Shown here piece by piece: positions 1 through 64,000 of a DNA stretch of 64,000 nucleotides. Each line of letters starts with the position of its first letter. The first letter of the stretch is position 1. The stretch lies in contig NW_005434666.1 in NCBI RefSeq assembly GCF_000315625.1, positions 741,869-805,868 on the forward strand, in the 5' to 3' direction. This DNA comes from Guillardia theta CCMP2712 (lineage: Eukaryota; Protista; Cryptophyta). The position numbers were made by a program, and so were the translations under genes. The notes beneath the pieces were generated by a model. The model did no database searches. It saw only the letters and a list, made by a program, of their open reading frames with translations, and was not told where the DNA came from.

Positions 1-600
1 TCACTTGCTCACAGGATCCACTTCCGCCTTCGCAAGATCCAATCTCTTCCTGATATCGAAGTGGAGGTAGTGAGTGTTGCGTGTGCTGCCCGCCCCTCCA
101 CTATACTTCCTCCTCCTCCTCCCCTCCTCCTCCTCCTCCCTCTCCTCGTCTCCTCATCTCCTCTTCCTCCTTGACCAGTAACTCCAGGAGTCTTCGCCCC
201 GCCGCAAGTCTTCTGTCTTCCAGGTGGAGAAGGTGACCGCACTGCTCTTTCTTGCTCCAGCTGAGCCCGAGCACCAGGGCGACAAGGGCTACGTGAGCGT
301 GAGCATGGAGGAAGAGAAGGAAGAGAAGAAGAACAGATTCTCCTCCCTCATAGCAGCCATCACACCAAGAAAGGAGCGAGAGGTGAGGACGAGGACGAGG
401 AAGGAGAGGATGGAGAGGAAGATCAAGAGAGTGGGGAGGGATCGGCGAGGGAGGGTGGAGAGGGAGGTTGTGCAAGGAGATATGGTTGTGGCGTTGACCG
501 GCTGCAGGAGCTGGAGAGCTTCACCAAGGACGCTCTGATGAAGGTGCAGCGACTGTGCGAGAGGAACTTGTCGCTTCCTCTTGATCTCTACATGATGTAA
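1..600 (+). CDS. 3' exons of an unidentified gene entering from the left edge
   Basis: Exon-like stretches separated by GT..AG introns filled with TCC repeats; plausible final frame ...ERNLSLPLDLYMM with TAA at 598-600. No recognisable domain. Confidence 0.3.
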
Positions 601-734
601 ATAAACTTCATTGCCGTCAAAAAGATCTGGGTCAGAAGCTGCAGCGACTCCTCCTCCTCCTCCTCCTCCTCCTCCTTGCCGTCTTCCTCATCCTCTTCTT
701 CTACTCCTCCTCCTTTCAACAACAGCTGCTTCCT

Positions 735-855
735 TCAAGGCCCGACTCGCGGCATCTTGTTGGGAGGAAGGGAGTTGTGATCTCTTGCCCCGATCGCGTT
801 CGGATGAGAAGGACGAGGAGCTCCCTGCTGCTGGTGATGGTGCTGCTGCTTCTGC

Positions 856-890
<35 letters not shown>

Positions 891-3130
891 TGCCGCCTTC
901 TCCACCGACCTTTTCTTCTTAACCTGCTCGCTGCTCGTCAGCTCTCCCTCTCCTTTTTCCCTCCCTCCCTCCTCATCCTCCTCCTTTGGTCCCCATGCTC
1001 TCTCGTCGCTCCCTCACCTGCCACTCATGAAAGGCATCGGAGCCGCGGCTGGGATCGAGGTCGCGGGGAGGAGCAGGCATCGGCTCCGAGTAGAAGTAGT
1101 CATGGTTGAGCGCCTGATTCGCTGTCAAGCGGTGGTCCGGGTTGAGGGTGAGCAGGCCCTCCAGCAGCTTGTACTCCTGCTCCTGCAGCTCCCCTGACAC
1201 GGTCTTCTTGATGTGCTCACGGAAGATGCAGGGCTTGGGCTTGAACTTGAGGTTCTTCATGCCCGGCAGCTGCAAATGGACGTGAGCGAGGGACGAAGAG
1301 GGAGGGTGGAAGGCGTCAGGAACGGGAAGAACAAGAAGAGGGGAAGGAGGGGGATGAAGAAGAGAAGGGGAGGTGGGTCTGGGGAGAGGAAGGGAGAGGA
1401 GAGGGGAACAGGGAGGAGAAAGGAAGGAGCCAACAACCCTGTCGAAAGTGGGCCAGGCATCCTTGGAAGGGGTTCCGAAGACATCGAAGATCTTCTGAAT
1501 CTGTTCCGTCTGAACCTCCTCATCAGATCCCCTCCTCTCAATCCTCTTCACTCCTCCCTCACCTCGTTGTGCGGGCCGGAGACGGTGTGCGAGTCCTGCC
1601 AGATGTTCCTATAGTGGTTCGTTGTGTGCTTGAAGAGAAGCTCCGCAAAGATGCAGCCGACCGACCAGATGTCGGCAGGCGCCCCGTACTTCTCCGACTC
1701 CAGCAGGACCTCAGGAGGGCGGTACCATAAGGTGATGACCTTCTTGGTGAGGGGCACAGAAGGATCGTTGTAGGAGCGCGCGAGACCGAAGTCAGCGATC
1801 TTCAGTGAGCCTTCCTTGGTGATCAACAGGTTCGCTCCCTTGATGTCTCGATGCCTGCATGCACTTCATCCTCTGCTGCCACCACCACCACCACCACTTC
1901 CTCCTCCCCCCCCCCTTCTCTCCCCCACCCTGCCGTCTTCCTCGACCCACTCCCTAGGTCACGCCCCCTGCCTTCTGCTCCTCCCGCTCCTCGTTGGAGG
2001 GACTCACAGGATCTTCTGGGTGTGGAGGTAGTGGAGGCCCTCGAGCAGCTGCTTCAGGTAATGTTTCACGTGCTCCTTCTTGATCTCAATCTGCCATCCC
2101 CGCCTCCGCCTCAGACACGCCGGGCCAACAGGAGCAGCTCAGTCACCTTGGGACTCAACATCAGACCAGCCAGGTCGTGCTCCGCATACTCGAACACCTA
2201 CGAGCAAGTAGATCAGCACAGCAGGAGGAGACTATCGAACAGTCTTGCCATGTAGACGCTCCCCTTCTGCTTGTTGTGGTCATGCGCCTTGGAAGTGACG
2301 ATCTCTCTCAGCTGGACGATGTTGGGATGTTTCAAATTCCTGATGCAGAGTCAACCAGACAGCTCGAAAATTGAGGCGATCAACTTGAGGATCTTGATTT
2401 CTCTGATTGCTGTAATGGGGAATCCTTCTTTTTCATTGTCCATCTTGACTTTCTTCAACGCCACCATGCACTTCGTGCCTTCTCTCTCCCTCGCCAACCA
2501 AACCTGAACAAAATGAAATGATCAATCCTTTGACGTCTCAAAAATATAACCAATCGTCCAATCACATCCATCATTGTCATCATGGAATCATCATTATCAT
2601 CGTCGTCTCTGGAGACTTTCACTGAGCAGATCAAGTTTACCTGTCCATATTGTCCTTCTCCAATCTGCTCAACTTTGATGAAACATTCAACACTTCTTGC
2701 CTGGATTGAAAAAGTAAAACTCTTCTGAAGTGCATCAAGCATCCTTCAACTGACCCCCCACTGTCTTGACAAGTATGGTGCAACTACTCCTGGCATTTGT
2801 CCGACATGAACATCTCCTGCACATGGATCAGGCTCTACATCAGCTCTTGTTGGCAGGACCTGCTGGTGCAGCTCCAGGCTGTGAAGAATTCGATGAGAAG
2901 CACGCATCAGTCGCCATGTACAGGAAGATCATCAGAGAGACTCACATGATCGTTCTGAGGTCGGTTGGCACTGAAAGCAACATTCCCATTGTTTGCATCA
3001 TGTGCGTTGTGCATTCTGATATACTATGTCACAAAGGAGAAAACGTGTCCATTGATCATGATGGCCGTGTTCTCTAACAGCATCGGGATAGTTGCTCGAG
3101 AGACCGAGAGTTCTTGTCTCTGATCTCTTC
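735..3130 (-). CDS. CDKC: Cyclin-dependent kinase, CDKC/CDK12-13 type (RNA Pol II CTD kinase), multi-exon
   Basis: Spliced frame reads WG|[47 protein letters not shown] (PITAIRE), [40 protein letters not shown]; Gln-rich tail ends at TGA 737-735. Start codon uncertain (~3130 or further upstream). Confidence 0.93.
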
Positions 3131-3666
3131 ATCCCATAGAGTCGTCAGGATTGAGACAGCTCTCTACAACAACCTCAACACGGGGGACATCGCACGTAGC
3201 TGGGAAGAAGATGAAACGAGAAGGCACAGGAAGCAGGCAGGGAGGGACAGGGAGGAGAAGTGAAACCACGGAAAGGAGACGAGGACGCAAGCGAAGAGGA
3301 TGAAGAGCACAAAGGTCTAGAGGGCAGGGGAGAGCTGAGCCACGAACTCATTGAGGTGGGAAAGTAAGCAACTATCCTGCGAACGGGCCATAGATGAATC
3401 AAGAGGATCAAGTGTGGCTGACAAGGTCGGCGGATGAGGAGGAGGAGGAGGAGGAGGAGGAGGAGGAGGAAGCGAACAGATAAGGCCCACGAGCAGCAGG
3501 ACGAGAGGAGCATGGGCAGGCTTGTGCACGGCGGCGGCAGCAGAGATTTCAACCGAATTGGTTTGATTGATCTTTGTTGAATTGAATTGATTTTATTCGG
3601 TTTTGGATCGTATCGAATTATTCGATTCAAATCAGCCACACAATTTCCCCGATCGAGTTTCCCGCC

Positions 3667-4485
3667 ATGGCAGCCTCGTCGGCGACGTCGCTCATGGCGG
3701 CGGTTGCGGGAGAATTTCTCGAGGCAGCGATACCCACCATCCTGTATATACGAGGAGTTTATCCCGCCGAGCTCTTTGAGCGCAAGAGGTTGAAGGAGAC
3801 AAGAAGATCGATGGAACATTGATGGTGTGCTTGCTGCAGGAAATACAATGTGCCGGTACGGCAAAGTAGACACAAGGATCTGAATGAATACATAGCCGGA
3901 GCCATCAAAGATATGATGGAATGGATGTCTAAAGGTAGTCGATGGTTTGGTCTTGCTCATATTGACAGTATGATGGTAGGTATTGTGGAAAGAGTTGTGC
4001 TCTCAATAGAGGAGGCTGCGAGCGGGAGACAACTGGAGAGGTGCGAACTTCTTGAGATCGGACATTTTCATAGTATGATTCTAATTACAGATTTGTGTTC
4101 GAATTTGAGCTTGATCTTACGGCAGACCGTGCAGCCCATGCTCGATCACTTGCCGCGCAAGCCCGCGAATCGTTAGAAGATGCTTTCCGACAAGTGTTGT
4201 TGAAAATCAACGTAGCAGATTCTCTCCTTGCTCCATTGCCCAAGGAGCTTACATTTGGTCTGTACGCACATACAGCATCTAGGCTCCATGACAACGACGA
4301 TTGGGAGGTATAGAGAGTATTGCGAATTCATTTGCATCATTCATTTGCAGGAAATGGCATCGGAGGGGAACGATAGGGGACGGGCAGAGAAAGGGAATGA
4401 GAACATGTTAACCGTGCCTCTCAAGTCTGTACAGGCTGGTTGCTTCAGGCTGCAGCTGCTAGTGCAAAGTCCATCAAGTGGTTGA
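3667..4485 (+). CDS. REV7: HORMA-domain protein REV7/MAD2L2 (DNA polymerase zeta subunit)
   Basis: ATG at 3667; EFLEAAIPTILYIRGVYPAELFERK, KYNVPVRQSRHKDLNEYI, LERFVFE, LEDAFRQVLLKI and C-terminal PLKSV..LQL match the REV7 pattern across short introns. Confidence 0.88.
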
Positions 4486-4590
4486 GAGGCCTCGTTTAGT
4501 GACTAGATAACTTGCGAAATAGCGACCGATATCATGTAACATAGAATTTATTGAAAGTCCCATGATTAGCTTCAGAACTCGCAAGAAGAA

Positions 4591-7416
4591 TCATGATCCA
4601 GACAACATCTCTATGGCCGTCTCGATGTTCCCGTGCACAATGTTCAAGATCTCTAAAGCACGGTTCCGATCGAAGCCCATCATCTCCAATTGATCAGCTT
4701 GCTCCTCATACTGAGCAGCGCTGCTTGCCGTCGCTGGCCGACTGGAGCTCATCGCACCTGATCGAGCTGCGCCAATGCTCGTCCCAAACTCGGCACCTGC
4801 CATTTCTGTATCGCCGCTGGAAAGGTTCCTGCGAAGAAAATGATGAGATGAATGAAACGCAATTGCACAAGTTACTTGTCGTTATCGATCATGCGTAGAA
4901 CATTCTGCCACGCTGGAGACTGCATGAATTCAGATGCTTTGTTCGAGTCTCTCTCCTTCACTGCCTCGCACAAAATCCGAAGGCCCTGAAGGAGAAGCTG
5001 AGGCGAAGAGAAACTGAGAAGTTCATACGTGTGACTCACCTCATCACTATGAGAAGAGAACAGTCCTGGGTGAGTGGCCAGGTACACAATGAGATGAAAG
5101 TCGGAGATGGTCTGCATGGACATCAGCGTGCGTCACTTCTATGGGAGATTACCTTGAGCTGCCCAGTGGGGCGGAAAGGCTTGTTGTCCGGGGAGTTCAG
5201 ATGTGCTTTGAGCGCCTCAAGCGTCTGTGGAGCGTACATTCTGTTTTCTATTGGAAAATTTCTCTTGAAAAGCGGGTTGGCTTGTTGGGGAAATGTGGGG
5301 CCATTGACACTGACCTGAGAAGAAATCAACTGGGGTAAAGAGAGATGCGAATCGTAAGAAATCACCACAAGATAGTCGACAGGAAAATAAGGCTTGGCCT
5401 CATGCACCATCTTATTTCCAAACTCACTGACGTCTTGGTAGAATATCGCTGGAACATATCTGAAAAATCATCAAACAAGACATGCATGCAACGACGGCAA
5501 AAGATGCCTGTCGGGAGTTGATTGGGCTACACGACAAAGATTAGGCTTTGCGGTATATTCCAGAATTCCTTCAGCTCGCTCCAAATCCATGCCTTGTTGA
5601 GAAACCTTTGAAACCCCATATCAAAGAAGAGATGCAAGTGGATTCTAGCCACCTGATAAGCAACATAGTCCAGCTCGTTCTTCTCATTTCCAGTCACAAC
5701 GACCTTGAGAGACATCAAAGCTGGGAAACAAAAAAACAACAATGGTACCGTTACAAATTTTGAACCAAATTCCAGGTCATCACATTCCAGACATTTGGAC
5801 GGATTCATATTTTGAAGTCTGGCAGCTATAATACATTCGTTTGATCTTAAGAAGTAGGTGTCTTTTCCTCGAGAGCAGACGTATCTGTTAGCACATGATA
5901 AGTTCCACATTGTGTACAATCTTAATACAAACTTGTTGTGATCATCAGCCATCACTTCAAGATCGATGAAAATCCAGCCAACCTGTTCAAATGACAAAGT
6001 CAATTTTGCATCCATACATTACTTAGTCAAAATCAGTACTTTGACTAGTCCCAGCATGGCAGCAGTCGAATCGATCGCATCAGAATACGGATCCCTCAAC
6101 ATATTTACACCATCCGCTGCACATTCTTGGGGTGGCTCATAAATGGCCTTGACAACCGCCTTGATGCCTTAAAGAAGCAAGTCAATACCATGCTTTGCAG
6201 GTTGCAAATACCTAGAGGAACGTTTGTATCCACTTCATAGGTTCCATACAAATATCCATATCGCATGGCTCCAGTCTGCCTCCAAGCATCCAAGAACCTA
6301 TAAATTAAGATTAATCTTTACGATGAGTTGGGATCGAATTCACTTGTCAAGAATCTGTGGATCTTCTATCTCCACTCGATCAACATGTCGATACTTTTGT
6401 CTATCCAGTGTCATCGGCTTGGGCAGTCTGCTCATGCTGACGGTCCTTTCACCCCAGCCCTTTTCAGTGCCTGTCTTTCCTCCAGCTTCACCGTAACTAC
6501 CGAAATCATGACGCCTGGATCGTAATGTGACTCAATATTGAAGCTCAGCTGATTCATCTCACTTCAACTCTGAGAATTTTCCTCCACCAGAATGAGATTT
6601 AAGTTTCCTCAAATAAGCGTGAAACGACATCAATTTGACGTCCTTTTCCTGCAAATCCAGTATCAGACTAAATATGAAGGGTAGGAATCCTAATCTACCT
6701 TTAAAAGTCTCTCATCATATGGTTCAACAGCCATTGTATCGATGCTCTCATCACCAAAACTGATTTGCAAATCTCTGTCAGTGGTCTATAGATGTGCTGC
6801 TGTGACAAACAGACAGCAATCCGAACCTTCGTCTCGAGGTAGATTTTAGCTTTTCTCTTCCGTCCATCTTAGTCAATTCAAGATCAACTTGATCCAAGAC
6901 AATGTCGGAACTGAGCAGTGAAATGTCAGCTTGTAAATCTCCAGGATCTGAATATTCAAAAATACATTTTCTTCTTATGTTCTCTTGGCACTGTATCCAG
7001 AATTTCCACCACCTTCTCTCCAGAAAGAGAATTTCCAACCATATGTGTCATTGCCTCCGGTTCATGGGGTACACTTGGAGGTGATTCTTCATGCTGAGCA
7101 AAAATTCTGTCTCCATGTTGAATTCGCAAAGAAGACAAAGTTGCCTCTGCCGGGCCAAGATAGTCTAATAAAGAGTCAGAACGAGAAACACAACTTCTCA
7201 AAAAACCAGAATCGGATGACAACATCACACTTGATAAAGATGCAAGTACAATCAATCACCTTTGTGTGAAGGGTCTCTGCTCAGCTTGAACTGTTTGATC
7301 GTAGGGAGTTGTTGCTGGAGCTTTGCTGCAAGCGCCTCAAGGGTTTCAGAAGGATCTACTTCGACTCGAGCCTGGCCTTCCCTTGTTTGAATGCGGACTA
7401 TCATCCTATTTCCCAT
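4591..7416 (-). CDS. NPL4: NPL4 (Cdc48/p97 cofactor) with C-terminal UBA domain, multi-exon
   Basis: N-terminal ubiquitin-like MIVRIQTREGQARVE; SFHAYLRK; RHVDRVE; RYGYLYG.Y; AIYEPPQE; VGWIF; YFL.S.ECI.AA.LQ; FGSKFVTV; PYFPVDYL; FPIENR; ISDFHLIVYL; C-terminal QLEMMGFDRNRALEILNIVHGNIETAIEML (UBA). Confidence 0.92.
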
Positions 7417-8304
7417 CAAAATCACACAATGAGACACTATGAGCACGTGTTGGCAGGCATGTTACCTGACAAGGTTCACCACTTCACAACTATCGGTACA
7501 GCTGGTCGATGCTTCGATTATGCGACGCTAGTAAACTCCACGGCTCTACGTATGCTGCGTTCATGTCAATACAGAGAAATGTTCCATGTGCTTCCATCGC
7601 TTTCCACTTCCAGAATGAAGCAAAGAGCTACGCCAACAAAGTAGGGAACATCTGCCCTCTACCTTTGAGTCGGTCAACCCTTCGCTTATTGATCATGAAC
7701 AAGATGACTGTCTTCAACGAACTGACTCCCTGTGAACACACTTATCCTCTCACTCTCATCGTCTCTCTTCTCTCCTCCCCCTTCTCCGCTGCCCCCCTCC
7801 TCCTGTCCTGAGACTATCCATGCCAGTTTCTAGACAGCCTGTCCCGATGGATAACGGTTCATGTAACCGTTTCAACTCATTTGACTGACTCTGAAAGGCC
7901 CGGGGCCGGGCCCGCCGGACAAAAGAGACTGAGCCCCGGACACTCCGACTGAGGAACTCGGAAACCTGGTCAGTTGGAGGAGGGGGTAGAGTCATTTACT
8001 CGAAGTTAAGAGAGATCCAAACCCTCATCCTGCCGACTGCTGTATCATGCCTAAACTTAACTTTACACCTTGCCTTGGTTTCTTCTCTTCATTCTCTCCG
8101 ACAGCTCTCACTGCAGTCCATAGGTCCTCTCTGGCAGAGTCGATCGCGTCAGAGCCGTTGAGGAGCTACTTCCTCGAGGTCTCCTCTGGTCGTCTCCCCG
8201 TGTTGGCCGTGTGTGGCTGGTACCATCAAGTGACTGCACGAGAGCGAGCCCGTCCTCATGCCGAGATGCTCAGGACACCGTGGCTCCAAAGCGGGCGCGT
8301 CGAT

Positions 8305-9045
8305 GCTGCATGAATCGTCAACCAGAAAGGAGAAATCTCCTCCTGCTCCCCGGCATGCGTGTCCTGAGGGCATCACCATCGTGACGGCCGCCATGGACTT
8401 GCCGAGCGAGTGGGCGTCGCCTCAAAGGCAAGGGTCACACTATGCTGCCGGCATCAGCCAGCTCCTCTCGTTGCGCTGCCCCACCGTCGCCTTGGTAGAC
8501 TCACAGGTGAAGCAGCAGGTGATGCTGGAGGAGACCGACGTCCTGCTCACGCCGACTCTAGAGAAACAAGACCTCAGCAACCTCGCCTTCTTCCATAGAA
8601 TGCGCAGCATGCGAACTGAGACCTGGAAATCTGAGGGATGGAAGGTGTTGCCAGAGTCCGCCGATTACCTGGCGCTTGTGTTGCTCAAATTCCCACTTGC
8701 TTGGCCCGGGCTGCGTAGATGTCCATGCGCTCTCCACCTCTTGGATCCACGAGCGCGTAGGCGACAACAAGGTCCTCGTGTCCGTCTACCGGGCGAAGCA
8801 GAGGTTCTGCTGGGACCCGAGTGTGAGCGAGCTGGGAGGGCTGCCCTGTAAAGAGCTTCCGCAGTTCACGGGCAAGGGGTCGTTCTTTGCGATGAGGAGG
8901 AGAGAGGCTCTGTAGCTGGAGGGGGAGTACAAGTGGGTGGTGGAGTAGATAATCTCCAAGGGCTTCCTCTTGCCCGAAGAGTTCTACCTCTCCATAGTCC
9001 CCAAGAGACCCGGAGTGATTCTACACCTTCGACCGATCAGATAAC
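8305..9045 (+). pseudogene. Probable pseudogene resembling the HtrL/YibB-like (glycosyltransferase-like) family
   Basis: ITIVTAAMDL...R...Y...LL...V and Y..LVLLKF motifs, then a frame change and a continuation (GKGSFFAM...EEFYLSIV) interrupted by two in-frame TAG codons (~8913, ~8946). Family call is from motif recall only. Confidence 0.38.
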
Positions 9046-10179
9046 GGCATGGGCCATGATTTGGAATGTATTCGCATCTGCATGATGGCAAGTGACGATC
9101 CATGTCTTTGCATGAAGTTTCCCAGCTACAACTCCAGCATCCCCGCCGATCAGGGGATTCTCAGGTGGGAGGTCGACCGACCGCACGAGGGCATGCTCTC
9201 ATTGTCGGGATCCGAGCTCTGCAGTCCTCTCCAGATATTGGAGAGGAGCAGGAATGGACGGGGTTGGAGTACATCACTGCTACACACATGCGGTTTCAAG
9301 TCCGCAGGAGGACCAAGAGATTGTTGACTTGAACAAGGCGACAGACTCTAGAGGGCACATCTACGAGGCCTGACACTCCCTCTTGGACAGCATGACAGAG
9401 GGCCCGTGCGTCGCTTTAGTAACGGAGAATTTGACCGCATCTGAGAGGCGACTGACCGAGCCGACAATCGCGGACATGAGGCTCTACTGCACCGACAAGG
9501 TTCTCGCCGCCATGCCACTGTTGCTCCTCTGACTTGCAGGCAGGTCTACGAGACCAGCTGGTTGGCTTACGGTCACTCCCACTCTCAAGGTCCTTCCGTA
9601 TTAATTCTCATCCTCGGCAGAGCAAGTCGGGACTGCTAGCAGCTCATCCAAGACCCCTGCTGGTTCATCTAGATGCGTTGAAGGTTCGCATGGACATGCA
9701 GGAGCAGGTGAAGAGCAAGAGCACGAGGATACGCTTGTCACTTCATCCGGCAGGCGCTAGAGTTTCTGTTCGAGAGTATCTGGAAGATGGTGGGCTCTTG
9801 TTAGGTGATGTATGGGATCGTCCAGGTGCAGCTGAGGACAACAGCAGGTGCTGGTTACATGCCCGACAGATACTTCGATCCTTGCTTGCAGACGACTGTG
9901 CGGTGAGGATGTGAGAACGAGCGAACAAGCATCTGATGGCAAGCACGTCAATGTCACCAGTACGAGAAGCTCTCAAGAACTCCTGCAAGAAGCGTGATAG
10001 GAAGATCGGTGTCACTCTTGAATATTCCTTTCCATCCTGGTACATCGTGAAGACCGCCAAACTTCCCTAAGGTCTTGATGCTTTATTTAAGTTTTCTTGT
10101 TTGTGCCTTACACTACCCCAGCTGCTGACGAGTCAGCTCCTGCAGACATGGATTAGGATGAACATTCATGAGAAAGTTT

Positions 10180-11197
10180 CTAATCACCATGGACAATGTC
10201 CTCCACGTTAGCATCATCGCTTTTAAATTGTTTCTGAATCGACTCCACCATCGCATCCGCTTTCATCCTTGCAATAATGTCCTTCACCTGCAACAAATGA
10301 GGGATGAGTCCCCGAGCAGAGAGAAGAAGAGGGGTAACACAGACCTTCTTTCTATCCTTGGGATTGTTCGCCAACTTCTTAGGCAGCCCATGCGCTTCAG
10401 CCCACTTCACCAGCTTGGCGAACTTGGACACCTTGTCGCTGGCAGTGGGCTTGTCTGAAGTTCCATGAGACTCACAACATCAAGTTGAAGAATCAACGAG
10501 TACCTGCTGCATGGCTGGCGGTAGCGTGGTGAACAACCTTCTTGATGGCATGCTGCTTCTCCTTGCTCGCTTGAGCATGGTGCGCAACAACCTTGTGAGG
10601 ATGAGGAGCTGCAGCTTTGTGAGAGAGAGCGGCGTGCGGGTGCTTGGAGGACTGAAGAGAATCAGTGTGCATGTCAAGCAGCCTCTTCATCGCCATCATC
10701 CGCTGGTGATACGTGAGGTGATTGTTGGCAACGATCTTGGCAACTTTTGAAACCACTTTCTTCCCAGAAGCATGCTCGCTTCCCTTAGCCAACAAGCTCT
10801 GAACAGTCTTTTCCTTCTCAGATCGTGATGCATGCTTGAATTTGGAGTCCTTCAAGATCTTGTTGGCTATGGAGACAGAGTCTGTCAAGAGCTCGTCGGG
10901 CTTCTCCTCAGTCAAGTTCAGCTGTCTCGGCGCATAGTATGCAACGGCTACGAAAAGAATGACACTGCAAGCTATCCCCGCAACCTGCATGCTAGGGTGG
11001 GATCGCTTCTTGATCGTCCCCTGGCAAGAAGATGTCAGAACACACGACGTTGAGTCGTTAGGAAGAAATTTGAAGCAAAATGCAATCAAATAAGACTTGC
11101 TTTCAGCTTGCAAATGCAAATTTGAGGAAGACAAAGCAAGTGCGCTTTTCACCAGACTCAAATGTAATTTTTCTGTCACATTCCTGATCCAATCCAT
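10180..11197 (-). CDS. Hypothetical His/Lys-rich protein with N-terminal transmembrane/signal segment
   Basis: ORFs 10493-11197 and 10180-10431 can be joined by short introns; hydrophobic VAGIACSVILFVAVAYY followed by a basic helical region. Start could be ATG 10990. Confidence 0.55.
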
Positions 11198-11402
11198 TTG
11201 ACATCGCTATTCAACTTACTGCTCGATTCGATCAAGAGACGTCATCCAAGAAATACAGTTGAAGTTTCATCATGGTCTACAAACTTGTTCCCACTTCTCA
11301 CTAATTTTATCCCTGCACATATCCTCGTCGTCCTTCTGATCGCAACCCTCATGCTAGTATCCGCCTTCCACTTTCCCTCTCTTCCACCTCTTCCTCCTAA
11401 AG

Positions 11403-11677
11403 CGCCAGCATCCCCAGCATCAGGAGCATCGCCAGCATCGGCAGCATCAGGAGCATCAGGAGCATCGGCAGCATCGGCAGCATCGGCAGCATCGGCAGCA
11501 TCGGCAGCATCGGCAGCATCGGCAGCATCGGCAGCATCGGCAGCATCGGCATCGGCATCGGCATCGGCATCGGCATCGGCATCGGCATCGGCATCGGCAT
11601 CGGCATCGGCATCGGCATCGGCATCGGCATCGGCATCGGCATCGGCATCGGCATCGGCATCGGCATCAGCAGCATCG
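11403..11677. repeat. (GCATCGGCA)n grading into (GCATCG)n tandem repeat
   Basis: Directly visible 9-mer and then 6-mer units. Confidence 0.95.
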
Positions 11678-12104
11678 CCTCCTCCTCCTCCTCCTTCCCT
11701 CAGTCTTACCGCGTACGACACCATCGCGCCTCCTCGTCAGCGACTTTTCGACGTATTTTACAACCGTTTTGTAACGTATAAACCAGAACATAACTGAATA
11801 TGTAACGGAAGAAACGGACACCTCGAATCCGGGAGAGCCAAGGAAGTGTGAGGGGGGGGAGGCAAGTGGGGTGGGGTGATGAAGAGGAGGGTCTACAGAC
11901 AACAGGGGGGTCACAAGTAGGTAGGGGTACCTGGTGTTTATCCTGGAGATAGGGTGATAGTGAGAGTAATGGGGGGTGCGAATTTAGCAGTGAGGGGTCC
12001 ATTCTTTAGATCGGGGGGTGGTAGACGGATTTGAGAAGGGGTAGGTGATGGTGGGAGCAGGAGGGGGTGGGTGGGTGAGGGTGGTGGCGGGAGGAGGGCG
12101 CGAG

Positions 12105-15100
12105 ATGACGGAGAGCGTGGTGGCGGGATGGCTCGGGGAGCTGGGGCTGGGGAACCTGATCCAGGTCTTCGAGGAGGAGGGCATCGACTCCGAAGCTCTT
12201 GCCGCCCTCAACGAGGCTCAGCTGAAGCAGCTCGGCGTCACGCGCATGGGGGACCGGACCAAGGTGAGAGCCGAGGCCATGATGAGCAAGTGGGACGAGA
12301 GCTGTCGGGCTTGCAGAGGGATTGAGATTGAGATGAAGTACAGGGTGAGATTATGTTGGCAGAGATATCTGGAGAGACAGGAGCAGGAATAGATACGTGA
12401 ACAGTGGTGGATGTGGAGTCATAGGCAGATATCGAATACCAAGCAGCGATGAGCAGCGAACACTTCAGGTTTGACATAGAGGGCAAGAGCGACTTGTTAC
12501 TTGATTGTCTCACTGCTAATCTTTGCTGGGATCAAGAGTTATAATGTAGTACAGATTGTATAGAGTCACATCAAGAAGAGCATGCATGTTGTTGACATCA
12601 TTGAAGCCGACAGCTCACCAGTCCCTGAGCTATACGTAGAGCCTCTTCTGCTCCTTAACGTTCTGCATCGAGAAGGAAAGCAGCTTATTGACTTTATCCT
12701 CTAGCTACAGGCGAAGGCGCTTGGTCATGTCCTGCCAGCCTCTACAAACCCTCTCTACGTCCAGTCGGCACAACCACAACATGCGCCGTCGAGCAGTCAT
12801 GATAAGGAAGTTCCCGAGCATATCCAGATCTTACAGCGACTGTCCAACGCCACTGCGGTACTCACAAACCTCTCGGACATTGCTAACATCTGACGCCTCC
12901 CCGATCAGAAGAGCTCCTCAAGGAAAAGCGCTGTCGAGGACGTAGCTGAAAAAATCAGGGCCACCAACTTCGTTCTGAAAGGTTGGAGTCGCCTGCCCCT
13001 TGGAAGCCGATCCTAGGATGCTCATCCTACCGTGCAGGAGGCTATCTGGAGAAGTACACGAACGGTGGCCGAGGTAAACCGCACAGAAAGTTCTTCAAGA
13101 TGCTACCGTACTGCTGTCAGCTTTTTGTGGAACCTACGTTAACATTTTCTGCAGTGAGAAGAAGTTGAGCTACGATGGGAAGACTGTCGGGCCTGTGATG
13201 CTTTCAGCTCATGTTCTTGTGCTAAAGATGATGACACTTACAGGTTCTATCCGTGCTTCCTGGATGTGGCGCTGTGGTCGAAGAGTACCATCACGTCTCC
13301 TCGGACGTTGCTGAACGATCTTTCCGTAAGGCCGGCGATCGTCCTTGACCCCTTCTCACCGCATTCCACTTGTCAGGAGTGGTATGTGAGGGAGGGATAA
13401 GTCTTCTGTTGATCGCTCCGTCAAAGGAGGAGCGAAAGATTTGGATGGAGGTACAGCGGGCAGCTGATCTGAAAATCACTGAAGAAAGGCTGTGCAGGGA
13501 ATTGACATCATGCTCATCGGCGGCTACAAGCGCAGGAGTGCGCAAAACGATGACGTGTCAGAAGTTGCAGCTCGCATTCCTCAAGCGAACATCGGCCTCA
13601 AGAGCGAAACCAGTCCTGCAAAGCACGCGACGGTGAGATGACTTGTGGAGGGATCATTCGTTTGCATCACGGGCTGATTCGACCTCTAAAGGCTCAGGAT
13701 GATCATGAAGTAAAAAGACGCAGCGTAAGTTCTCTTGATCTCTCTCTCGATCTTGTTCTTGACGTTCCTGAAGGCTTCACCTCCCAACCGTTCAAGTGTG
13801 GATCCTATGCTGCCAATGCGCAAGGCGCGACCATCAAGTGTACATGTCAAGAGCCCACCGATGAAACCCAAGGAGGACGTTCACGTCAGGTCAGACTTGG
13901 GAGTGACGAGAAAGCTCGAGGAACGAAGACAAAACTTCGAGCCTACTCAAGATCGAGAGAAAATGACAAAGGAGTCACCGAAAGGTTTCAATCCGACGAC
14001 CAGACTGAGTGCGCAGCAAGATAAGGAGAATGGCTCGCACAGGGGTGAAATCGTTCCGCTGAAGCCCCAGCAAGCACCTGAAATATCAAGCGGACACGAA
14101 CGACGGCAGAGCGATGCACGATCATCCACATTGCCGACCGTGCAGGCGGTGGAAGAGCGAAGAGCAGAGGACACAATCCAACAATGGGGGGCTGACGCTG
14201 AAGGATCCTCGCATGACATTGCGCTGCGTGACGACATGGACAAGGCTCGCGAAGTATCCGCAGTGACTACTGAAAGGCCTGCGAGCCTGAGAGTCGGCAA
14301 TGAGGACACAAGGTCGGGAGTGCTTCGAAAGAAGGAATCGTTTGAGCTCAGGGCCGAGGTGAAGTCAGAGATCCTGACAAACGACAAGGAAGAAGAAACG
14401 ATGAGCAAGATGGAGGAGAAGCCCGACCTTCCAAGTCAAGACTCAGAGAATGCCACCAAACCAGACGTCCCGCCATCAGTTTCGTCACAGGTGCCGCGAG
14501 CTGTTTGAAGAATTGCCTAGTTTGATTCTGTCTTTGCAGAGGAGATCAGTTCTCGACATGGTTGGGCAGATCAATCAAATGGCAAATAGCGCTGACGCTG
14601 CGAACATGATTCGGTAATGTTTCTCGGCACCAGCTTGGTCATGAGCTAACTTGTATTGGAGGTGGAAGCATGTAGATAGCGTTCTCAAGACACAAGGAAA
14701 CCAGATCAAGAAGACGCGAGCAGAACCTGAATTCGGAGTAGCCCTGATCGATGCTTCTCTACAAGCCGGCCGATTTGGTGCTTCCGCTAGCCTAGTTCTG
14801 CGCACGACTGAGTGCGTGCATGACAGAGTGGGAGGTCGAGTTTGCCAAAACGAATAGCATCCACTGGTGTGGAGTCGGAGTTGCTCTTCCTGATGTCAAG
14901 ACTGGCAGGAGTCTCCGACGAGAAGAAGCAAGAGGAAGCGCCTGGTGATGCTGCTGTGTCCCTGCTGGTCACGGTGACGACAGCCGCAGGTTCTATCATT
15001 CCAAGGGATTCTTGTGCGATGGAGACGTGTTGGTGGGAGATTGGGAGAAGCTTCCTCCCTTCGGCGCTGGCGACAAGTCAATCTCTTCTCTTCCTCCTCA

Positions 15101-15329
15101 ACCTCTCACGCGCTGCTGCAGGATAACCATCCGTTTGGATGCGGACGCGGGAACTCTTGAGTTCTCTTGTAACGGCAAGTGGATCTCCGAGAGACTGGAA
15201 GGCGTCAAGAAGAACGTGAGGCGAGGGCGATGATGGCGGGAGCATGACCCCCTTGCGCAGGTTGTTCCGGTGGTGTACACAGATGGGACAGCGTCTCTCA
15301 CGCTTGCAAAACCTCCAACTCAACTTTGA
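12105..15329 (+). CDS. SAM-domain + PH-like + low-complexity linker + C-terminal SPRY/B30.2-like protein
   Basis: MTESVVAGWLGELGLGNLIQVFEEEGIDSEALAALNEAQLKQLGVTRMGDR (SAM); GYLEKYTNGGRGKPHRKFF and LLLIAPSKEERKIWME (PH); WRWK, GVALI, GDKITIRLDADAGTLEFSCNG..VVPVV (SPRY-like); TGA at 15327-15329. Confidence 0.7.
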
Positions 15330-15411
15330 TATGAATAGGAAACAATCAATAGAAACAATCGACTCAGAAACTTGGAATACTTATCAGCTTCTAGCTCGTT
15401 ATTGTTCTGCT

Positions 15412-16185
15412 TCTACCTTGGCTTGTTTCCCACCCGCATCTCGAAGCTCTCAAACGTCACTGTCTTGGTTGAGGATCTTTCCAACATCGCTCAATTCTTT
15501 AAGTGCCTGAGCGATCGAATGATTTTGGCTTTGGAGCGTTTCGATGCAAGGATTCTGTTGGAAATCCATGAAGATCAGCAGTCCTCCTCCTCTTCCTGAA
15601 GTTGAGCTCACCAGCCTTTTGCTTGTCGCGTCAAGCTTCAGCTTTCCGTGTTCGCACACTTGCTCCACCTGGTGTCTGATCCTCTCGTGCACGAAGCTTC
15701 GATCGACTTCTAGCAGCTCAGATGCCACCCTGAGGATCAGTCATCGACATCCGGCACTCCCCGCACCTCACCGGCTGCTGAAGAATTCAGTTTCCACCCT
15801 CTTCATTCGATCGTCGATCTGATCCAGCGACTCTCTAAGAGCGCTCTTCTTGACGACCGGCTTCCCCTGGAAACAACCGACACGTCAAAGGCCTCACGCG
15901 CAAGGTACTGAGCGAACCGCGTCAGCCATGGAGGCTTTGGGCTGATCGAAAGTTTGTCTGGTATCGAAGAAAGAGGATGGCATCCTGAAGGACTCCAGCG
16001 AGCGGCGCTGAATTTCATCCACAGCATGTCTAGCACTGTGAAGCACATGATTAAGAGAAGCATCAGCTGAGGCGAGCATGTACTATTCTCTCTTGGGGCT
16101 GGGAGGGAGGAAGTTGGACATGCCGATCGCTCCCTCCTGACGGCGCTCACGTGTTCACTGATGGAGTGTCGTTAGCCCCGTCATG
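15412..16185 (-). CDS. Hypothetical coiled-coil protein, multi-exon
   Basis: Overlapping ORFs 15450-15728, 15803-16150 and 15894-16079 with short introns and helical composition; no family recognised. Confidence 0.35.
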
Positions 16186-16664
16186 GCACCTGCTGTAGCC
16201 GCTCAGTCACAAGTCACCCGCTCCTCCCCCTCGGCCCCACACATGAGCACCTTCTCGCTTCTTGAATAGAGCACGTGGGATTGAGTCGCGAGTCTGCAGC
16301 TACTCCAGTGAGGCTTAGCAGGCAAGTCGTGACACACGTCAGAGGGATGTTGACAAGGGAGCAAATGGCTGGGTGTTCGTCGCACAAGAAGGTTGAAGGA
16401 TGGAATTGTGTTGGTGGAGTTGAAAGCTGGAGGGGCTGCGGGAGAGAAGGAGAGCGAGCGAGAGCGACAGCAGCAGGAGCAGCAGGTACACCCGAGCAAG
16501 TGCAATGGTGGCAGGAAGAGCAGGAGGAGCATGCACGAGAAGCAGAGGCAGGAGGAGCTGGTGGATTAGGAGCAGCAGAAGCAGGAGCAGGAGCAGCAGG
16601 TGTACGAGCAGGAGCAGCAGGAGAACGAGGTGCAGGACTCCGCCGGGGACTGGAGGAGATGCCG

Positions 16665-17455
16665 CAGCAGCAGGAGTAGGAGCAGGAGTAGGCAGAGCAG
16701 CAGGAGATGCAGGAGGAGTCGGAGGAGCAGGAGTAGGCGGAGTAGGCGGAGGCGGAGGAGTAGGAGTAGGCGGAGGAGTAGGAGGAGCAGGAGTAGGCGG
16801 AGTAGGCGGAGGAGCAGGAGTAGGCGGAGGAGCAGGAGTAGGCGGAGGAGTAGGCGGAGGAGTAGGCGGAGGAGCCTTCAGTAGGCGGAGGAGCAGGAGT
16901 AGGCGGAGGAGTAGGAGTAGGAGGAGCAGGAGTAGAAGTAGGGGAGGAGTAGAAGGACTCGGGAGCAGGAGTAGAACGGTAGGCGGAGAAGTAGGAGGAG
17001 TAGGAGTAGGAGTAGGCGGAGCAGGGGTAGGAGGATGAGGAGGATACGGTAGGAGTAGGCGGCAAGGAGCAGGAGGAGCAGGAGGTAATGGTAGGAGTAG
17101 GCGGCAAGGAGCAGGAGGAGACGGTAGAAGTAGACGGAGGAGTAGGCGGAGCAGGAGGAGCAGGATCAGGAGGCCCAAGGAGGAGTGGCGGAGGAACAGG
17201 CGGAGCAGGCGGATACGGTAGGCGTAGGGGGAGGAGCAGGAGGAGCAGGAGGAGCAGGAGGAGCAGGAGCAGGAGGATACGGTAGGCGTAGGGGGAGGAG
17301 CAGGAGGATACGGTAGGCGTAGGGGGAGGAGCAGGAGGAGCAGGAGGAGCAGGAGGATACGGTAGGCGTAGGGGGAGGAGCAGGAGGAGCAGGAGGAGCA
17401 GGAGGAGCAGGAGGATACGGTAGGCGTAGGGGGAGGAGCAGGAGGAGCAGGAGGG
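16665..17455. repeat. Degenerate purine-rich minisatellite (GGAGTAGGCGGA / GGAGCAGGA units) with five GGATACGGTAGGCGTAGGGGG motifs
   Basis: Directly visible; the 21-mer starts at ~17211, 17275, 17306, 17355 and 17413. Confidence 0.9.
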
Positions 17456-18565
17456 TGCGACTGGGAGGAACAAGTTTCACTCCTCCCTTGTCCTCCCTGG
17501 GGCAACGCATGGGGGCAACGGCCCTCCACAGGTGCTGTACTACTGGAATATATAATATTACTTAATTTTTCTAAAAAAGAATTTATACGTCCTCCTATGC
17601 CAATGATTTATTTTATATAACTAATTATGGATACAGATAATTGTATTGATATTAATGAATTTATATTTTATATGTTTCTGTCAGTACAACTTCTGGTACA
17701 AGAACGTATATCTCTTGACTCTAATAATTAATTATAGAACGCACTTATTAGTTTTGGGCTTGACCCGGTACACATTTGGAGCGCTATGAACTATTTCACA
17801 GTGACCCTGCATCCTAGATTTCAAATAATCCAAAAGAATTTGAAATTTCCTGAGATTTTGGAGCTGTGCAAGTCGAGGTGGCAAGGGGCAAGGGGAGGAA
17901 ATGCACATGGGAATGAGGATGGCGAGCAGGAGGAGAGGTGATGAGCAAGGAACGAGGAGGTGAAGACAAGGGCAGACAAGAGCAGCAAGCATAGGAAATC
18001 GAGAAGAGAAGAGATTATTCCGAGGTCCAGCTGGAAATAAAGCAAAGGTAGTGTGAAGCTGATACGGTCAAGCTCTGGCAGCCCTGTCAGGACCATGCTT
18101 GAGGAATCTTTTCAGAATCGCAAGAAGAATGAGATGTCTTTAAGTAGGCATAAATGCCTTGATGTCCATACCAGCACCCTTGCAGGAATTGAACACGCCG
18201 GGCAGCCTGACCAGAACCGTATTGATGTCAATAGATGCGCATTGTGTTTACTGTACTGTTGCTGGCTTAACCTTGCTATCGCGTTAAGGGAGATAACCCG
18301 CGACAAATCTTCTAACTGCATACATCTAAAATAGCTTGCGATGACACTGTGCAATTTGCTTGCTTGTGAATTGCCATAATGCTGTTGAGGATTTTTGTAC
18401 GGCGGTTAGAAACTTCAAGTGATTGAATCTGGTTTGCAGAGACTGTACTCACCCTGCTGGAATGGCAAAGCAAAGATACCGTACAGATGGAAGGTGGGGG
18501 TGATCCGGTGGCGGATGGTGAGGTCTCACTGCACCTTCAGTGGACACTACACGACGGCAGGGGCG

Positions 18566-18888
18566 ATGGCTAGCAGCAAAGAAGAATTCTCGGGAAATTT
18601 CTACATGAAGTTCCTGGCTTTCGTTGCATTGGCTTTGTGCGTGGTGGGGATGGCGTTCGTGGTGATGAATCACTGGCTTGCGGTGAGATTTGACCCCGAA
18701 GATGTAACAAGCTCACTCCTGTGCAGACATTGCCCTCCAAGGAGCCTCCACCGATGATGCCCGGACAGCCCATGCAATCCAAGGCTCGCATGCCTGGAGA
18801 CTTTCCAACCAATTTCATGTTAGGAGGAGCTGGGAACACTGTCTTCAAAGGGTTGACACGTGTTCATCACTACCATGTCAACAAGTGA
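18566..18888 (+). CDS. Small single-pass membrane protein (2 exons)
   Basis: MASSKEEFSGNFYMKFLAFVALALCVVGMAFVVMNHWLA, a GT..AG intron, then TLPSKEPPPMMPGQ...HHYHVNK-TGA. Confidence 0.5.
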
Positions 18889-19341
18889 AAACTTAAGTTC
18901 AAAGCTCTCCTGCTTGAACGATCCAGCTGCTAGCTTGACAGTGGGGCACAGACGTTATCTTCTTCATGTGAACTTTACTCTTAAGTGTCATTCGCTATCG
19001 CGAAGTTGTAGACTATGGAATTCCTCCCATACGAAGGCATGATTACTGCTTATTCGGATCCTATTGCTAATTCGTATCATTATTGCTTTACAATAAATCG
19101 AGAAAATTCTGACGAGAAAATCATGAAAATTGTTTGCATGCAGATCAATTTAAGTTTGCAACAGATTTGAAAGAAAGTCGTAGAAAGGTACGTTCTGAGC
19201 ATCGTCTGAATTCCAGAAAAGTAAGAGGTTTTAAACTAGGGTGGCGAGATGTCAAGGAAAGCAAGAGTACCGCACTGGATGAAGCAAGCAAGGCCAACAC
19301 AACTCAACAAGAACAGATAGACATAGCTTTGAAAATCAGAA

Positions 19342-19854
19342 TCATTCAGGAACAAGGGAGCAAGCGAAGCCTGCGCTCTCAAGCATCTGCCGTGCTCTTC
19401 TTGCATTCACTTCCGGGAGCGTTGCTAAAGTTCCTTTGCCGTAGTGATGAGTTTGGTATGCTATCCACCTCACCCTTGCTTTTCGCACAAATCCAGGAAA
19501 TGGACCAACATGCTCTTGTTTCAAAATTTCTTCAATCACGTCCATAGCATATTCCATGGTGTGTTGATCATCATCGTGCAAGAGCACTCTCCAGAACTGA
19601 CCATTGAAGCCCTGATCCCTCTGCCAATGCAAATGTTCTAGTGCCCTGTCCCATTCCATAGAATTGTGAATTTTCTGAGGCACAGGATTAGCACATTTCG
19701 AGGAGGGCGAGCGTGTAGGAACGAGACTTGCCAGATACTGACCCTCGATGGTGATGCCAGGAGCAAACCCTAACTGGTTGAATTCTGATGATGAATCCAT
19801 GAGAGTTTTTAGGTACGCAAATATACAGTAGAAGAGGAGGCTAGAGCGTTTCAT
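19342..19854 (-). CDS. clpS: ClpS-like N-degron adaptor with N-terminal targeting presequence, intronless
   Basis: WRVLLHDDDQHTMEYAMDVI, AYQTHHYGKG and ARQMLESAGFACSLVPE match the ClpS core; hydrophobic N-terminus MKRSSLLFYCIFAYL. Confidence 0.75.
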   Translation of the reverse strand: MKRSSLLFYCIFAYLKTLMDSSSEFNQLGFAPGITIEGQYLASLVPTRSPSSKCANPVPQKIHNSMEWDRALEHLHWQRDQGFNGQFWRVLLHDDDQHTMEYAMDVIEEILKQEHVGPFPGFVRKARVRWIAYQTHHYGKGTLATLPEVNARRARQMLESAGFACSLVPE

Positions 19855-21529
19855 CCTGATCAGTTGTTGGGATGCACAATCAACTATCTCATGGTTCAAA
19901 AAATGTTGCTATGAGCTGACAGTTTTGTATCTTCGAAGTCAAGTGCACAACCCAAAATCTCATGCAAGCCACGTTTCTGATTCTGATCTGTACCCACAAA
20001 GTGAGATACCACGCTGGATTTGAGTATGCCTGTGTGTATCTGCCCGTGATGCCTCTCTCAAACTGTTTTGATCTTGACTGCTTCTGCCTGTCTGTGAGGG
20101 TCTTTCTTCGAGCGTGTTGGCTTTTTTGGGCTGCTCTTTTGCCGCTATCTGAACATTCGGTCACTCTCGAAGCAAGTTCAATATCTTGATCGCTATATTT
20201 TATCCGTGACACTCTCCACTTTACCGGCACTCTACTAGCCCCGCTATTTTCCCTCCATTTGGTGGCATCGCACCATCCTACTTTCACCAATCCCCCGTCA
20301 CTAACTTTGTGCGTCACGATGACACGTTGGAACACACCAAGAAAATTTCTGCTTCTGCTCAATCCATCTCTGCACTCAGATTCTTACTTTCATCCTCGTC
20401 GCAATTGCCTCCCAGCCCCTACCAACCCCCCCAATTTTCCATCGAATGCCCCCATCCCTGACAAACACTAATCCTGTTCGATTCAACCAAAGTTGCCTTG
20501 TCCTCGCTTCCTTCTGACCCTTGTTTACATCCACCTTCCTATCTTTGATGAGGCACTCGTCACTCATACACTCTATGCAACATCTGAGTTGTGCTTTCTT
20601 GTGCATTCTTCCTTCTTTCTCCCTGCTCGCCTTCACTTTACGCGCCTTCGTTGCATGCTCCTCACCTTCCGCCTCCTGCCCCTTGACTACCCCACCCCTC
20701 ATATCTCAACTCCGATCGCATTGTTAACATCACCCCTGTTCATGATTACCCTCACTTGTATCTCTGTACCCATACAAATATCGACGAAAGTACCCCTATT
20801 TGGTGGTCATTTGAATACCCTCACCCCCTGTACCTCACTCTAGACTTCCTCCTCATCCGACCTTGGTTGCATGGACCACTTTCTACCCCACCCCTCCATT
20901 TTCCTGTACCCCACCCTATCATTCGCTACAAACGTATTTCACCCTACCCCACTTTCGAAGGACCATTGTTCCTATACCGTACCTTGGAAATCTAGCCTCG
21001 GTATCGACATTCTATGGGCTCTAGAGGATCAATTCATCAAGTTTTATCTTAGTAAATTTCACAGTATAGGATACCCCATGCATTCCTCATCTCAAACTTT
21101 GACCTGGTACCCTACAAATTTCATATCACCCACCACAATTCCATCCCGAACCCGTACATCGGTCACATTTACTTCGATCACCCCTACTTTCATCTGCAAT
21201 CACCCCCACCATTTCTGGGTGTACAGATTCATATCCACACCCATCTCAACCCCAAACAGTGACACACCCACCTCTTTTCATTAGTACCCCATATATTCAT
21301 TATCATTATCCCCCTTTGTCATACTACCGGTCATTGATTTCTTGCTACCTACCCCGACATTGGCTACTATAACGCCCCTTGCTGCCACAAAAACGTTTTA
21401 AGTATAAATGTTTATGATTTTTTGAAGCTCAAGGGATGCGAGATTGATCGAGATCACAACGTATCGACATAAAAAGTTTTTAGATTTAAGAACACACCCA
21501 TCGAGCAGCATGAAGGGGGTGGATGAAGG

Positions 21530-21685
21530 TGAGGGGATGAGGGCAGGGATGAGGGTATGAGGGCAGTATGAGGGGCCACACGGGGATGCATGATGGGGAT
21601 GAGGGCTACATGCGGATGCGTGGGGATGAGGGCTGCACACAGGCTGCATGGTGGGGATGAGGGCTATATGGGGATGAGGGGGGAT
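21530..21685. repeat. Degenerate GGGGATGAGGGC tandem repeat immediately upstream of FCP1
   Basis: Several imperfect copies of GGGATGAGGG are visible. Confidence 0.7.
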
Positions 21686-21701
21686 AAAAGTGTCAGGGCG
21701 G

Positions 21702-24700
21702 ATGGCGACGACATGGCAAGGAGATCGGGCTCGGCTGCGAAGGTGATGGAGGATGAGCTGGAGGGAGAGGGGGGGGGAGGGGAGGAGGAGGAAGATAATG
21801 AATGAGAAGAACAAGGGGAATGATGATGAGAGAGGAGAAGGCAGAGGATTGGAGGCTGAGAAGATCAGGTGACGAACTCGAGAGGTGGGTAGAGAGAAAG
21901 AGTGACTGATCCTCAAGTCAGAGAGAGGGTTTAGTGTTCCATGATTTTCAGGAGAAGATCAGAAGGAAATAGTAGAATCTTCATGAACTATAAGTTTCTT
22001 TCGTTTCTCAACACAACCTCGCTCCAGATGGATGGTAAAGGTGGGAGACAGCGTGCATGAAGGGAAGGTAAGGCGAGTGGAGTGCAATGATAGCTTGCTC
22101 ATCCATCATCGTGTGGGTCTCGTTCCTCAAGGCCATTGCTCGGATAGAAAGTCTCTCCAAGTCAGGGCATGAGGAGCTCCGAGCGTCTCGTGCCGGGCTG
22201 GTGACGTCGGATTGAGATATGTGTCTCCATGCTGAGAAATGTGTGGTAGGTTCGTAGGCTGCTGGTGGAGGAGGGCGATGAGCTGAGCGAGGGGCAACAA
22301 GTCTGCGTCATCCAACAATGCCCGCATGATGACACCTTCCAAGGTCCTCTCTTCCTCCTCCTGTCACGTGGAAACTGACGAGTGCACGCAGGGATCTGCA
22401 CCCTCTGTGGAGCAGATGTAGAAGAATCGGGAGGCCATGCTACTGCTGCTGCTCCGGCTCAGCTGGACAGAGAGACGCATGTCGCATCTTCAAGACTAGA
22501 CAAGCCGCAAAGCTTCGGCATGTTCGGGGTGTGGTGCATCCGGCCCTGCGCTCTTCTCCTGCAAGCATCAAGCGGCAGCAGATGCAACGGGTGGAAGAAC
22601 TGCTGCGATCCAGGAAGCTGGTCAGGGAGGGAGGGAGGGTGGGTGGGTGGGAGAGGATCTTGGTCGTCACTAATGTTCAGGCTCTGGTGCTCGACCTCGA
22701 CCACACCTTGCTTCACACGACCCTGCCAAGAACAGAAATGGAGGAGATGGTCAGGAGAGAGCCTGCCAATGAGGCTGATCCTGATGCTTGTTGCAATTCA
22801 GATCATGCAAACGCTCCATGAACAGTGCAAGGACGTTCACGTCCTCCAAGTCTCGGCTGCGAGATATTACACCAAATTGCGCCCTGGGGTGAGGCAGCGC
22901 CTGTGCTTGCCTGACTGACGTTCTCCTTCTCTTGCCAATGTTTCATGTGAAGATCCGCAACTTCCTGTCCGAGATGTCTAGACTCTTTGAGCTGTACATA
23001 TACACAGCAGGCATGGGGTCCCAGCAAGTGAGATCAGACATGTAATCTCATCCCAGGTGATCGCAAGTACGCGGAAGCTGTCGCGCACATGCTGGACGAG
23101 AGCGGCCGCATGTTCCGGGGGCGAATCATATCTCGAGACGACTACACGGATGTCTCTCTGGAGCACAAGAAGCTTGACAAGGTGCGAACCCTCGATGGTG
23201 ACGAGGAGGAAGTTGAGGTGGGGCAGGTTTTCCCCATCGACGAGCATCGAGCGCTTGTCATCATCCTCGACGACAACGCGGAGACTTGGGACCATCAGTA
23301 CAGCGACGGGCGAAACTCGCAAGAGAATCTCATCCAAGTGGACAAGTATCCACGAGCTGGACTCGTGCTGAGCCTCAGCTGACGTGATCTACTCTGTCTA
23401 GGTACTCGTTCTGGCCGCGGGACCTCGGAGAAGGGCACAACCCTGTGGCAGCGAGGGAGTGGCAGGGGGCAGAGTCAAGCAGCTTTTCGTGGAGCCTGAA
23501 TGAGGCTCAGAAGCAGGAGGAAGCGCGGGAGCAGAGTGATGGTTCTGCTGCAAGCGAAGGAATGAAGGAGGTGGAGAAGGCCCCAGGTCAAGATCAAGCT
23601 TGTCAGGGTGCGGAGGAGAGAGGAGTCGCTCCGGAAGACGCAAGTGAAGATGCAAAGGAGACTAAAAGAGGAATGGAGCAAAAAGGAGGCAAGGGCGACG
23701 AGGAGGTCAAAGAGGCCAAGGAAAGAGCAAAGGACGAAGATGAAGCAAAGAAGGACGAGGGTGAAGGAGATGAAGTAGCGAAAGAGAACGACGGGGAACA
23801 AGAGCTGAAGCAAGGTCAAGAAGTTCCTGAGGGGACATTGATCGAGGACGAGCCAGTCACAGACAGCAAGCTGAAAGCTCTTCTCGCCGAGCTGCTGGCT
23901 CAGGACCGACTGGACGATTACATCCCCCGCCTTGCTCAGATTCTCTCGCAGCTTCACGCTTCGTTTTTCAAGCGACTCCTCCCCTCCTCAAAACCTCTCC
24001 AGCCTTCCCGCAAGCCGCCGGCCAGACCCTCCCAAGACATTCGTGAGCTCCTCCGGTCAGCTCAGTCGCGCGTTCTGTCTGGGCTGAAGATCGCTTTCTC
24101 GGGCGTCATCCCGCACTCCTTCCCCCTCCTCTCTTCACGTGAAGGACGACTAGCCTCGCTGCTCGGAGCTCAGTGCTGGTACCTGCAGCTTCCTCCTCCG
24201 TCATGCTCGTGACCCACTTGGCAGCGAGGAGATCGCGGGAATCACACACCTCGTGGTTGTGATCCGGTAGGTGGAAGGAGGCCGTGGAGGCGAGGGAGCA
24301 GAAGCAGAAGCTGGAGGAGGAGGAGGAGGAGGAGGAGGAGGAGGAGGAGCGATCCAGTTGAGGTTGACGCTGTTTCCACCAGGACGGGACTTACAGAGAA
24401 AGTGATCGAGAGCATCAGACAAGGGGATGTTGAGATAGTCAGCCCCGAATGGTTGTACGCGTGTGCCAGCAGGTCTTGCATCCCTCCCTCCTCTCCCTCC
24501 CTACCCTCTGTTGAACTCCATGTACCCTGGTTTCCCTCTTCCTTCGCCCTCCTGCTTGCAACTGTCTCAGTCTCCTCATTCAGATGGGAGAAGGTCAGCG
24601 AGGACAAGTTTCGTCCTCCTCGATGGCAGGTCGCTTCTCCTCTCGTGCCCTTCCTCTGCTCCTCCTGACGGTCAACAGGAGTATCTCGACAAGGCAGCCT

Positions 24701-25038
24701 CCAAGATCTCCTCTGCTGCCCCAGACGCAGATCAGGAGCTCTCAGGTCACAGTAGGAAGAAGCGAAGGGTCGGGGGGGGCTCTGAGGCCTTGGGGAGGAA
24801 GGAAGAGGATGAGAGTCTGCGAGACAAGGAGGAGGCGAAGGGGAACGTCAAGGAACTGCTCGGAGAGCTCTCGGAGCTGATGGAGGGAGCAGATTCGATC
24901 CTGCAGACCTCCAGCAGCGCTGCTGCTCGCTCTTCCTCCCTCCAGGAAGCTGAGGCTGACAACGGAAAGTCAGAGGGATCAAGTGATGACCTCGTGGACC
25001 AGCTGGAAGACGAGCTGGACGAGCTGGACGAGCAGGAC

Positions 25039-25121
<83 letters not shown>

Positions 25122-25164
25122 TGGGGGCGAGGACGAGGGTGATGACGATCTGGACAACTACTGA
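21702..25164 (+). CDS. FCP1: RNA polymerase II CTD phosphatase FCP1/CTDP1 (CPL-like), multi-exon
   Basis: N-terminal WMVKVGDSV sandwich motif; LVLDLDHTLLHT (DxDxT); YYTKLRPG; LFELYIYTAG; GRIISRDD; VIILDD...W; NLIQVDKY.FW; BRCT VLSGLKIAFSGVIP..ITHLVV..IVSPEWL; acidic (EQ)n tail. Start inferred at ATG 21702. Confidence 0.92.
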
Positions 25165-25192
25165 CTTGTGTACATATGCTGTAAACTACTCT

Positions 25193-26057
25193 TCAAATCC
25201 TCCGCCACACGAGCATCTCCGGGTGCCGTGGAATCACCTCCTCCTGGCCCTGCCGCTGGTGCACCAGCACCAGCTCCATGCGCTCAAGCTCGCGAAGCAA
25301 ATCTTCCACCTGCAGCAGCTGCCGTCAGCTGACTTGCTCGAGCTGCTCCGCCTCTCTGCTTCTCCTCCCTCGTCTTGTGTCTCCCCCTACCTCCTGCAGC
25401 ACGGCGAAGCTCGCCTCCTCGCTGAAATCCGCAGCCACCATCTCCACCTCCACCCCAGCAGGCCAGACGTCCTGGCTGAGCCGCACGACATCATTCTGCC
25501 AACAGTCAGAGCCAGTAGCAGTCAGGTGCTTCGTCACCTTCGCCTCCTCCCACTCGCACAACAGGCCGTTCACCAGACACGTCCTCCTCTCCGGCAGAGG
25601 GACGCTGAGGTCCATGCGGCGGAAGCGACCCTTCCCCTCTGCCAACAGGTAACAGGACCGGTGTTGCATGCTCAAGAGCTCGGCGAGGCAGCGCGAGCGG
25701 AGGATATCCTTCAAGATGCCTCGAGGGTGCTGCGAGAGGAAGGAGAGGAGCTGGAGAAGCGTCAGCCCCAGCATGCTGCCGTCAGCTGGACTTCACCTGG
25801 TATACGAGCTGGGGACGAGCTATTTGCATGAGCCGTAGGAGGCCGAGGCTGGGTGAAGGATAAGACGAACGAGCAGGCGAGCAGGTGAGGTCACCTGAAT
25901 GGGTTGGAGGGGGAGGAGCCGCTGTCCAGCCAGAGGGAGGTCAAGGTAGCTGGGCACTTGTCAAGGAAGGAGGAGATGAGAGTGTCGTGCTGGGAGCCCT
26001 CGAACGCGACGAGGAGGAACAAGACAAGGTCATTCTTGTCTGCCTTCTTCACAAACT

Positions 26058-26128
<71 letters not shown>

Positions 26129-29100
26129 TTCTCCCGAACTCCGAAGCGACGGAGATGATGCATCAAGAGCTCTTCCGACTCCTTGGCCGTCATCTCGGGG
26201 ATCAGCAGCTGCTCCTCTGAGGCTGCAGGCGACGGCGACGTGCTCTCCACACAGCACGTGAGGATGCAACGAACATACCCCAGCCGCTGCTCCTCCTCGT
26301 CAGAAAATGGCAGACCAGACCTCCTCCTCCTCCTCCTCCTCCCTCCTCCTCCTCCTCCTCCCTCCTCTCATCACCATCATCATCATCACCACCACCACAT
26401 CTCGAACAACATCAACAAGAACATGAACAAGAACATCATGATCAGTATCGTATCATCACCGCCTCTGCCTCGGTCTCGTCCTCGTCCTCGTTGTCCTCTT
26501 GCTTTCTTTCGCCGTCTCTCTTCTCCTGGTCCAGCTGTGCTGCGAGCAGCACTTGAGACTGCTTCATCGCCACGAGCTCCTGCTCAAGCCGCGTCCTCCG
26601 CTCCTCATTCCTTCTCCACTCCTCCAGGCTCGCAGCCGAGTCCACCAGCCTCGCCAGCTCCTCCTCCTGCTGTCTGATGGACACCAGGAGCCCGTCGATC
26701 TTCTTCTCCAGCTGACTGTCAGCAGGAGGGCGAGGAGGTCGCAGCTCCAGTCGTCGCATGCGGCACATCTTGTACTCCTCGCTCCTCTCCACCCGCTCCT
26801 GCGCCCAGCACACGATCCCCGCCAGCTCCTTCCTGCCCCTCTCGTCCAGTCCGTCTACCATCAGCACCACCCGCCGGCCCCGGAGAGCGAAGGCGAGGAG
26901 GAGCTGAGAAGCGAGTCAGATGCCTCTCCTCTCACACGCGCGTCACCTTGCGAAGGTTTTCCGCCACCTGCTCGTGGGAGCAGCGCACGCTTGCCAGGAT
27001 CTCTTGCTTGCTCCTCAACGCCTCCTCCCTCCTCCATCGCAACCTCAACTCCATCCAAACTTGGAGGATACACTCACGTACGCTCATGCCTTCAGCAAAC
27101 AACAGCAACCTCAACACCTTCCTCCTTTTCTTTTTTCCTTCTTTTTCCTCCTCCTCCTCCTCCTCCTCCTCCTCCTCCTTCGATGCAGGACCGCAGGCTA
27201 TATCAGCAAGTAGACTGCTCTTACCCGACCGAGGCTTCCCTACTAGCAGCAGCACAGCCTTCCTCCACTCGGCATGGCCGACGAAGACTGACCCGACAAC
27301 ATGCTCGCTCAGCTGCTGCACCAGCAGGTGTCGGCCTCCTCCTCCTCGCTTGCTGGAGCTGTCGGCAGGAGCTAAGGAGCTCATGTGGAGAAGCCGCTGG
27401 AGGAGAAAGCGCCGGATACAGCTCTGCCTGCTCCTCTCCTGCTCGAGGAGATGCCAGGGCTGCAGGTCCCTTCCGACATGTGCGAGGCGGTGGGAGGAGG
27501 AGGAGAGAGCCGAGTAGCACAGGCAGGCGAAGGTCTCGAGGGCCAGACGGACGCCGCCAGCGACGAGAGGAGAGGAAGTGAGCTTGCCGAGAGTGAGGGC
27601 GGAGGACATGGAGGGAGGTTTGTCGAGGGAAGGAGGGAGAGGAGGAGAGTCCTCATCCCCAGACGACAAGAGGAGCCTGCGAAGGCTCATCCAGTCGCCC
27701 ATGACCTCCTCCTTCACTTCCTCTATCGCCCTCATGAACCTTTCCTCCCCTCCCTCTCCCCTCCCTTCCGCCTTAAGCCGTCCAGCAAATGCCGAGCTGT
27801 TTGCCAGCAGCTTCTCTGCTCTCCTCTCTCGCCTCTCCCGCTCCTCTCCAGCTGCAGACATGTCAAGTTGAAACCCTTGGAAGTTTGCGGGGTAGATGCT
27901 CGCTCGAGAGCCCAGCAGGCGGACAAGCCGCTGCTTCACCTCCTGCAGCGCCTCCTGCCTGCTGGCATCTTGCTCGACGAACGAGCCCTGCAGGGAGGGG
28001 ACACGGCGAGCTGCGAGCTGGAAGGAGGGATGGGAAAGGAAGCTGGGGTCACGGAGGAAGAGGAAGAGCTCTGCTGCAGGAAGAGACTGAGGAAGCGAGC
28101 TGAGCACAAGTCCCACGTCTCCTCCAGCTGCCCTCCATGGCAGCGCGCGTGAGGAGAAGGAGAGAAGAGCAAGCTGGTCGCTCTCTTTCATCGTTTCCCC
28201 CAAGCAGAGGAGGAGCAGGTGGCTGGTCCTGCGCTGGAAGGTCTGCAGGTCATGAGGGGAGGGAGGAGGGGGGGAGGCAAGAGAGGGGAGGACGAGAGGA
28301 GGTTCGACCAACAACTCCACGCGGACGTTAGAGGACGAGAGAGCCCACGCCAAGGACGGGATGAGGAAGCGCCGAAGCTGCTCCAGCTCTTGCTGCGTGT
28401 CATGAAAGACTCCCGCAAGTCGCGTCCTCAACTTCCTTTGCGTCCAGAAGGGAGGGGGAAGGAAGTTTGCTCGGACCAGCTCGCAGTCTAGGATGCATGC
28501 TCCCCTCCTGTGCTTCCCTTCCGCCTGCTCCTCCTGCACCCTTTCCATGACTCTCGTCAAACTTTCCCCGAGATCCTCCATAGCTGAGCTCCTGAGCTCA
28601 ATGACAAAACGGAAGAACCCCTCCTCCTCCTCCTCCTCCTCCTCCTCCTCGCCAAACGGCTCCACATGCTCAGCCATCAAGCCGCAGGCTTCTGCGAGCT
28701 CCTGACACATGGACTGCAACAGCCTGGACCTCCTCGCGCGGCGATCCCGCTCGCCCCAGCCGCAGGGGGAAGAGGAGAGGAGGAAGTTGTTCCCCTCCTT
28801 GACCTGCCCAGCTGTCAGCGACGAGCAGCCGCTCCCGGCACTCACAGCAAGAGTCTCGAGGGAGGAGAAGCCGAGGACGGAGGCGACAGCTGGCGCCACC
28901 CGCAGACGAAAGAGCTGAGGGGACGCCAAGGAGAACTTCGATCCTCTCGCCTCCGTCTGCAGCGACAGCCGCACCCTCCTGCTCGCGAGCTCCGCATGTT
29001 CCCTCAAGACCTCGTTGACCATGTGGACCAGAGAGGAGGGAGAGTAGCTGCCCTCCCGCAGCTTGAGCGGGTACCACACGACTCCTGCTCCTCCCTCCTT

Positions 29101-30508
29101 GCCGTCAACCCCGAGAACAAGGTGAGAGGTCATGGCAGGGATAAGCAATGACTCGCTGCTCCTGCCGCTCCTCGACTCGTCCCAGGAGATTTTCTTCCAC
29201 CTCCTCCTCAGCTTTCTGTCCACCTGCGGTGAGGAAAGGAAGGGCATTGAAAGCTTCAGCGCCTGAGCTGCAAGTCAGGAAGATGGAGGAGGAGGAGAAA
29301 AGAAACAAGTGAGAGGGGAGAGAAGCGAGAGGGGGAAGAGTTGGGGAGGGAGCAAGATGAGAGGGAGGAAGAGCAGGGGATGGAGCAAGACGAGAGGGAG
29401 GAAGAGCAGGGGGAGAAAGAGGGGGGTGAGAGGAGAGAAGGAGAAGAAGACAAAGAGGAGGGAAGAAAGGTCTGCCTCGCTCGCGTGATGCTTGTACAAG
29501 TGAAACATCCGCTCCCTTGGCCCATCACTTGCCTTCAAATGCTGTCAGTCAAACGCTTCTTTCACCGACACCAGATGCTCACCTCCTCCTCCTCCTCCTC
29601 CTCCTCCTCCTCCTCCTCTGCTTCCTTCATGATAGCGCAGAGGAACCAAGAGTCTTGCTTGCGGCACACTCTCTTAAAACGAGGAGCGAAAGGAGAGGGA
29701 GAAACTTTGATGGCTTCTACCAGGCGATCAACCAGCTGATCCATATCGATCGCCTGCAATGCGCGTGAGAGGAGGAGGAGGAGGAGGAGGAGGAGGAGGA
29801 GGAGGAGGAGGAGAGGACAAGCCATGCTGAGCACAAAGCAGGAGAAAGGGAAAAGCAGGAGGGAGGAAGAAAGAGTTGGGGAAGGGAAGGAGGAGATGCA
29901 GAGCAACAGGCAAGACCGTCGAGGTAGAGGAGGAAGCGAGCATGTGGTAGGGGCTCAAGGATAGACTAGCGATGCAGACAACATCAGCCCCATCCCTCCT
30001 CATGTCCATTATCTGCTTGCTCGTCAGAATGCCTGGAAACCTGCTCGCCTCCCTCCTCCACCTTCACCACCACCACCACCTCCTCCTCCTCCTCCTCCTC
30101 CTCCTCATCGCCCCTCATCTCCGTCTTCCTCCTCCCTCTGGTCTCAATCCCTTTGACCTCTCCGCCTCCTCTCGCTCACCTGCACCATCACAGCCCTGCT
30201 GACCCTCTTGTCCATCTCCTGCAGACATGACCCCACAAACTCGCACAGCTCAAAGCTTAGCTTCGCTCCTTCCCCTCCCCCTCCCTCCTCTCCTGCCACG
30301 CGGAACTCAAGTAGCCGCCTGTCGTCGAAGAGCTGCGACTCAAGGAGAAAGCTCAAGGCCTGCGCGAGCATCAAGACAGCAGGGAGGAGGAGCACGAGAA
30401 GAACGCGAAGAAAGGGAAGACGGGGTGGAGCAGCATTAGGAAGAAGAAAAGACAGACGTGCGTTAGGAGGAGGAGGAGGAGGACGAGGAGGAGGAGGAGG
30501 AGGACGAG

Positions 30509-30580
<72 letters not shown>

Positions 30581-30646
30581 GAGGACGAGGAGGACGAGGA
30601 GGACGAGGAGGACGAGGAGGACGAGGACGAGGACGAGGACGAGGAG

Positions 30647-30688
<42 letters not shown>

Positions 30689-32445
30689 GACGAGGAGGAC
30701 GAGGAGGACGAGGAGGACGAGGAGGAGGACGAGGACGAGGAGGAGGACGAGGACGACGAGGAGGAGGAGGAGGAGGAGGAGGACGAGGACGAGGAGGAGG
30801 ACGAGGAGGACGAGGAGGACGAGGAGGACGAGGAGGAGGACGAGGAGGAGGACGAGGAGGAGGACGAGGAGGAGGAGGACAGGACCTGGGCCTTGTCGCG
30901 GGAGGTCAGGGAGCAGCCGTTGCTGACCACTGAGATCGCCTGCTCCAACCTCTTCCTTTCCATCCTCCTCGAAAGAAACTCGCTGAGGGCCTCAGACAAG
31001 CCACGAACGAGTCGCTCCCAGCTGGTATCAAGCTTGTGCTCCATAACCACACGAAGTCGATCGAGCATTGACTACGAGATTCGTCAAGACAGAAAGAAGA
31101 ACAAGGACAAGAACAAGGACAAGGACAAGGACAAGAACAAGGACAAGGACAAGGACAAGGACAAGAACAAGGACAAGGACAAGGACAAGGACAAGGACAA
31201 GGACATATTCGCACTCTGGCCATGACGAGAGCTGGGATCGCTCCTATACAAGCGAGGAAGGAGCAGGCGATCAGCTCAGCGCCTCCTCCCTGGAGCTTCT
31301 GCTGGAGACGCTGAGATAAGTCGAGGAGGTCGAGGAAGACAAGCTCGCGGCCCTCCAGCTTCTCGTCGAGCTCCACCAGCCTCCACACTCGCTGCCATCG
31401 ATCGCCGAACTCCCTCCGTAGGTCTGCTTGCATCTGCTCGCGCTGCTCCCCCCCTGATCGAGACACTCACCAACGAAAGACTCCAAGACAGAAGAGGAAG
31501 CAGAGGCGAAAGACAAGAAGGAGAGGAGGAGGAGGCATGGGAAGTGGGAACAAAGGCTAGAGACTCATGATCAAGAGGAGACAAGGAGATACAATCAGTT
31601 CGCAGCTCAAGCACAAAGACGTCGACAGAGCTTGCATTAGCCAAGAACGTCTGGACAGAAGTGAAAAGCTGCTGCAAGGTCTGCGATAGGAGGTGTCAGC
31701 CATGATTGAACAAGTGAACGAGCAGCAGCAGCAGCAGCAGCAGCAGGAACACCAGCTCGAGCTCCTTCAGGTGCTGTTCGAGCGCTTCGTCTTGACTCCC
31801 CCGGGCCCACGCGAGTTGAGCGAGGGTGAGAGGTCGCTGAGAGACCGGGAAGGCGCAGCCGTGCTGGTCGATCATGCGGAAGCGAAGGTGGAAGACTCTT
31901 GGAGGATAAAGAGCGTGAGGGGAAGGGAGAAGACGTCATGAGAAGCGAAGGAAGGAAGCAAGGGGGAGGAGGAAACTTGCGCGGACCTGATATGATCCGC
32001 GTGGGAAGTGACAAGGTCAAGAAGCGAACTGAGCGATTCCTGCAGCCCCACAACCTCCAGCAGCTGCTCCCAGTGTCACGCTCCCCCCCCATGGGAACTT
32101 TTCTCTACTCCTAATTTCCTCCTCTTCCTTTCTCCCTCCTCCTCCCTCTCTCCTCCTCCTCCTCCTCCTCCCTCTCTCCTCCTCCTCCTCCTCCTCCTCC
32201 CTCTCTCCTCCTCCTCCTCCTCCTCCTCCTCCTCCTCCTTCCTCTGCTGCTCACCTCGTGGCCGTCGAGAGGACGCCCAATCTCCGAGCGACGAGCATGG
32301 CAGAGAGCAGAGACGCGCTGCAGCGAGAGCCTGAGGGCGATGAGAGACGAGGAGAAGCCTCTACGAGGGAAGCATCAGGATGAGACGATGACGAGAGAAG
32401 AGAAGAAGACGAAAACGAGGAGGGGGGAAGGGGGGAGACGAGGAT

Positions 32446-32511
<66 letters not shown>

Positions 32512-32780
32512 AGCAGTTCGGAGCCTCGCCTGTGCTCAATGCATCTCGAGAGGAAGAGAATACTCCATACTCTCCGCAGGAGGTTCCACTGACCCCCTAC
32601 GAGAGGAACGGAGGGAAGAAAACAAAAGAGAACCTCGGGAACCTAAGCAAGGAAAGGGGTTAGGAATGAGGGGTGAAGGTTTAGGAGAGAAAGAAGGGTG
32701 AAGAGGAAGGTTTGAAATGAAGGAGAGAGCGAGGACCTTTCTCTCCAAGAGCCATTCTTCCTTGAACATCTCACGTCCTC
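25193..32780 (-). CDS. DUF4062-like + NACHT/STAND NTPase region of a very large protein (TEP1/NWD/nephrocystin-3-like)
   Basis: LRTRLAGVFHDTQQELEQLRRFLIPSL (DUF4062-like), Walker A LLLVGKPRSGKSSLLA, Walker B VLMVDGLDE; 771-aa ORF 26932-29247; stop at 25195-25193. Probably contiguous with the WD40 exons upstream. Confidence 0.62.
30464..30880. repeat. Mixed (GAG/GAC)n trinucleotide tract, intronic
   Basis: About 415 bp visible; starts right after a minus-strand CAG|GT donor near 30884. Confidence 0.95.
31099..31204. repeat. (GACAAG/AACAAG)n hexamer repeat
   Basis: Directly visible. Confidence 0.95.
32437..32510. repeat. (GACGAG)n hexamer repeat
   Basis: Directly visible. Confidence 0.9.
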
Positions 32781-35700
32781 CACTTAGAACAGAAAGACAA
32801 CTTCTCTGTTTCCTGTCCAGGTCTCAGCAGACAAAAACAGGAAGAGAAGGGGGGGGGGAAAGTGGACGACGATGACAAGCTGAAGACGTAGTCGAACACG
32901 AAGATGAAGAAGAGAGGAGTGAGAAGGAGGAGCGCGAGCTGTTACATGATCAGGAACTCCTCGTACTGCTTCAAAGCGAACAATCTCTTCACGTGCCGCT
33001 TCAAATCCCTTGCTCCTTCCTCCATCTCCTTCCACCTGCCTCGATCCGCAAGCATTCGAACGCGGGCCTGCAGAGCTGCAGAGGAGGAGGAGATCCCTCT
33101 CACTTCCTCGTACAAGCGCCTCCCCATCCGCCGCAGCAGCAGCGGGGAGAGAACGCGGACGAGCTGAACGCAGGAGACTCTATGATCGATCTTCCTTCTT
33201 GCCGCTGCCTGCAGTTGCAGTCAGAGGGGAAGAGGCGAAGGCTCGCGCAGGGCCTGGAGGAGGCAGGAGGACGCGAGGGCTCGAGCTCGAAGCTGCTCCT
33301 CCATCCTCGTCCGCAGGTCCAGCAGGTCAAGATGGCGCCAAAGACTCTCATCCCCTCGCGCCTTCTCAAGCCCATGCCGCCGCAGCAGCTCGCGGTTCGC
33401 AGCTGCTACCTCAGCTGGGAGACCGAGCACAAGCACGCAGCCCCCAGTCGTCCCCACGACAATCGCCCGCTGCTCTGCTTGCAGAGAGTCACTCGATCCT
33501 CCTCCTCCCTCCTCTCCCTTTTCCAGCTTGTCCTCCTCCATCCTTGCTCAACGGGTTCGCACCTTCATCATACCCGACGCAAGCAGCAGTGCATGGCAGG
33601 TCTCGGAAGGAGGCGAGCAAGTCTCCGGTGATGCAGCTCCGCACCAGAAGAGACGCGGAGGAAGGGGAGCGATCGAGAGAGAAGAGAAGGAGCCTGAGGA
33701 AGAACTAAGCTCAGGGGATAAGACAGCAACGCGAGAGGATGTGACGGCAACGCAGCAGGCACGGGAGAGGAAGGCGGCTCACCCAGAAGCGTCGCAGCAG
33801 ATATGAAGAGCAGCAGGAGCTAGGAGCAAGAAGAAGACGATTTTCCTCTGCTCCACGTCCACGAATTGAAGCTTTCCGCTGGGAAGGAGGACGAGAATAA
33901 AGAAACAATGAACAGCAATGGCGACGGGTGACTGCTCAAACGAAAGATCAAACTTCTTGTGCGATTGTTCTGAGAGCCCATCCACCTGCACCTCCATCAA
34001 CTCCTCCTCCTCCTCCTCCTCCTCCTCCTCCTCCTCCTCCTCCTCCTCCCCCTCCCCCTCCTCCTCCTCCTCCTCCTCCTCCTCCTCCTCCTCCTCGACC
34101 TCGTAGGCAGAGAGAGTTCTAGAGGAGGAGAGGGTGACCAGAAGGAAGGAAGAGGATGAGCGCATGTCGTGCTGGCGCGTCACGAGACTTCCCCAGCACC
34201 CCGACAGCCTTGTACTCGATGACACCTCGATGCTGTGCTGGTGAAGGACGATCAGGGGCATGAGCACCCAACATGGCAGGAACAGAGGCAGATCAAGATG
34301 TACCAGCTCAAGCTCAAGCTCAAGCTGTGTGAGCTGATCTCACCTGAACGACTCTGAGGGATTGGAAGGCGGAGAGCGAGTCGAGGAGGAGAACCCTCCC
34401 ATCCTCCGCCTTCGATGCCAGCCAGCGACCTGCTGGAGCCCAGCTGAGGCCCAGCACGTCTCCCCTCGAGACCCGGACAGACGCGTGAAGCTTGAATGCG
34501 AGCGAAGGCGAACTAAAGCTGCGAGAGAATGAGGATTCAGAACCAGAAGAGAGGAGGAGGAGGAGGAGGAGGAGGAGGAGGAGGAGGTACGGGAGCCCCA
34601 GAGAGGCAGGGGAAGGGACAAGACATTCATACTTGGAGGAGAAGACGAGGACGCGGCCGGTCGACATGCCGCAAGCGAGGAAGAGGCGAGAAGGATCGAC
34701 AGCAAGTGAGGAGATCGCGAAGTTGCCCTGGCTGTCTGGTCGTCAGCCTTCAAGGACAAGGACCAACGAGATAAACCTCCAGCTGACTGCAAGCTGCCTG
34801 TCAGCCTGCGAGACTTTCCGGAAGTCTAGATCAGCATGCGCCAAGTTGGCGATGTCGATGCAGGAAGGAGACAGAAAGGAAACAGAGGAGGAGGAGGAGG
34901 AGGAGGAGGAGGAGGAGGAGGAGGACGGAAGCGCATAATTTCTTGGTAGGTGCTTGTTACGGAAGTATGTGAGGAAAAGAAGAATCCCTGTCCGTCCGGC
35001 AGCGATCACTCCTGTCCCGCTTGCGAACAAGTCAAACAAGTCGATCACATTTTGAGAGACGTCCGAACAAGGAGGGCGAAGCTCAGGTACCTGGACCTGC
35101 CGTACAAGGAGAGGCTTGATATTTCTCCTGGAAACGAACTGGAAGGAGTGAGCAGGAGGCATGAACGAATCGCCTCCTCACGTCTGGCTGGCGATCTGCT
35201 GCCTCCTCTGAGTGTCGAAGACGATCAGATCCCCGTCGTCCGTGATGACTAGCAGCGCATTAGAGACACGAATCATCTTGGAGATCAGCGGGTGCAGTGG
35301 AGTTGAATCTCTAGGCACGTCGCCCAACACTGTGTCCATGCTCTCGGACTTGATGTACTTGTCCTTGCACACTTGAGCCTGGTCAGCATCATCAGCTGTC
35401 GTTCTGCGCAGTCATATGTCAGAGACCCAATCTTGCATTACGGAACCTTTCTTCTTGTCAAGAGCCAGCACAACTCCTTGCGACCCTCCTACAAGCACTC
35501 GCTCGCCTTGGCACCTAGTCAGCTTGATCGACCCGACGACACTCAGACCTGGCAGGCAACAGATCGAGGAGAACAATCCTCTCCTCGCATCCAGCTGGAC
35601 CTCGCGGATCTTTGTTCCCTGTCGCTTGTTGATCATGCACAAGAATTTCTGATGAGATTGTCTACCGTGAACATGTCCACAACCCAAATCAAGTTATGAC

Positions 35701-36452
35701 GGCTGGCCACACGTCAAGGAAGAAACACCGGCAGAGACCAACCTCAACACAGAAATGCTGGCAGAGGATTCATCGACGGAACCATCTATGAAAAGTTCTT
35801 CTGCGCTTGTACCTATCCTCCACGTGTACGAGAGATCAAACAGCCTATCTTCGCTGTCCTGCACAAGGGGGGTAGCGTGCATCCTCTTCTTGACGGACTG
35901 CCAGCTCAACGCCACGAGGTCATGAGAAGTGAGGAGGAAGAAGTCGAGCATGCCCTCTACCGCTAGGATAGCAGGGAGCACAGGCGAGGCTTCGACCTTG
36001 TGACTGGTGGTGGAGTACTCGGAAAGTATCCTGAAGGAATGCCAAGGGTCTCTCAACCTCACAGCATAGATCGGGTTGCTCCTAACGCTCTTGACTGCAT
36101 GCTCTAAGCTCACGAGCAGCTTACCTCCCTTAGGGCAGTGCATCTGTCGCACTCTCCAATCCTCCTCTCCATGGCGCTCTCCGACGGACACCCGTGCTAG
36201 TTGCTTCATAGAGGCAAGGTCCCAGCAGATAAGACATGTGCTGTCCGCTGAAAACAGGCAGCCGCTAGTCTCCTCGACCGCAAGAGCTTGCACCTCCCCT
36301 GCATGCCCTCGGAAATGAGCCCGCGCACCATCCCCCAAGCTGTGCCGGACGACGAAATTCTCGGCAGCAAAGAAGACCAGGCCATGAGCGCGCGAGCTCA
36401 CGACAGGGAGGCAAGAGGAGACGCCGAAGATGGCATCGACATCCGATGCCAT
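32780..36452 (-). CDS. WD40-repeat region (probable N-terminus of the STAND gene, or a separate gene)
   Basis: ATG at 36452; HFRGHAGEVQALAV..LFSADSTCLICWD, VLGLSWAPAGRWLASKAEDGRVLL, LLVITDDGDLIVFD. Confidence 0.7.
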
Positions 36453-36619
36453 CAGTCCATGTGTAGGGAGCGAAGGGCGACTGGCAGGGGGGATGGGGCA
36501 GGAGATACGTGGTAGGTAGGAACGGATCAACGGGAGACAGTGGAAGGATATTGGAGGGGTCCATTTTACTACAAAATTTTAAGTCGGAGAGGGTGGGGTA
36601 GCTACTGAGACCAGCGGGG

Positions 36620-38204
36620 ATGGACGAAACCGGACGGGCTGATGGGAGTAGAGCGACGAAGGAGGAGGAGAGGGGGAGGGAGGACAAGGTTGTTGAGAAG
36701 GAAAAAGAAGTTGTAGGAGAGAGGGGAGCGAGTGAAGCATCGAGTGGTTGCTTTGAAGAGGGAGCAGCAGGCAGAAAGGCCGGAGACATGAAAGTCCAGA
36801 TTGAAATTCCTGAGGAGAAAGGACCGATGTCAGAGAAAGAGGAGAAGGCTGTGGAAGCTCTCCTGCTGGTAGATGAAGATCTAGCAGCAGGAAGTTGGTC
36901 CCCTGTCAGGGAAAAGGAGATCTTCTTCTTCCCCAAGGTGAGTCCCAATCAAAGGTATGTTGTCGTTCTTGAGATGGGTTGCATTGCAGGCGAATAGAAT
37001 GCATTATGCTGACAGCAGCAAGGACAAACGTGCCGTCAGAACATCTCCAACGAGATCCTCCGCAGAGACGAGGGTCACCCCTGCACACAAGGACTCGCAG
37101 GAAGAGTCGTTTGACGACCTCGGACTGCGCGAGAGCATATTGCGAGACCTCCGATGGATACAAGACAATGACGATGAGCGTGTGATGGAAATCATGAGAC
37201 CGCGTGTCATCTCATTGGAGCAAGAGACAAGAGAGCAAGGTCATCCGCATGAATGCGAGAGACCTCATCACAACGCCGAGAACGAACTCCATCGCTCGAA
37301 CCCGGCAGAACCGAAACATGAGGAGGACAAGGAGGAGCACTGCCCGGCTTCGCCTGAGAACAACAAGAACGAGCACTTGATAGCGAGGATGTTGTCCAAT
37401 ACCCCTTCAAGTCCTCCCGGCTTGACTCCCAAGGCTGTCATGAGCATCCGCTCTCTCAGCGGAAGGACGGCGAAGCAAGTTTACACAAAGGTGGGCTATC
37501 CGCGGTCGGCGAGTGTCCTGTCAAAGCGAAACGACGCGGAGAGAAGTGGCAACGAGCGAGCTCGGGGGGAGAGGCTCATGACGGCTCCTACTCGCAACCG
37601 CAGCCATGAGATGGGATTGGAAACCTCCTCCCCCGCCTCTCGGGTGAAGCTGACCCCGCAACCCTCGCTCATGCTTACTTCTTCTCACAGGAAACCTCTC
37701 GCGCAGGGAGACAGGCGTTTCAGGGGTTGCAATTCGAACAAGCTAGAGAGCAGTTCCGCACTCTTGTCATGCCTTCTCGGCAGGCGTGGGGGAACTTTGG
37801 GGAACAAGCAGGAGTGCACAGAAGACTTTCATCGGACGGAGGCTCACTAGAAGCAAATCAACGTGGCAGGTTTACTCCTTCCCTCTGCCCCCTCCCCAAA
37901 CACCTCCCTCTATCTCTCCCCCACCATTCGCCTTCTCCTCTGTTCTCCTGCAGTTCCTCCCCTTCCTCGCCTGGTAAGCTCGTGAGCTGAAGTCCGTGTG
38001 ATCAGGCGGCCAGTGGGCTTGACTGTGCAGCGTCTGGACCTTCAGTTTGGAGTTGAGAATTTGGGAGGTGGAGCCGATCGAATCAGAGGACATGCCAGAG
38101 AAGCGGAAAGAAATCCTACTTCCACAAGGAACGCGCTGAAACCAAGGCCATTGAAGACTAACAACGCTCTTGCTGTCCTGCATTCGAATTCTCCTGTTCG
38201 ATGA
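36620..38204 (+). CDS. Hypothetical hydrophilic protein, multi-exon
   Basis: ORFs 36620-36997, 36957-37850 and 37998-38204 can be joined by GT..AG introns; no domain recognised. Confidence 0.5.
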
Positions 38205-38516
38205 GAGTAAAACTTGAAGTACAGTACTGCGTGACTAGTCGCAGTCCGAGGCTCTAGAGCTAGGCTTCTAACTCTGATGGCTCTAGAGCTAGTCTCAGCC
38301 TTCCAAGTTCCGAGTTCCGCTCCAACCGCCGAAGATGAGTAGATCTAGAGCAGTCACGACGAACAGTCCTCCTGACGGTCCGATCCGGGGGCCGGGGCCC
38401 GGCGGACTCGGGAGCAGACTGAGTAATCTCAGATCTAGAGCAGATCTAGCGGACTGCTCTAGATCTAGACTCACCCGAGGCCAGAGGTGATCCAAGGAGC
38501 GATTGGAGGAGCGATC

Positions 38517-39998
38517 ATGGACATGGGAGCGCGGAGGGGAGCGATAACAGCGATAGCGATGATGCTGTCTACAACGCCTCCTCATGCCTTCTGGAGTGAT
38601 AGAGCCATGATCAGCCTCCGCCCGCCCTCCTTTCTACGACCAGCATGCAACCTCTTGCCAACAAGACCATCGTTGGGAACCCTGACTATGCGCGTGCAAA
38701 GAAAGGTGCAGGTGGAGGGCCAGACGAGCGGTGGGGCTGAGTCAGGCAGCAAGAGGCTCAGACGCCCCAGTAACTGGTGGCAAGACATAAATCAAGTCAA
38801 GGAGGAGCTCGTGGCTTTCTGCGAGGCGCACAACCTTCCCGTGGAAGTCCTCCCTTCGGAAAGAGAGTTCAGATCGTATCCTGGCGGGATGCACGTGATA
38901 CATGCCATCAGAAAGCATGGCGGGTTTGTCAAATTCGGAGAGTTGGTTGAGATCCCTGCACGCAGACCGCGTGAGTCGCCTCCGAGAACACAGAGAAGGA
39001 AGACGACAGGTAGAGACGAATACGGCCGTTTCTCGGAAGAGCTTGTTTTCCAGGAGCATCTCCTCAACTACTCAAAGACAATCGAGACATGGAACTGGAA
39101 AGTGTTGCCCTCTAACGCAGACCTCAAAGAGAATGGCAGAAAAGACCTCATAAACGCCATTTACAGATATGGAGGGCGGTATATCGATAAAGCTCAGTTT
39201 TCCGAATATGCTGATGTATGATGACAGAAAACACATCGCGAAGAAATTCGGTCTTCTTCTCACGACTGAATTCAAGTGCGAATGATTGTTTTTTAATTAT
39301 GAGTGTCACGTCTTAGCAAATGATTAGCGAGCAATTCTTTTCGATGTACAGGCGAATTCGCTGATCTTGGTGGTTTTGATCAGTTATTTGGTGGAATTCT
39401 ATCACCTCCTCAAGGAGTTGAGATCGTATCAAGAAGAGAAACAACAACTCGGAAAGGTTTGTCTTGGATGTGCTCAATGATTCGAGACTTCTTAACTGCC
39501 GATTGCGGGCTTCTAGATGCCTTCATTCAAGCAGTTGATTGCTAACGGCAGACAAGACCTTGCACGGATGATATGCAAGCACGGGGGGCAGGTGAAAGTT
39601 TACATGCTCAGATGGACAGCGATTGATGCATCATCTAGAATGTCTTGGCTGCAAGACTTGATCTACAGTTGGACAGGCCCAGAAAACCATACCTCGTCTG
39701 GGGTCAGTTCAGTATCGATTTCGCCATAGATCTCATCGAGATAGCAGGAGTGAGCATCATGGGAACATCTCTTTTTCTTGCTAAAATGCATACACTCCAG
39801 CAACACAGTCAAGACATCGGAAGGACAGAGCGGATCTTGATGCCCAACGCAACAACATTACAGTCGATTCATCGAGCTGATCTAATTGAGAAGGCGAGCA
39901 TTGCGCTTGAGGCGTCTTTCTGTGACACGCCTCTCCAGATCGAAATGTACGGAGGCTTTGTAGACGTTGCAAGGCGAATCGGATTGGATCCAGATTAG
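38517..39998 (+). CDS. Plastid-targeted protein with helical repeats (MP..L..GR.DL..I..GG), similar to N-terminal repeats of plant PTST-like proteins
   Basis: Signal-like GAITAIAMML followed by HA-F (bipartite-type presequence); four repeats LPSEREF..AIRKHGG, LPSNADLKENGRKDLINAIYRYGG, MPSFKQLIANGRQDLARMICKHGG and MPNATTL..RADLIEKIEMYGG. Confidence 0.65.
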
Positions 39999-40110
39999 GC
40001 TACTTTCCTTCGTTTGCTCTTTCACCCACATCAAACTTTGCAATACAAGATTGATCGCAAACAAAGTGGAAACTATTTTTACTGTTTCAGCCACGCCTTG
40101 ACAGACAGCA

Positions 40111-40155
40111 CTCCCCTCCCCTCCCCTCCCCTCCCCTCCCCTCCCCTCCCCTCCC
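40111..40155. repeat. (CTCCC)n pentamer repeat
   Basis: Directly visible. Confidence 0.9.
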
Positions 40156-40542
40156 CTCCCCTCCCCTCCCCTCCTCTACTCGATTCTACTGGCTGTCCCT
40201 TTTGCTCTCTGAGGTTCATATTGCGAGGGTAGACATGAAGGGGTACTAAATCGTAAGGGGTGGTGAGAAGAGGATAAGAAGGGGTTAAATTCAAGTAAAT
40301 TGGAGGGTGGGGGTTCAATTGAAGGAGGTTGTGAATGTCTGAACAAGAAATCAAATGGGGTAGGGTAGGTGAGGTTGAGGCTGTTCGGGAAAGACAAGAA
40401 TGGTGGGCAAGCGGAAGCGAACAGCAAGCGAGATAAGAAGGTGAGATCGCAGTGACATGCACATGAACAAGGAGCATCATCTACATCCGTCGTCAGATGA
40501 TGAGCAGGAGCAGCAAGATGAGGAGGGTTGGGTGGAGGGGAT

Positions 40543-40590
<48 letters not shown>

Positions 40591-40881
40591 CAAGTCAACG
40601 TAAATGAAATTGCAGATTCAAGGGCTGTGTAGATTAAAGAGAAGAATACGCAGAAAGCGATGACAAGGGGGAAAGAATTGCTATGATGATAGAGGAGGGA
40701 TCGAACTAAAGGGCTAAAGACTAAAGCTCCTCTGGCAGTTTCTGCAACTCTGCCGGTTTTGCAAATAAGTTTGAAGACTGGGAAGACGATGAGCTAGTTG
40801 AGATCGATTTTAATCAACTGCTCGCGATCGGTTTCACTAGTGATCAAGCTGCTCGAGTCACCTGCAAGATAAGGTGCTTGC

Positions 40882-42057
40882 TTGTGTTCAATTTCAAACT
40901 CAAACTGTGACCTCGGAAGAGCATTGAAGAAGGAGGAGGAAAGAGTCAGGCCCCTGAACCAGCAACTGCACAATTTCGCTCGAACGGGATTTCGGGTAGC
41001 AGAGGAAAGAAAGAAGAGAAGAAAACTCACTGTAGACTCAGAGGGTGCAAGGACTCTTCTTCTCCCACAAAGAATCGCTCATCGGTGAGATCGATCGCCT
41101 TCTACGTGAAGGTGCTCAAGTCAACTCTGTCGATGAGGTTGATCCTCCTGCTCTTCTCCCGCTCTCTTCATCTCAAACGCAGCTGGGCGAGACAGCATTG
41201 CATGGAGCATGCAAAGGAGGTCACAGAGACATCGTAGCGAGGTCTGTCTTGCTGTGCCTTGCTGTGCTCATCCTGCTTGCCAGGTTGCTGCAAGCGGGCG
41301 CAGACATCAACGCCATGAGCGTGCATGGCAAGAAGCCTGACGTCATGCCGCATCTCCCGCTCATTGCGGTCCTCTCCTTCCTCATCCCTCTGACTCTCTT
41401 GACGCGGGGCAGGTGGCTGAGCGTGGGCCCTTGGAGGTGGTCCGAGCGCTGATAGAAGGCGGAAGCAACCTGAACCAGCAGGACGACATGGGTCACACGC
41501 CTCTGCACCAGGCAGCCAAGGCTGGGAACTTGGAGGTGGTGGAGTTGCTGGTGGCCAAGGTGACTTGCCGCCCTCCTCCTCGTCTCTCACGCACACTGAG
41601 GGATGCGACGTTGACCGACACGACAAGCGCGGGCGGACGGCGCTGCATGTGGCAGCAGCAGAGGGTCATTTGAAGTGCACCAACTTCCTGCTGGAGCACG
41701 TGAGCATGCTCCTCTCCTACCGCTCTCATAACTTGACGCGGAAGGGAGCCAACGTGAACGCGCGTACGGATGCAGGAACGACCGCTCTCCATTGGGTGGC
41801 TGTGCTGGGGTGCCAGGTGAGAAGCCACATGAGTTCTTGGATGACAAGGGGAGCAGAAGACGGCCAAGGCTCTGCTGGAGCATGGCGCAGAAGTGAACTC
41901 GAGGAACAATGAGGGGTGAGAGCTTCTCCCTCCCTCTCTCGCTGACGGCTCTCACAGCTTCACCCCCCTCGACAGAGCGACAGACGAGGAGATGCGGAAG
42001 CTGCTCAAGGAGCGAGGAGGACGAGAGTCTCTGGGCTGGTGGTCCTTCAAGTCGTGA
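40882..42057 (+). CDS. Ankyrin-repeat protein, multi-exon
   Basis: GETALHGAC, LLQAGADIN, GHTPLHQAAKAGNLEVVELL, GRTALHVAAAEGH, GTTALHW, GFTPLD; TGA at 42055-42057; start uncertain. Confidence 0.9.
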
Positions 42058-42354
42058 AGCTGTGCAGGCACAACAAGGTTGACGCTGCCATGCTCGGCCG
42101 TTCCAAGAAAATTTCGATTATGAAGAATTTAATCGTGAAAAAGAAGAGACCCCTCACCCGCCCTCAACATCTTCTTTCTGGCTTCTTGTCTCATCAGCCT
42201 AGCGATCTTGCACTTGACTTGTAAAGACTTAATTGCTCACGTCGTCGAGCTCCTCTTCACCCTCAGAGTCTCACTGCTCAAGCTGCCGACGCGTCTTCGC
42301 TCTCCTGTTTCATCTGCCAAGCCTGTCAAGTCTCTGCCGACAGCAGCAGCATCA

Positions 42355-45200
42355 TCAAGCCCCTACGTCCTTCATCATGGCCTCGTTCTCGCTCTTAGTC
42401 TCCACACTGCCTTCAGAGCGCTCGCGCACCTGTCACTCCTTCACTTCTCCTCCTCCTCCTCCTCCTCCTCCTCCTCCTCCTCCTCCTCCTCCTCCTCCTC
42501 CTACAGTCACCATGGAGGCGAAGATGTGCTGGAGAAATCCGGCGGCTCCGAGCAGAAACGCGCAAACGAGGAAGACAGAATCATCTGAAACGGTTCCTGG
42601 AGCAGCGAGTGAAAACAAAGAGGTACAATTGCTGCAAGCACCTAAGTTAGAGAGGACGAAGATGACGATGAGGTTGAGAGGAATGCGGAAAAAGTTGTAG
42701 ACAGTTGCGCGGACCTAAGGGTTCAGTTCAACGACAGGAGAAGACCGGAGAACACGGGAGGGGAAGAAAGAGGAAGACGAGAGAAGAAGAGCACGAGCAC
42801 GAGGGCATGGCGATCATTGCGGTAGCTTTGGTGGAGGTGGAGGAGGTTGTGGTTGAAGAGCGGTTCCGGTGAGGGGAATAAGGATGGGATTGCTTAGAGT
42901 TTCGTGCTGTACCTCTTCAGGAACATATTTGGACTTGATTGTCGCCATGCTCGGCCAGTAGACTCCACAGATCAACTGCAAAGGTTGAGAAATAGAGAGG
43001 GCGGGGGGAGGGGCAACGGCAGGTCACCTCGAAGAGGAAGAAGCAGAAGAGAGTGATGTATGCGTTGATTCCAGCCATCGCCGGCACCCCCAGGCATACA
43101 GCAGCGAGCAGGAAGACTTCGCGCATGAAGACCTGCAGCCAGTGAGAGGAAGATGAGGCTGGTGAGGCCGCAGCTACCACAGGAGGTCCCCGCAGGGTTG
43201 TGATGCTCTTGACGAGGCTCGAGCCGATGACCATGCAAGCCATGAAGCAGCCGAACACCTTCAATGGGGCTAAGGGGCAGCTGGACGACAAGTGAAGCCT
43301 ACCTGGCCGTGTGGCAGAGGCTTGAAGAGAGGTTCAAGCTTCGGCGTCCACATGAACACCTTGTAACAGCTCAAGTCAATGTCTTGCTTGCCCTCTATCA
43401 ATTCGTGCAAACACGCACAAAGATGTACATCGCGCCTTCGAAGCATGACCTGTGACGCAGATTAGAGCGTGAAAGAGACCAATTCAAATATCACTGAGCC
43501 ATTCCCAAGACTAAAATCTTAGGATCTCTCTTGAAAATTTCAATCGCTGCCTGAGCATTCAGATCAATGAGTGATCTCGATTAGCCATCTTGTCCTTGTC
43601 GTTGATCTCACTTGAACTTTCCCATTGTCGTCGTAGCGACCAGAAGCGAGAGAAGACTCTCCCTTGTTTTCAGCCCAAGTAAACCAGATGACCTGCGATC
43701 AACTCAACCTCCATTATCCTGTACATTCTTCATCACGCTTTACCGCCATGGCCAGCGCGAGGAAGACAATGGCGAGGTCGAAAGGTGCGACCAGACTGTG
43801 AGGAATGGGGATGTGAGGCGAGAAGAGCAGGGAGGCAACAGACCTGTCGAAAGAATCCCTCACAAGAGCTCCAAGCCATCCAGCAGCGATGGCAACGATC
43901 CCATTCCCAACCGTCGCGAGGGAGAAAGTCTGGCTCAACCACTGGACGACAAGCGTCATGTCAACAGAGAAATAGGGAAGTCAGCTTGTACACCTCGGAA
44001 GGATAGAAATGTTTTCCGTGCTCCGCCACCATCCAAGATTCGAAGGACGAGAAGAGAATTGACGTAGCAATTCCACCTGCGAATCTCATCTCACAATCTG
44101 AACTGGAAGTATCCATCTACTGCAACAACGTACCAGTTAATCGTCCAAACAAGAGGACGTTGAAGTTGGGAGAGTGCTTGGTCAAACAAGATACCTGAAA
44201 AATTGCTTCATCAGAAGAAGTAGATCGTGATTTGTCAGTCCAATCTTACAATGTAAGTCACACAGTATACTAGACATGAAAGTTTTCGCCCATATCTGAA
44301 CTTGAAAATCAAATGCGTCTAGTTCATACTCTAACCAGCACTTGTCTGCGAATGATCCAGCGAATACGCCGAACACCGCACTGCTACCAAACCCGACGAT
44401 AAAGAGCACTCCAATCTGTTCTTCAGATTTACATGCTAACACGCTCATCTCATCTGATTCAACCTCCTTCTTGGTGAACTTGTAGTAATCGTATAGCGCA
44501 TAAACGTAAGGTCCTTGCAACCTGAACGGTCTGATCACTCGGGTTACCTCCAAGAGAGTATCTTACCAATCAGCCATAACAGAGCAGAAGTAGACCACCA
44601 GATATAACCGTTGGAACTTCTTGAAGTCAGACTAGGCCAAGTGTCAGAAGGAACACCTATTGCTGTTGCTGAAGATAGGAGAATCTCAGGGTGAAGATGA
44701 AAAGAAGAGGATGAAGTCCAGAAAGGAAGAGGCTCCTCTTGTCTAACGTACCGTGGTGGGTGATCCTGCAGTCTTTGAACGATTCTGAAGAAAAGCAGGT
44801 GAAATTAGCGTGTCGTTGCTTTCAATGAGCGCTACAACAGGCCAGCAACCAGCAAGCCAGCGAGCCAAGAGGGAAGGTAACAAGGGAGGGAGGGGGAGGG
44901 GAGCAGGAACATGATAGCCGTATCGCATAAATGAATGTCGCTGCGAAGGACAGAGGACGGCTGCTCCAGCATAGCCGCTCTCTTCGTCCGGTCAGCTGGG
45001 CATCGCCCTCCAGGGGCAGTAGTGAGGAGAGGAGGGGAGAGGAGGGGAGAGGAGGGGAGAGGAGGGGAGAGGAGGGGAGAGGAGGGGAGAGGAGAGGAGG
45101 ACGGGATGAGGAACGAGGGAGGGGAGGCAGGTCATGCCTGCGCCAGCTGAATCGCCGCATAGAGGCCGCAGAGCGCGAAGAAAAGAAAGTCGAAGAGCAT
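42355..45200 (-). CDS. MFSD5: Molybdate-anion transporter MFSD5/MOT2 (DUF791), multi-exon
   Basis: MLFDFLFFALC..., YLVVYFCSVMADWLQGPYVYALY, IGVLFIVGFGSSAVFG, ADKYGRK, HSPNF, WLSQTFSLA..GNGIVAI, APFD, FEGAMYIFVFMWTP; stop at 42357-42355. Confidence 0.93.
45025..45100. repeat. (GGAGAGGAGG)n decamer repeat in the first MFSD5 intron
   Basis: Directly visible. Confidence 0.9.
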
Positions 45201-46913
45201 GGCGCTGCTGGATCCTAGGGCTGGCGGGTGGATTGAACACAAGGGGTACTTCAATAGTAGAGGTGGGTTTATTTCACACGGGTGTATTCCTCTGCAAGGA
45301 CAGGGTAAAGGTAGGGTAGGGTGGGTCTTTGAACAGATCATGGTAGGGGTCTCAGATGAAGGGGGGTGAGTGACGAAGCAATGGGTTGTGTCACATGTAT
45401 CCATGACGATACTACCATCATTATTACTTACGGAAAGTACCGTACCGTCAGTGACACCCTGAAACCTGGCTTCTGGACTCCGACGCCGGGTCCGGCCCGC
45501 CCGGCGCACACAGCAATACAAGTTTAAGTTTGGGGGACAGCAAAAGCCAAGCCGGAGCCTCACAGCCTGCCTGATGATGCAGGACGCTACGTGGTACACA
45601 TCCCTGGTCTGCGCGCTCTCGTCGACTCGTCTCATGAGCACTTCAGTAAGTTCCTCCGCCTGCGCAGCGCAATGTGACTGTGATCCTCTTGTCATGCGGA
45701 AGTTTCCTCGCCTTGACGTTTACTGTGCATAGGATTTACTGGCAGAAGGTAAAAAGTGCCTCAAGCAAAACAGAGCAGGAACAAGCTAAACCTCCAGGCA
45801 CACAGTCCACAGCGAGAAGCTGCACAAACACACACAAAACACAAGCCCGAAAAGAACCAGCACTGCTGGCACCCAGACGCGGCACCGCCAGCCCAAGCGC
45901 GAAGCCGCGCAGACAAGCAGCCTAAGGGTCAGGCAATCAAGCAACAAGCAGCAGGAGCATGCAGGAGGAATAACATCCCTTAGACGCGATACCCGGAGGC
46001 AGCCGACTGACCACTGTCAGTCGAGACGTCCGCTGCCGCCACAAAGCGGGCGGCCGCGGACGGAGAAAGGGCAGCCGCCGACAAGGAGCCGGCGTTGCCC
46101 GGGGGTCCGCCTGGGGCAGCGGACGGAGGGAGGCTGGACACATGAACATCTGGGGCATAGGATTTACTGGCAGAAGGTAAAAAGTGCCTCAAGCAAAACA
46201 AAGCAGGAACAAGCTGAACCGGCAGGCACACAGTCCACAGCGAGAAGCTGCACAAACACACACAAAACACAAGCCCGAAAAGAACCAGCACTGCTGGCAC
46301 CCAGACGCGGCATCGCCAGCCCAAGCGCGAAGCCGCGCAGACAAGCAGCCTAAGGGTCAGGCAATCAAGCAACAAGCAGCAGGAGCATGCAGGAGGAAGA
46401 AAATCCCTTACACGCGATCTGGTATCTGGCGGACATCACTGCTCAGCGCTCGATGCCTCTTGAGGATGCGGCGCTTGGTCGGCACTTCGTTCCTGATGAC
46501 GGCCTGCTGCTGAGGTCTTGGCTCGAGAGACATAGGATTTACTGGCAGAAGGTAAAAAGTGCCTCAAGCAAAACGCGCCGCCACCTATCAGCGCCTCACC
46601 ATGCAGCTGACGCTGGAGGCGCTCCTGTCTGGTGCGAGGCGCATGACGCCCTTGCGGGCGCAAGCTTATTACGGATTTACTGGCAGAAGGTAAAAAGTGC
46701 CTCAAGCAAAACAAAGCAGGAACTTCTCGAGCCAGAGGACAGCTCCTCCTCGGACTTTGTCGACGGTCGCCCGAGGAGTCTTCGCCAGAGGTCCAGAGTG
46801 GAGTCGACGCGCCCACTGTGACGTCGGATGCCTCCGGAGAGCTCGACACCACTGGCTAAATGGATTTACTGGGGTGCTTGCTGGTCCGAGCTCACCTGCC
46901 TCCGCAGCCGGTC

Positions 46914-48860
46914 GGATTTACTGGCAGAAGGTAAAAAGTGCCTCAAGCAAAACAAAGCAGGAACAAGCTGAACCGGCAGGCACACAGTCCACAGCGAGAA
47001 GCTGCACAAACACACACAAAACACAAGCCCGAAAAGAACCAGCACTGCTGGCACCCAGACGCGGCACCGCCAGCCCAAGCGCGAAGGGTCAGGCAATCAA
47101 GCAACAAGCAGCAGGAGCATGCAGGAGGAAGAAAATCCCTTAGACGCGATACCCGGAGGCAGCCGACTGACCACTGTCAGTCGAGACGTCCGCTGCCGCC
47201 ACAAAGCGGGCGGCCGCGGACGGAGAAAGGGCAGCCGCCGACAAGGAGCCGGCGTTGCCCGGGGGTCCGCCTGGGGCAGCGGACGGAGGGAGGCTGGACA
47301 CAGGAACACGGTACCGCTCGAGGTAGTCCTCCTCGCTAGCCTCCGAGTCAGCGGTAGCCGAGTCAGCGGTAGCCGCCCGTGACGGCGGCGACGCCGCGGC
47401 AATGCCCAAGGACCGGCGTGACCCGACCGATGCCGGGGAGGAAGCAGGCGAGCTCGGACCAGCAGCAAGCACCCCAGTGGTGTCGAGCTCTCCGGAGGCA
47501 CCCGACGTCACAGTGAGGGACGGAGACGCCTCGCCAGCTCCGCGCCGATCGTCGGGGCCACTCGAAGGGTGTCCCCCATCGGAGTCGGAGACCTCCGGCG
47601 AAGACTCCTCGGGCGACTCGACAAAGTCCGAGGAGGAGCTGTCCTCTGGCTCGAGGAGTGCTTGCGCCCGCAAGGGCGTCATGCGCCTCGCACCAGACAA
47701 GAGCGCTTCCAGCGTCAGCTGCATGGTGAGGCGCTGATAGGTGGCGGCGCGTTTGCGAGCCAAGACCTCAGCAGCAGGTCCGTCATCAGGCACGAAGTGC
47801 CGACCAAACGCCGCATCCTCAAGAGGCATCGAGCGCTGAGCAATGATGTCCGCAAGATACCAGATGAAGCGGAGGGTGTCAGGATGCAGGGTACCGTCCG
47901 TCGAGATGGCAAGAGGGATGAACGCTCGAGGAGGAGTAGTCATAGCATATGCAGCGCGATGTTTGCGAATCTTCTCAGACGCTGCAACATGGAGGGCGTC
48001 GAGGTTGACCTCCCCCCACTTGGTCAGGTCGGCAGAGCTACCAATGTAAGGGTGGACCAACGTCACGTCCGCCATCAAGCCCTCGTACTGCTCGGACCCT
48101 CGATCGCGGATTCCAGGGATGTGGATATCGCCCTTCATCTTGCGGCCATGAGGATGGGAGGGTACCTGCCGTCGAGAACGAGGATCCCCCACTGTATCGA
48201 TGACGCTCTGAAGACCAGCTTCGTTCAGCATCGACCGAATCGTACGAGTAAGGTTGTCATGCGCCGTTGGAAGCTTGGAGGATCGGCGTTTGCAGGTCTG
48301 GAGATGATGTGCAGCAACGGAGGGGTCGAGCTCGCGCTGACATCCATCACATTCCGTCGGACACTGGCAGATCGGCATGTCATGGAGATAGCAGTCGAGC
48401 ATCTGAGCATAGCGGTGCGGGAAGGCCTTGAGGGGGTACCCATAGGATTTACTGGCAGAAGGTAAAAAGTAGTAGCTCGAGACTCGCATCGGAGAGTGGC
48501 TCAGGTCTCGCTCAGGAAAATGAGCGAAGATGGTAGACTGCAAGACCCTATCCTGCGACTTGAGCGAGTGTGTCCTGCGGCTGTGCAAGGTGAGGATATC
48601 ACGCTGCTGATCGGTCAGCGCAGCGCGAGCATGCACATGGCGAGGGAAGACGCGCATGACAAGAGGGGTCACATTTCGCTGCGCAGGCGGAGGAATGAAG
48701 TGCTCATGAGACGAGTCGACGAGAGCGCGCAAACCAGGGATGTGTACCACAGATGCCGGGGGGCGTCCTGCGTCATCAGGCACAGCAGCCGGGGCAGGTG
48801 GGATCGCCGCGCCATCTGCAGCCGGTGCAGGAGCCTTGACACTCCGATGCCGCACAGCCC
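46914..48860 (-). mobile_element. Longest copy: 5'-truncated RLE-type (CRE/R2-group-like) non-LTR retrotransposon, C-terminal ORF part plus ~225 bp 3' UTR
   Basis: ORF ends at 47140. It has a zinc knuckle CDGC..HLQTC (48292-48351), HDNL, KGDI, ADVTLVHP, EKIRKH and FIPLAISTDG, which is the order of RLE motifs. No RT catalytic motif is seen. Confidence 0.8.
47140..48860 (-). CDS. Zinc knuckle + restriction-like PD-(D/E)xK endonuclease with long Ser/Ala/Pro/acidic tail (partial ORF)
   Basis: Part of the 585-aa ORF 47140-48897; its first ~12 codons come from an adjacent opposite-strand fragment, so the listed start is probably fortuitous. Confidence 0.75.
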
Positions 48861-51672
48861 CGGTCCCTGGGCGTTGATGCGGCGTCGCCGCCGTCACGGG
48901 CGGTGTTGGTCTCGGCTACCGCTGACTCGGAAGCCGCCAGATACCAGATGAAGCGGAGGGTGTCAGGATGCAAGGTTGCTTGCAGCAAATCAAACACCGT
49001 CCGTTGAGATGGCAAGAGATACATACAAGAGGGATGAACGCACGAGGAGGAGTAGTCATAATCCTTTTTACCAGTCATGGCATATGCAGCGCGATGTTTG
49101 CGAATCTTCTCAGACGCTGCAACATGGAGGGCGTCGAGGTTGACTTCCCCCCACTTACAGTCAGATGCCTCCGGGTATCGCATCTAAGGGTGTCGGATTT
49201 ACTGGCAGAAGGTAAAAAGTGCCTCCTATGCTATCGTCAAGTAAAACAAAGCAGGCACCGCATGGATTTACTGGCAGAAGGTAAAAAGTGCCTCAAGCAA
49301 AACAAGCAGGAACAAGCTAAACCTCCTGGCACACAGCGCACAGCGAGAAGCTGCACAAACACACACAGCTGGTCCGAGCTCGCCTGCTTCCTCCCCGGCA
49401 TCGGTCGGGTCACGCCTTCGCCGGAGGTCTCCGACTCCGATGGGGGAAACATACACGGGCGGCTACCGCTGACTCGGCTACCGCTGACTCGGAGGCTAGC
49501 GAGGAGGACTACCTCGAGCGGTACCGTGTTCCTGTGTCCAGCCTCCCTCCGTCCGCTGCCCGGACCCCCGGGCAGCGCCGGCCGCCCGCTTTGTGGCGGC
49601 AGCGGACGTCTCGACTGACAGTGGTCAGTCGGCTGCCTCCGGGTATTGCGTCTAAGGGATGTTATTCCTCCTGCATGCTCCTGCTGCTTGTCGCTTGATT
49701 GCTTGACCCTTAGGCTGCTTGTCTGCGCGGCTTCGCGCTTGGGCTGGCGGTGCCGCGTCTGGGTGCCAGCAGTGCTGGTTCTTTTCGGGCTTGTGTTTTG
49801 TGTGTGTTTGTGCAGCTTCTCGCTGTGGACTGTGTGCCTGGAGGTTTAGCTTGTTCCTGCTCTGTTTTGCTTGAGGCACTTTTTACCTTCTGCCAGTAAA
49901 TCCTATGTTCGCAAACATCCAGACGGTGGCGCCGACGACGGCGGCGCGGAGCTGGCGAGGCGTCTCCGTCCCTCACTGTGACGTCGGGTGCCTCCGGAGA
50001 GCTCGACACCACTGGGGTGCTTGCTGCTGGTCCGAGCTCGCCTGCTTCCTCCCCGGCATCGGTCGGGTCACGCCGGTCCTTGGGCATTGCTGCGGCGTCG
50101 CCGCCGTCACGGGCGGCTACCGCTGACTCGGCTACCGCTGACTCGGAGGCTAGCGAGGAGGACTACCTCGAGCGGTACCGTGTTCCTGTGTCCAGCCTCC
50201 CTCCGTCCGCTGCCCCAGGCGGACCCCCGGGCAACGCCGGCTCCTTGTCGGCGGCTGCCCTTTCTCCGTCCGCGGCCGCCCGCTTTGTGGCGGCAGCGGA
50301 CGTCTCGACTGACAGTGGTCAGTCGGCTGCCTCCGGGTATCGCGTCTAAGGGATGTTATTCCTCCTGCATGCTCCTGCTGCTTGTTGCTTGATTGCTTGA
50401 CCCTTAGGCTGCTTGTCTGCGCGGCTTCGCGCTTGGTGGTTAGGATTTACTGGCAGAAGGTAAAAAGTGCCTGGGCTGGCGCTGCCGCGTCTGGGTGCCA
50501 GCAGTGCTGGTTCTTCTCGGGCTTGTGTTTTGTGTGTGATTGTGCAGCTTCTCGCTGTGTGCTGTGTGCCTGGAGGTTTAGCTTGTAGCTTGAGGCACTT
50601 TTTACCTTCTGCCAGTAAATCCTATTCTTGTTCCTGCTTTGTTTTGCTTGAGGCACTTTTTACCTTCTGCCAGTAAATCCTATGACCCTTTGTCGGAGGT
50701 CTCCGACTCCGATGGGGGAAACATCCAGAGTGGAGCCGACGACCGGCGGCTGCTGGGGACACACTCGTACCTTTTTATTTCGCATCATTCTGCTCGCGTT
50801 GCTCGCTTTGAGCATCTGGAGATGGCTCGTTCGAAAGCATACACCGTGCCGATAGGCAGGCCTCCAAGTGTAATCCCGCCAGTCACCTCAAAGTGAAGAA
50901 GCTGAGTCTTGAGACGGCGCAAAACTTTCGAGAATCTCAAGCCTCTCGAGCCAAGAATCTCTCTCTTATGAAAGAGGCAAAGGTCAGCAGAGTGCTGGAG
51001 AGATAGGAGGCGAACAACCGGAGAGGCTCGGAAGACGGCAAGCTTGCACCTTCGTTGATGCTTCCATCAAAATAGTCGCGACTCGCCCTTCCCTCGATGG
51101 AGTCGAAGAGTGCCTGGCGGTCGAGGGAGTTGAAGGCGTTCTTTGCATCCCAACTACATCTTCATCATCGCCACGAGCGTGAAGAGGCAGGAGCGCGGAC
51201 GCGGTTGGCGACCGAATCGCTCGAGGGTGAGACGAGAGGATGGATCTGCCTCCTCGACGAATGGCCGACAGGGCAGGAATCAGGAGGTCCGGCATCCGGC
51301 CAAGAAGGACCCCTTGGAGGATGTGTTTGCAGTAGAGCTTCAAAGCTGCAGGATTACCAGAGAGGGGAGACAGGTCCGCAAAGGCGCTGTAGCGCTTGAT
51401 CGCCTGAATCAGGCTAGTGGTGTCGAGAATGTCAGTCAGATCCTGCTCCAGTGCCGCAAGCGCCTGCTGGGGGAGATGAGCCGCGGAAGCACTCCCCTAG
51501 GCAGGCGACGCACCAGCAGGAAACTTCTCTTGTGCTTCAGCAAGAAGATCAGCAAGATTGTCAGCCTCGTAGATGCCTGAGCTTAGCAGCGTCCGTACGC
51601 CAACTGAGTCTTTCGTCCGCTCGCAGAGGTGAGGGACAGGAGAGGCAACAGGCTCAGTCGGCCCTCTTGCCT

Positions 51673-52090
51673 TATGCGAGTAAATCTCTGCTGCTGCTGC
51701 TGCTGCCTTGGCTCTCTTGGAACAGTATTACTCAAGAGTTTTACTCGCATACTCAAGCAGAAGAAAGCAGCAACAAGCAAAACCTTCACGCACACGTGAC
51801 ACATCACACAGCGAGATAAAAGCTGCGCAACTAGCACTGCTGGCAACCAGGGAATGAGGGAAGCCGGGTATACAAGCAGGGAGGGGCAAGCGACAAGCAC
51901 ACCGGCACAGCAGTGGACGTGAGCCCCTACACGCGATGGACCAAGAAAGGGCAGCCGCTAACACAGAGCCGGAGCTGCCCGTCTCAAGACGTAATGGTAG
52001 CATTTGGTCGGCACTTTGCTCCTGATGATGGACCTGCTGCTGAGGTCTCGGCTCGCAAACGCGCAGCCAGCTATGAGCGCCTGACTATGA
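51673..52090. mobile_element. Older diverged relic of the same element family
   Basis: 51736-51980 resembles the antisense 3' UTR and ORF end (CTCAAGCAG..AAAGCAGCAACAAGC, AGCACTGCTGGCA, CCCTACACGCGAT, AAAGGGCAGCCGC); 52000-52090 is a sense fragment encoding AFGRHFAPDDGPAAEVSARKRAASYERLTM. Confidence 0.75.
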
Positions 52091-52179
52091 GGATGTGAGG
52101 GTGGAATAGCTAGCACTGAAAGAGGTCAAGTGTTGTCTCTTTCACACTTGACCTTCAGTTCTCAAGCTTCACTCTCGCG

Positions 52180-55100
52180 TCATCGAGCTTTCGCCATCCT
52201 CGCCTTCTCCATGGCCAGCTCAGCTTTCTGAAGCTCCTTCACTGCCTTGCCGATGTCGCCTGCCTTGAGGGCGGCGTCGGCGCTGTCCACGCTGAGATCG
52301 CTATGCACGAGGGCACTGACGACAGCGTCTTCGAGCTTCGGGGAGAGTTTCGCCCAGGATTGCCGGAACTTCTCCTCTGCCAGCGACAAGGTCTTGGAGA
52401 TGCAGCTTTGATAGTCGGGGAGGGACCGCAGGTCATCTGCTCTCGCAGCCATCATGGTACTCTTGTCCTTCAACGCCCACATGTTGCTCAGCTCGTCCGC
52501 CCCCATCGCTCGCACGTTGGCCCTCAAGCTGCTCTGCAGGTCTTTGCTCAGCGCGTTGAGCTCCTCCTGCAGCTTCGCCTCTGACTTGTTCACAGCATCG
52601 TGGATGGAGGCGAGAAGAGCCTTCTTCTCATCCAGCTTGAAGGCCGCCTGCTCCTCCTCGTTCAGCGCGCCCTCCAGCTCTTTCTCTTCCTTCCTCATCT
52701 CCTTCAACAACGATCGCACGTGCGTCACCGACTGCTCGGGTCGCGAGAAGCACATCTTCACAAAGTCATCTGTCTCCCCACATGCTTTCTCGGCTATCAT
52801 CAAGTTTTGCGCGAAAGAATCTTTCAATTCTTCTTTCTTCACGTTGAGAGATGCTGTCATTTCGCGCAGCTTCTTTTCTCTCAAGACCATCTCTCTTGTG
52901 GCGCGCTCCTTTGCAAGATCTGCAGCATCTTGCCGTTCTCTCTCTGCTTGATTGGCTTTGTTTTCTTTCTCTTTCATCTCTTCCAAATTTTTCTTGTGCA
53001 TTGCAAGCTCCGCTGTTTTGATCGCGAGCCGATGTTTGCTAACGACGCCTCGCAGCTTCTGGTATCCGCTCATCGCCGCAAGCACGTCAGGACGGCAGCG
53101 GCCTCGGGCTGTCTGGTTCACAGAGAGCTGCATCTCTCTCAAGTTCCTCGACAACTCCTCCTGCACCTCCTCCGCCATGCTCTGTCAACCCCCGTCAGTG
53201 AGAGAGCCAAGGGAGCGGTATGACTACCTTGTGCGAGCTTTGACTCTGCTCCATCTCTTGGCGTAGCAGCAGCTCTTCTTCCTTTCTCTTCTCATTGAGC
53301 AGCTCGATCTCGATCTCTTTCATTCGCATGTGATACCTCAACCTCCAAGCATCCTCCACTCGCCTCGCCTTGTCTTGCAGCTCTTGCAGCCTCTCCTGAG
53401 CCTCGGGGTCCTCGAGATGCGCCTCCAGCTTCATCAAGGACTCGATCTCTTCCTTCACAGCGTGCACCTCCTTCTCCTTGTGCTCTTCGATTCGCCGCAG
53501 CTCAGCCCTCAGGTCTGATTCATTATACTCAACCTCCAAGTGTGACATCTCCCTCGTCACTTCGTCTCGCTGCTCTGACAGTCGTTTCCTTCTCATCTCC
53601 AGTCTTGACTTGTGTGGATCTTCAAGTCCAATCTTGACTTGATTCCTGTCTGCTCTGCTTTCTTGCTTATCAAAAGTTGACAGCTGTTTTTCAACTTCCG
53701 TCAGACTGTCTTCAATATCTTGGAGTTTGCTGCTCGCGTCCTCCATTTTCTTTTCGATTTCTCGTCTTGTAGTGGCGATCTTATGATCGAGCATGTCCTC
53801 AAACACGCTTGAGCGGCAGCAGACATCGCTTGTGTCTCCCTTCAGCTCCCACGCCAGTCTCTTCCCTTGTTCCTCCAAACGCTGCTCAGCCCTCACGCTA
53901 CTCAGCTCCGCCTCCTCGAGCGCATGTCTCAGGTATCGAGCGCGCTCCTCCCCATCACTCTCGGCGTACTCGCTGTACTTGTGAGCGAGCTCAGGGTCAG
54001 CCAAGGCAGCAGACCAATGGGAGGCAGCAGCCGCATCAGCCTCGCGTCCCCTCGAGGTTCCCTGACGGAGGCTTCGGATGTGCTCGCGCAGGAGCACGTT
54101 CTCCTGCTCCAGGTACTCCGCCTGTCGCGTCCTCTCTTTCATGTCCTCGGCCAGCCTGAGCGCCTCCAGCTCAGCCTGAGTCTTGGTGGCAGAGGGGATG
54201 GACGGCGGGTCAGCTGGAGGCGGAGGCTCTTGGAGGAGGTCACGAGCTCGCTCCATGGCTCGTAGGTACTGCTGCATCATCTTGGCGAGCTCAACCTGAC
54301 TCTCCTCGAAGCGTCTGCGCACCTCCTGTCCGTCAGCGTCTTGCTCCTTCTCTTGCTCAGAGTCTGCTGGGTGTCGCAGGTTGAGCAGGTTGAGTACAGC
54401 TCTGTTCGCCGCGTCTTCATCCCTCAGCTTTCGAATGTACTCCTTCGTGTCGCGATTGCGAATGACCTGATCCTTTGAAACCTCCTCCCCATCCTCCTCC
54501 TCCTCCCCCTCCCCCTTCCCCTCCCCCTCCTTCCCTGCTTCTCCCCTCTCCCCCGCCTCGTTCCAATCCTCCCCCAAATTCTGGTCATCTTCTTTCACGG
54601 GTAGGGCAGGAGCTCTGAGCGTGTGCAGCAAGTCTTTCATCACCTGCTTCAGCGTCCCATCTCCCTCCACCTTCTCTCCAGGTCCCGGCGGCTTGTCAGC
54701 CCCGCCTAGCTGGATGTGCTTCTGCTGGAGCTTCTGCCCAAGGGCTGCCATCTCTTGGAGCATGCGATCTCTTCTCTTCCCGAAGTCCTCCGGGGCTGGT
54801 CGCTCCCCTTGCTCGGCTAGATAGCTTTTGATCACCTTCGCATCCTCCTCCCCCACTCCGATCTCCTCGAGCTCGCGCAGAAGCTTGACTTCGCTGAAGC
54901 CGTCCTCCCCCATCCCTCGTCGCCACAGCGAGTCGACGTCTGAGATGCCCGCGTCATGCAGCGACTGACAAGCAGGGGAGGAGACGCGCTCGAACAGGCG
55001 ATCCATCCCCGTCATCTTGAGCAGCTTCGAGTGCTTCTCGTGAGTCTCCACTATCGCCGCCTCCAGCATGTGCAGGACCGAATCCAGCTGTTGGGGGTCT

Positions 55101-58100
55101 GCTGGGACTTCTCCAGTTGGGGAAGCAGCAACTTCTTCTTCGCCTGCGTCGCGGAGGCTCTGCCAGGCGTTGACGCACTTTCTCAGCTTGATCTTGTCTA
55201 GCGTCGCTCGAGCCACCGACAGTTGGTCAGACACGCGATGGCTCCAGGCAGCGAATATGGAGGAGAGAAACAAGCCTTCGTGTCTTGCTCGAACTTGAAG
55301 GAGCTCGCCAGCTCGAGCCCTCCAGCTCCTGAAGCTATGGACAAGACTCTTCTTATCCAGGTAGCTGAAGGCCTTCCTGTCGCACAAGGACATCACAACC
55401 AGGTCTAGGCACAAGGACTACTGACCTGCCAGCTTTCAAGGTTGGACCAGACGCGCGGGCCTGGAGTTGAACAACAGAAGTAGCCGGGGAAGCGTCGAGA
55501 GTGAGTCCTCTAGAGGTCAAGGCAAGGTTGGTCTTGGCTTCAACGTCTGAACACTGGAGGGAGGAGAGCAGGGTCTCGAACAAGCCTTGACTGGTCTTCT
55601 TCCACTTCTTATACTCTTCTGATCGTCTCAGCTTCTCGTGCTTGCTCTGCACGATTTCAGAGATGTCCGCTTGCTCTTCTTGAGCCCTCAGCTCTTCTCC
55701 CAGCGCTTCTCTCGGCTCCTCGTCCTCTTCTCTCTTGTCCTGCAGCTCCAGCAGCTGCTCCTGAGCTTCCAGGGCCCTCAAGGCACTTTTCTCAGCTCGC
55801 GCGGCTGTGATGATGAGGGAGGCGGCCTCGAGCACGGCGAGCTGCTGGTCAGCATGACGGGAGAGGCTGGGAGCCGCCAGCTCGAGGAAGTTGGCGACGA
55901 CCTCGCGGACCGACAGGCGCAAGAAGCGCTCAGGAGTTGAGAAGCCTCCCCGATGCAGAAGCTGAGCCGCGACCTTCATGGTCTCTATGGAGGGCTTGTT
56001 GGACAGCAGCTGGAGTTTCTCCTTGGAGATTCCCTCGAAGCTGCCGCTCGTGCCTTTAGGCGAATCGCCGCCGAACACGATGGGCATGACGGTGCGGAGA
56101 AGGGAAGCAGAGGGAGGAGAGCGACTGACTGACAGCTGGTGGAGTCTGGTGGCGATCAAGAGCTGGAGCAAGAAGGAGTCGACGAAGTCCTCGCCATGGA
56201 GCTGTAACATGCTCGTCAGTCCCTCGTGTCTCGCTGGCTCTCGTGCCTCTCACCGGGTCCAGCCTTGCCAGCCTCCCTACAGACCCTCCATGAGGCTCGT
56301 CGTCTCGATCGACTGCGAACCACGTGAGGATGGGGTTGTACTGCACTGAGTTGCAGATGGCGAGCAAGAAGGCGTCGTGTTGAACATCAGCGTCGTCAGA
56401 GATGAGATGCTGCTCAGGCATGTCAAGCTTCTGGTCGAGAGATCGGATGGCAGAGGTCAATCGTTGGTAGAACTGATTGCCTGGCCATTCTCCTTCCGTC
56501 TCGAGGTGGACTGAGATCACAGTGTCATGCTTATGAGCTTCTCTTCCCTCTGCTTGCGGCGCCACGTTGGCAAAGGGCAGCAGCTCTCGTCTCAGCTTCG
56601 CTTCAAACTCGCGGGTCAGAGTCTGCAAGTCTTTCATCCTCGGGCTCTTGTCCTTTCGCTGCAGCTCAAACAACACCTGCGAGGCTTCAGGGGCATCAAC
56701 AGCCGCAGCCCTCTCGCACCTCCTTGATCTGTGAGAATGTCTCCTTCATCGTCGTGCCAAACTGCTCGGCGATTCGAGTTTGCATCTCCACTTGCGTCTG
56801 CTGTTGCCTGTCAAGGAGTCAGTCAGGCCCAGCGCGTCATTAGGCCGGCAGCACAGCTGATTCATCTGACGGATCTGAGCGTGCAGGTCTTGTCGCTCGC
56901 GCACCAGCGCGTTCTTCTCCATCTCTGCAGATCAGCAGGTCAGCAGCGTCAGGCAGCGGCAGACGCGCCTGCGAGAGAGAGACGATGATCGAAGATGCTC
57001 TTGTCAAGAGCTGCCAGTCGCTCTGAAAATGCCGCAGCTTTGCCCGAGAGCTGAGGGGCAGGAGCAGGAGCTCTCCCCTCCTTTTCTTCTTCCCCTTCTC
57101 CATGAAAGCTCCGCTTGTCTTGGTCGCGGCTCAGCTGGGGCTGGTCTGAGAGAGAGTCGATGCTGTGCTGGAGCTTAAGCTGGAGCTTCTCGTACATTCT
57201 CAGCTTGTCTTTGAAGGGCTCCCGCCTTGCTGACCTCTCAACCGGCTCCACTGCCTCCACTGCAGGGCGTCAAGACAGGAGGGGCACGAGCATTCGACTC
57301 ACAGGAGGGATTCACTCGGGATCGATGCGAGCTTGGCTTGAGCCTCTTTCCCTTCCAGTCGGCAAAGAAGTGCAAGGAGCCTTCTCGCCCTCCCTGCTCC
57401 CCACTCTTCTCTCTCCTCGCCTCTTCAAACGTGACTGATCTTGGCGTCTTTGCACTCAGCGTGGGATGAGCGTCATGCTGGAGGTTGCTGGCAGCTGGGA
57501 GGGGATGAATTGCTCTGCTGGTGTGCTGGGAAGCAGCTAGTCAGCAGCTGACGCTCACGTCGCCCTCAGAGGAGCTTACGATCTTGTGCTTCTTCCGCCG
57601 CTTGTACTTGTCGACTCCCAGCTCAGCGGCAGCATCCCACCCGAGTGAGGCCGCAAAGACCTCGAAGGAAACTCCATGTGGGGCAACTGAGGGGAGTGAG
57701 CAGAGGAAGCAGACACGCCTCGCTTACATGTCCTCATGTCCTCCACCAGCCCCCGCAGATCCATGTCGAACAACGAGTGCTTCTGAACGAGAGACGCTAG
57801 TCCTCTTCGTGACGTGTCAGAAAGCGAAAGTAAGGAGAAGTAGGTAGACATAGAACAACAGGAGGAGGAGGAGGAGGAGGAGGAGGAGGAGGAGGAGGAG
57901 GAGGAGGAGGAGGAGGAGGAGGAGGAGGAGGAGGAGGAGGAGGAGGAGGAGGAGGAGGAGGAGGAGGAGAAGGAGGAGGAGGAGGAGGAGGAGGAGGAGG
58001 AGGAGGAGGAGGAGGAGGAGGAGGAGAAATCTTACTTCTCGAACTGTTCGAGACTGATTGGTCGACGTGAAGTTCCTCCAAGGGCAACGAACACCTCAGC

Positions 58101-58790
58101 AGCCGTTTCATACCTTTCCGTCACTCTCGTAAGAACGAGACCCCAGATGAAACGAAGCAAAAGTATAGAAAGAAAGCTCATCGCAATCTTGTATCTACTT
58201 GTCTTGTGTATCTACTGTCTTGTGTATGTACTTGTCTTGTGTATCTACTGTCTTGTGTATCTACTGTCTTGTGTATCTACTGTCTCGTGTATCTACTGTC
58301 TTGTGTATGTACTTGTCTTGTGTATGTACTTGTCTTGTGTATGTACTTGTCTTGTGTATGTACTTGTCTTGTGTATCTACTGTCTTGTGTATGTACTTGT
58401 CTTGTGTATGTACTTGTCTTGTGTATGTACTTGTCTTGTGTATGTACTTGTCTTGTGTATGTACTTGTCTTGTGTATGTACTTGTCTTGTGTATGTACTT
58501 GTCTTGTGTATGTACTTGTCTTGTGTATGTACTTGTCTTGTGTATTGTCTTGTGTATGTACTTGTCTTGTGTATGTACTTGTCTTGTGTATGTACTTGTC
58601 TTGTGTATGTACTTGTCTTGTGTATGTACTTGTCTTGTGTATGTACTTGTCTTGTGTATGTACTTGTCTTGTGTATCTTCATGTCTTCTTCATTCTTTCC
58701 TCACCTCTTCGCAAGAGCCTCTCGCAGGCTTTGCCATCGCCATTCGCTTCGTTCCCTCATTTCCGTTAGCCTCCCGGAGCCTACACGATA
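52180..58790 (-). CDS. Very large coiled-coil protein, multi-exon
   Basis: Consecutive long ORFs (332, 739, 285, 206 and 103 aa) that are E/K/L/R-rich and separated by short introns; 5' end uncertain and may extend to ~59230. Confidence 0.65.
57861..58026. repeat. (GAG)n trinucleotide tract
   Basis: Directly visible, ~165 bp. Confidence 0.95.
58190..58677. repeat. 17-bp minisatellite TGTATGTACTTGTCTTG (with 16-bp variant TGTATCTACTGTCTTG), probably intronic
   Basis: Roughly 29 tandem units visible. Confidence 0.95.
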
Positions 58791-59376
58791 GCGAGCTCCC
58801 CTCAGAAAGACGTCTAATAATGTAATTTTAAACCTCAATGCGGCAAAGCAGAGGAGCGGCTCACGTTCAAGTGCCGGCGAAACAAGCGAAAGAAGCATGC
58901 AGCTGCTCTTATCTTCTTCATCTCTTATCTGCCTGACTATCTCCCTACTCTTCTCTCACTCTCGTCACATATTTCTGCTTCGTCTTGGTTGATCTAAACC
59001 TATTCCTGCTGATCCTTGTACTATATTCAGATGGCTATTTCAGACTACATGTCAAGCTTCTTTTTTCCTTGTTGATCACATCTCCTCTCATCATCTCTTT
59101 TCTAACCTCCCCGAACTCCCCTGCTGCATTGTATAGTAAGAAACCTTAGCTGCTTCTTTGCCTATTCCTTCCAGTTGCTACTGCTTTGCGTAACTACTTG
59201 ACCACGCTCACTGTCGGCGAGCATTGCATGTCCTGCTGCAATCACATGCGCAATAGCATGGGCTAAGCTGTTTCCTGCATTTTAGAACAAGCCAGCCTCA
59301 CATCTTGTATCTCCCTCTTGTCCTCTGACCGCAGCGTGTGCTGTGCCAGTTTCGGTGTCATGGGGTCTGATACTTT

Positions 59377-61684
59377 TATGCCCCTCATTAGGACAATCGA
59401 GCGCAAAGGAGGAGAGACGAACTTGAGCCGTATGAGTGCGCCAGCGGCTTCAGTTGCCATGGAGGAGGAGGAGGATAGCATACAAGCAACACCCGTGAGC
59501 GAGAGGAAGAGGGAGCTACCAGCCATGGACCTTCCTCTGCGAAAAGAGAAGAAGAGTTGCTTGCCTGCTCTCCCGTACCTCGCGACACCTCAGGCCGTCT
59601 GGTGTTCACCTTGTCTGAGTGATGTGAGTTTGACTGCCACCTGCCAGGGATGATGTCTGCCAGATGGCAAAGTCATTAGCTGAAGCCACTCCCGACAACG
59701 ACTACCTGCGATCGTGCGAAATCCTTTCGGAGGAAGAATTTCTGCAACGAAGACTGAACCGAATCGAAAGACTTCTGAGCACATACAAGTGAGGGAGAAG
59801 GAGCAGCAGCGATAGCCTAACACCTCGACAGATCGGAACTTGAAACAATCGACTGCGACCTGAAGAGAAAGAAAGAGGCGCTGCACCAGAGCGTTCAGCT
59901 AGGTATCTTCATCCTTCAGTACTCCTACTTCTCTTGTTCATCGCCATCGTTTCTTCTTGCAGGTTTAGCGAAATCTCGACTCGGGGGACGAGCTTATGCG
60001 GGGTGGAGCCTCTCTCAGGATGACGTCAGCGTGGAACAAGTGCGCTGATCGCTGCCCTTGGATCTGCTGATTCTCGATTGACAGTCCGGGGAGAGAGATG
60101 GCAACACCTCCTGCTGTGCGTTAGGCGACGGAGAGAGTGTCTGTGGGATGGTATCGTTGACTTGCTTGCTCATGATCGAAGTTGAAGTCCACCAGGTCTG
60201 TCTTCCTTTCTCCAGCTTCTGCGCAGAATGTATCTCGCAAGATGCGGAGCAGGTGATGTTGACGAGGGATGGTGGTGGGGCTCGAGGTCACGGAAAGTGG
60301 CAGGCGCTTTATCATCGATGTCCCGAGACAGGCAAGTCAACGATCCGGCAGGTAACTTGGAGTTTGCTAGCGACAGTTCTGATGAGAGCGGTCAAGGTTT
60401 CAAGCTCTCAGCTCGCAAGGTTTGACATCTCCGTGTCTTCCTTGCTCCCTCAATTGGTTCCTCTCTTTCTGCAGATTTCAGCTGGAAAAATCCCAACAGC
60501 AGGTCAGCAGCTCGATGATGTTTGTTGTTGTGACAGCGAACAAGGCGAGGGAGGAGAAAGCAGAGGCTTCGTCACCTGCTGATTCAGTGATGGCTTGCCA
60601 TGCTCAGTTGTTGCCTGACCCTCAACCGCAGTTCCGCAAGATTGTGAACAAGGTAAGGGAAAAGAATTTCTTCACACCCTACCGACTTTTGGCAACAGGA
60701 CACAAGAGCTGCTCCTAAGCTAGACGTGGTGACGGCTGGTCGCGTGACTCTACCCCTTACTCCTCTTGCAGCTTCCTTTTGCTCTTGAGAATCACGCGAC
60801 TGCGAGCCCACAGCTTGCCATCTCCACGCCTGACAGAAAGATCGCAGCGAGTGAGAAGTTTTCTTTCGCTTCGCTTCACTTCCTCGGTCCCCCGCAGCCT
60901 CGTTTCCTCTCACTCCCTCGCCCTCTGTCCTCGTCCTCCTTCCTCGTCCTCTCGGTGATTCTCTCCAGGTCTCTCAGCGGCAGCCATCGGCATGACTCCC
61001 TTCCCGCACGGTGACCCTCGTTTCCTCTTGGCTCCCTTCCTTTCCCTCAATTGGCAAATTCAGCAGCTGCTATCTCAGCTCCCAAGGCAAGCTCCGCTTC
61101 TAGTGACGGCAAGCCCTCGGTCAGTTGCCTCCTTGTTTTGCAATGTGATGTTCCTGTGCTGGTCTGCCATCGCTTTCTTCCTCGCAGTTGCTCCTTCCGT
61201 CTCTCCTTCTTGTCTCCTCATGTTCATGCTCTCTCGCTCCTTCCGTCTTTACCAGCTTCGCTCCTCCTCGGCTCCTCCTTGTAGCCTCGCTCGCCAACTT
61301 CTGATCGCCCGGGGGTTCCACAGGTGAAGGAGGAGAAACTCGCTGAGAGCGCGACCCGGTCAGGTGCTCCTGCGCAGGACCAGGACAAGGAAGCGAGTGA
61401 GAGAGAAGAGAAAGAGGAGGAGCCGCAGGTCCTGCACATGCCAGAGGAGCAAGAGGGTAAGGCTGTCTGCAGGGGGAGAGCTGGTCACATCCTGCAGATG
61501 TAGGAGAGAGCGAGACAGGAGGAGGAGGTGAGGGCAGGCAGGTAAGAGGCAGAGAGAGCTGAAAGCTTGGGATCACGTACTTCAAAAGCAGGAGGATGAA
61601 GAGAACGTGAGCAGCCCGACGGTGGAAGGACTCGTGGACATGATGGCGGAGATTCAGGAGCTGCGAAGCTCGTCGGCCATGTAA
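59377..61684 (+). CDS. Hypothetical low-complexity protein, multi-exon
   Basis: Exon-like segments with GT..AG introns, ending MMAEIQELRSSSAM-TAA at 61682-61684; no domain recognised. Confidence 0.35.
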
Positions 61685-61849
61685 GAGGAGGAGGGGAGGA
61701 GGGGATAGGAGATGAGCGAGAGCAGAGAGGTGGGAAGGAGAAAGAGGAAAAGGGGATGTGAAGTTGCTTAGGGGGAGAAGTCTAACAGGTATCAGGTGCG
61801 AGGCGTCGAAGCAGGAGGAGGAGGACTGAGGGGAGGAGGAGACGAAGAA

Positions 61850-64000
61850 AACAAGAAAGATATTTTTTTGTCTTTCATTTCACAGAGTTCAATCTTATTG
61901 TTCCCCCGCTTTCTCCTCCTCCGCCATGGGCAAACGTACTGCCTCGTTCTTCCCCTCCTTCCCGTCTCCTTCATTCCTCTCCTTGCCTGGTCGCGGTGGA
62001 ATAACGATATGAGGGGCCTGCAGGATATGGTGCGATCAGAGAGCAGAGGAGGGGGAGAGGGAGGAGCAGGACGTGGAGAGGTGGGGGGAAGGAGCAGGAG
62101 TGGGAGGTCTTGGATTGAGTTCTTCTGTCAGTACCTCGATGCTGTTGGGCGACCGACAGGCCAGGCATCCGGTCTGCTTGCTCTGCTCCAAGAACGTCCT
62201 GCCGTCCGATGATGACTCCCACTTCCCCTTCCTCTTCTCACCCCTCCTTTCCTTCCCCATCTCCCCTCTCCTCCTTCCTCTTCTCATCCCCCCTTCCTGT
62301 CCTCAGCTTCGGATCCCCAGCCTCCCTCCGCGTCACCTCGCCGCTCCGCTTAGCAGGTCCTCGAGCACGGCAATGTGATTGCTCAGGTCCTTGATGAGCG
62401 CGTCCTTCCTCCTCAGCTGCCTCACCCTCAGCAGGGGAGGACGCGGAAGGAGAAGACAAGGAGAGCCAACTTCACCTGCTCACTCAACTCGGAGATTTCA
62501 AAGCGAAGGCTTGCAAGCAACTTCTGGTCCTGCCGAGGAATCATCAAGATGAGGCTGGTGCTGATGTTTCTACTTGCTCTCCTGCTCGTTTCTCCCTCTC
62601 TACCAACCTCATCGTCCTGCTGGCCTTACAGCCCTCCACCTCTGCTCTGCTCGTCTCCTCTGACTCACATGCTCGATCCTCTCATGCAGCATTGACTGTG
62701 AAATCTCCACGTCCTCTCGCAACCGAGCGACTTCATCGCGATGGTCCACCTTCTCAGCTTGAAGCTGCAGCGCTGTCAGTGCTGCCCTCTTCCTCCTGCT
62801 CCTCCTCTGCTACCTGCGACTGCAGCGCTTGGACCTGCTGAGTGATGGCTGCATGCTCCGCGTCTCTCCTCCTGTCAGCTCGTTAGCTGCGCGAGGTATC
62901 GGCCGCCTACCTCGTCTCTTCCTCCAGCCCTGCGAGCTCAATACCCAGCTTCTTCTCCCTCTCCTCCTTCTCTGCCTGCGGTCCCCTGAGCAGGAATACA
63001 AGTCGTAGATGCAGCAACAGCACGAGGAAGAGGAGGGGTAGGAGGAGGAGGAGGAGGAGGAGGAGGAGGAGGAGGAGGAGGAGGAGGAGGAGGAGGAGGA
63101 GGAGGAGGAGGAGGAGGAGGTGGACGACGTAGAANNNNNNNNNNNNNNNNNNNNNNNNNNNNNNNNNNNNNNNNNNNNNNNNNNNNNNNNNNNNNNNNNN
63201 NNNNNNNNNNNNNNNNNNNNNNNNNNNNNNNNNNCTTTAAAGTCATCTAGCTGTGAGCTCGCTTGGGAAAGCGTATCGGAGATGCTGGACACCAGCTGCT
63301 CTCGTTTCTTCTCGTTCCCTTGCAAGATCGTTGACCTCTCAATCGTCGTCAGGAGCTGATTCAAGTTGGTCGCATCTGGAAGCATCAACTTCTCCCTATC
63401 CATGTTGTCAAAAAACGCTTTCTTGTACGCTGCCTTGGCGCGTTTGATCTCTTTGCGGAACCTCTCATACTCCTCGTACGCCTTCTGCTCTCTCTGCTGG
63501 ACAGCTGCTGAGTCTCTCTTCTCCTTGCCCATCTGTTGCCACTGGTCAACGGCGCCAGTGAGTCTGGATGACAAGTGCTTCAGCTGCTTCCAGGAGGAGG
63601 AGGAGGAGGAGCAGGTGGAGACCTGAATGGAGGAGAGGTTTTGCTGGAGTTGCCTGATCTCTGCCTGCTGCTCGACCTTCTTCTGCGTCTAAAAACAACT
63701 TCAGCTTCCCATCTCCCTCTCCTCCTGCTTCACCAGCTGCTCCACCCGAGCACGGAGCTCTTCTTCCGTCGCTCTGTCCAGAGTCAGAGGCTGTTGAGAT
63801 TCCTCGCTCCTACACCCTAATCTCTTCCTCCTCCTCTTCAAGTCTTCTTGCTTGTCTTCTCACCTCATGTCGGCCTGCATCTTCTCTCGTAGAACGTCGA
63901 GGTACTGGTAACGAGGCGTCACTTTCCTCCTCCTCCTCCTCCTCCTCCTCCTCCTCCTCCTCCTCCTCCTCACGCACGTCCTGCCCTTCCGTAGCTTCAA
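61850..64000 (-). CDS. 3' part of a coiled-coil protein gene entering from the right edge
   Basis: ORF 62810-63574 (QQREQKAYEEYERFRKEIKRAK...) plus downstream exons (RQLRRKDALIKDLSNHIAVLEDLL); exact stop uncertain. Confidence 0.5.
63135..63234. other. Assembly gap (100 N)
   Basis: Run of N next to a (GAG)n tract. Confidence 1.

What the first reader, a model, noticed from the sequence alone, without database searches (positions are those of the whole stretch)
45556..50745. Self-shuffled retroelement array: one invariant 3' terminus re-initiated 12+ times between fragments of the same element
Seen: the 26-mer GGATTTACTGGCAGAAGGTAAAAAGT is unmutated in 12 copies, usually preceded by CATA/TA and followed by GCCTCAAGCAAAAC. 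Nine copies are on + and start antisense pieces of about 415, 260, 44, 51, 1950, 30, 31, 105 and 30 bp, plus an 11-bp partial. Between them lie sense-strand fragments of the same element with many small indels. Established: RLE non-LTR elements start cDNA at the RNA 3' end, so copies share the 3' end and are 5'-truncated, and the R2 RT can template-jump. Inference: read 5'->3' on +, each CATAGGATTTACTGG... is what an RT would make first from the element RNA. The locus therefore looks like a record of iterative, telomerase-like re-priming that alternated with copying of the opposite strand, giving a repeat/self-fragment array next to a Zn-knuckle nuclease ORF. This is the best candidate for an undescribed system in this window.
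Basis: partly seen in the sequence, partly recalled or inferred. Interest (0 to 1): 0.9.

Follow-up and report, generated by a model that had tools for sequence, protein, structure and literature searches.

The report
Self-nested R2-like retrotransposon cluster
This stretch of the alga Guillardia theta is a pile-up of one R2-like jumping gene that has repeatedly inserted mostly very short, front-truncated copies into older copies of itself; this is an unusual habit for this kind of element, not a new kind of genetic system.

Summary
The window is Guillardia theta nuclear DNA, not human.

The 26-mer lies at the 3' end of a multicopy non-LTR retrotransposon. Its protein is R2-like in profile and in predicted fold: reverse transcriptase, CCHC knuckle and restriction-like endonuclease.

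The "sense fragments" are older host copies of the same element. The short antisense pieces are younger, front-truncated insertions into those hosts. The host flanks are contiguous around each insert. The 3' end is followed by a variable 4-12 nt tail, and the 5' junctions show microhomology. In sister loci about half the inserts have 4-8 bp target duplications.

All seven G. theta loci examined carry the same kind of compact 5-11 kb mosaic. None of 69 termini lies in about 126 kb of flanking DNA. No target motif was found, only hot spots.

Template jumping does occur: there are tandem termini and a 5S rRNA-element chimera. It is a side process. A single telomerase-like event is not supported.

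The closest behavioural precedent is the Zepp/ZeppL self-nesting LINEs. I rate this a new variant of a known kind.

The parts
45568..45715 (+). Old 5'-truncated host fragment of the element (reference 2354-2500), with indels
   Evidence: blastn tiling, 80-91% identity
45728..46148 (-). 3'-terminal piece B: CATA plus 417 nt (reference 3795-4189)
   Evidence: 99% complementary to 49579-49907 (I2)
46156..46418 (-). 3'-terminal piece C: CATA plus 259 nt (reference 3953-4189). Its 5' end lies at the hot spot.
46417..46903 (+). Host copy D/F/H (reference 3238-3663). It is interrupted by three inverted micro-insertions.
   Evidence: Flanks are contiguous in reference coordinates: 3347|3349 and 3443|3444
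46526..46574 (-). Micro-insertion E: 40-nt terminus plus 9-nt tail. Microhomology AAAC at its 5' junction.
46666..46723 (-). Micro-insertion G: 52-nt terminus plus 6-7 nt tail
46856..46872 (-). Abortive 11-nt terminus GGATTTACTGG with tail, joined at microhomology ACTGG
   Evidence: Sequence read; 11-mer located
46905..48842 (-). Long 5'-truncated copy I/K (reference 2294-4189), inserted inverted into host D/F/H...L. It has no reverse-transcriptase region.
   Evidence: 99.7% identity. Host resumes at reference 3687 at window position 48860.
47140..48897 (-). ORF of 585 aa: linker, CCHC knuckle and restriction-like endonuclease (GD...DV...EK), then an acidic/Ser-rich tail
   Evidence: 95% identity to GUITHDRAFT_116199. 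Profile aligns the CCHC and D/D/K residues to R2Tg. Fold matches R2.
48439..48470 (-). Micro-insertion J: 26-nt terminus plus tail, same orientation as its host. It adds 11 in-frame codons (FLPSASKSYGY) to the ORF. Possible 3-bp duplication.
   Evidence: Intact paralogues read ...SSYYPLKAF
48860..48931 (+). Host fragment L (reference 3687-3761), a continuation of D/F/H
48934..49156 (-). Old piece M (reference 3082-3253), with indels and a 12-nt remnant at 49061-49072 at the hot spot reference 3159-3165
49158..49190 (+). Host fragment N (reference 3934-3966), ending at the hot spot at the ORF stop codon
49191..49255 (-). Terminal piece O/P: 34 nt plus 19 nt, with an internal 11-nt indel
49260..49367 (-). 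Terminal piece Q: 104 nt, joined head-to-head (5' end to 5' end) with piece R
49368..49907 (+). Copy R (reference 3640-4189), ending ...AAATCC TATG
49912..50626 (+). Copy S/U (reference about 3525-4189), head-to-tail after R
   Evidence: 99% inverted repeat with 47084-47547 (I1)
50437..50472 (-). Micro-insertion T: 30-nt terminus plus tail, inverted within S/U
50627..50684 (+). 54-nt terminal piece V, head-to-tail after S/U and separated from it only by TATT
50694..50748 (+). Old fragment W (reference 3506-3560)
50811..51706 (-). Old, degraded piece X covering the reverse-transcriptase N-terminal region (reference 231-1877)
   Evidence: 79-93% identity with indels
51752..52089 (.). Oldest remnants Y (on -, reference 3842-4161) and Z (on +, reference 3295-3381). 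This is the right edge of the cluster.
   Evidence: 82-90% identity

Best explanation
The region 45568-52089 is a self-nested cluster of one Guillardia theta non-LTR retrotransposon family. The family's protein is R2-like: reverse transcriptase, CCHC knuckle and a PD-(D/E)XK restriction-like endonuclease.

New copies are made by target-primed reverse transcription. A nick in the target DNA primes cDNA synthesis from the 3' end of the element RNA (...CTTCTGCCAGTAAATCC plus a 4-12 nt tail, most often TATG or TATA).

Synthesis usually stops very early. 54 of 69 pieces that carry the 3' end are 200 nt or shorter. The cDNA end is then joined to the target by microhomology.

The nick is almost always made inside an existing copy of the same family, on either strand. 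Repeated rounds therefore interleave young terminal pieces, in both orientations, with older host fragments.

Some junctions, where termini sit in tandem or where the element is fused to 5S rRNA, come from the reverse transcriptase jumping to the 3' end of another RNA within one event.

Shown here: the family identity, the protein architecture, the anatomy of the junctions, and the same pattern at every locus examined. Inferred: the priming mechanism itself, and why the element targets its own copies.
For: **Identity and protein.**
- The ORF at 47140-48897 (-) is 95% identical to G. theta proteins. About 50 paralogues were found, and some carry the Pfam reverse-transcriptase domain RVT_1.
- An AlphaFold2 model of paralogue P0020 has pLDDT 86 and pTM 0.86. 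Its best PDB matches are full-length R2 proteins 9dou, 9nl3 and 8gh6, with E 8e-19 to 3e-16 and TM 0.50-0.57.
- A family profile hits the R2 reverse transcriptase at E 2e-26. It also aligns the CCHC and the D/D/K nuclease residues.

**The shared 3' end.** 69 pieces end at the same reference position. Their lengths run from 16 to 2043 nt: 27 are 60 nt or shorter and 27 are 61-200 nt.

**Insertion into pre-existing DNA.**
- 24 simple events have host flanks that are contiguous in reference coordinates.
- About half of them have true duplications of 4-8 bp, for example CCACCGCT, CTACACCC and CCTCGCCA.
- Both orientations occur, about 36 in the host's orientation and 19 inverted.

**Age order.** Short inserts are 100% identical to the reference terminus in all loci. 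Hosts are 80-98% identical and carry indels.

**Self-targeting.**
- All seven G. theta loci hold one compact block of 5-11 kb, about 54 kb in total.
- About 126 kb of flanking DNA holds no terminus.
- A second G. theta family, 38% identical, sits as one ordinary copy.

**Template jumping.**
- L005:14146-14209 is the 3' half of 5S rRNA, fused upstream of a 140-nt terminal piece (E 5.6e-4).
- Termini in tandem occur in L001, in L006:14907 and in the window at 50622/50627.
Against: - The window mosaic cannot be fully un-nested. Piece M (48934-49156) has no 3' end of its own, and the junctions L|M|N and Q|R are not simple insertions.
- The four clean micro-insertions inside the window have no convincing target duplication, only 0-3 bp.
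- No sequence motif was found at 45 mapped junctions; information content is below 0.45 bit at every position. The basis of self-targeting is therefore unknown.
- The loci were reached through gene models of this family. A genome-wide census of solitary insertions was not possible with these tools.
- Nothing here tests the enzyme.
Confidence: 0.75

Rival explanations
1. The whole array, or most of it, was made in one or a few events by a reverse transcriptase that kept re-initiating on the RNA 3' end (template jumping) and also switched to copy the opposite strand.
For: - Tandem termini are separated only by a 4-22 nt tail: window 50622/50627; L006:14907; L001:3280-3368.
- In L005 two pieces sit in one host site, between host positions 3949|3949.
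- A 5S rRNA chimera shows jumping to the 3' end of a foreign RNA.
- Pieces within the window are 99-100% alike.
Against: - A jump out of a host template and back to the same position, plus or minus 8 nt, is needed for each of 24 events. Target duplications of 4-8 bp are what staggered nicks in DNA give.
- Hosts are older than inserts.
- No short unit is reiterated.
- The same young terminus sits in many different hosts at seven loci.
Confidence: 0.12
2. The clustering is passive. Insertion is random, and only copies that land in existing transposon DNA survive selection in a gene-dense genome. Alternatively, the element targets a chromatin state rather than its own sequence.
For: - No site motif was found.
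- Clusters lie between ordinary genes.
Against: - Inserts of 16-60 nt would be harmless in introns and intergenic DNA, yet none occurs in about 126 kb of flanks.
- Clusters are built almost only of this one family.
- A second LINE family in the same genome is not nested.
- Hot spots recur at the same reference positions in different loci: 3948-3966 at least 7 times, also 2372-2387 and 3159-3171.
Confidence: 0.1
3. The mosaic is an assembly artefact or the product of DNA-level rearrangement (duplication or inversion) of a simple copy.
For: - Long 99% inverted repeats lie within the window, for example 464 nt. These are the kind of sequence that misleads assemblers.
- I had no reads to check.
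Against: - Micro-insertions of 26-54 nt with both flanks fit inside single reads.
- The same architecture occurs in seven scaffolds and in an independent ENA assembly (L001).
- Precise termini, tails and target duplications are not made by rearrangement.
Confidence: 0.03

Closest known systems
R2 and other non-LTR retrotransposons with a restriction-like endonuclease (R2, NeSL, Utopia, R4, HERO, CRE groups)
   Same: - One protein with a reverse transcriptase, a linker, a CCHC knuckle and a C-terminal PD-(D/E)XK nuclease.
- The fold and the profile match R2 over the full length.
- Copies are truncated at the 5' end and share the 3' end.
- There is no poly(A), and 3' junctions vary with extra nucleotides.
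- There are signs of template jumping.
- A distant homologue carries an N-terminal cysteine protease (a UCH domain). NeSL and some Utopia elements carry a Ulp1 protease (PMC4640811).
   Different: - It does not insert into rRNA, snRNA or spliced-leader genes; it inserts into its own copies.
- No site motif was found.
- Motif C of the reverse transcriptase reads YADN in this family.
- Sequence identity to R2 is only 13-15%.
- The clade within the endonuclease-bearing elements was not determined.
- The N-terminal DNA-binding region was not recovered.
Zepp / ZeppL LINEs of green algae (Chlorella, Coccomyxa, Chlamydomonas)
   Same: As described in PMC8226300, citing Higashiyama 1997: nested insertion that targets existing copies, giving arrays made mostly of 3' ends because of frequent 5' truncation.
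   Different: - Zepp elements belong to the L1 clade, have an AP-type endonuclease and carry poly(A) tails.
- They form one, probably centromeric, cluster per chromosome.
- The G. theta element has a restriction-like endonuclease and no poly(A).
- Its gene models lie on dozens of scaffolds.
- It inserts in both orientations, with many pieces of 16-60 nt.
L1 twin priming and L1-U6 chimeric retrocopies; R2 template jumping in vitro (from my own knowledge)
   Same: - Inverted head-to-head pairs (Q|R).
- A chimera with a small RNA (5S rRNA).
- Re-initiation at the 3' end of an RNA.
   Different: Here both arms of inverted pairs start at the element's 3' end. These events are a minority beside plain nested insertion.
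Telomeric arrays of HeT-A/TART (Drosophila) and GilM/GilT (Giardia); telomerase (from my own knowledge)
   Same: Head-to-tail runs of variably 5'-truncated copies.
   Different: - The clusters are internal, between genes.
- Both orientations occur.
- No short templated repeat is present.
- No chromosome end is involved.

Membership tests
Non-LTR retrotransposon with restriction-like endonuclease (R2-like architecture) | Reverse transcriptase domain of the LINE / group II intron type | tested here: met
   RVT_1 in paralogues, E 5e-8 to 5e-6. The family profile hits the R2 reverse transcriptase at E 2e-26 and L1 ORF2 at 1e-10. Fold match.
Non-LTR retrotransposon with restriction-like endonuclease (R2-like architecture) | CCHC zinc knuckle followed by a C-terminal PD-(D/E)XK nuclease with catalytic D, D and K | tested here: met
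   The window ORF reads CQC...H...C, KGD, ADVTLV and SEKIRKH. The profile aligns these to R2Tg C..HC, KPD, VDVTV and EKVRKY. The full-length fold match to R2 includes this region.
Non-LTR retrotransposon with restriction-like endonuclease (R2-like architecture) | Copies share the 3' end, are variably 5'-truncated, and have no LTRs | tested here: met
   69 pieces end at the same reference position, with lengths of 16-2043 nt
Non-LTR retrotransposon with restriction-like endonuclease (R2-like architecture) | N-terminal zinc-finger or Myb DNA-binding region | not tested
   The 5' end of the element was not recovered. The reading frame stays open through the start of L001 as a Gln/Pro-rich stretch.
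R2 clade in the strict sense, and other site-specific groups (NeSL, Utopia, CRE) | Insertion at one specific site in a multicopy RNA gene (28S rRNA, spliced-leader RNA, U2 snRNA) | tested here: not met
   The flanks of inserts are the element itself. Rfam finds no rRNA or snRNA gene in the window or in three loci.
Zepp-like self-nesting LINE clusters | New copies land in existing copies, giving arrays rich in 3' ends | tested here: met
   7 of 7 loci. No terminus in about 126 kb of flanks.
Zepp-like self-nesting LINE clusters | L1-clade element with an AP-type endonuclease and poly(A) tail | tested here: not met
   The protein is R2-like with a restriction-like nuclease. Termini end AAATCC plus a 4-12 nt mixed tail, not poly(A).
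Zepp-like self-nesting LINE clusters | One cluster per chromosome, at the centromere | not testable with these tools
   No chromosome-scale assembly or CENH3 data were available. Paralogous gene models lie on about 40 scaffolds.
Telomerase-like reiterative synthesis | Tandem copies of a short unit templated by one RNA segment | tested here: not met
   Pieces range from 11 to 1934 nt. They are separated by host DNA or by non-repeating tails.

The most novel reading that the evidence does not exclude
An R2-like retrotransposon that homes into its own genomic copies without a fixed DNA target motif. One way this could work is pairing of the element RNA with homologous DNA, which would direct the nuclease to nick either strand. 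Priming could then occur from both nicks, which would explain tail-to-tail pairs separated by 9-23 nt of host. That would be a homology-guided way of choosing a target, and it is not known for LINEs.
Probability: 0.15. Interest if true: 0.75.

Novelty: new variant of a known kind. Interest (0 to 1): 0.4.

Why it matters
- R2-type elements are studied, and now engineered, as precise site-specific inserters. A relative that keeps the R2 architecture but chooses its own copies as target, with no visible site motif, would show another way for such enzymes to find a safe landing place.
- The many inserts of 16-60 nt give a natural record of aborted target-primed reverse transcription and of junction repair.
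- For genome annotation, about 50 G. theta 'hypothetical proteins' are fragments of this mosaic. An example is P0001, which reads across several pieces.

Tried and rejected
- **Pfam on the window ORF:** no hit.
- **phmmer of P0020 against PDB sequences:** no hit. Only the profile and the fold search found R2.
- **Spliced-leader relic or introner reading.** The 26-mer contains AG|GTAAAA on + and a pyrimidine tract followed by CAG on -. I dropped this once intact paralogues and the shared 3'-end anatomy explained the copies.
- **Target motif search:** 45 junctions aligned, with no informative column.
- **RNA structure at the 3' end:** no more stable than shuffles, z = +1.25.
- **Rfam.** The only hits were microRNA-like matches caused by inverted junctions or (CTC)n/(GAG)n repeats, apart from the 5S fragment found in a targeted search.
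- **Two scans of metagenome contigs for the terminus:** 0 hits. The first Rfam call was over the size limit and was resent smaller.
- **Literature:** the searchable library holds no paper on G. theta non-LTR elements.
- **Full un-nesting of the window mosaic:** it failed at pieces L|M|N and around O-R.
- **Coordinate reference.** The reference used for tiling (ref0) is two natural copies placed end to end: L001:1-3286 plus the reverse complement of window 46905-47816.
Full report
**Source of the window.** The window is nuclear DNA of the cryptophyte alga Guillardia theta CCMP2712. The ORF at 47140-48897 (- strand) is 95% identical to GUITHDRAFT_116199, and about 50 G. theta paralogues were returned. 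No toxin, effector or virus of animals, people or crops is involved.

**Check of the observation.** The 26-mer occurs 12 times with no mismatch, nine on + and three on -, against zero in shuffles. All 13 copies of its first 11 bases also lie between 45732 and 50670. Sense-strand fragments with indels lie between these pieces.

**What the element is.**
- Longer paralogues carry a reverse-transcriptase domain (RVT_1). They read straight through where the window copy has extra codons...MRVSSYYPLKAF... in P0020, against ...SSYY-FLPSASKSYGY-PLKAF in the window.
- A search of 1.8 billion representative proteins found 757 relatives. Several are full-length and come from unnamed environmental contigs. 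One has an N-terminal UCH protease.
- An AlphaFold2 model built with 27 of these sequences is confident (pLDDT 86, pTM 0.86).
- Its best PDB matches are the full-length R2 proteins of zebra finch, silkmoth and turtle (E 8e-19 to 1e-14, TM 0.5-0.57). Human L1 ORF2p comes next.
- The family profile hits the R2 reverse transcriptase at E 2e-26. It also aligns the C-terminal CCHC and the nuclease residues: GD / DV / EK in this family against PD / DV / EK in R2Tg.
- The window holds no intact reverse transcriptase. The long copy is truncated at reference position 2294, and the piece covering the reverse-transcriptase region is old and broken.

**The 26-mer is the 3' end.** In the window and in six further G. 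theta loci (L002-L007), 69 pieces end at the same reference position...CTTCTGCCAGTAAATCC. Their lengths run from 16 to 2043 nt: 27 are 60 nt or shorter, 27 are 61-200 nt, and only 5 exceed 1 kb. After AAATCC comes a variable tail of 4-12 nt. It starts with TAT in more than half of cases, and otherwise with ATT, ACT or something else. Some tails recur next to different hosts (TATGTCA three times, TATATCCT three times). They may therefore come with the RNA, as a few bases of source-copy flank. This is an inference I could not test.

**Nested insertion rather than one shuffled event.**
- In 24 cases a terminal piece sits between two host fragments of the same family that are adjacent in reference coordinates.
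- In the window these are E (46526-46574, host 3347|3349), G (46666-46723, host 3443|3444), J (48439-48470, host 2665|2667) and T (50437-50472). The 11-nt partial is a fifth case, joined at the microhomology ACTGG.
- In sister loci one host copy can carry a string of such inserts. L006 has five within reference 2191-2717. About half of all events have real duplications of 4-8 bp, for example CCACCGCT, CTACACCC and CCTCGCCA.
- The 5' junctions show 1-10 nt of microhomology.
- Both orientations occur, about 36 in the host's orientation and 19 inverted.
- The short inserts are 100% identical to the reference terminus in every locus, whereas host fragments are 80-98% identical and carry indels.
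- Together this is the signature of repeated target-primed reverse transcription into pre-existing DNA over time. The 'sense fragments between the antisense pieces' are the hosts.
- The long window copy (46905-48842) is itself an inverted insertion into the host that runs 46417-46903 and resumes at 48860, at reference 3663 and then 3687.

**Self-targeting.** Each of the seven G. theta loci contains one compact block of 5-11 kb built from this family, about 54 kb in all. The remaining 126 kb or so of sampled DNA holds no terminus. An independent ENA assembly contig (L001) shows the same thing: two tandem terminal pieces replace 160 bp of the ORF. A second G. theta family, 38% identical in protein, lies as a single ordinary copy. 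I found no sequence motif at 45 mapped junctions. Some host positions are used again and again in different loci:
- reference 3948-3966, at the ORF stop codon, at least seven times in both orientations;
- reference 2372-2387;
- reference 3159-3171.

At these spots, inserts in the host's orientation abut the left edge and inverted inserts abut the right edge, 15-22 nt apart. This is what priming from nicks on the two strands would give. The reason the element homes to itself is not shown by my data.

**What remains of the template-jumping idea.**
- Termini sometimes follow one another with only a tail between them: window 50622/50627; L006:14907, where an 18-nt terminus precedes a 146-nt one; L001:3280-3368.
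- In L005 two pieces share one insertion site.
- L005:14146-14209 is the 3' half of 5S rRNA joined upstream of a 140-nt terminal piece (targeted Rfam search, E 5.6e-4). That is the expected product of a jump from the element RNA to the 3' end of another RNA.
This explains a minority of junctions.
- Nothing resembles telomerase. No short unit is repeated.

**Limits.**
- Pieces L|M|N and O-R in the window do not resolve into simple insertions.
- The four clean window micro-insertions have at most 3 bp of duplication.
- The loci were reached through gene models of this family, so the absence of solitary copies rests on their flanks only.
- No reads were available to check the assembly.
- The 5' end and the N-terminal domains of the element were not recovered.
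- The clade among endonuclease-bearing elements was not determined.

**Comparison and verdict.** In architecture the element belongs with the R2-like non-LTR retrotransposons that carry a restriction-like endonuclease. It fails the site-specificity that defines R2 proper, NeSL or Utopia (PMC4640811). In behaviour it is closest to Zepp/ZeppL, LINEs of green algae that insert into their own copies and build arrays of 3' ends (PMC8226300). Those belong to the L1 clade, with a different nuclease and poly(A) tails. I found no paper on this G. theta family in the searchable library. I rate it a new variant of a known kind. It is of moderate interest to transposon specialists, mainly because of the motif-free self-targeting and the abundance of very short abortive copies.

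Noticed in passing
L005:14146-14209: The 3' half of a 5S rRNA (Rfam RF00001, model positions about 66-120, E 5.6e-4 in a targeted search) is fused upstream of a 140-nt terminal piece of the element, inside a host copy. It looks like a chimeric retrocopy made by a template jump.
   Followed up: partly
L005:17341/17349; L006:16413/16444 and 17661/17682; L004:1646/1691: Two element termini face each other tail-to-tail, separated by only 9-45 nt. This suggests priming from nicks on both strands of one site.
   Followed up: partly
window 49061-49072: A 12-nt remnant (ATCCTTTTTACC), made of bits of the terminus, sits in old piece M with a 7-bp host duplication. The host position (reference 3159-3165) is also hit three times in L005.
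   Followed up: no
alignment A1 (family of P0020): Motif C of the reverse transcriptase reads YADN across most of the family, instead of the usual YADD (consensus A.ADN).
   Followed up: no
P0102 (environmental homologue, 1577 aa): A ubiquitin C-terminal hydrolase (UCH) domain lies N-terminal to the reverse-transcriptase and nuclease part (Pfam E 4e-29). This recalls the Ulp1 proteases of NeSL and Utopia elements.
   Followed up: no
window 45004-45103: A (GGGGAGAGGA)n microsatellite of about 10 units lies just left of the cluster.
   Followed up: no
window 29578-29815: (CTC)n and (GAG)n tracts face each other across about 150 bp. Rfam scores this as a microRNA precursor on both strands, which is a false positive caused by the simple repeats.
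   Followed up: yes
window 16001-18000 and 28001-38000: Strand composition is strongly skewed: GC skew 0.41 and AT skew 0.27 at 16-18 kb, and AT skew 0.15-0.38 over 28-38 kb. ORFs there have no Pfam hit.
   Followed up: partly
L010:9068-13574 against L008: A second R2-like family in G. theta (P0057/P0200, ORF of 1468 aa) is present as one near-full-length copy, followed by a 135-nt inverted copy of its own 5' end.
   Followed up: partly
G. theta gene models P0001, P0044, P0047, P0048: These annotated 'hypothetical proteins' are read across several mosaic pieces, including translated antisense stretches and the terminus (…FCLRHFL.SASKSY…). They are annotation artefacts of the clusters.
   Followed up: partly
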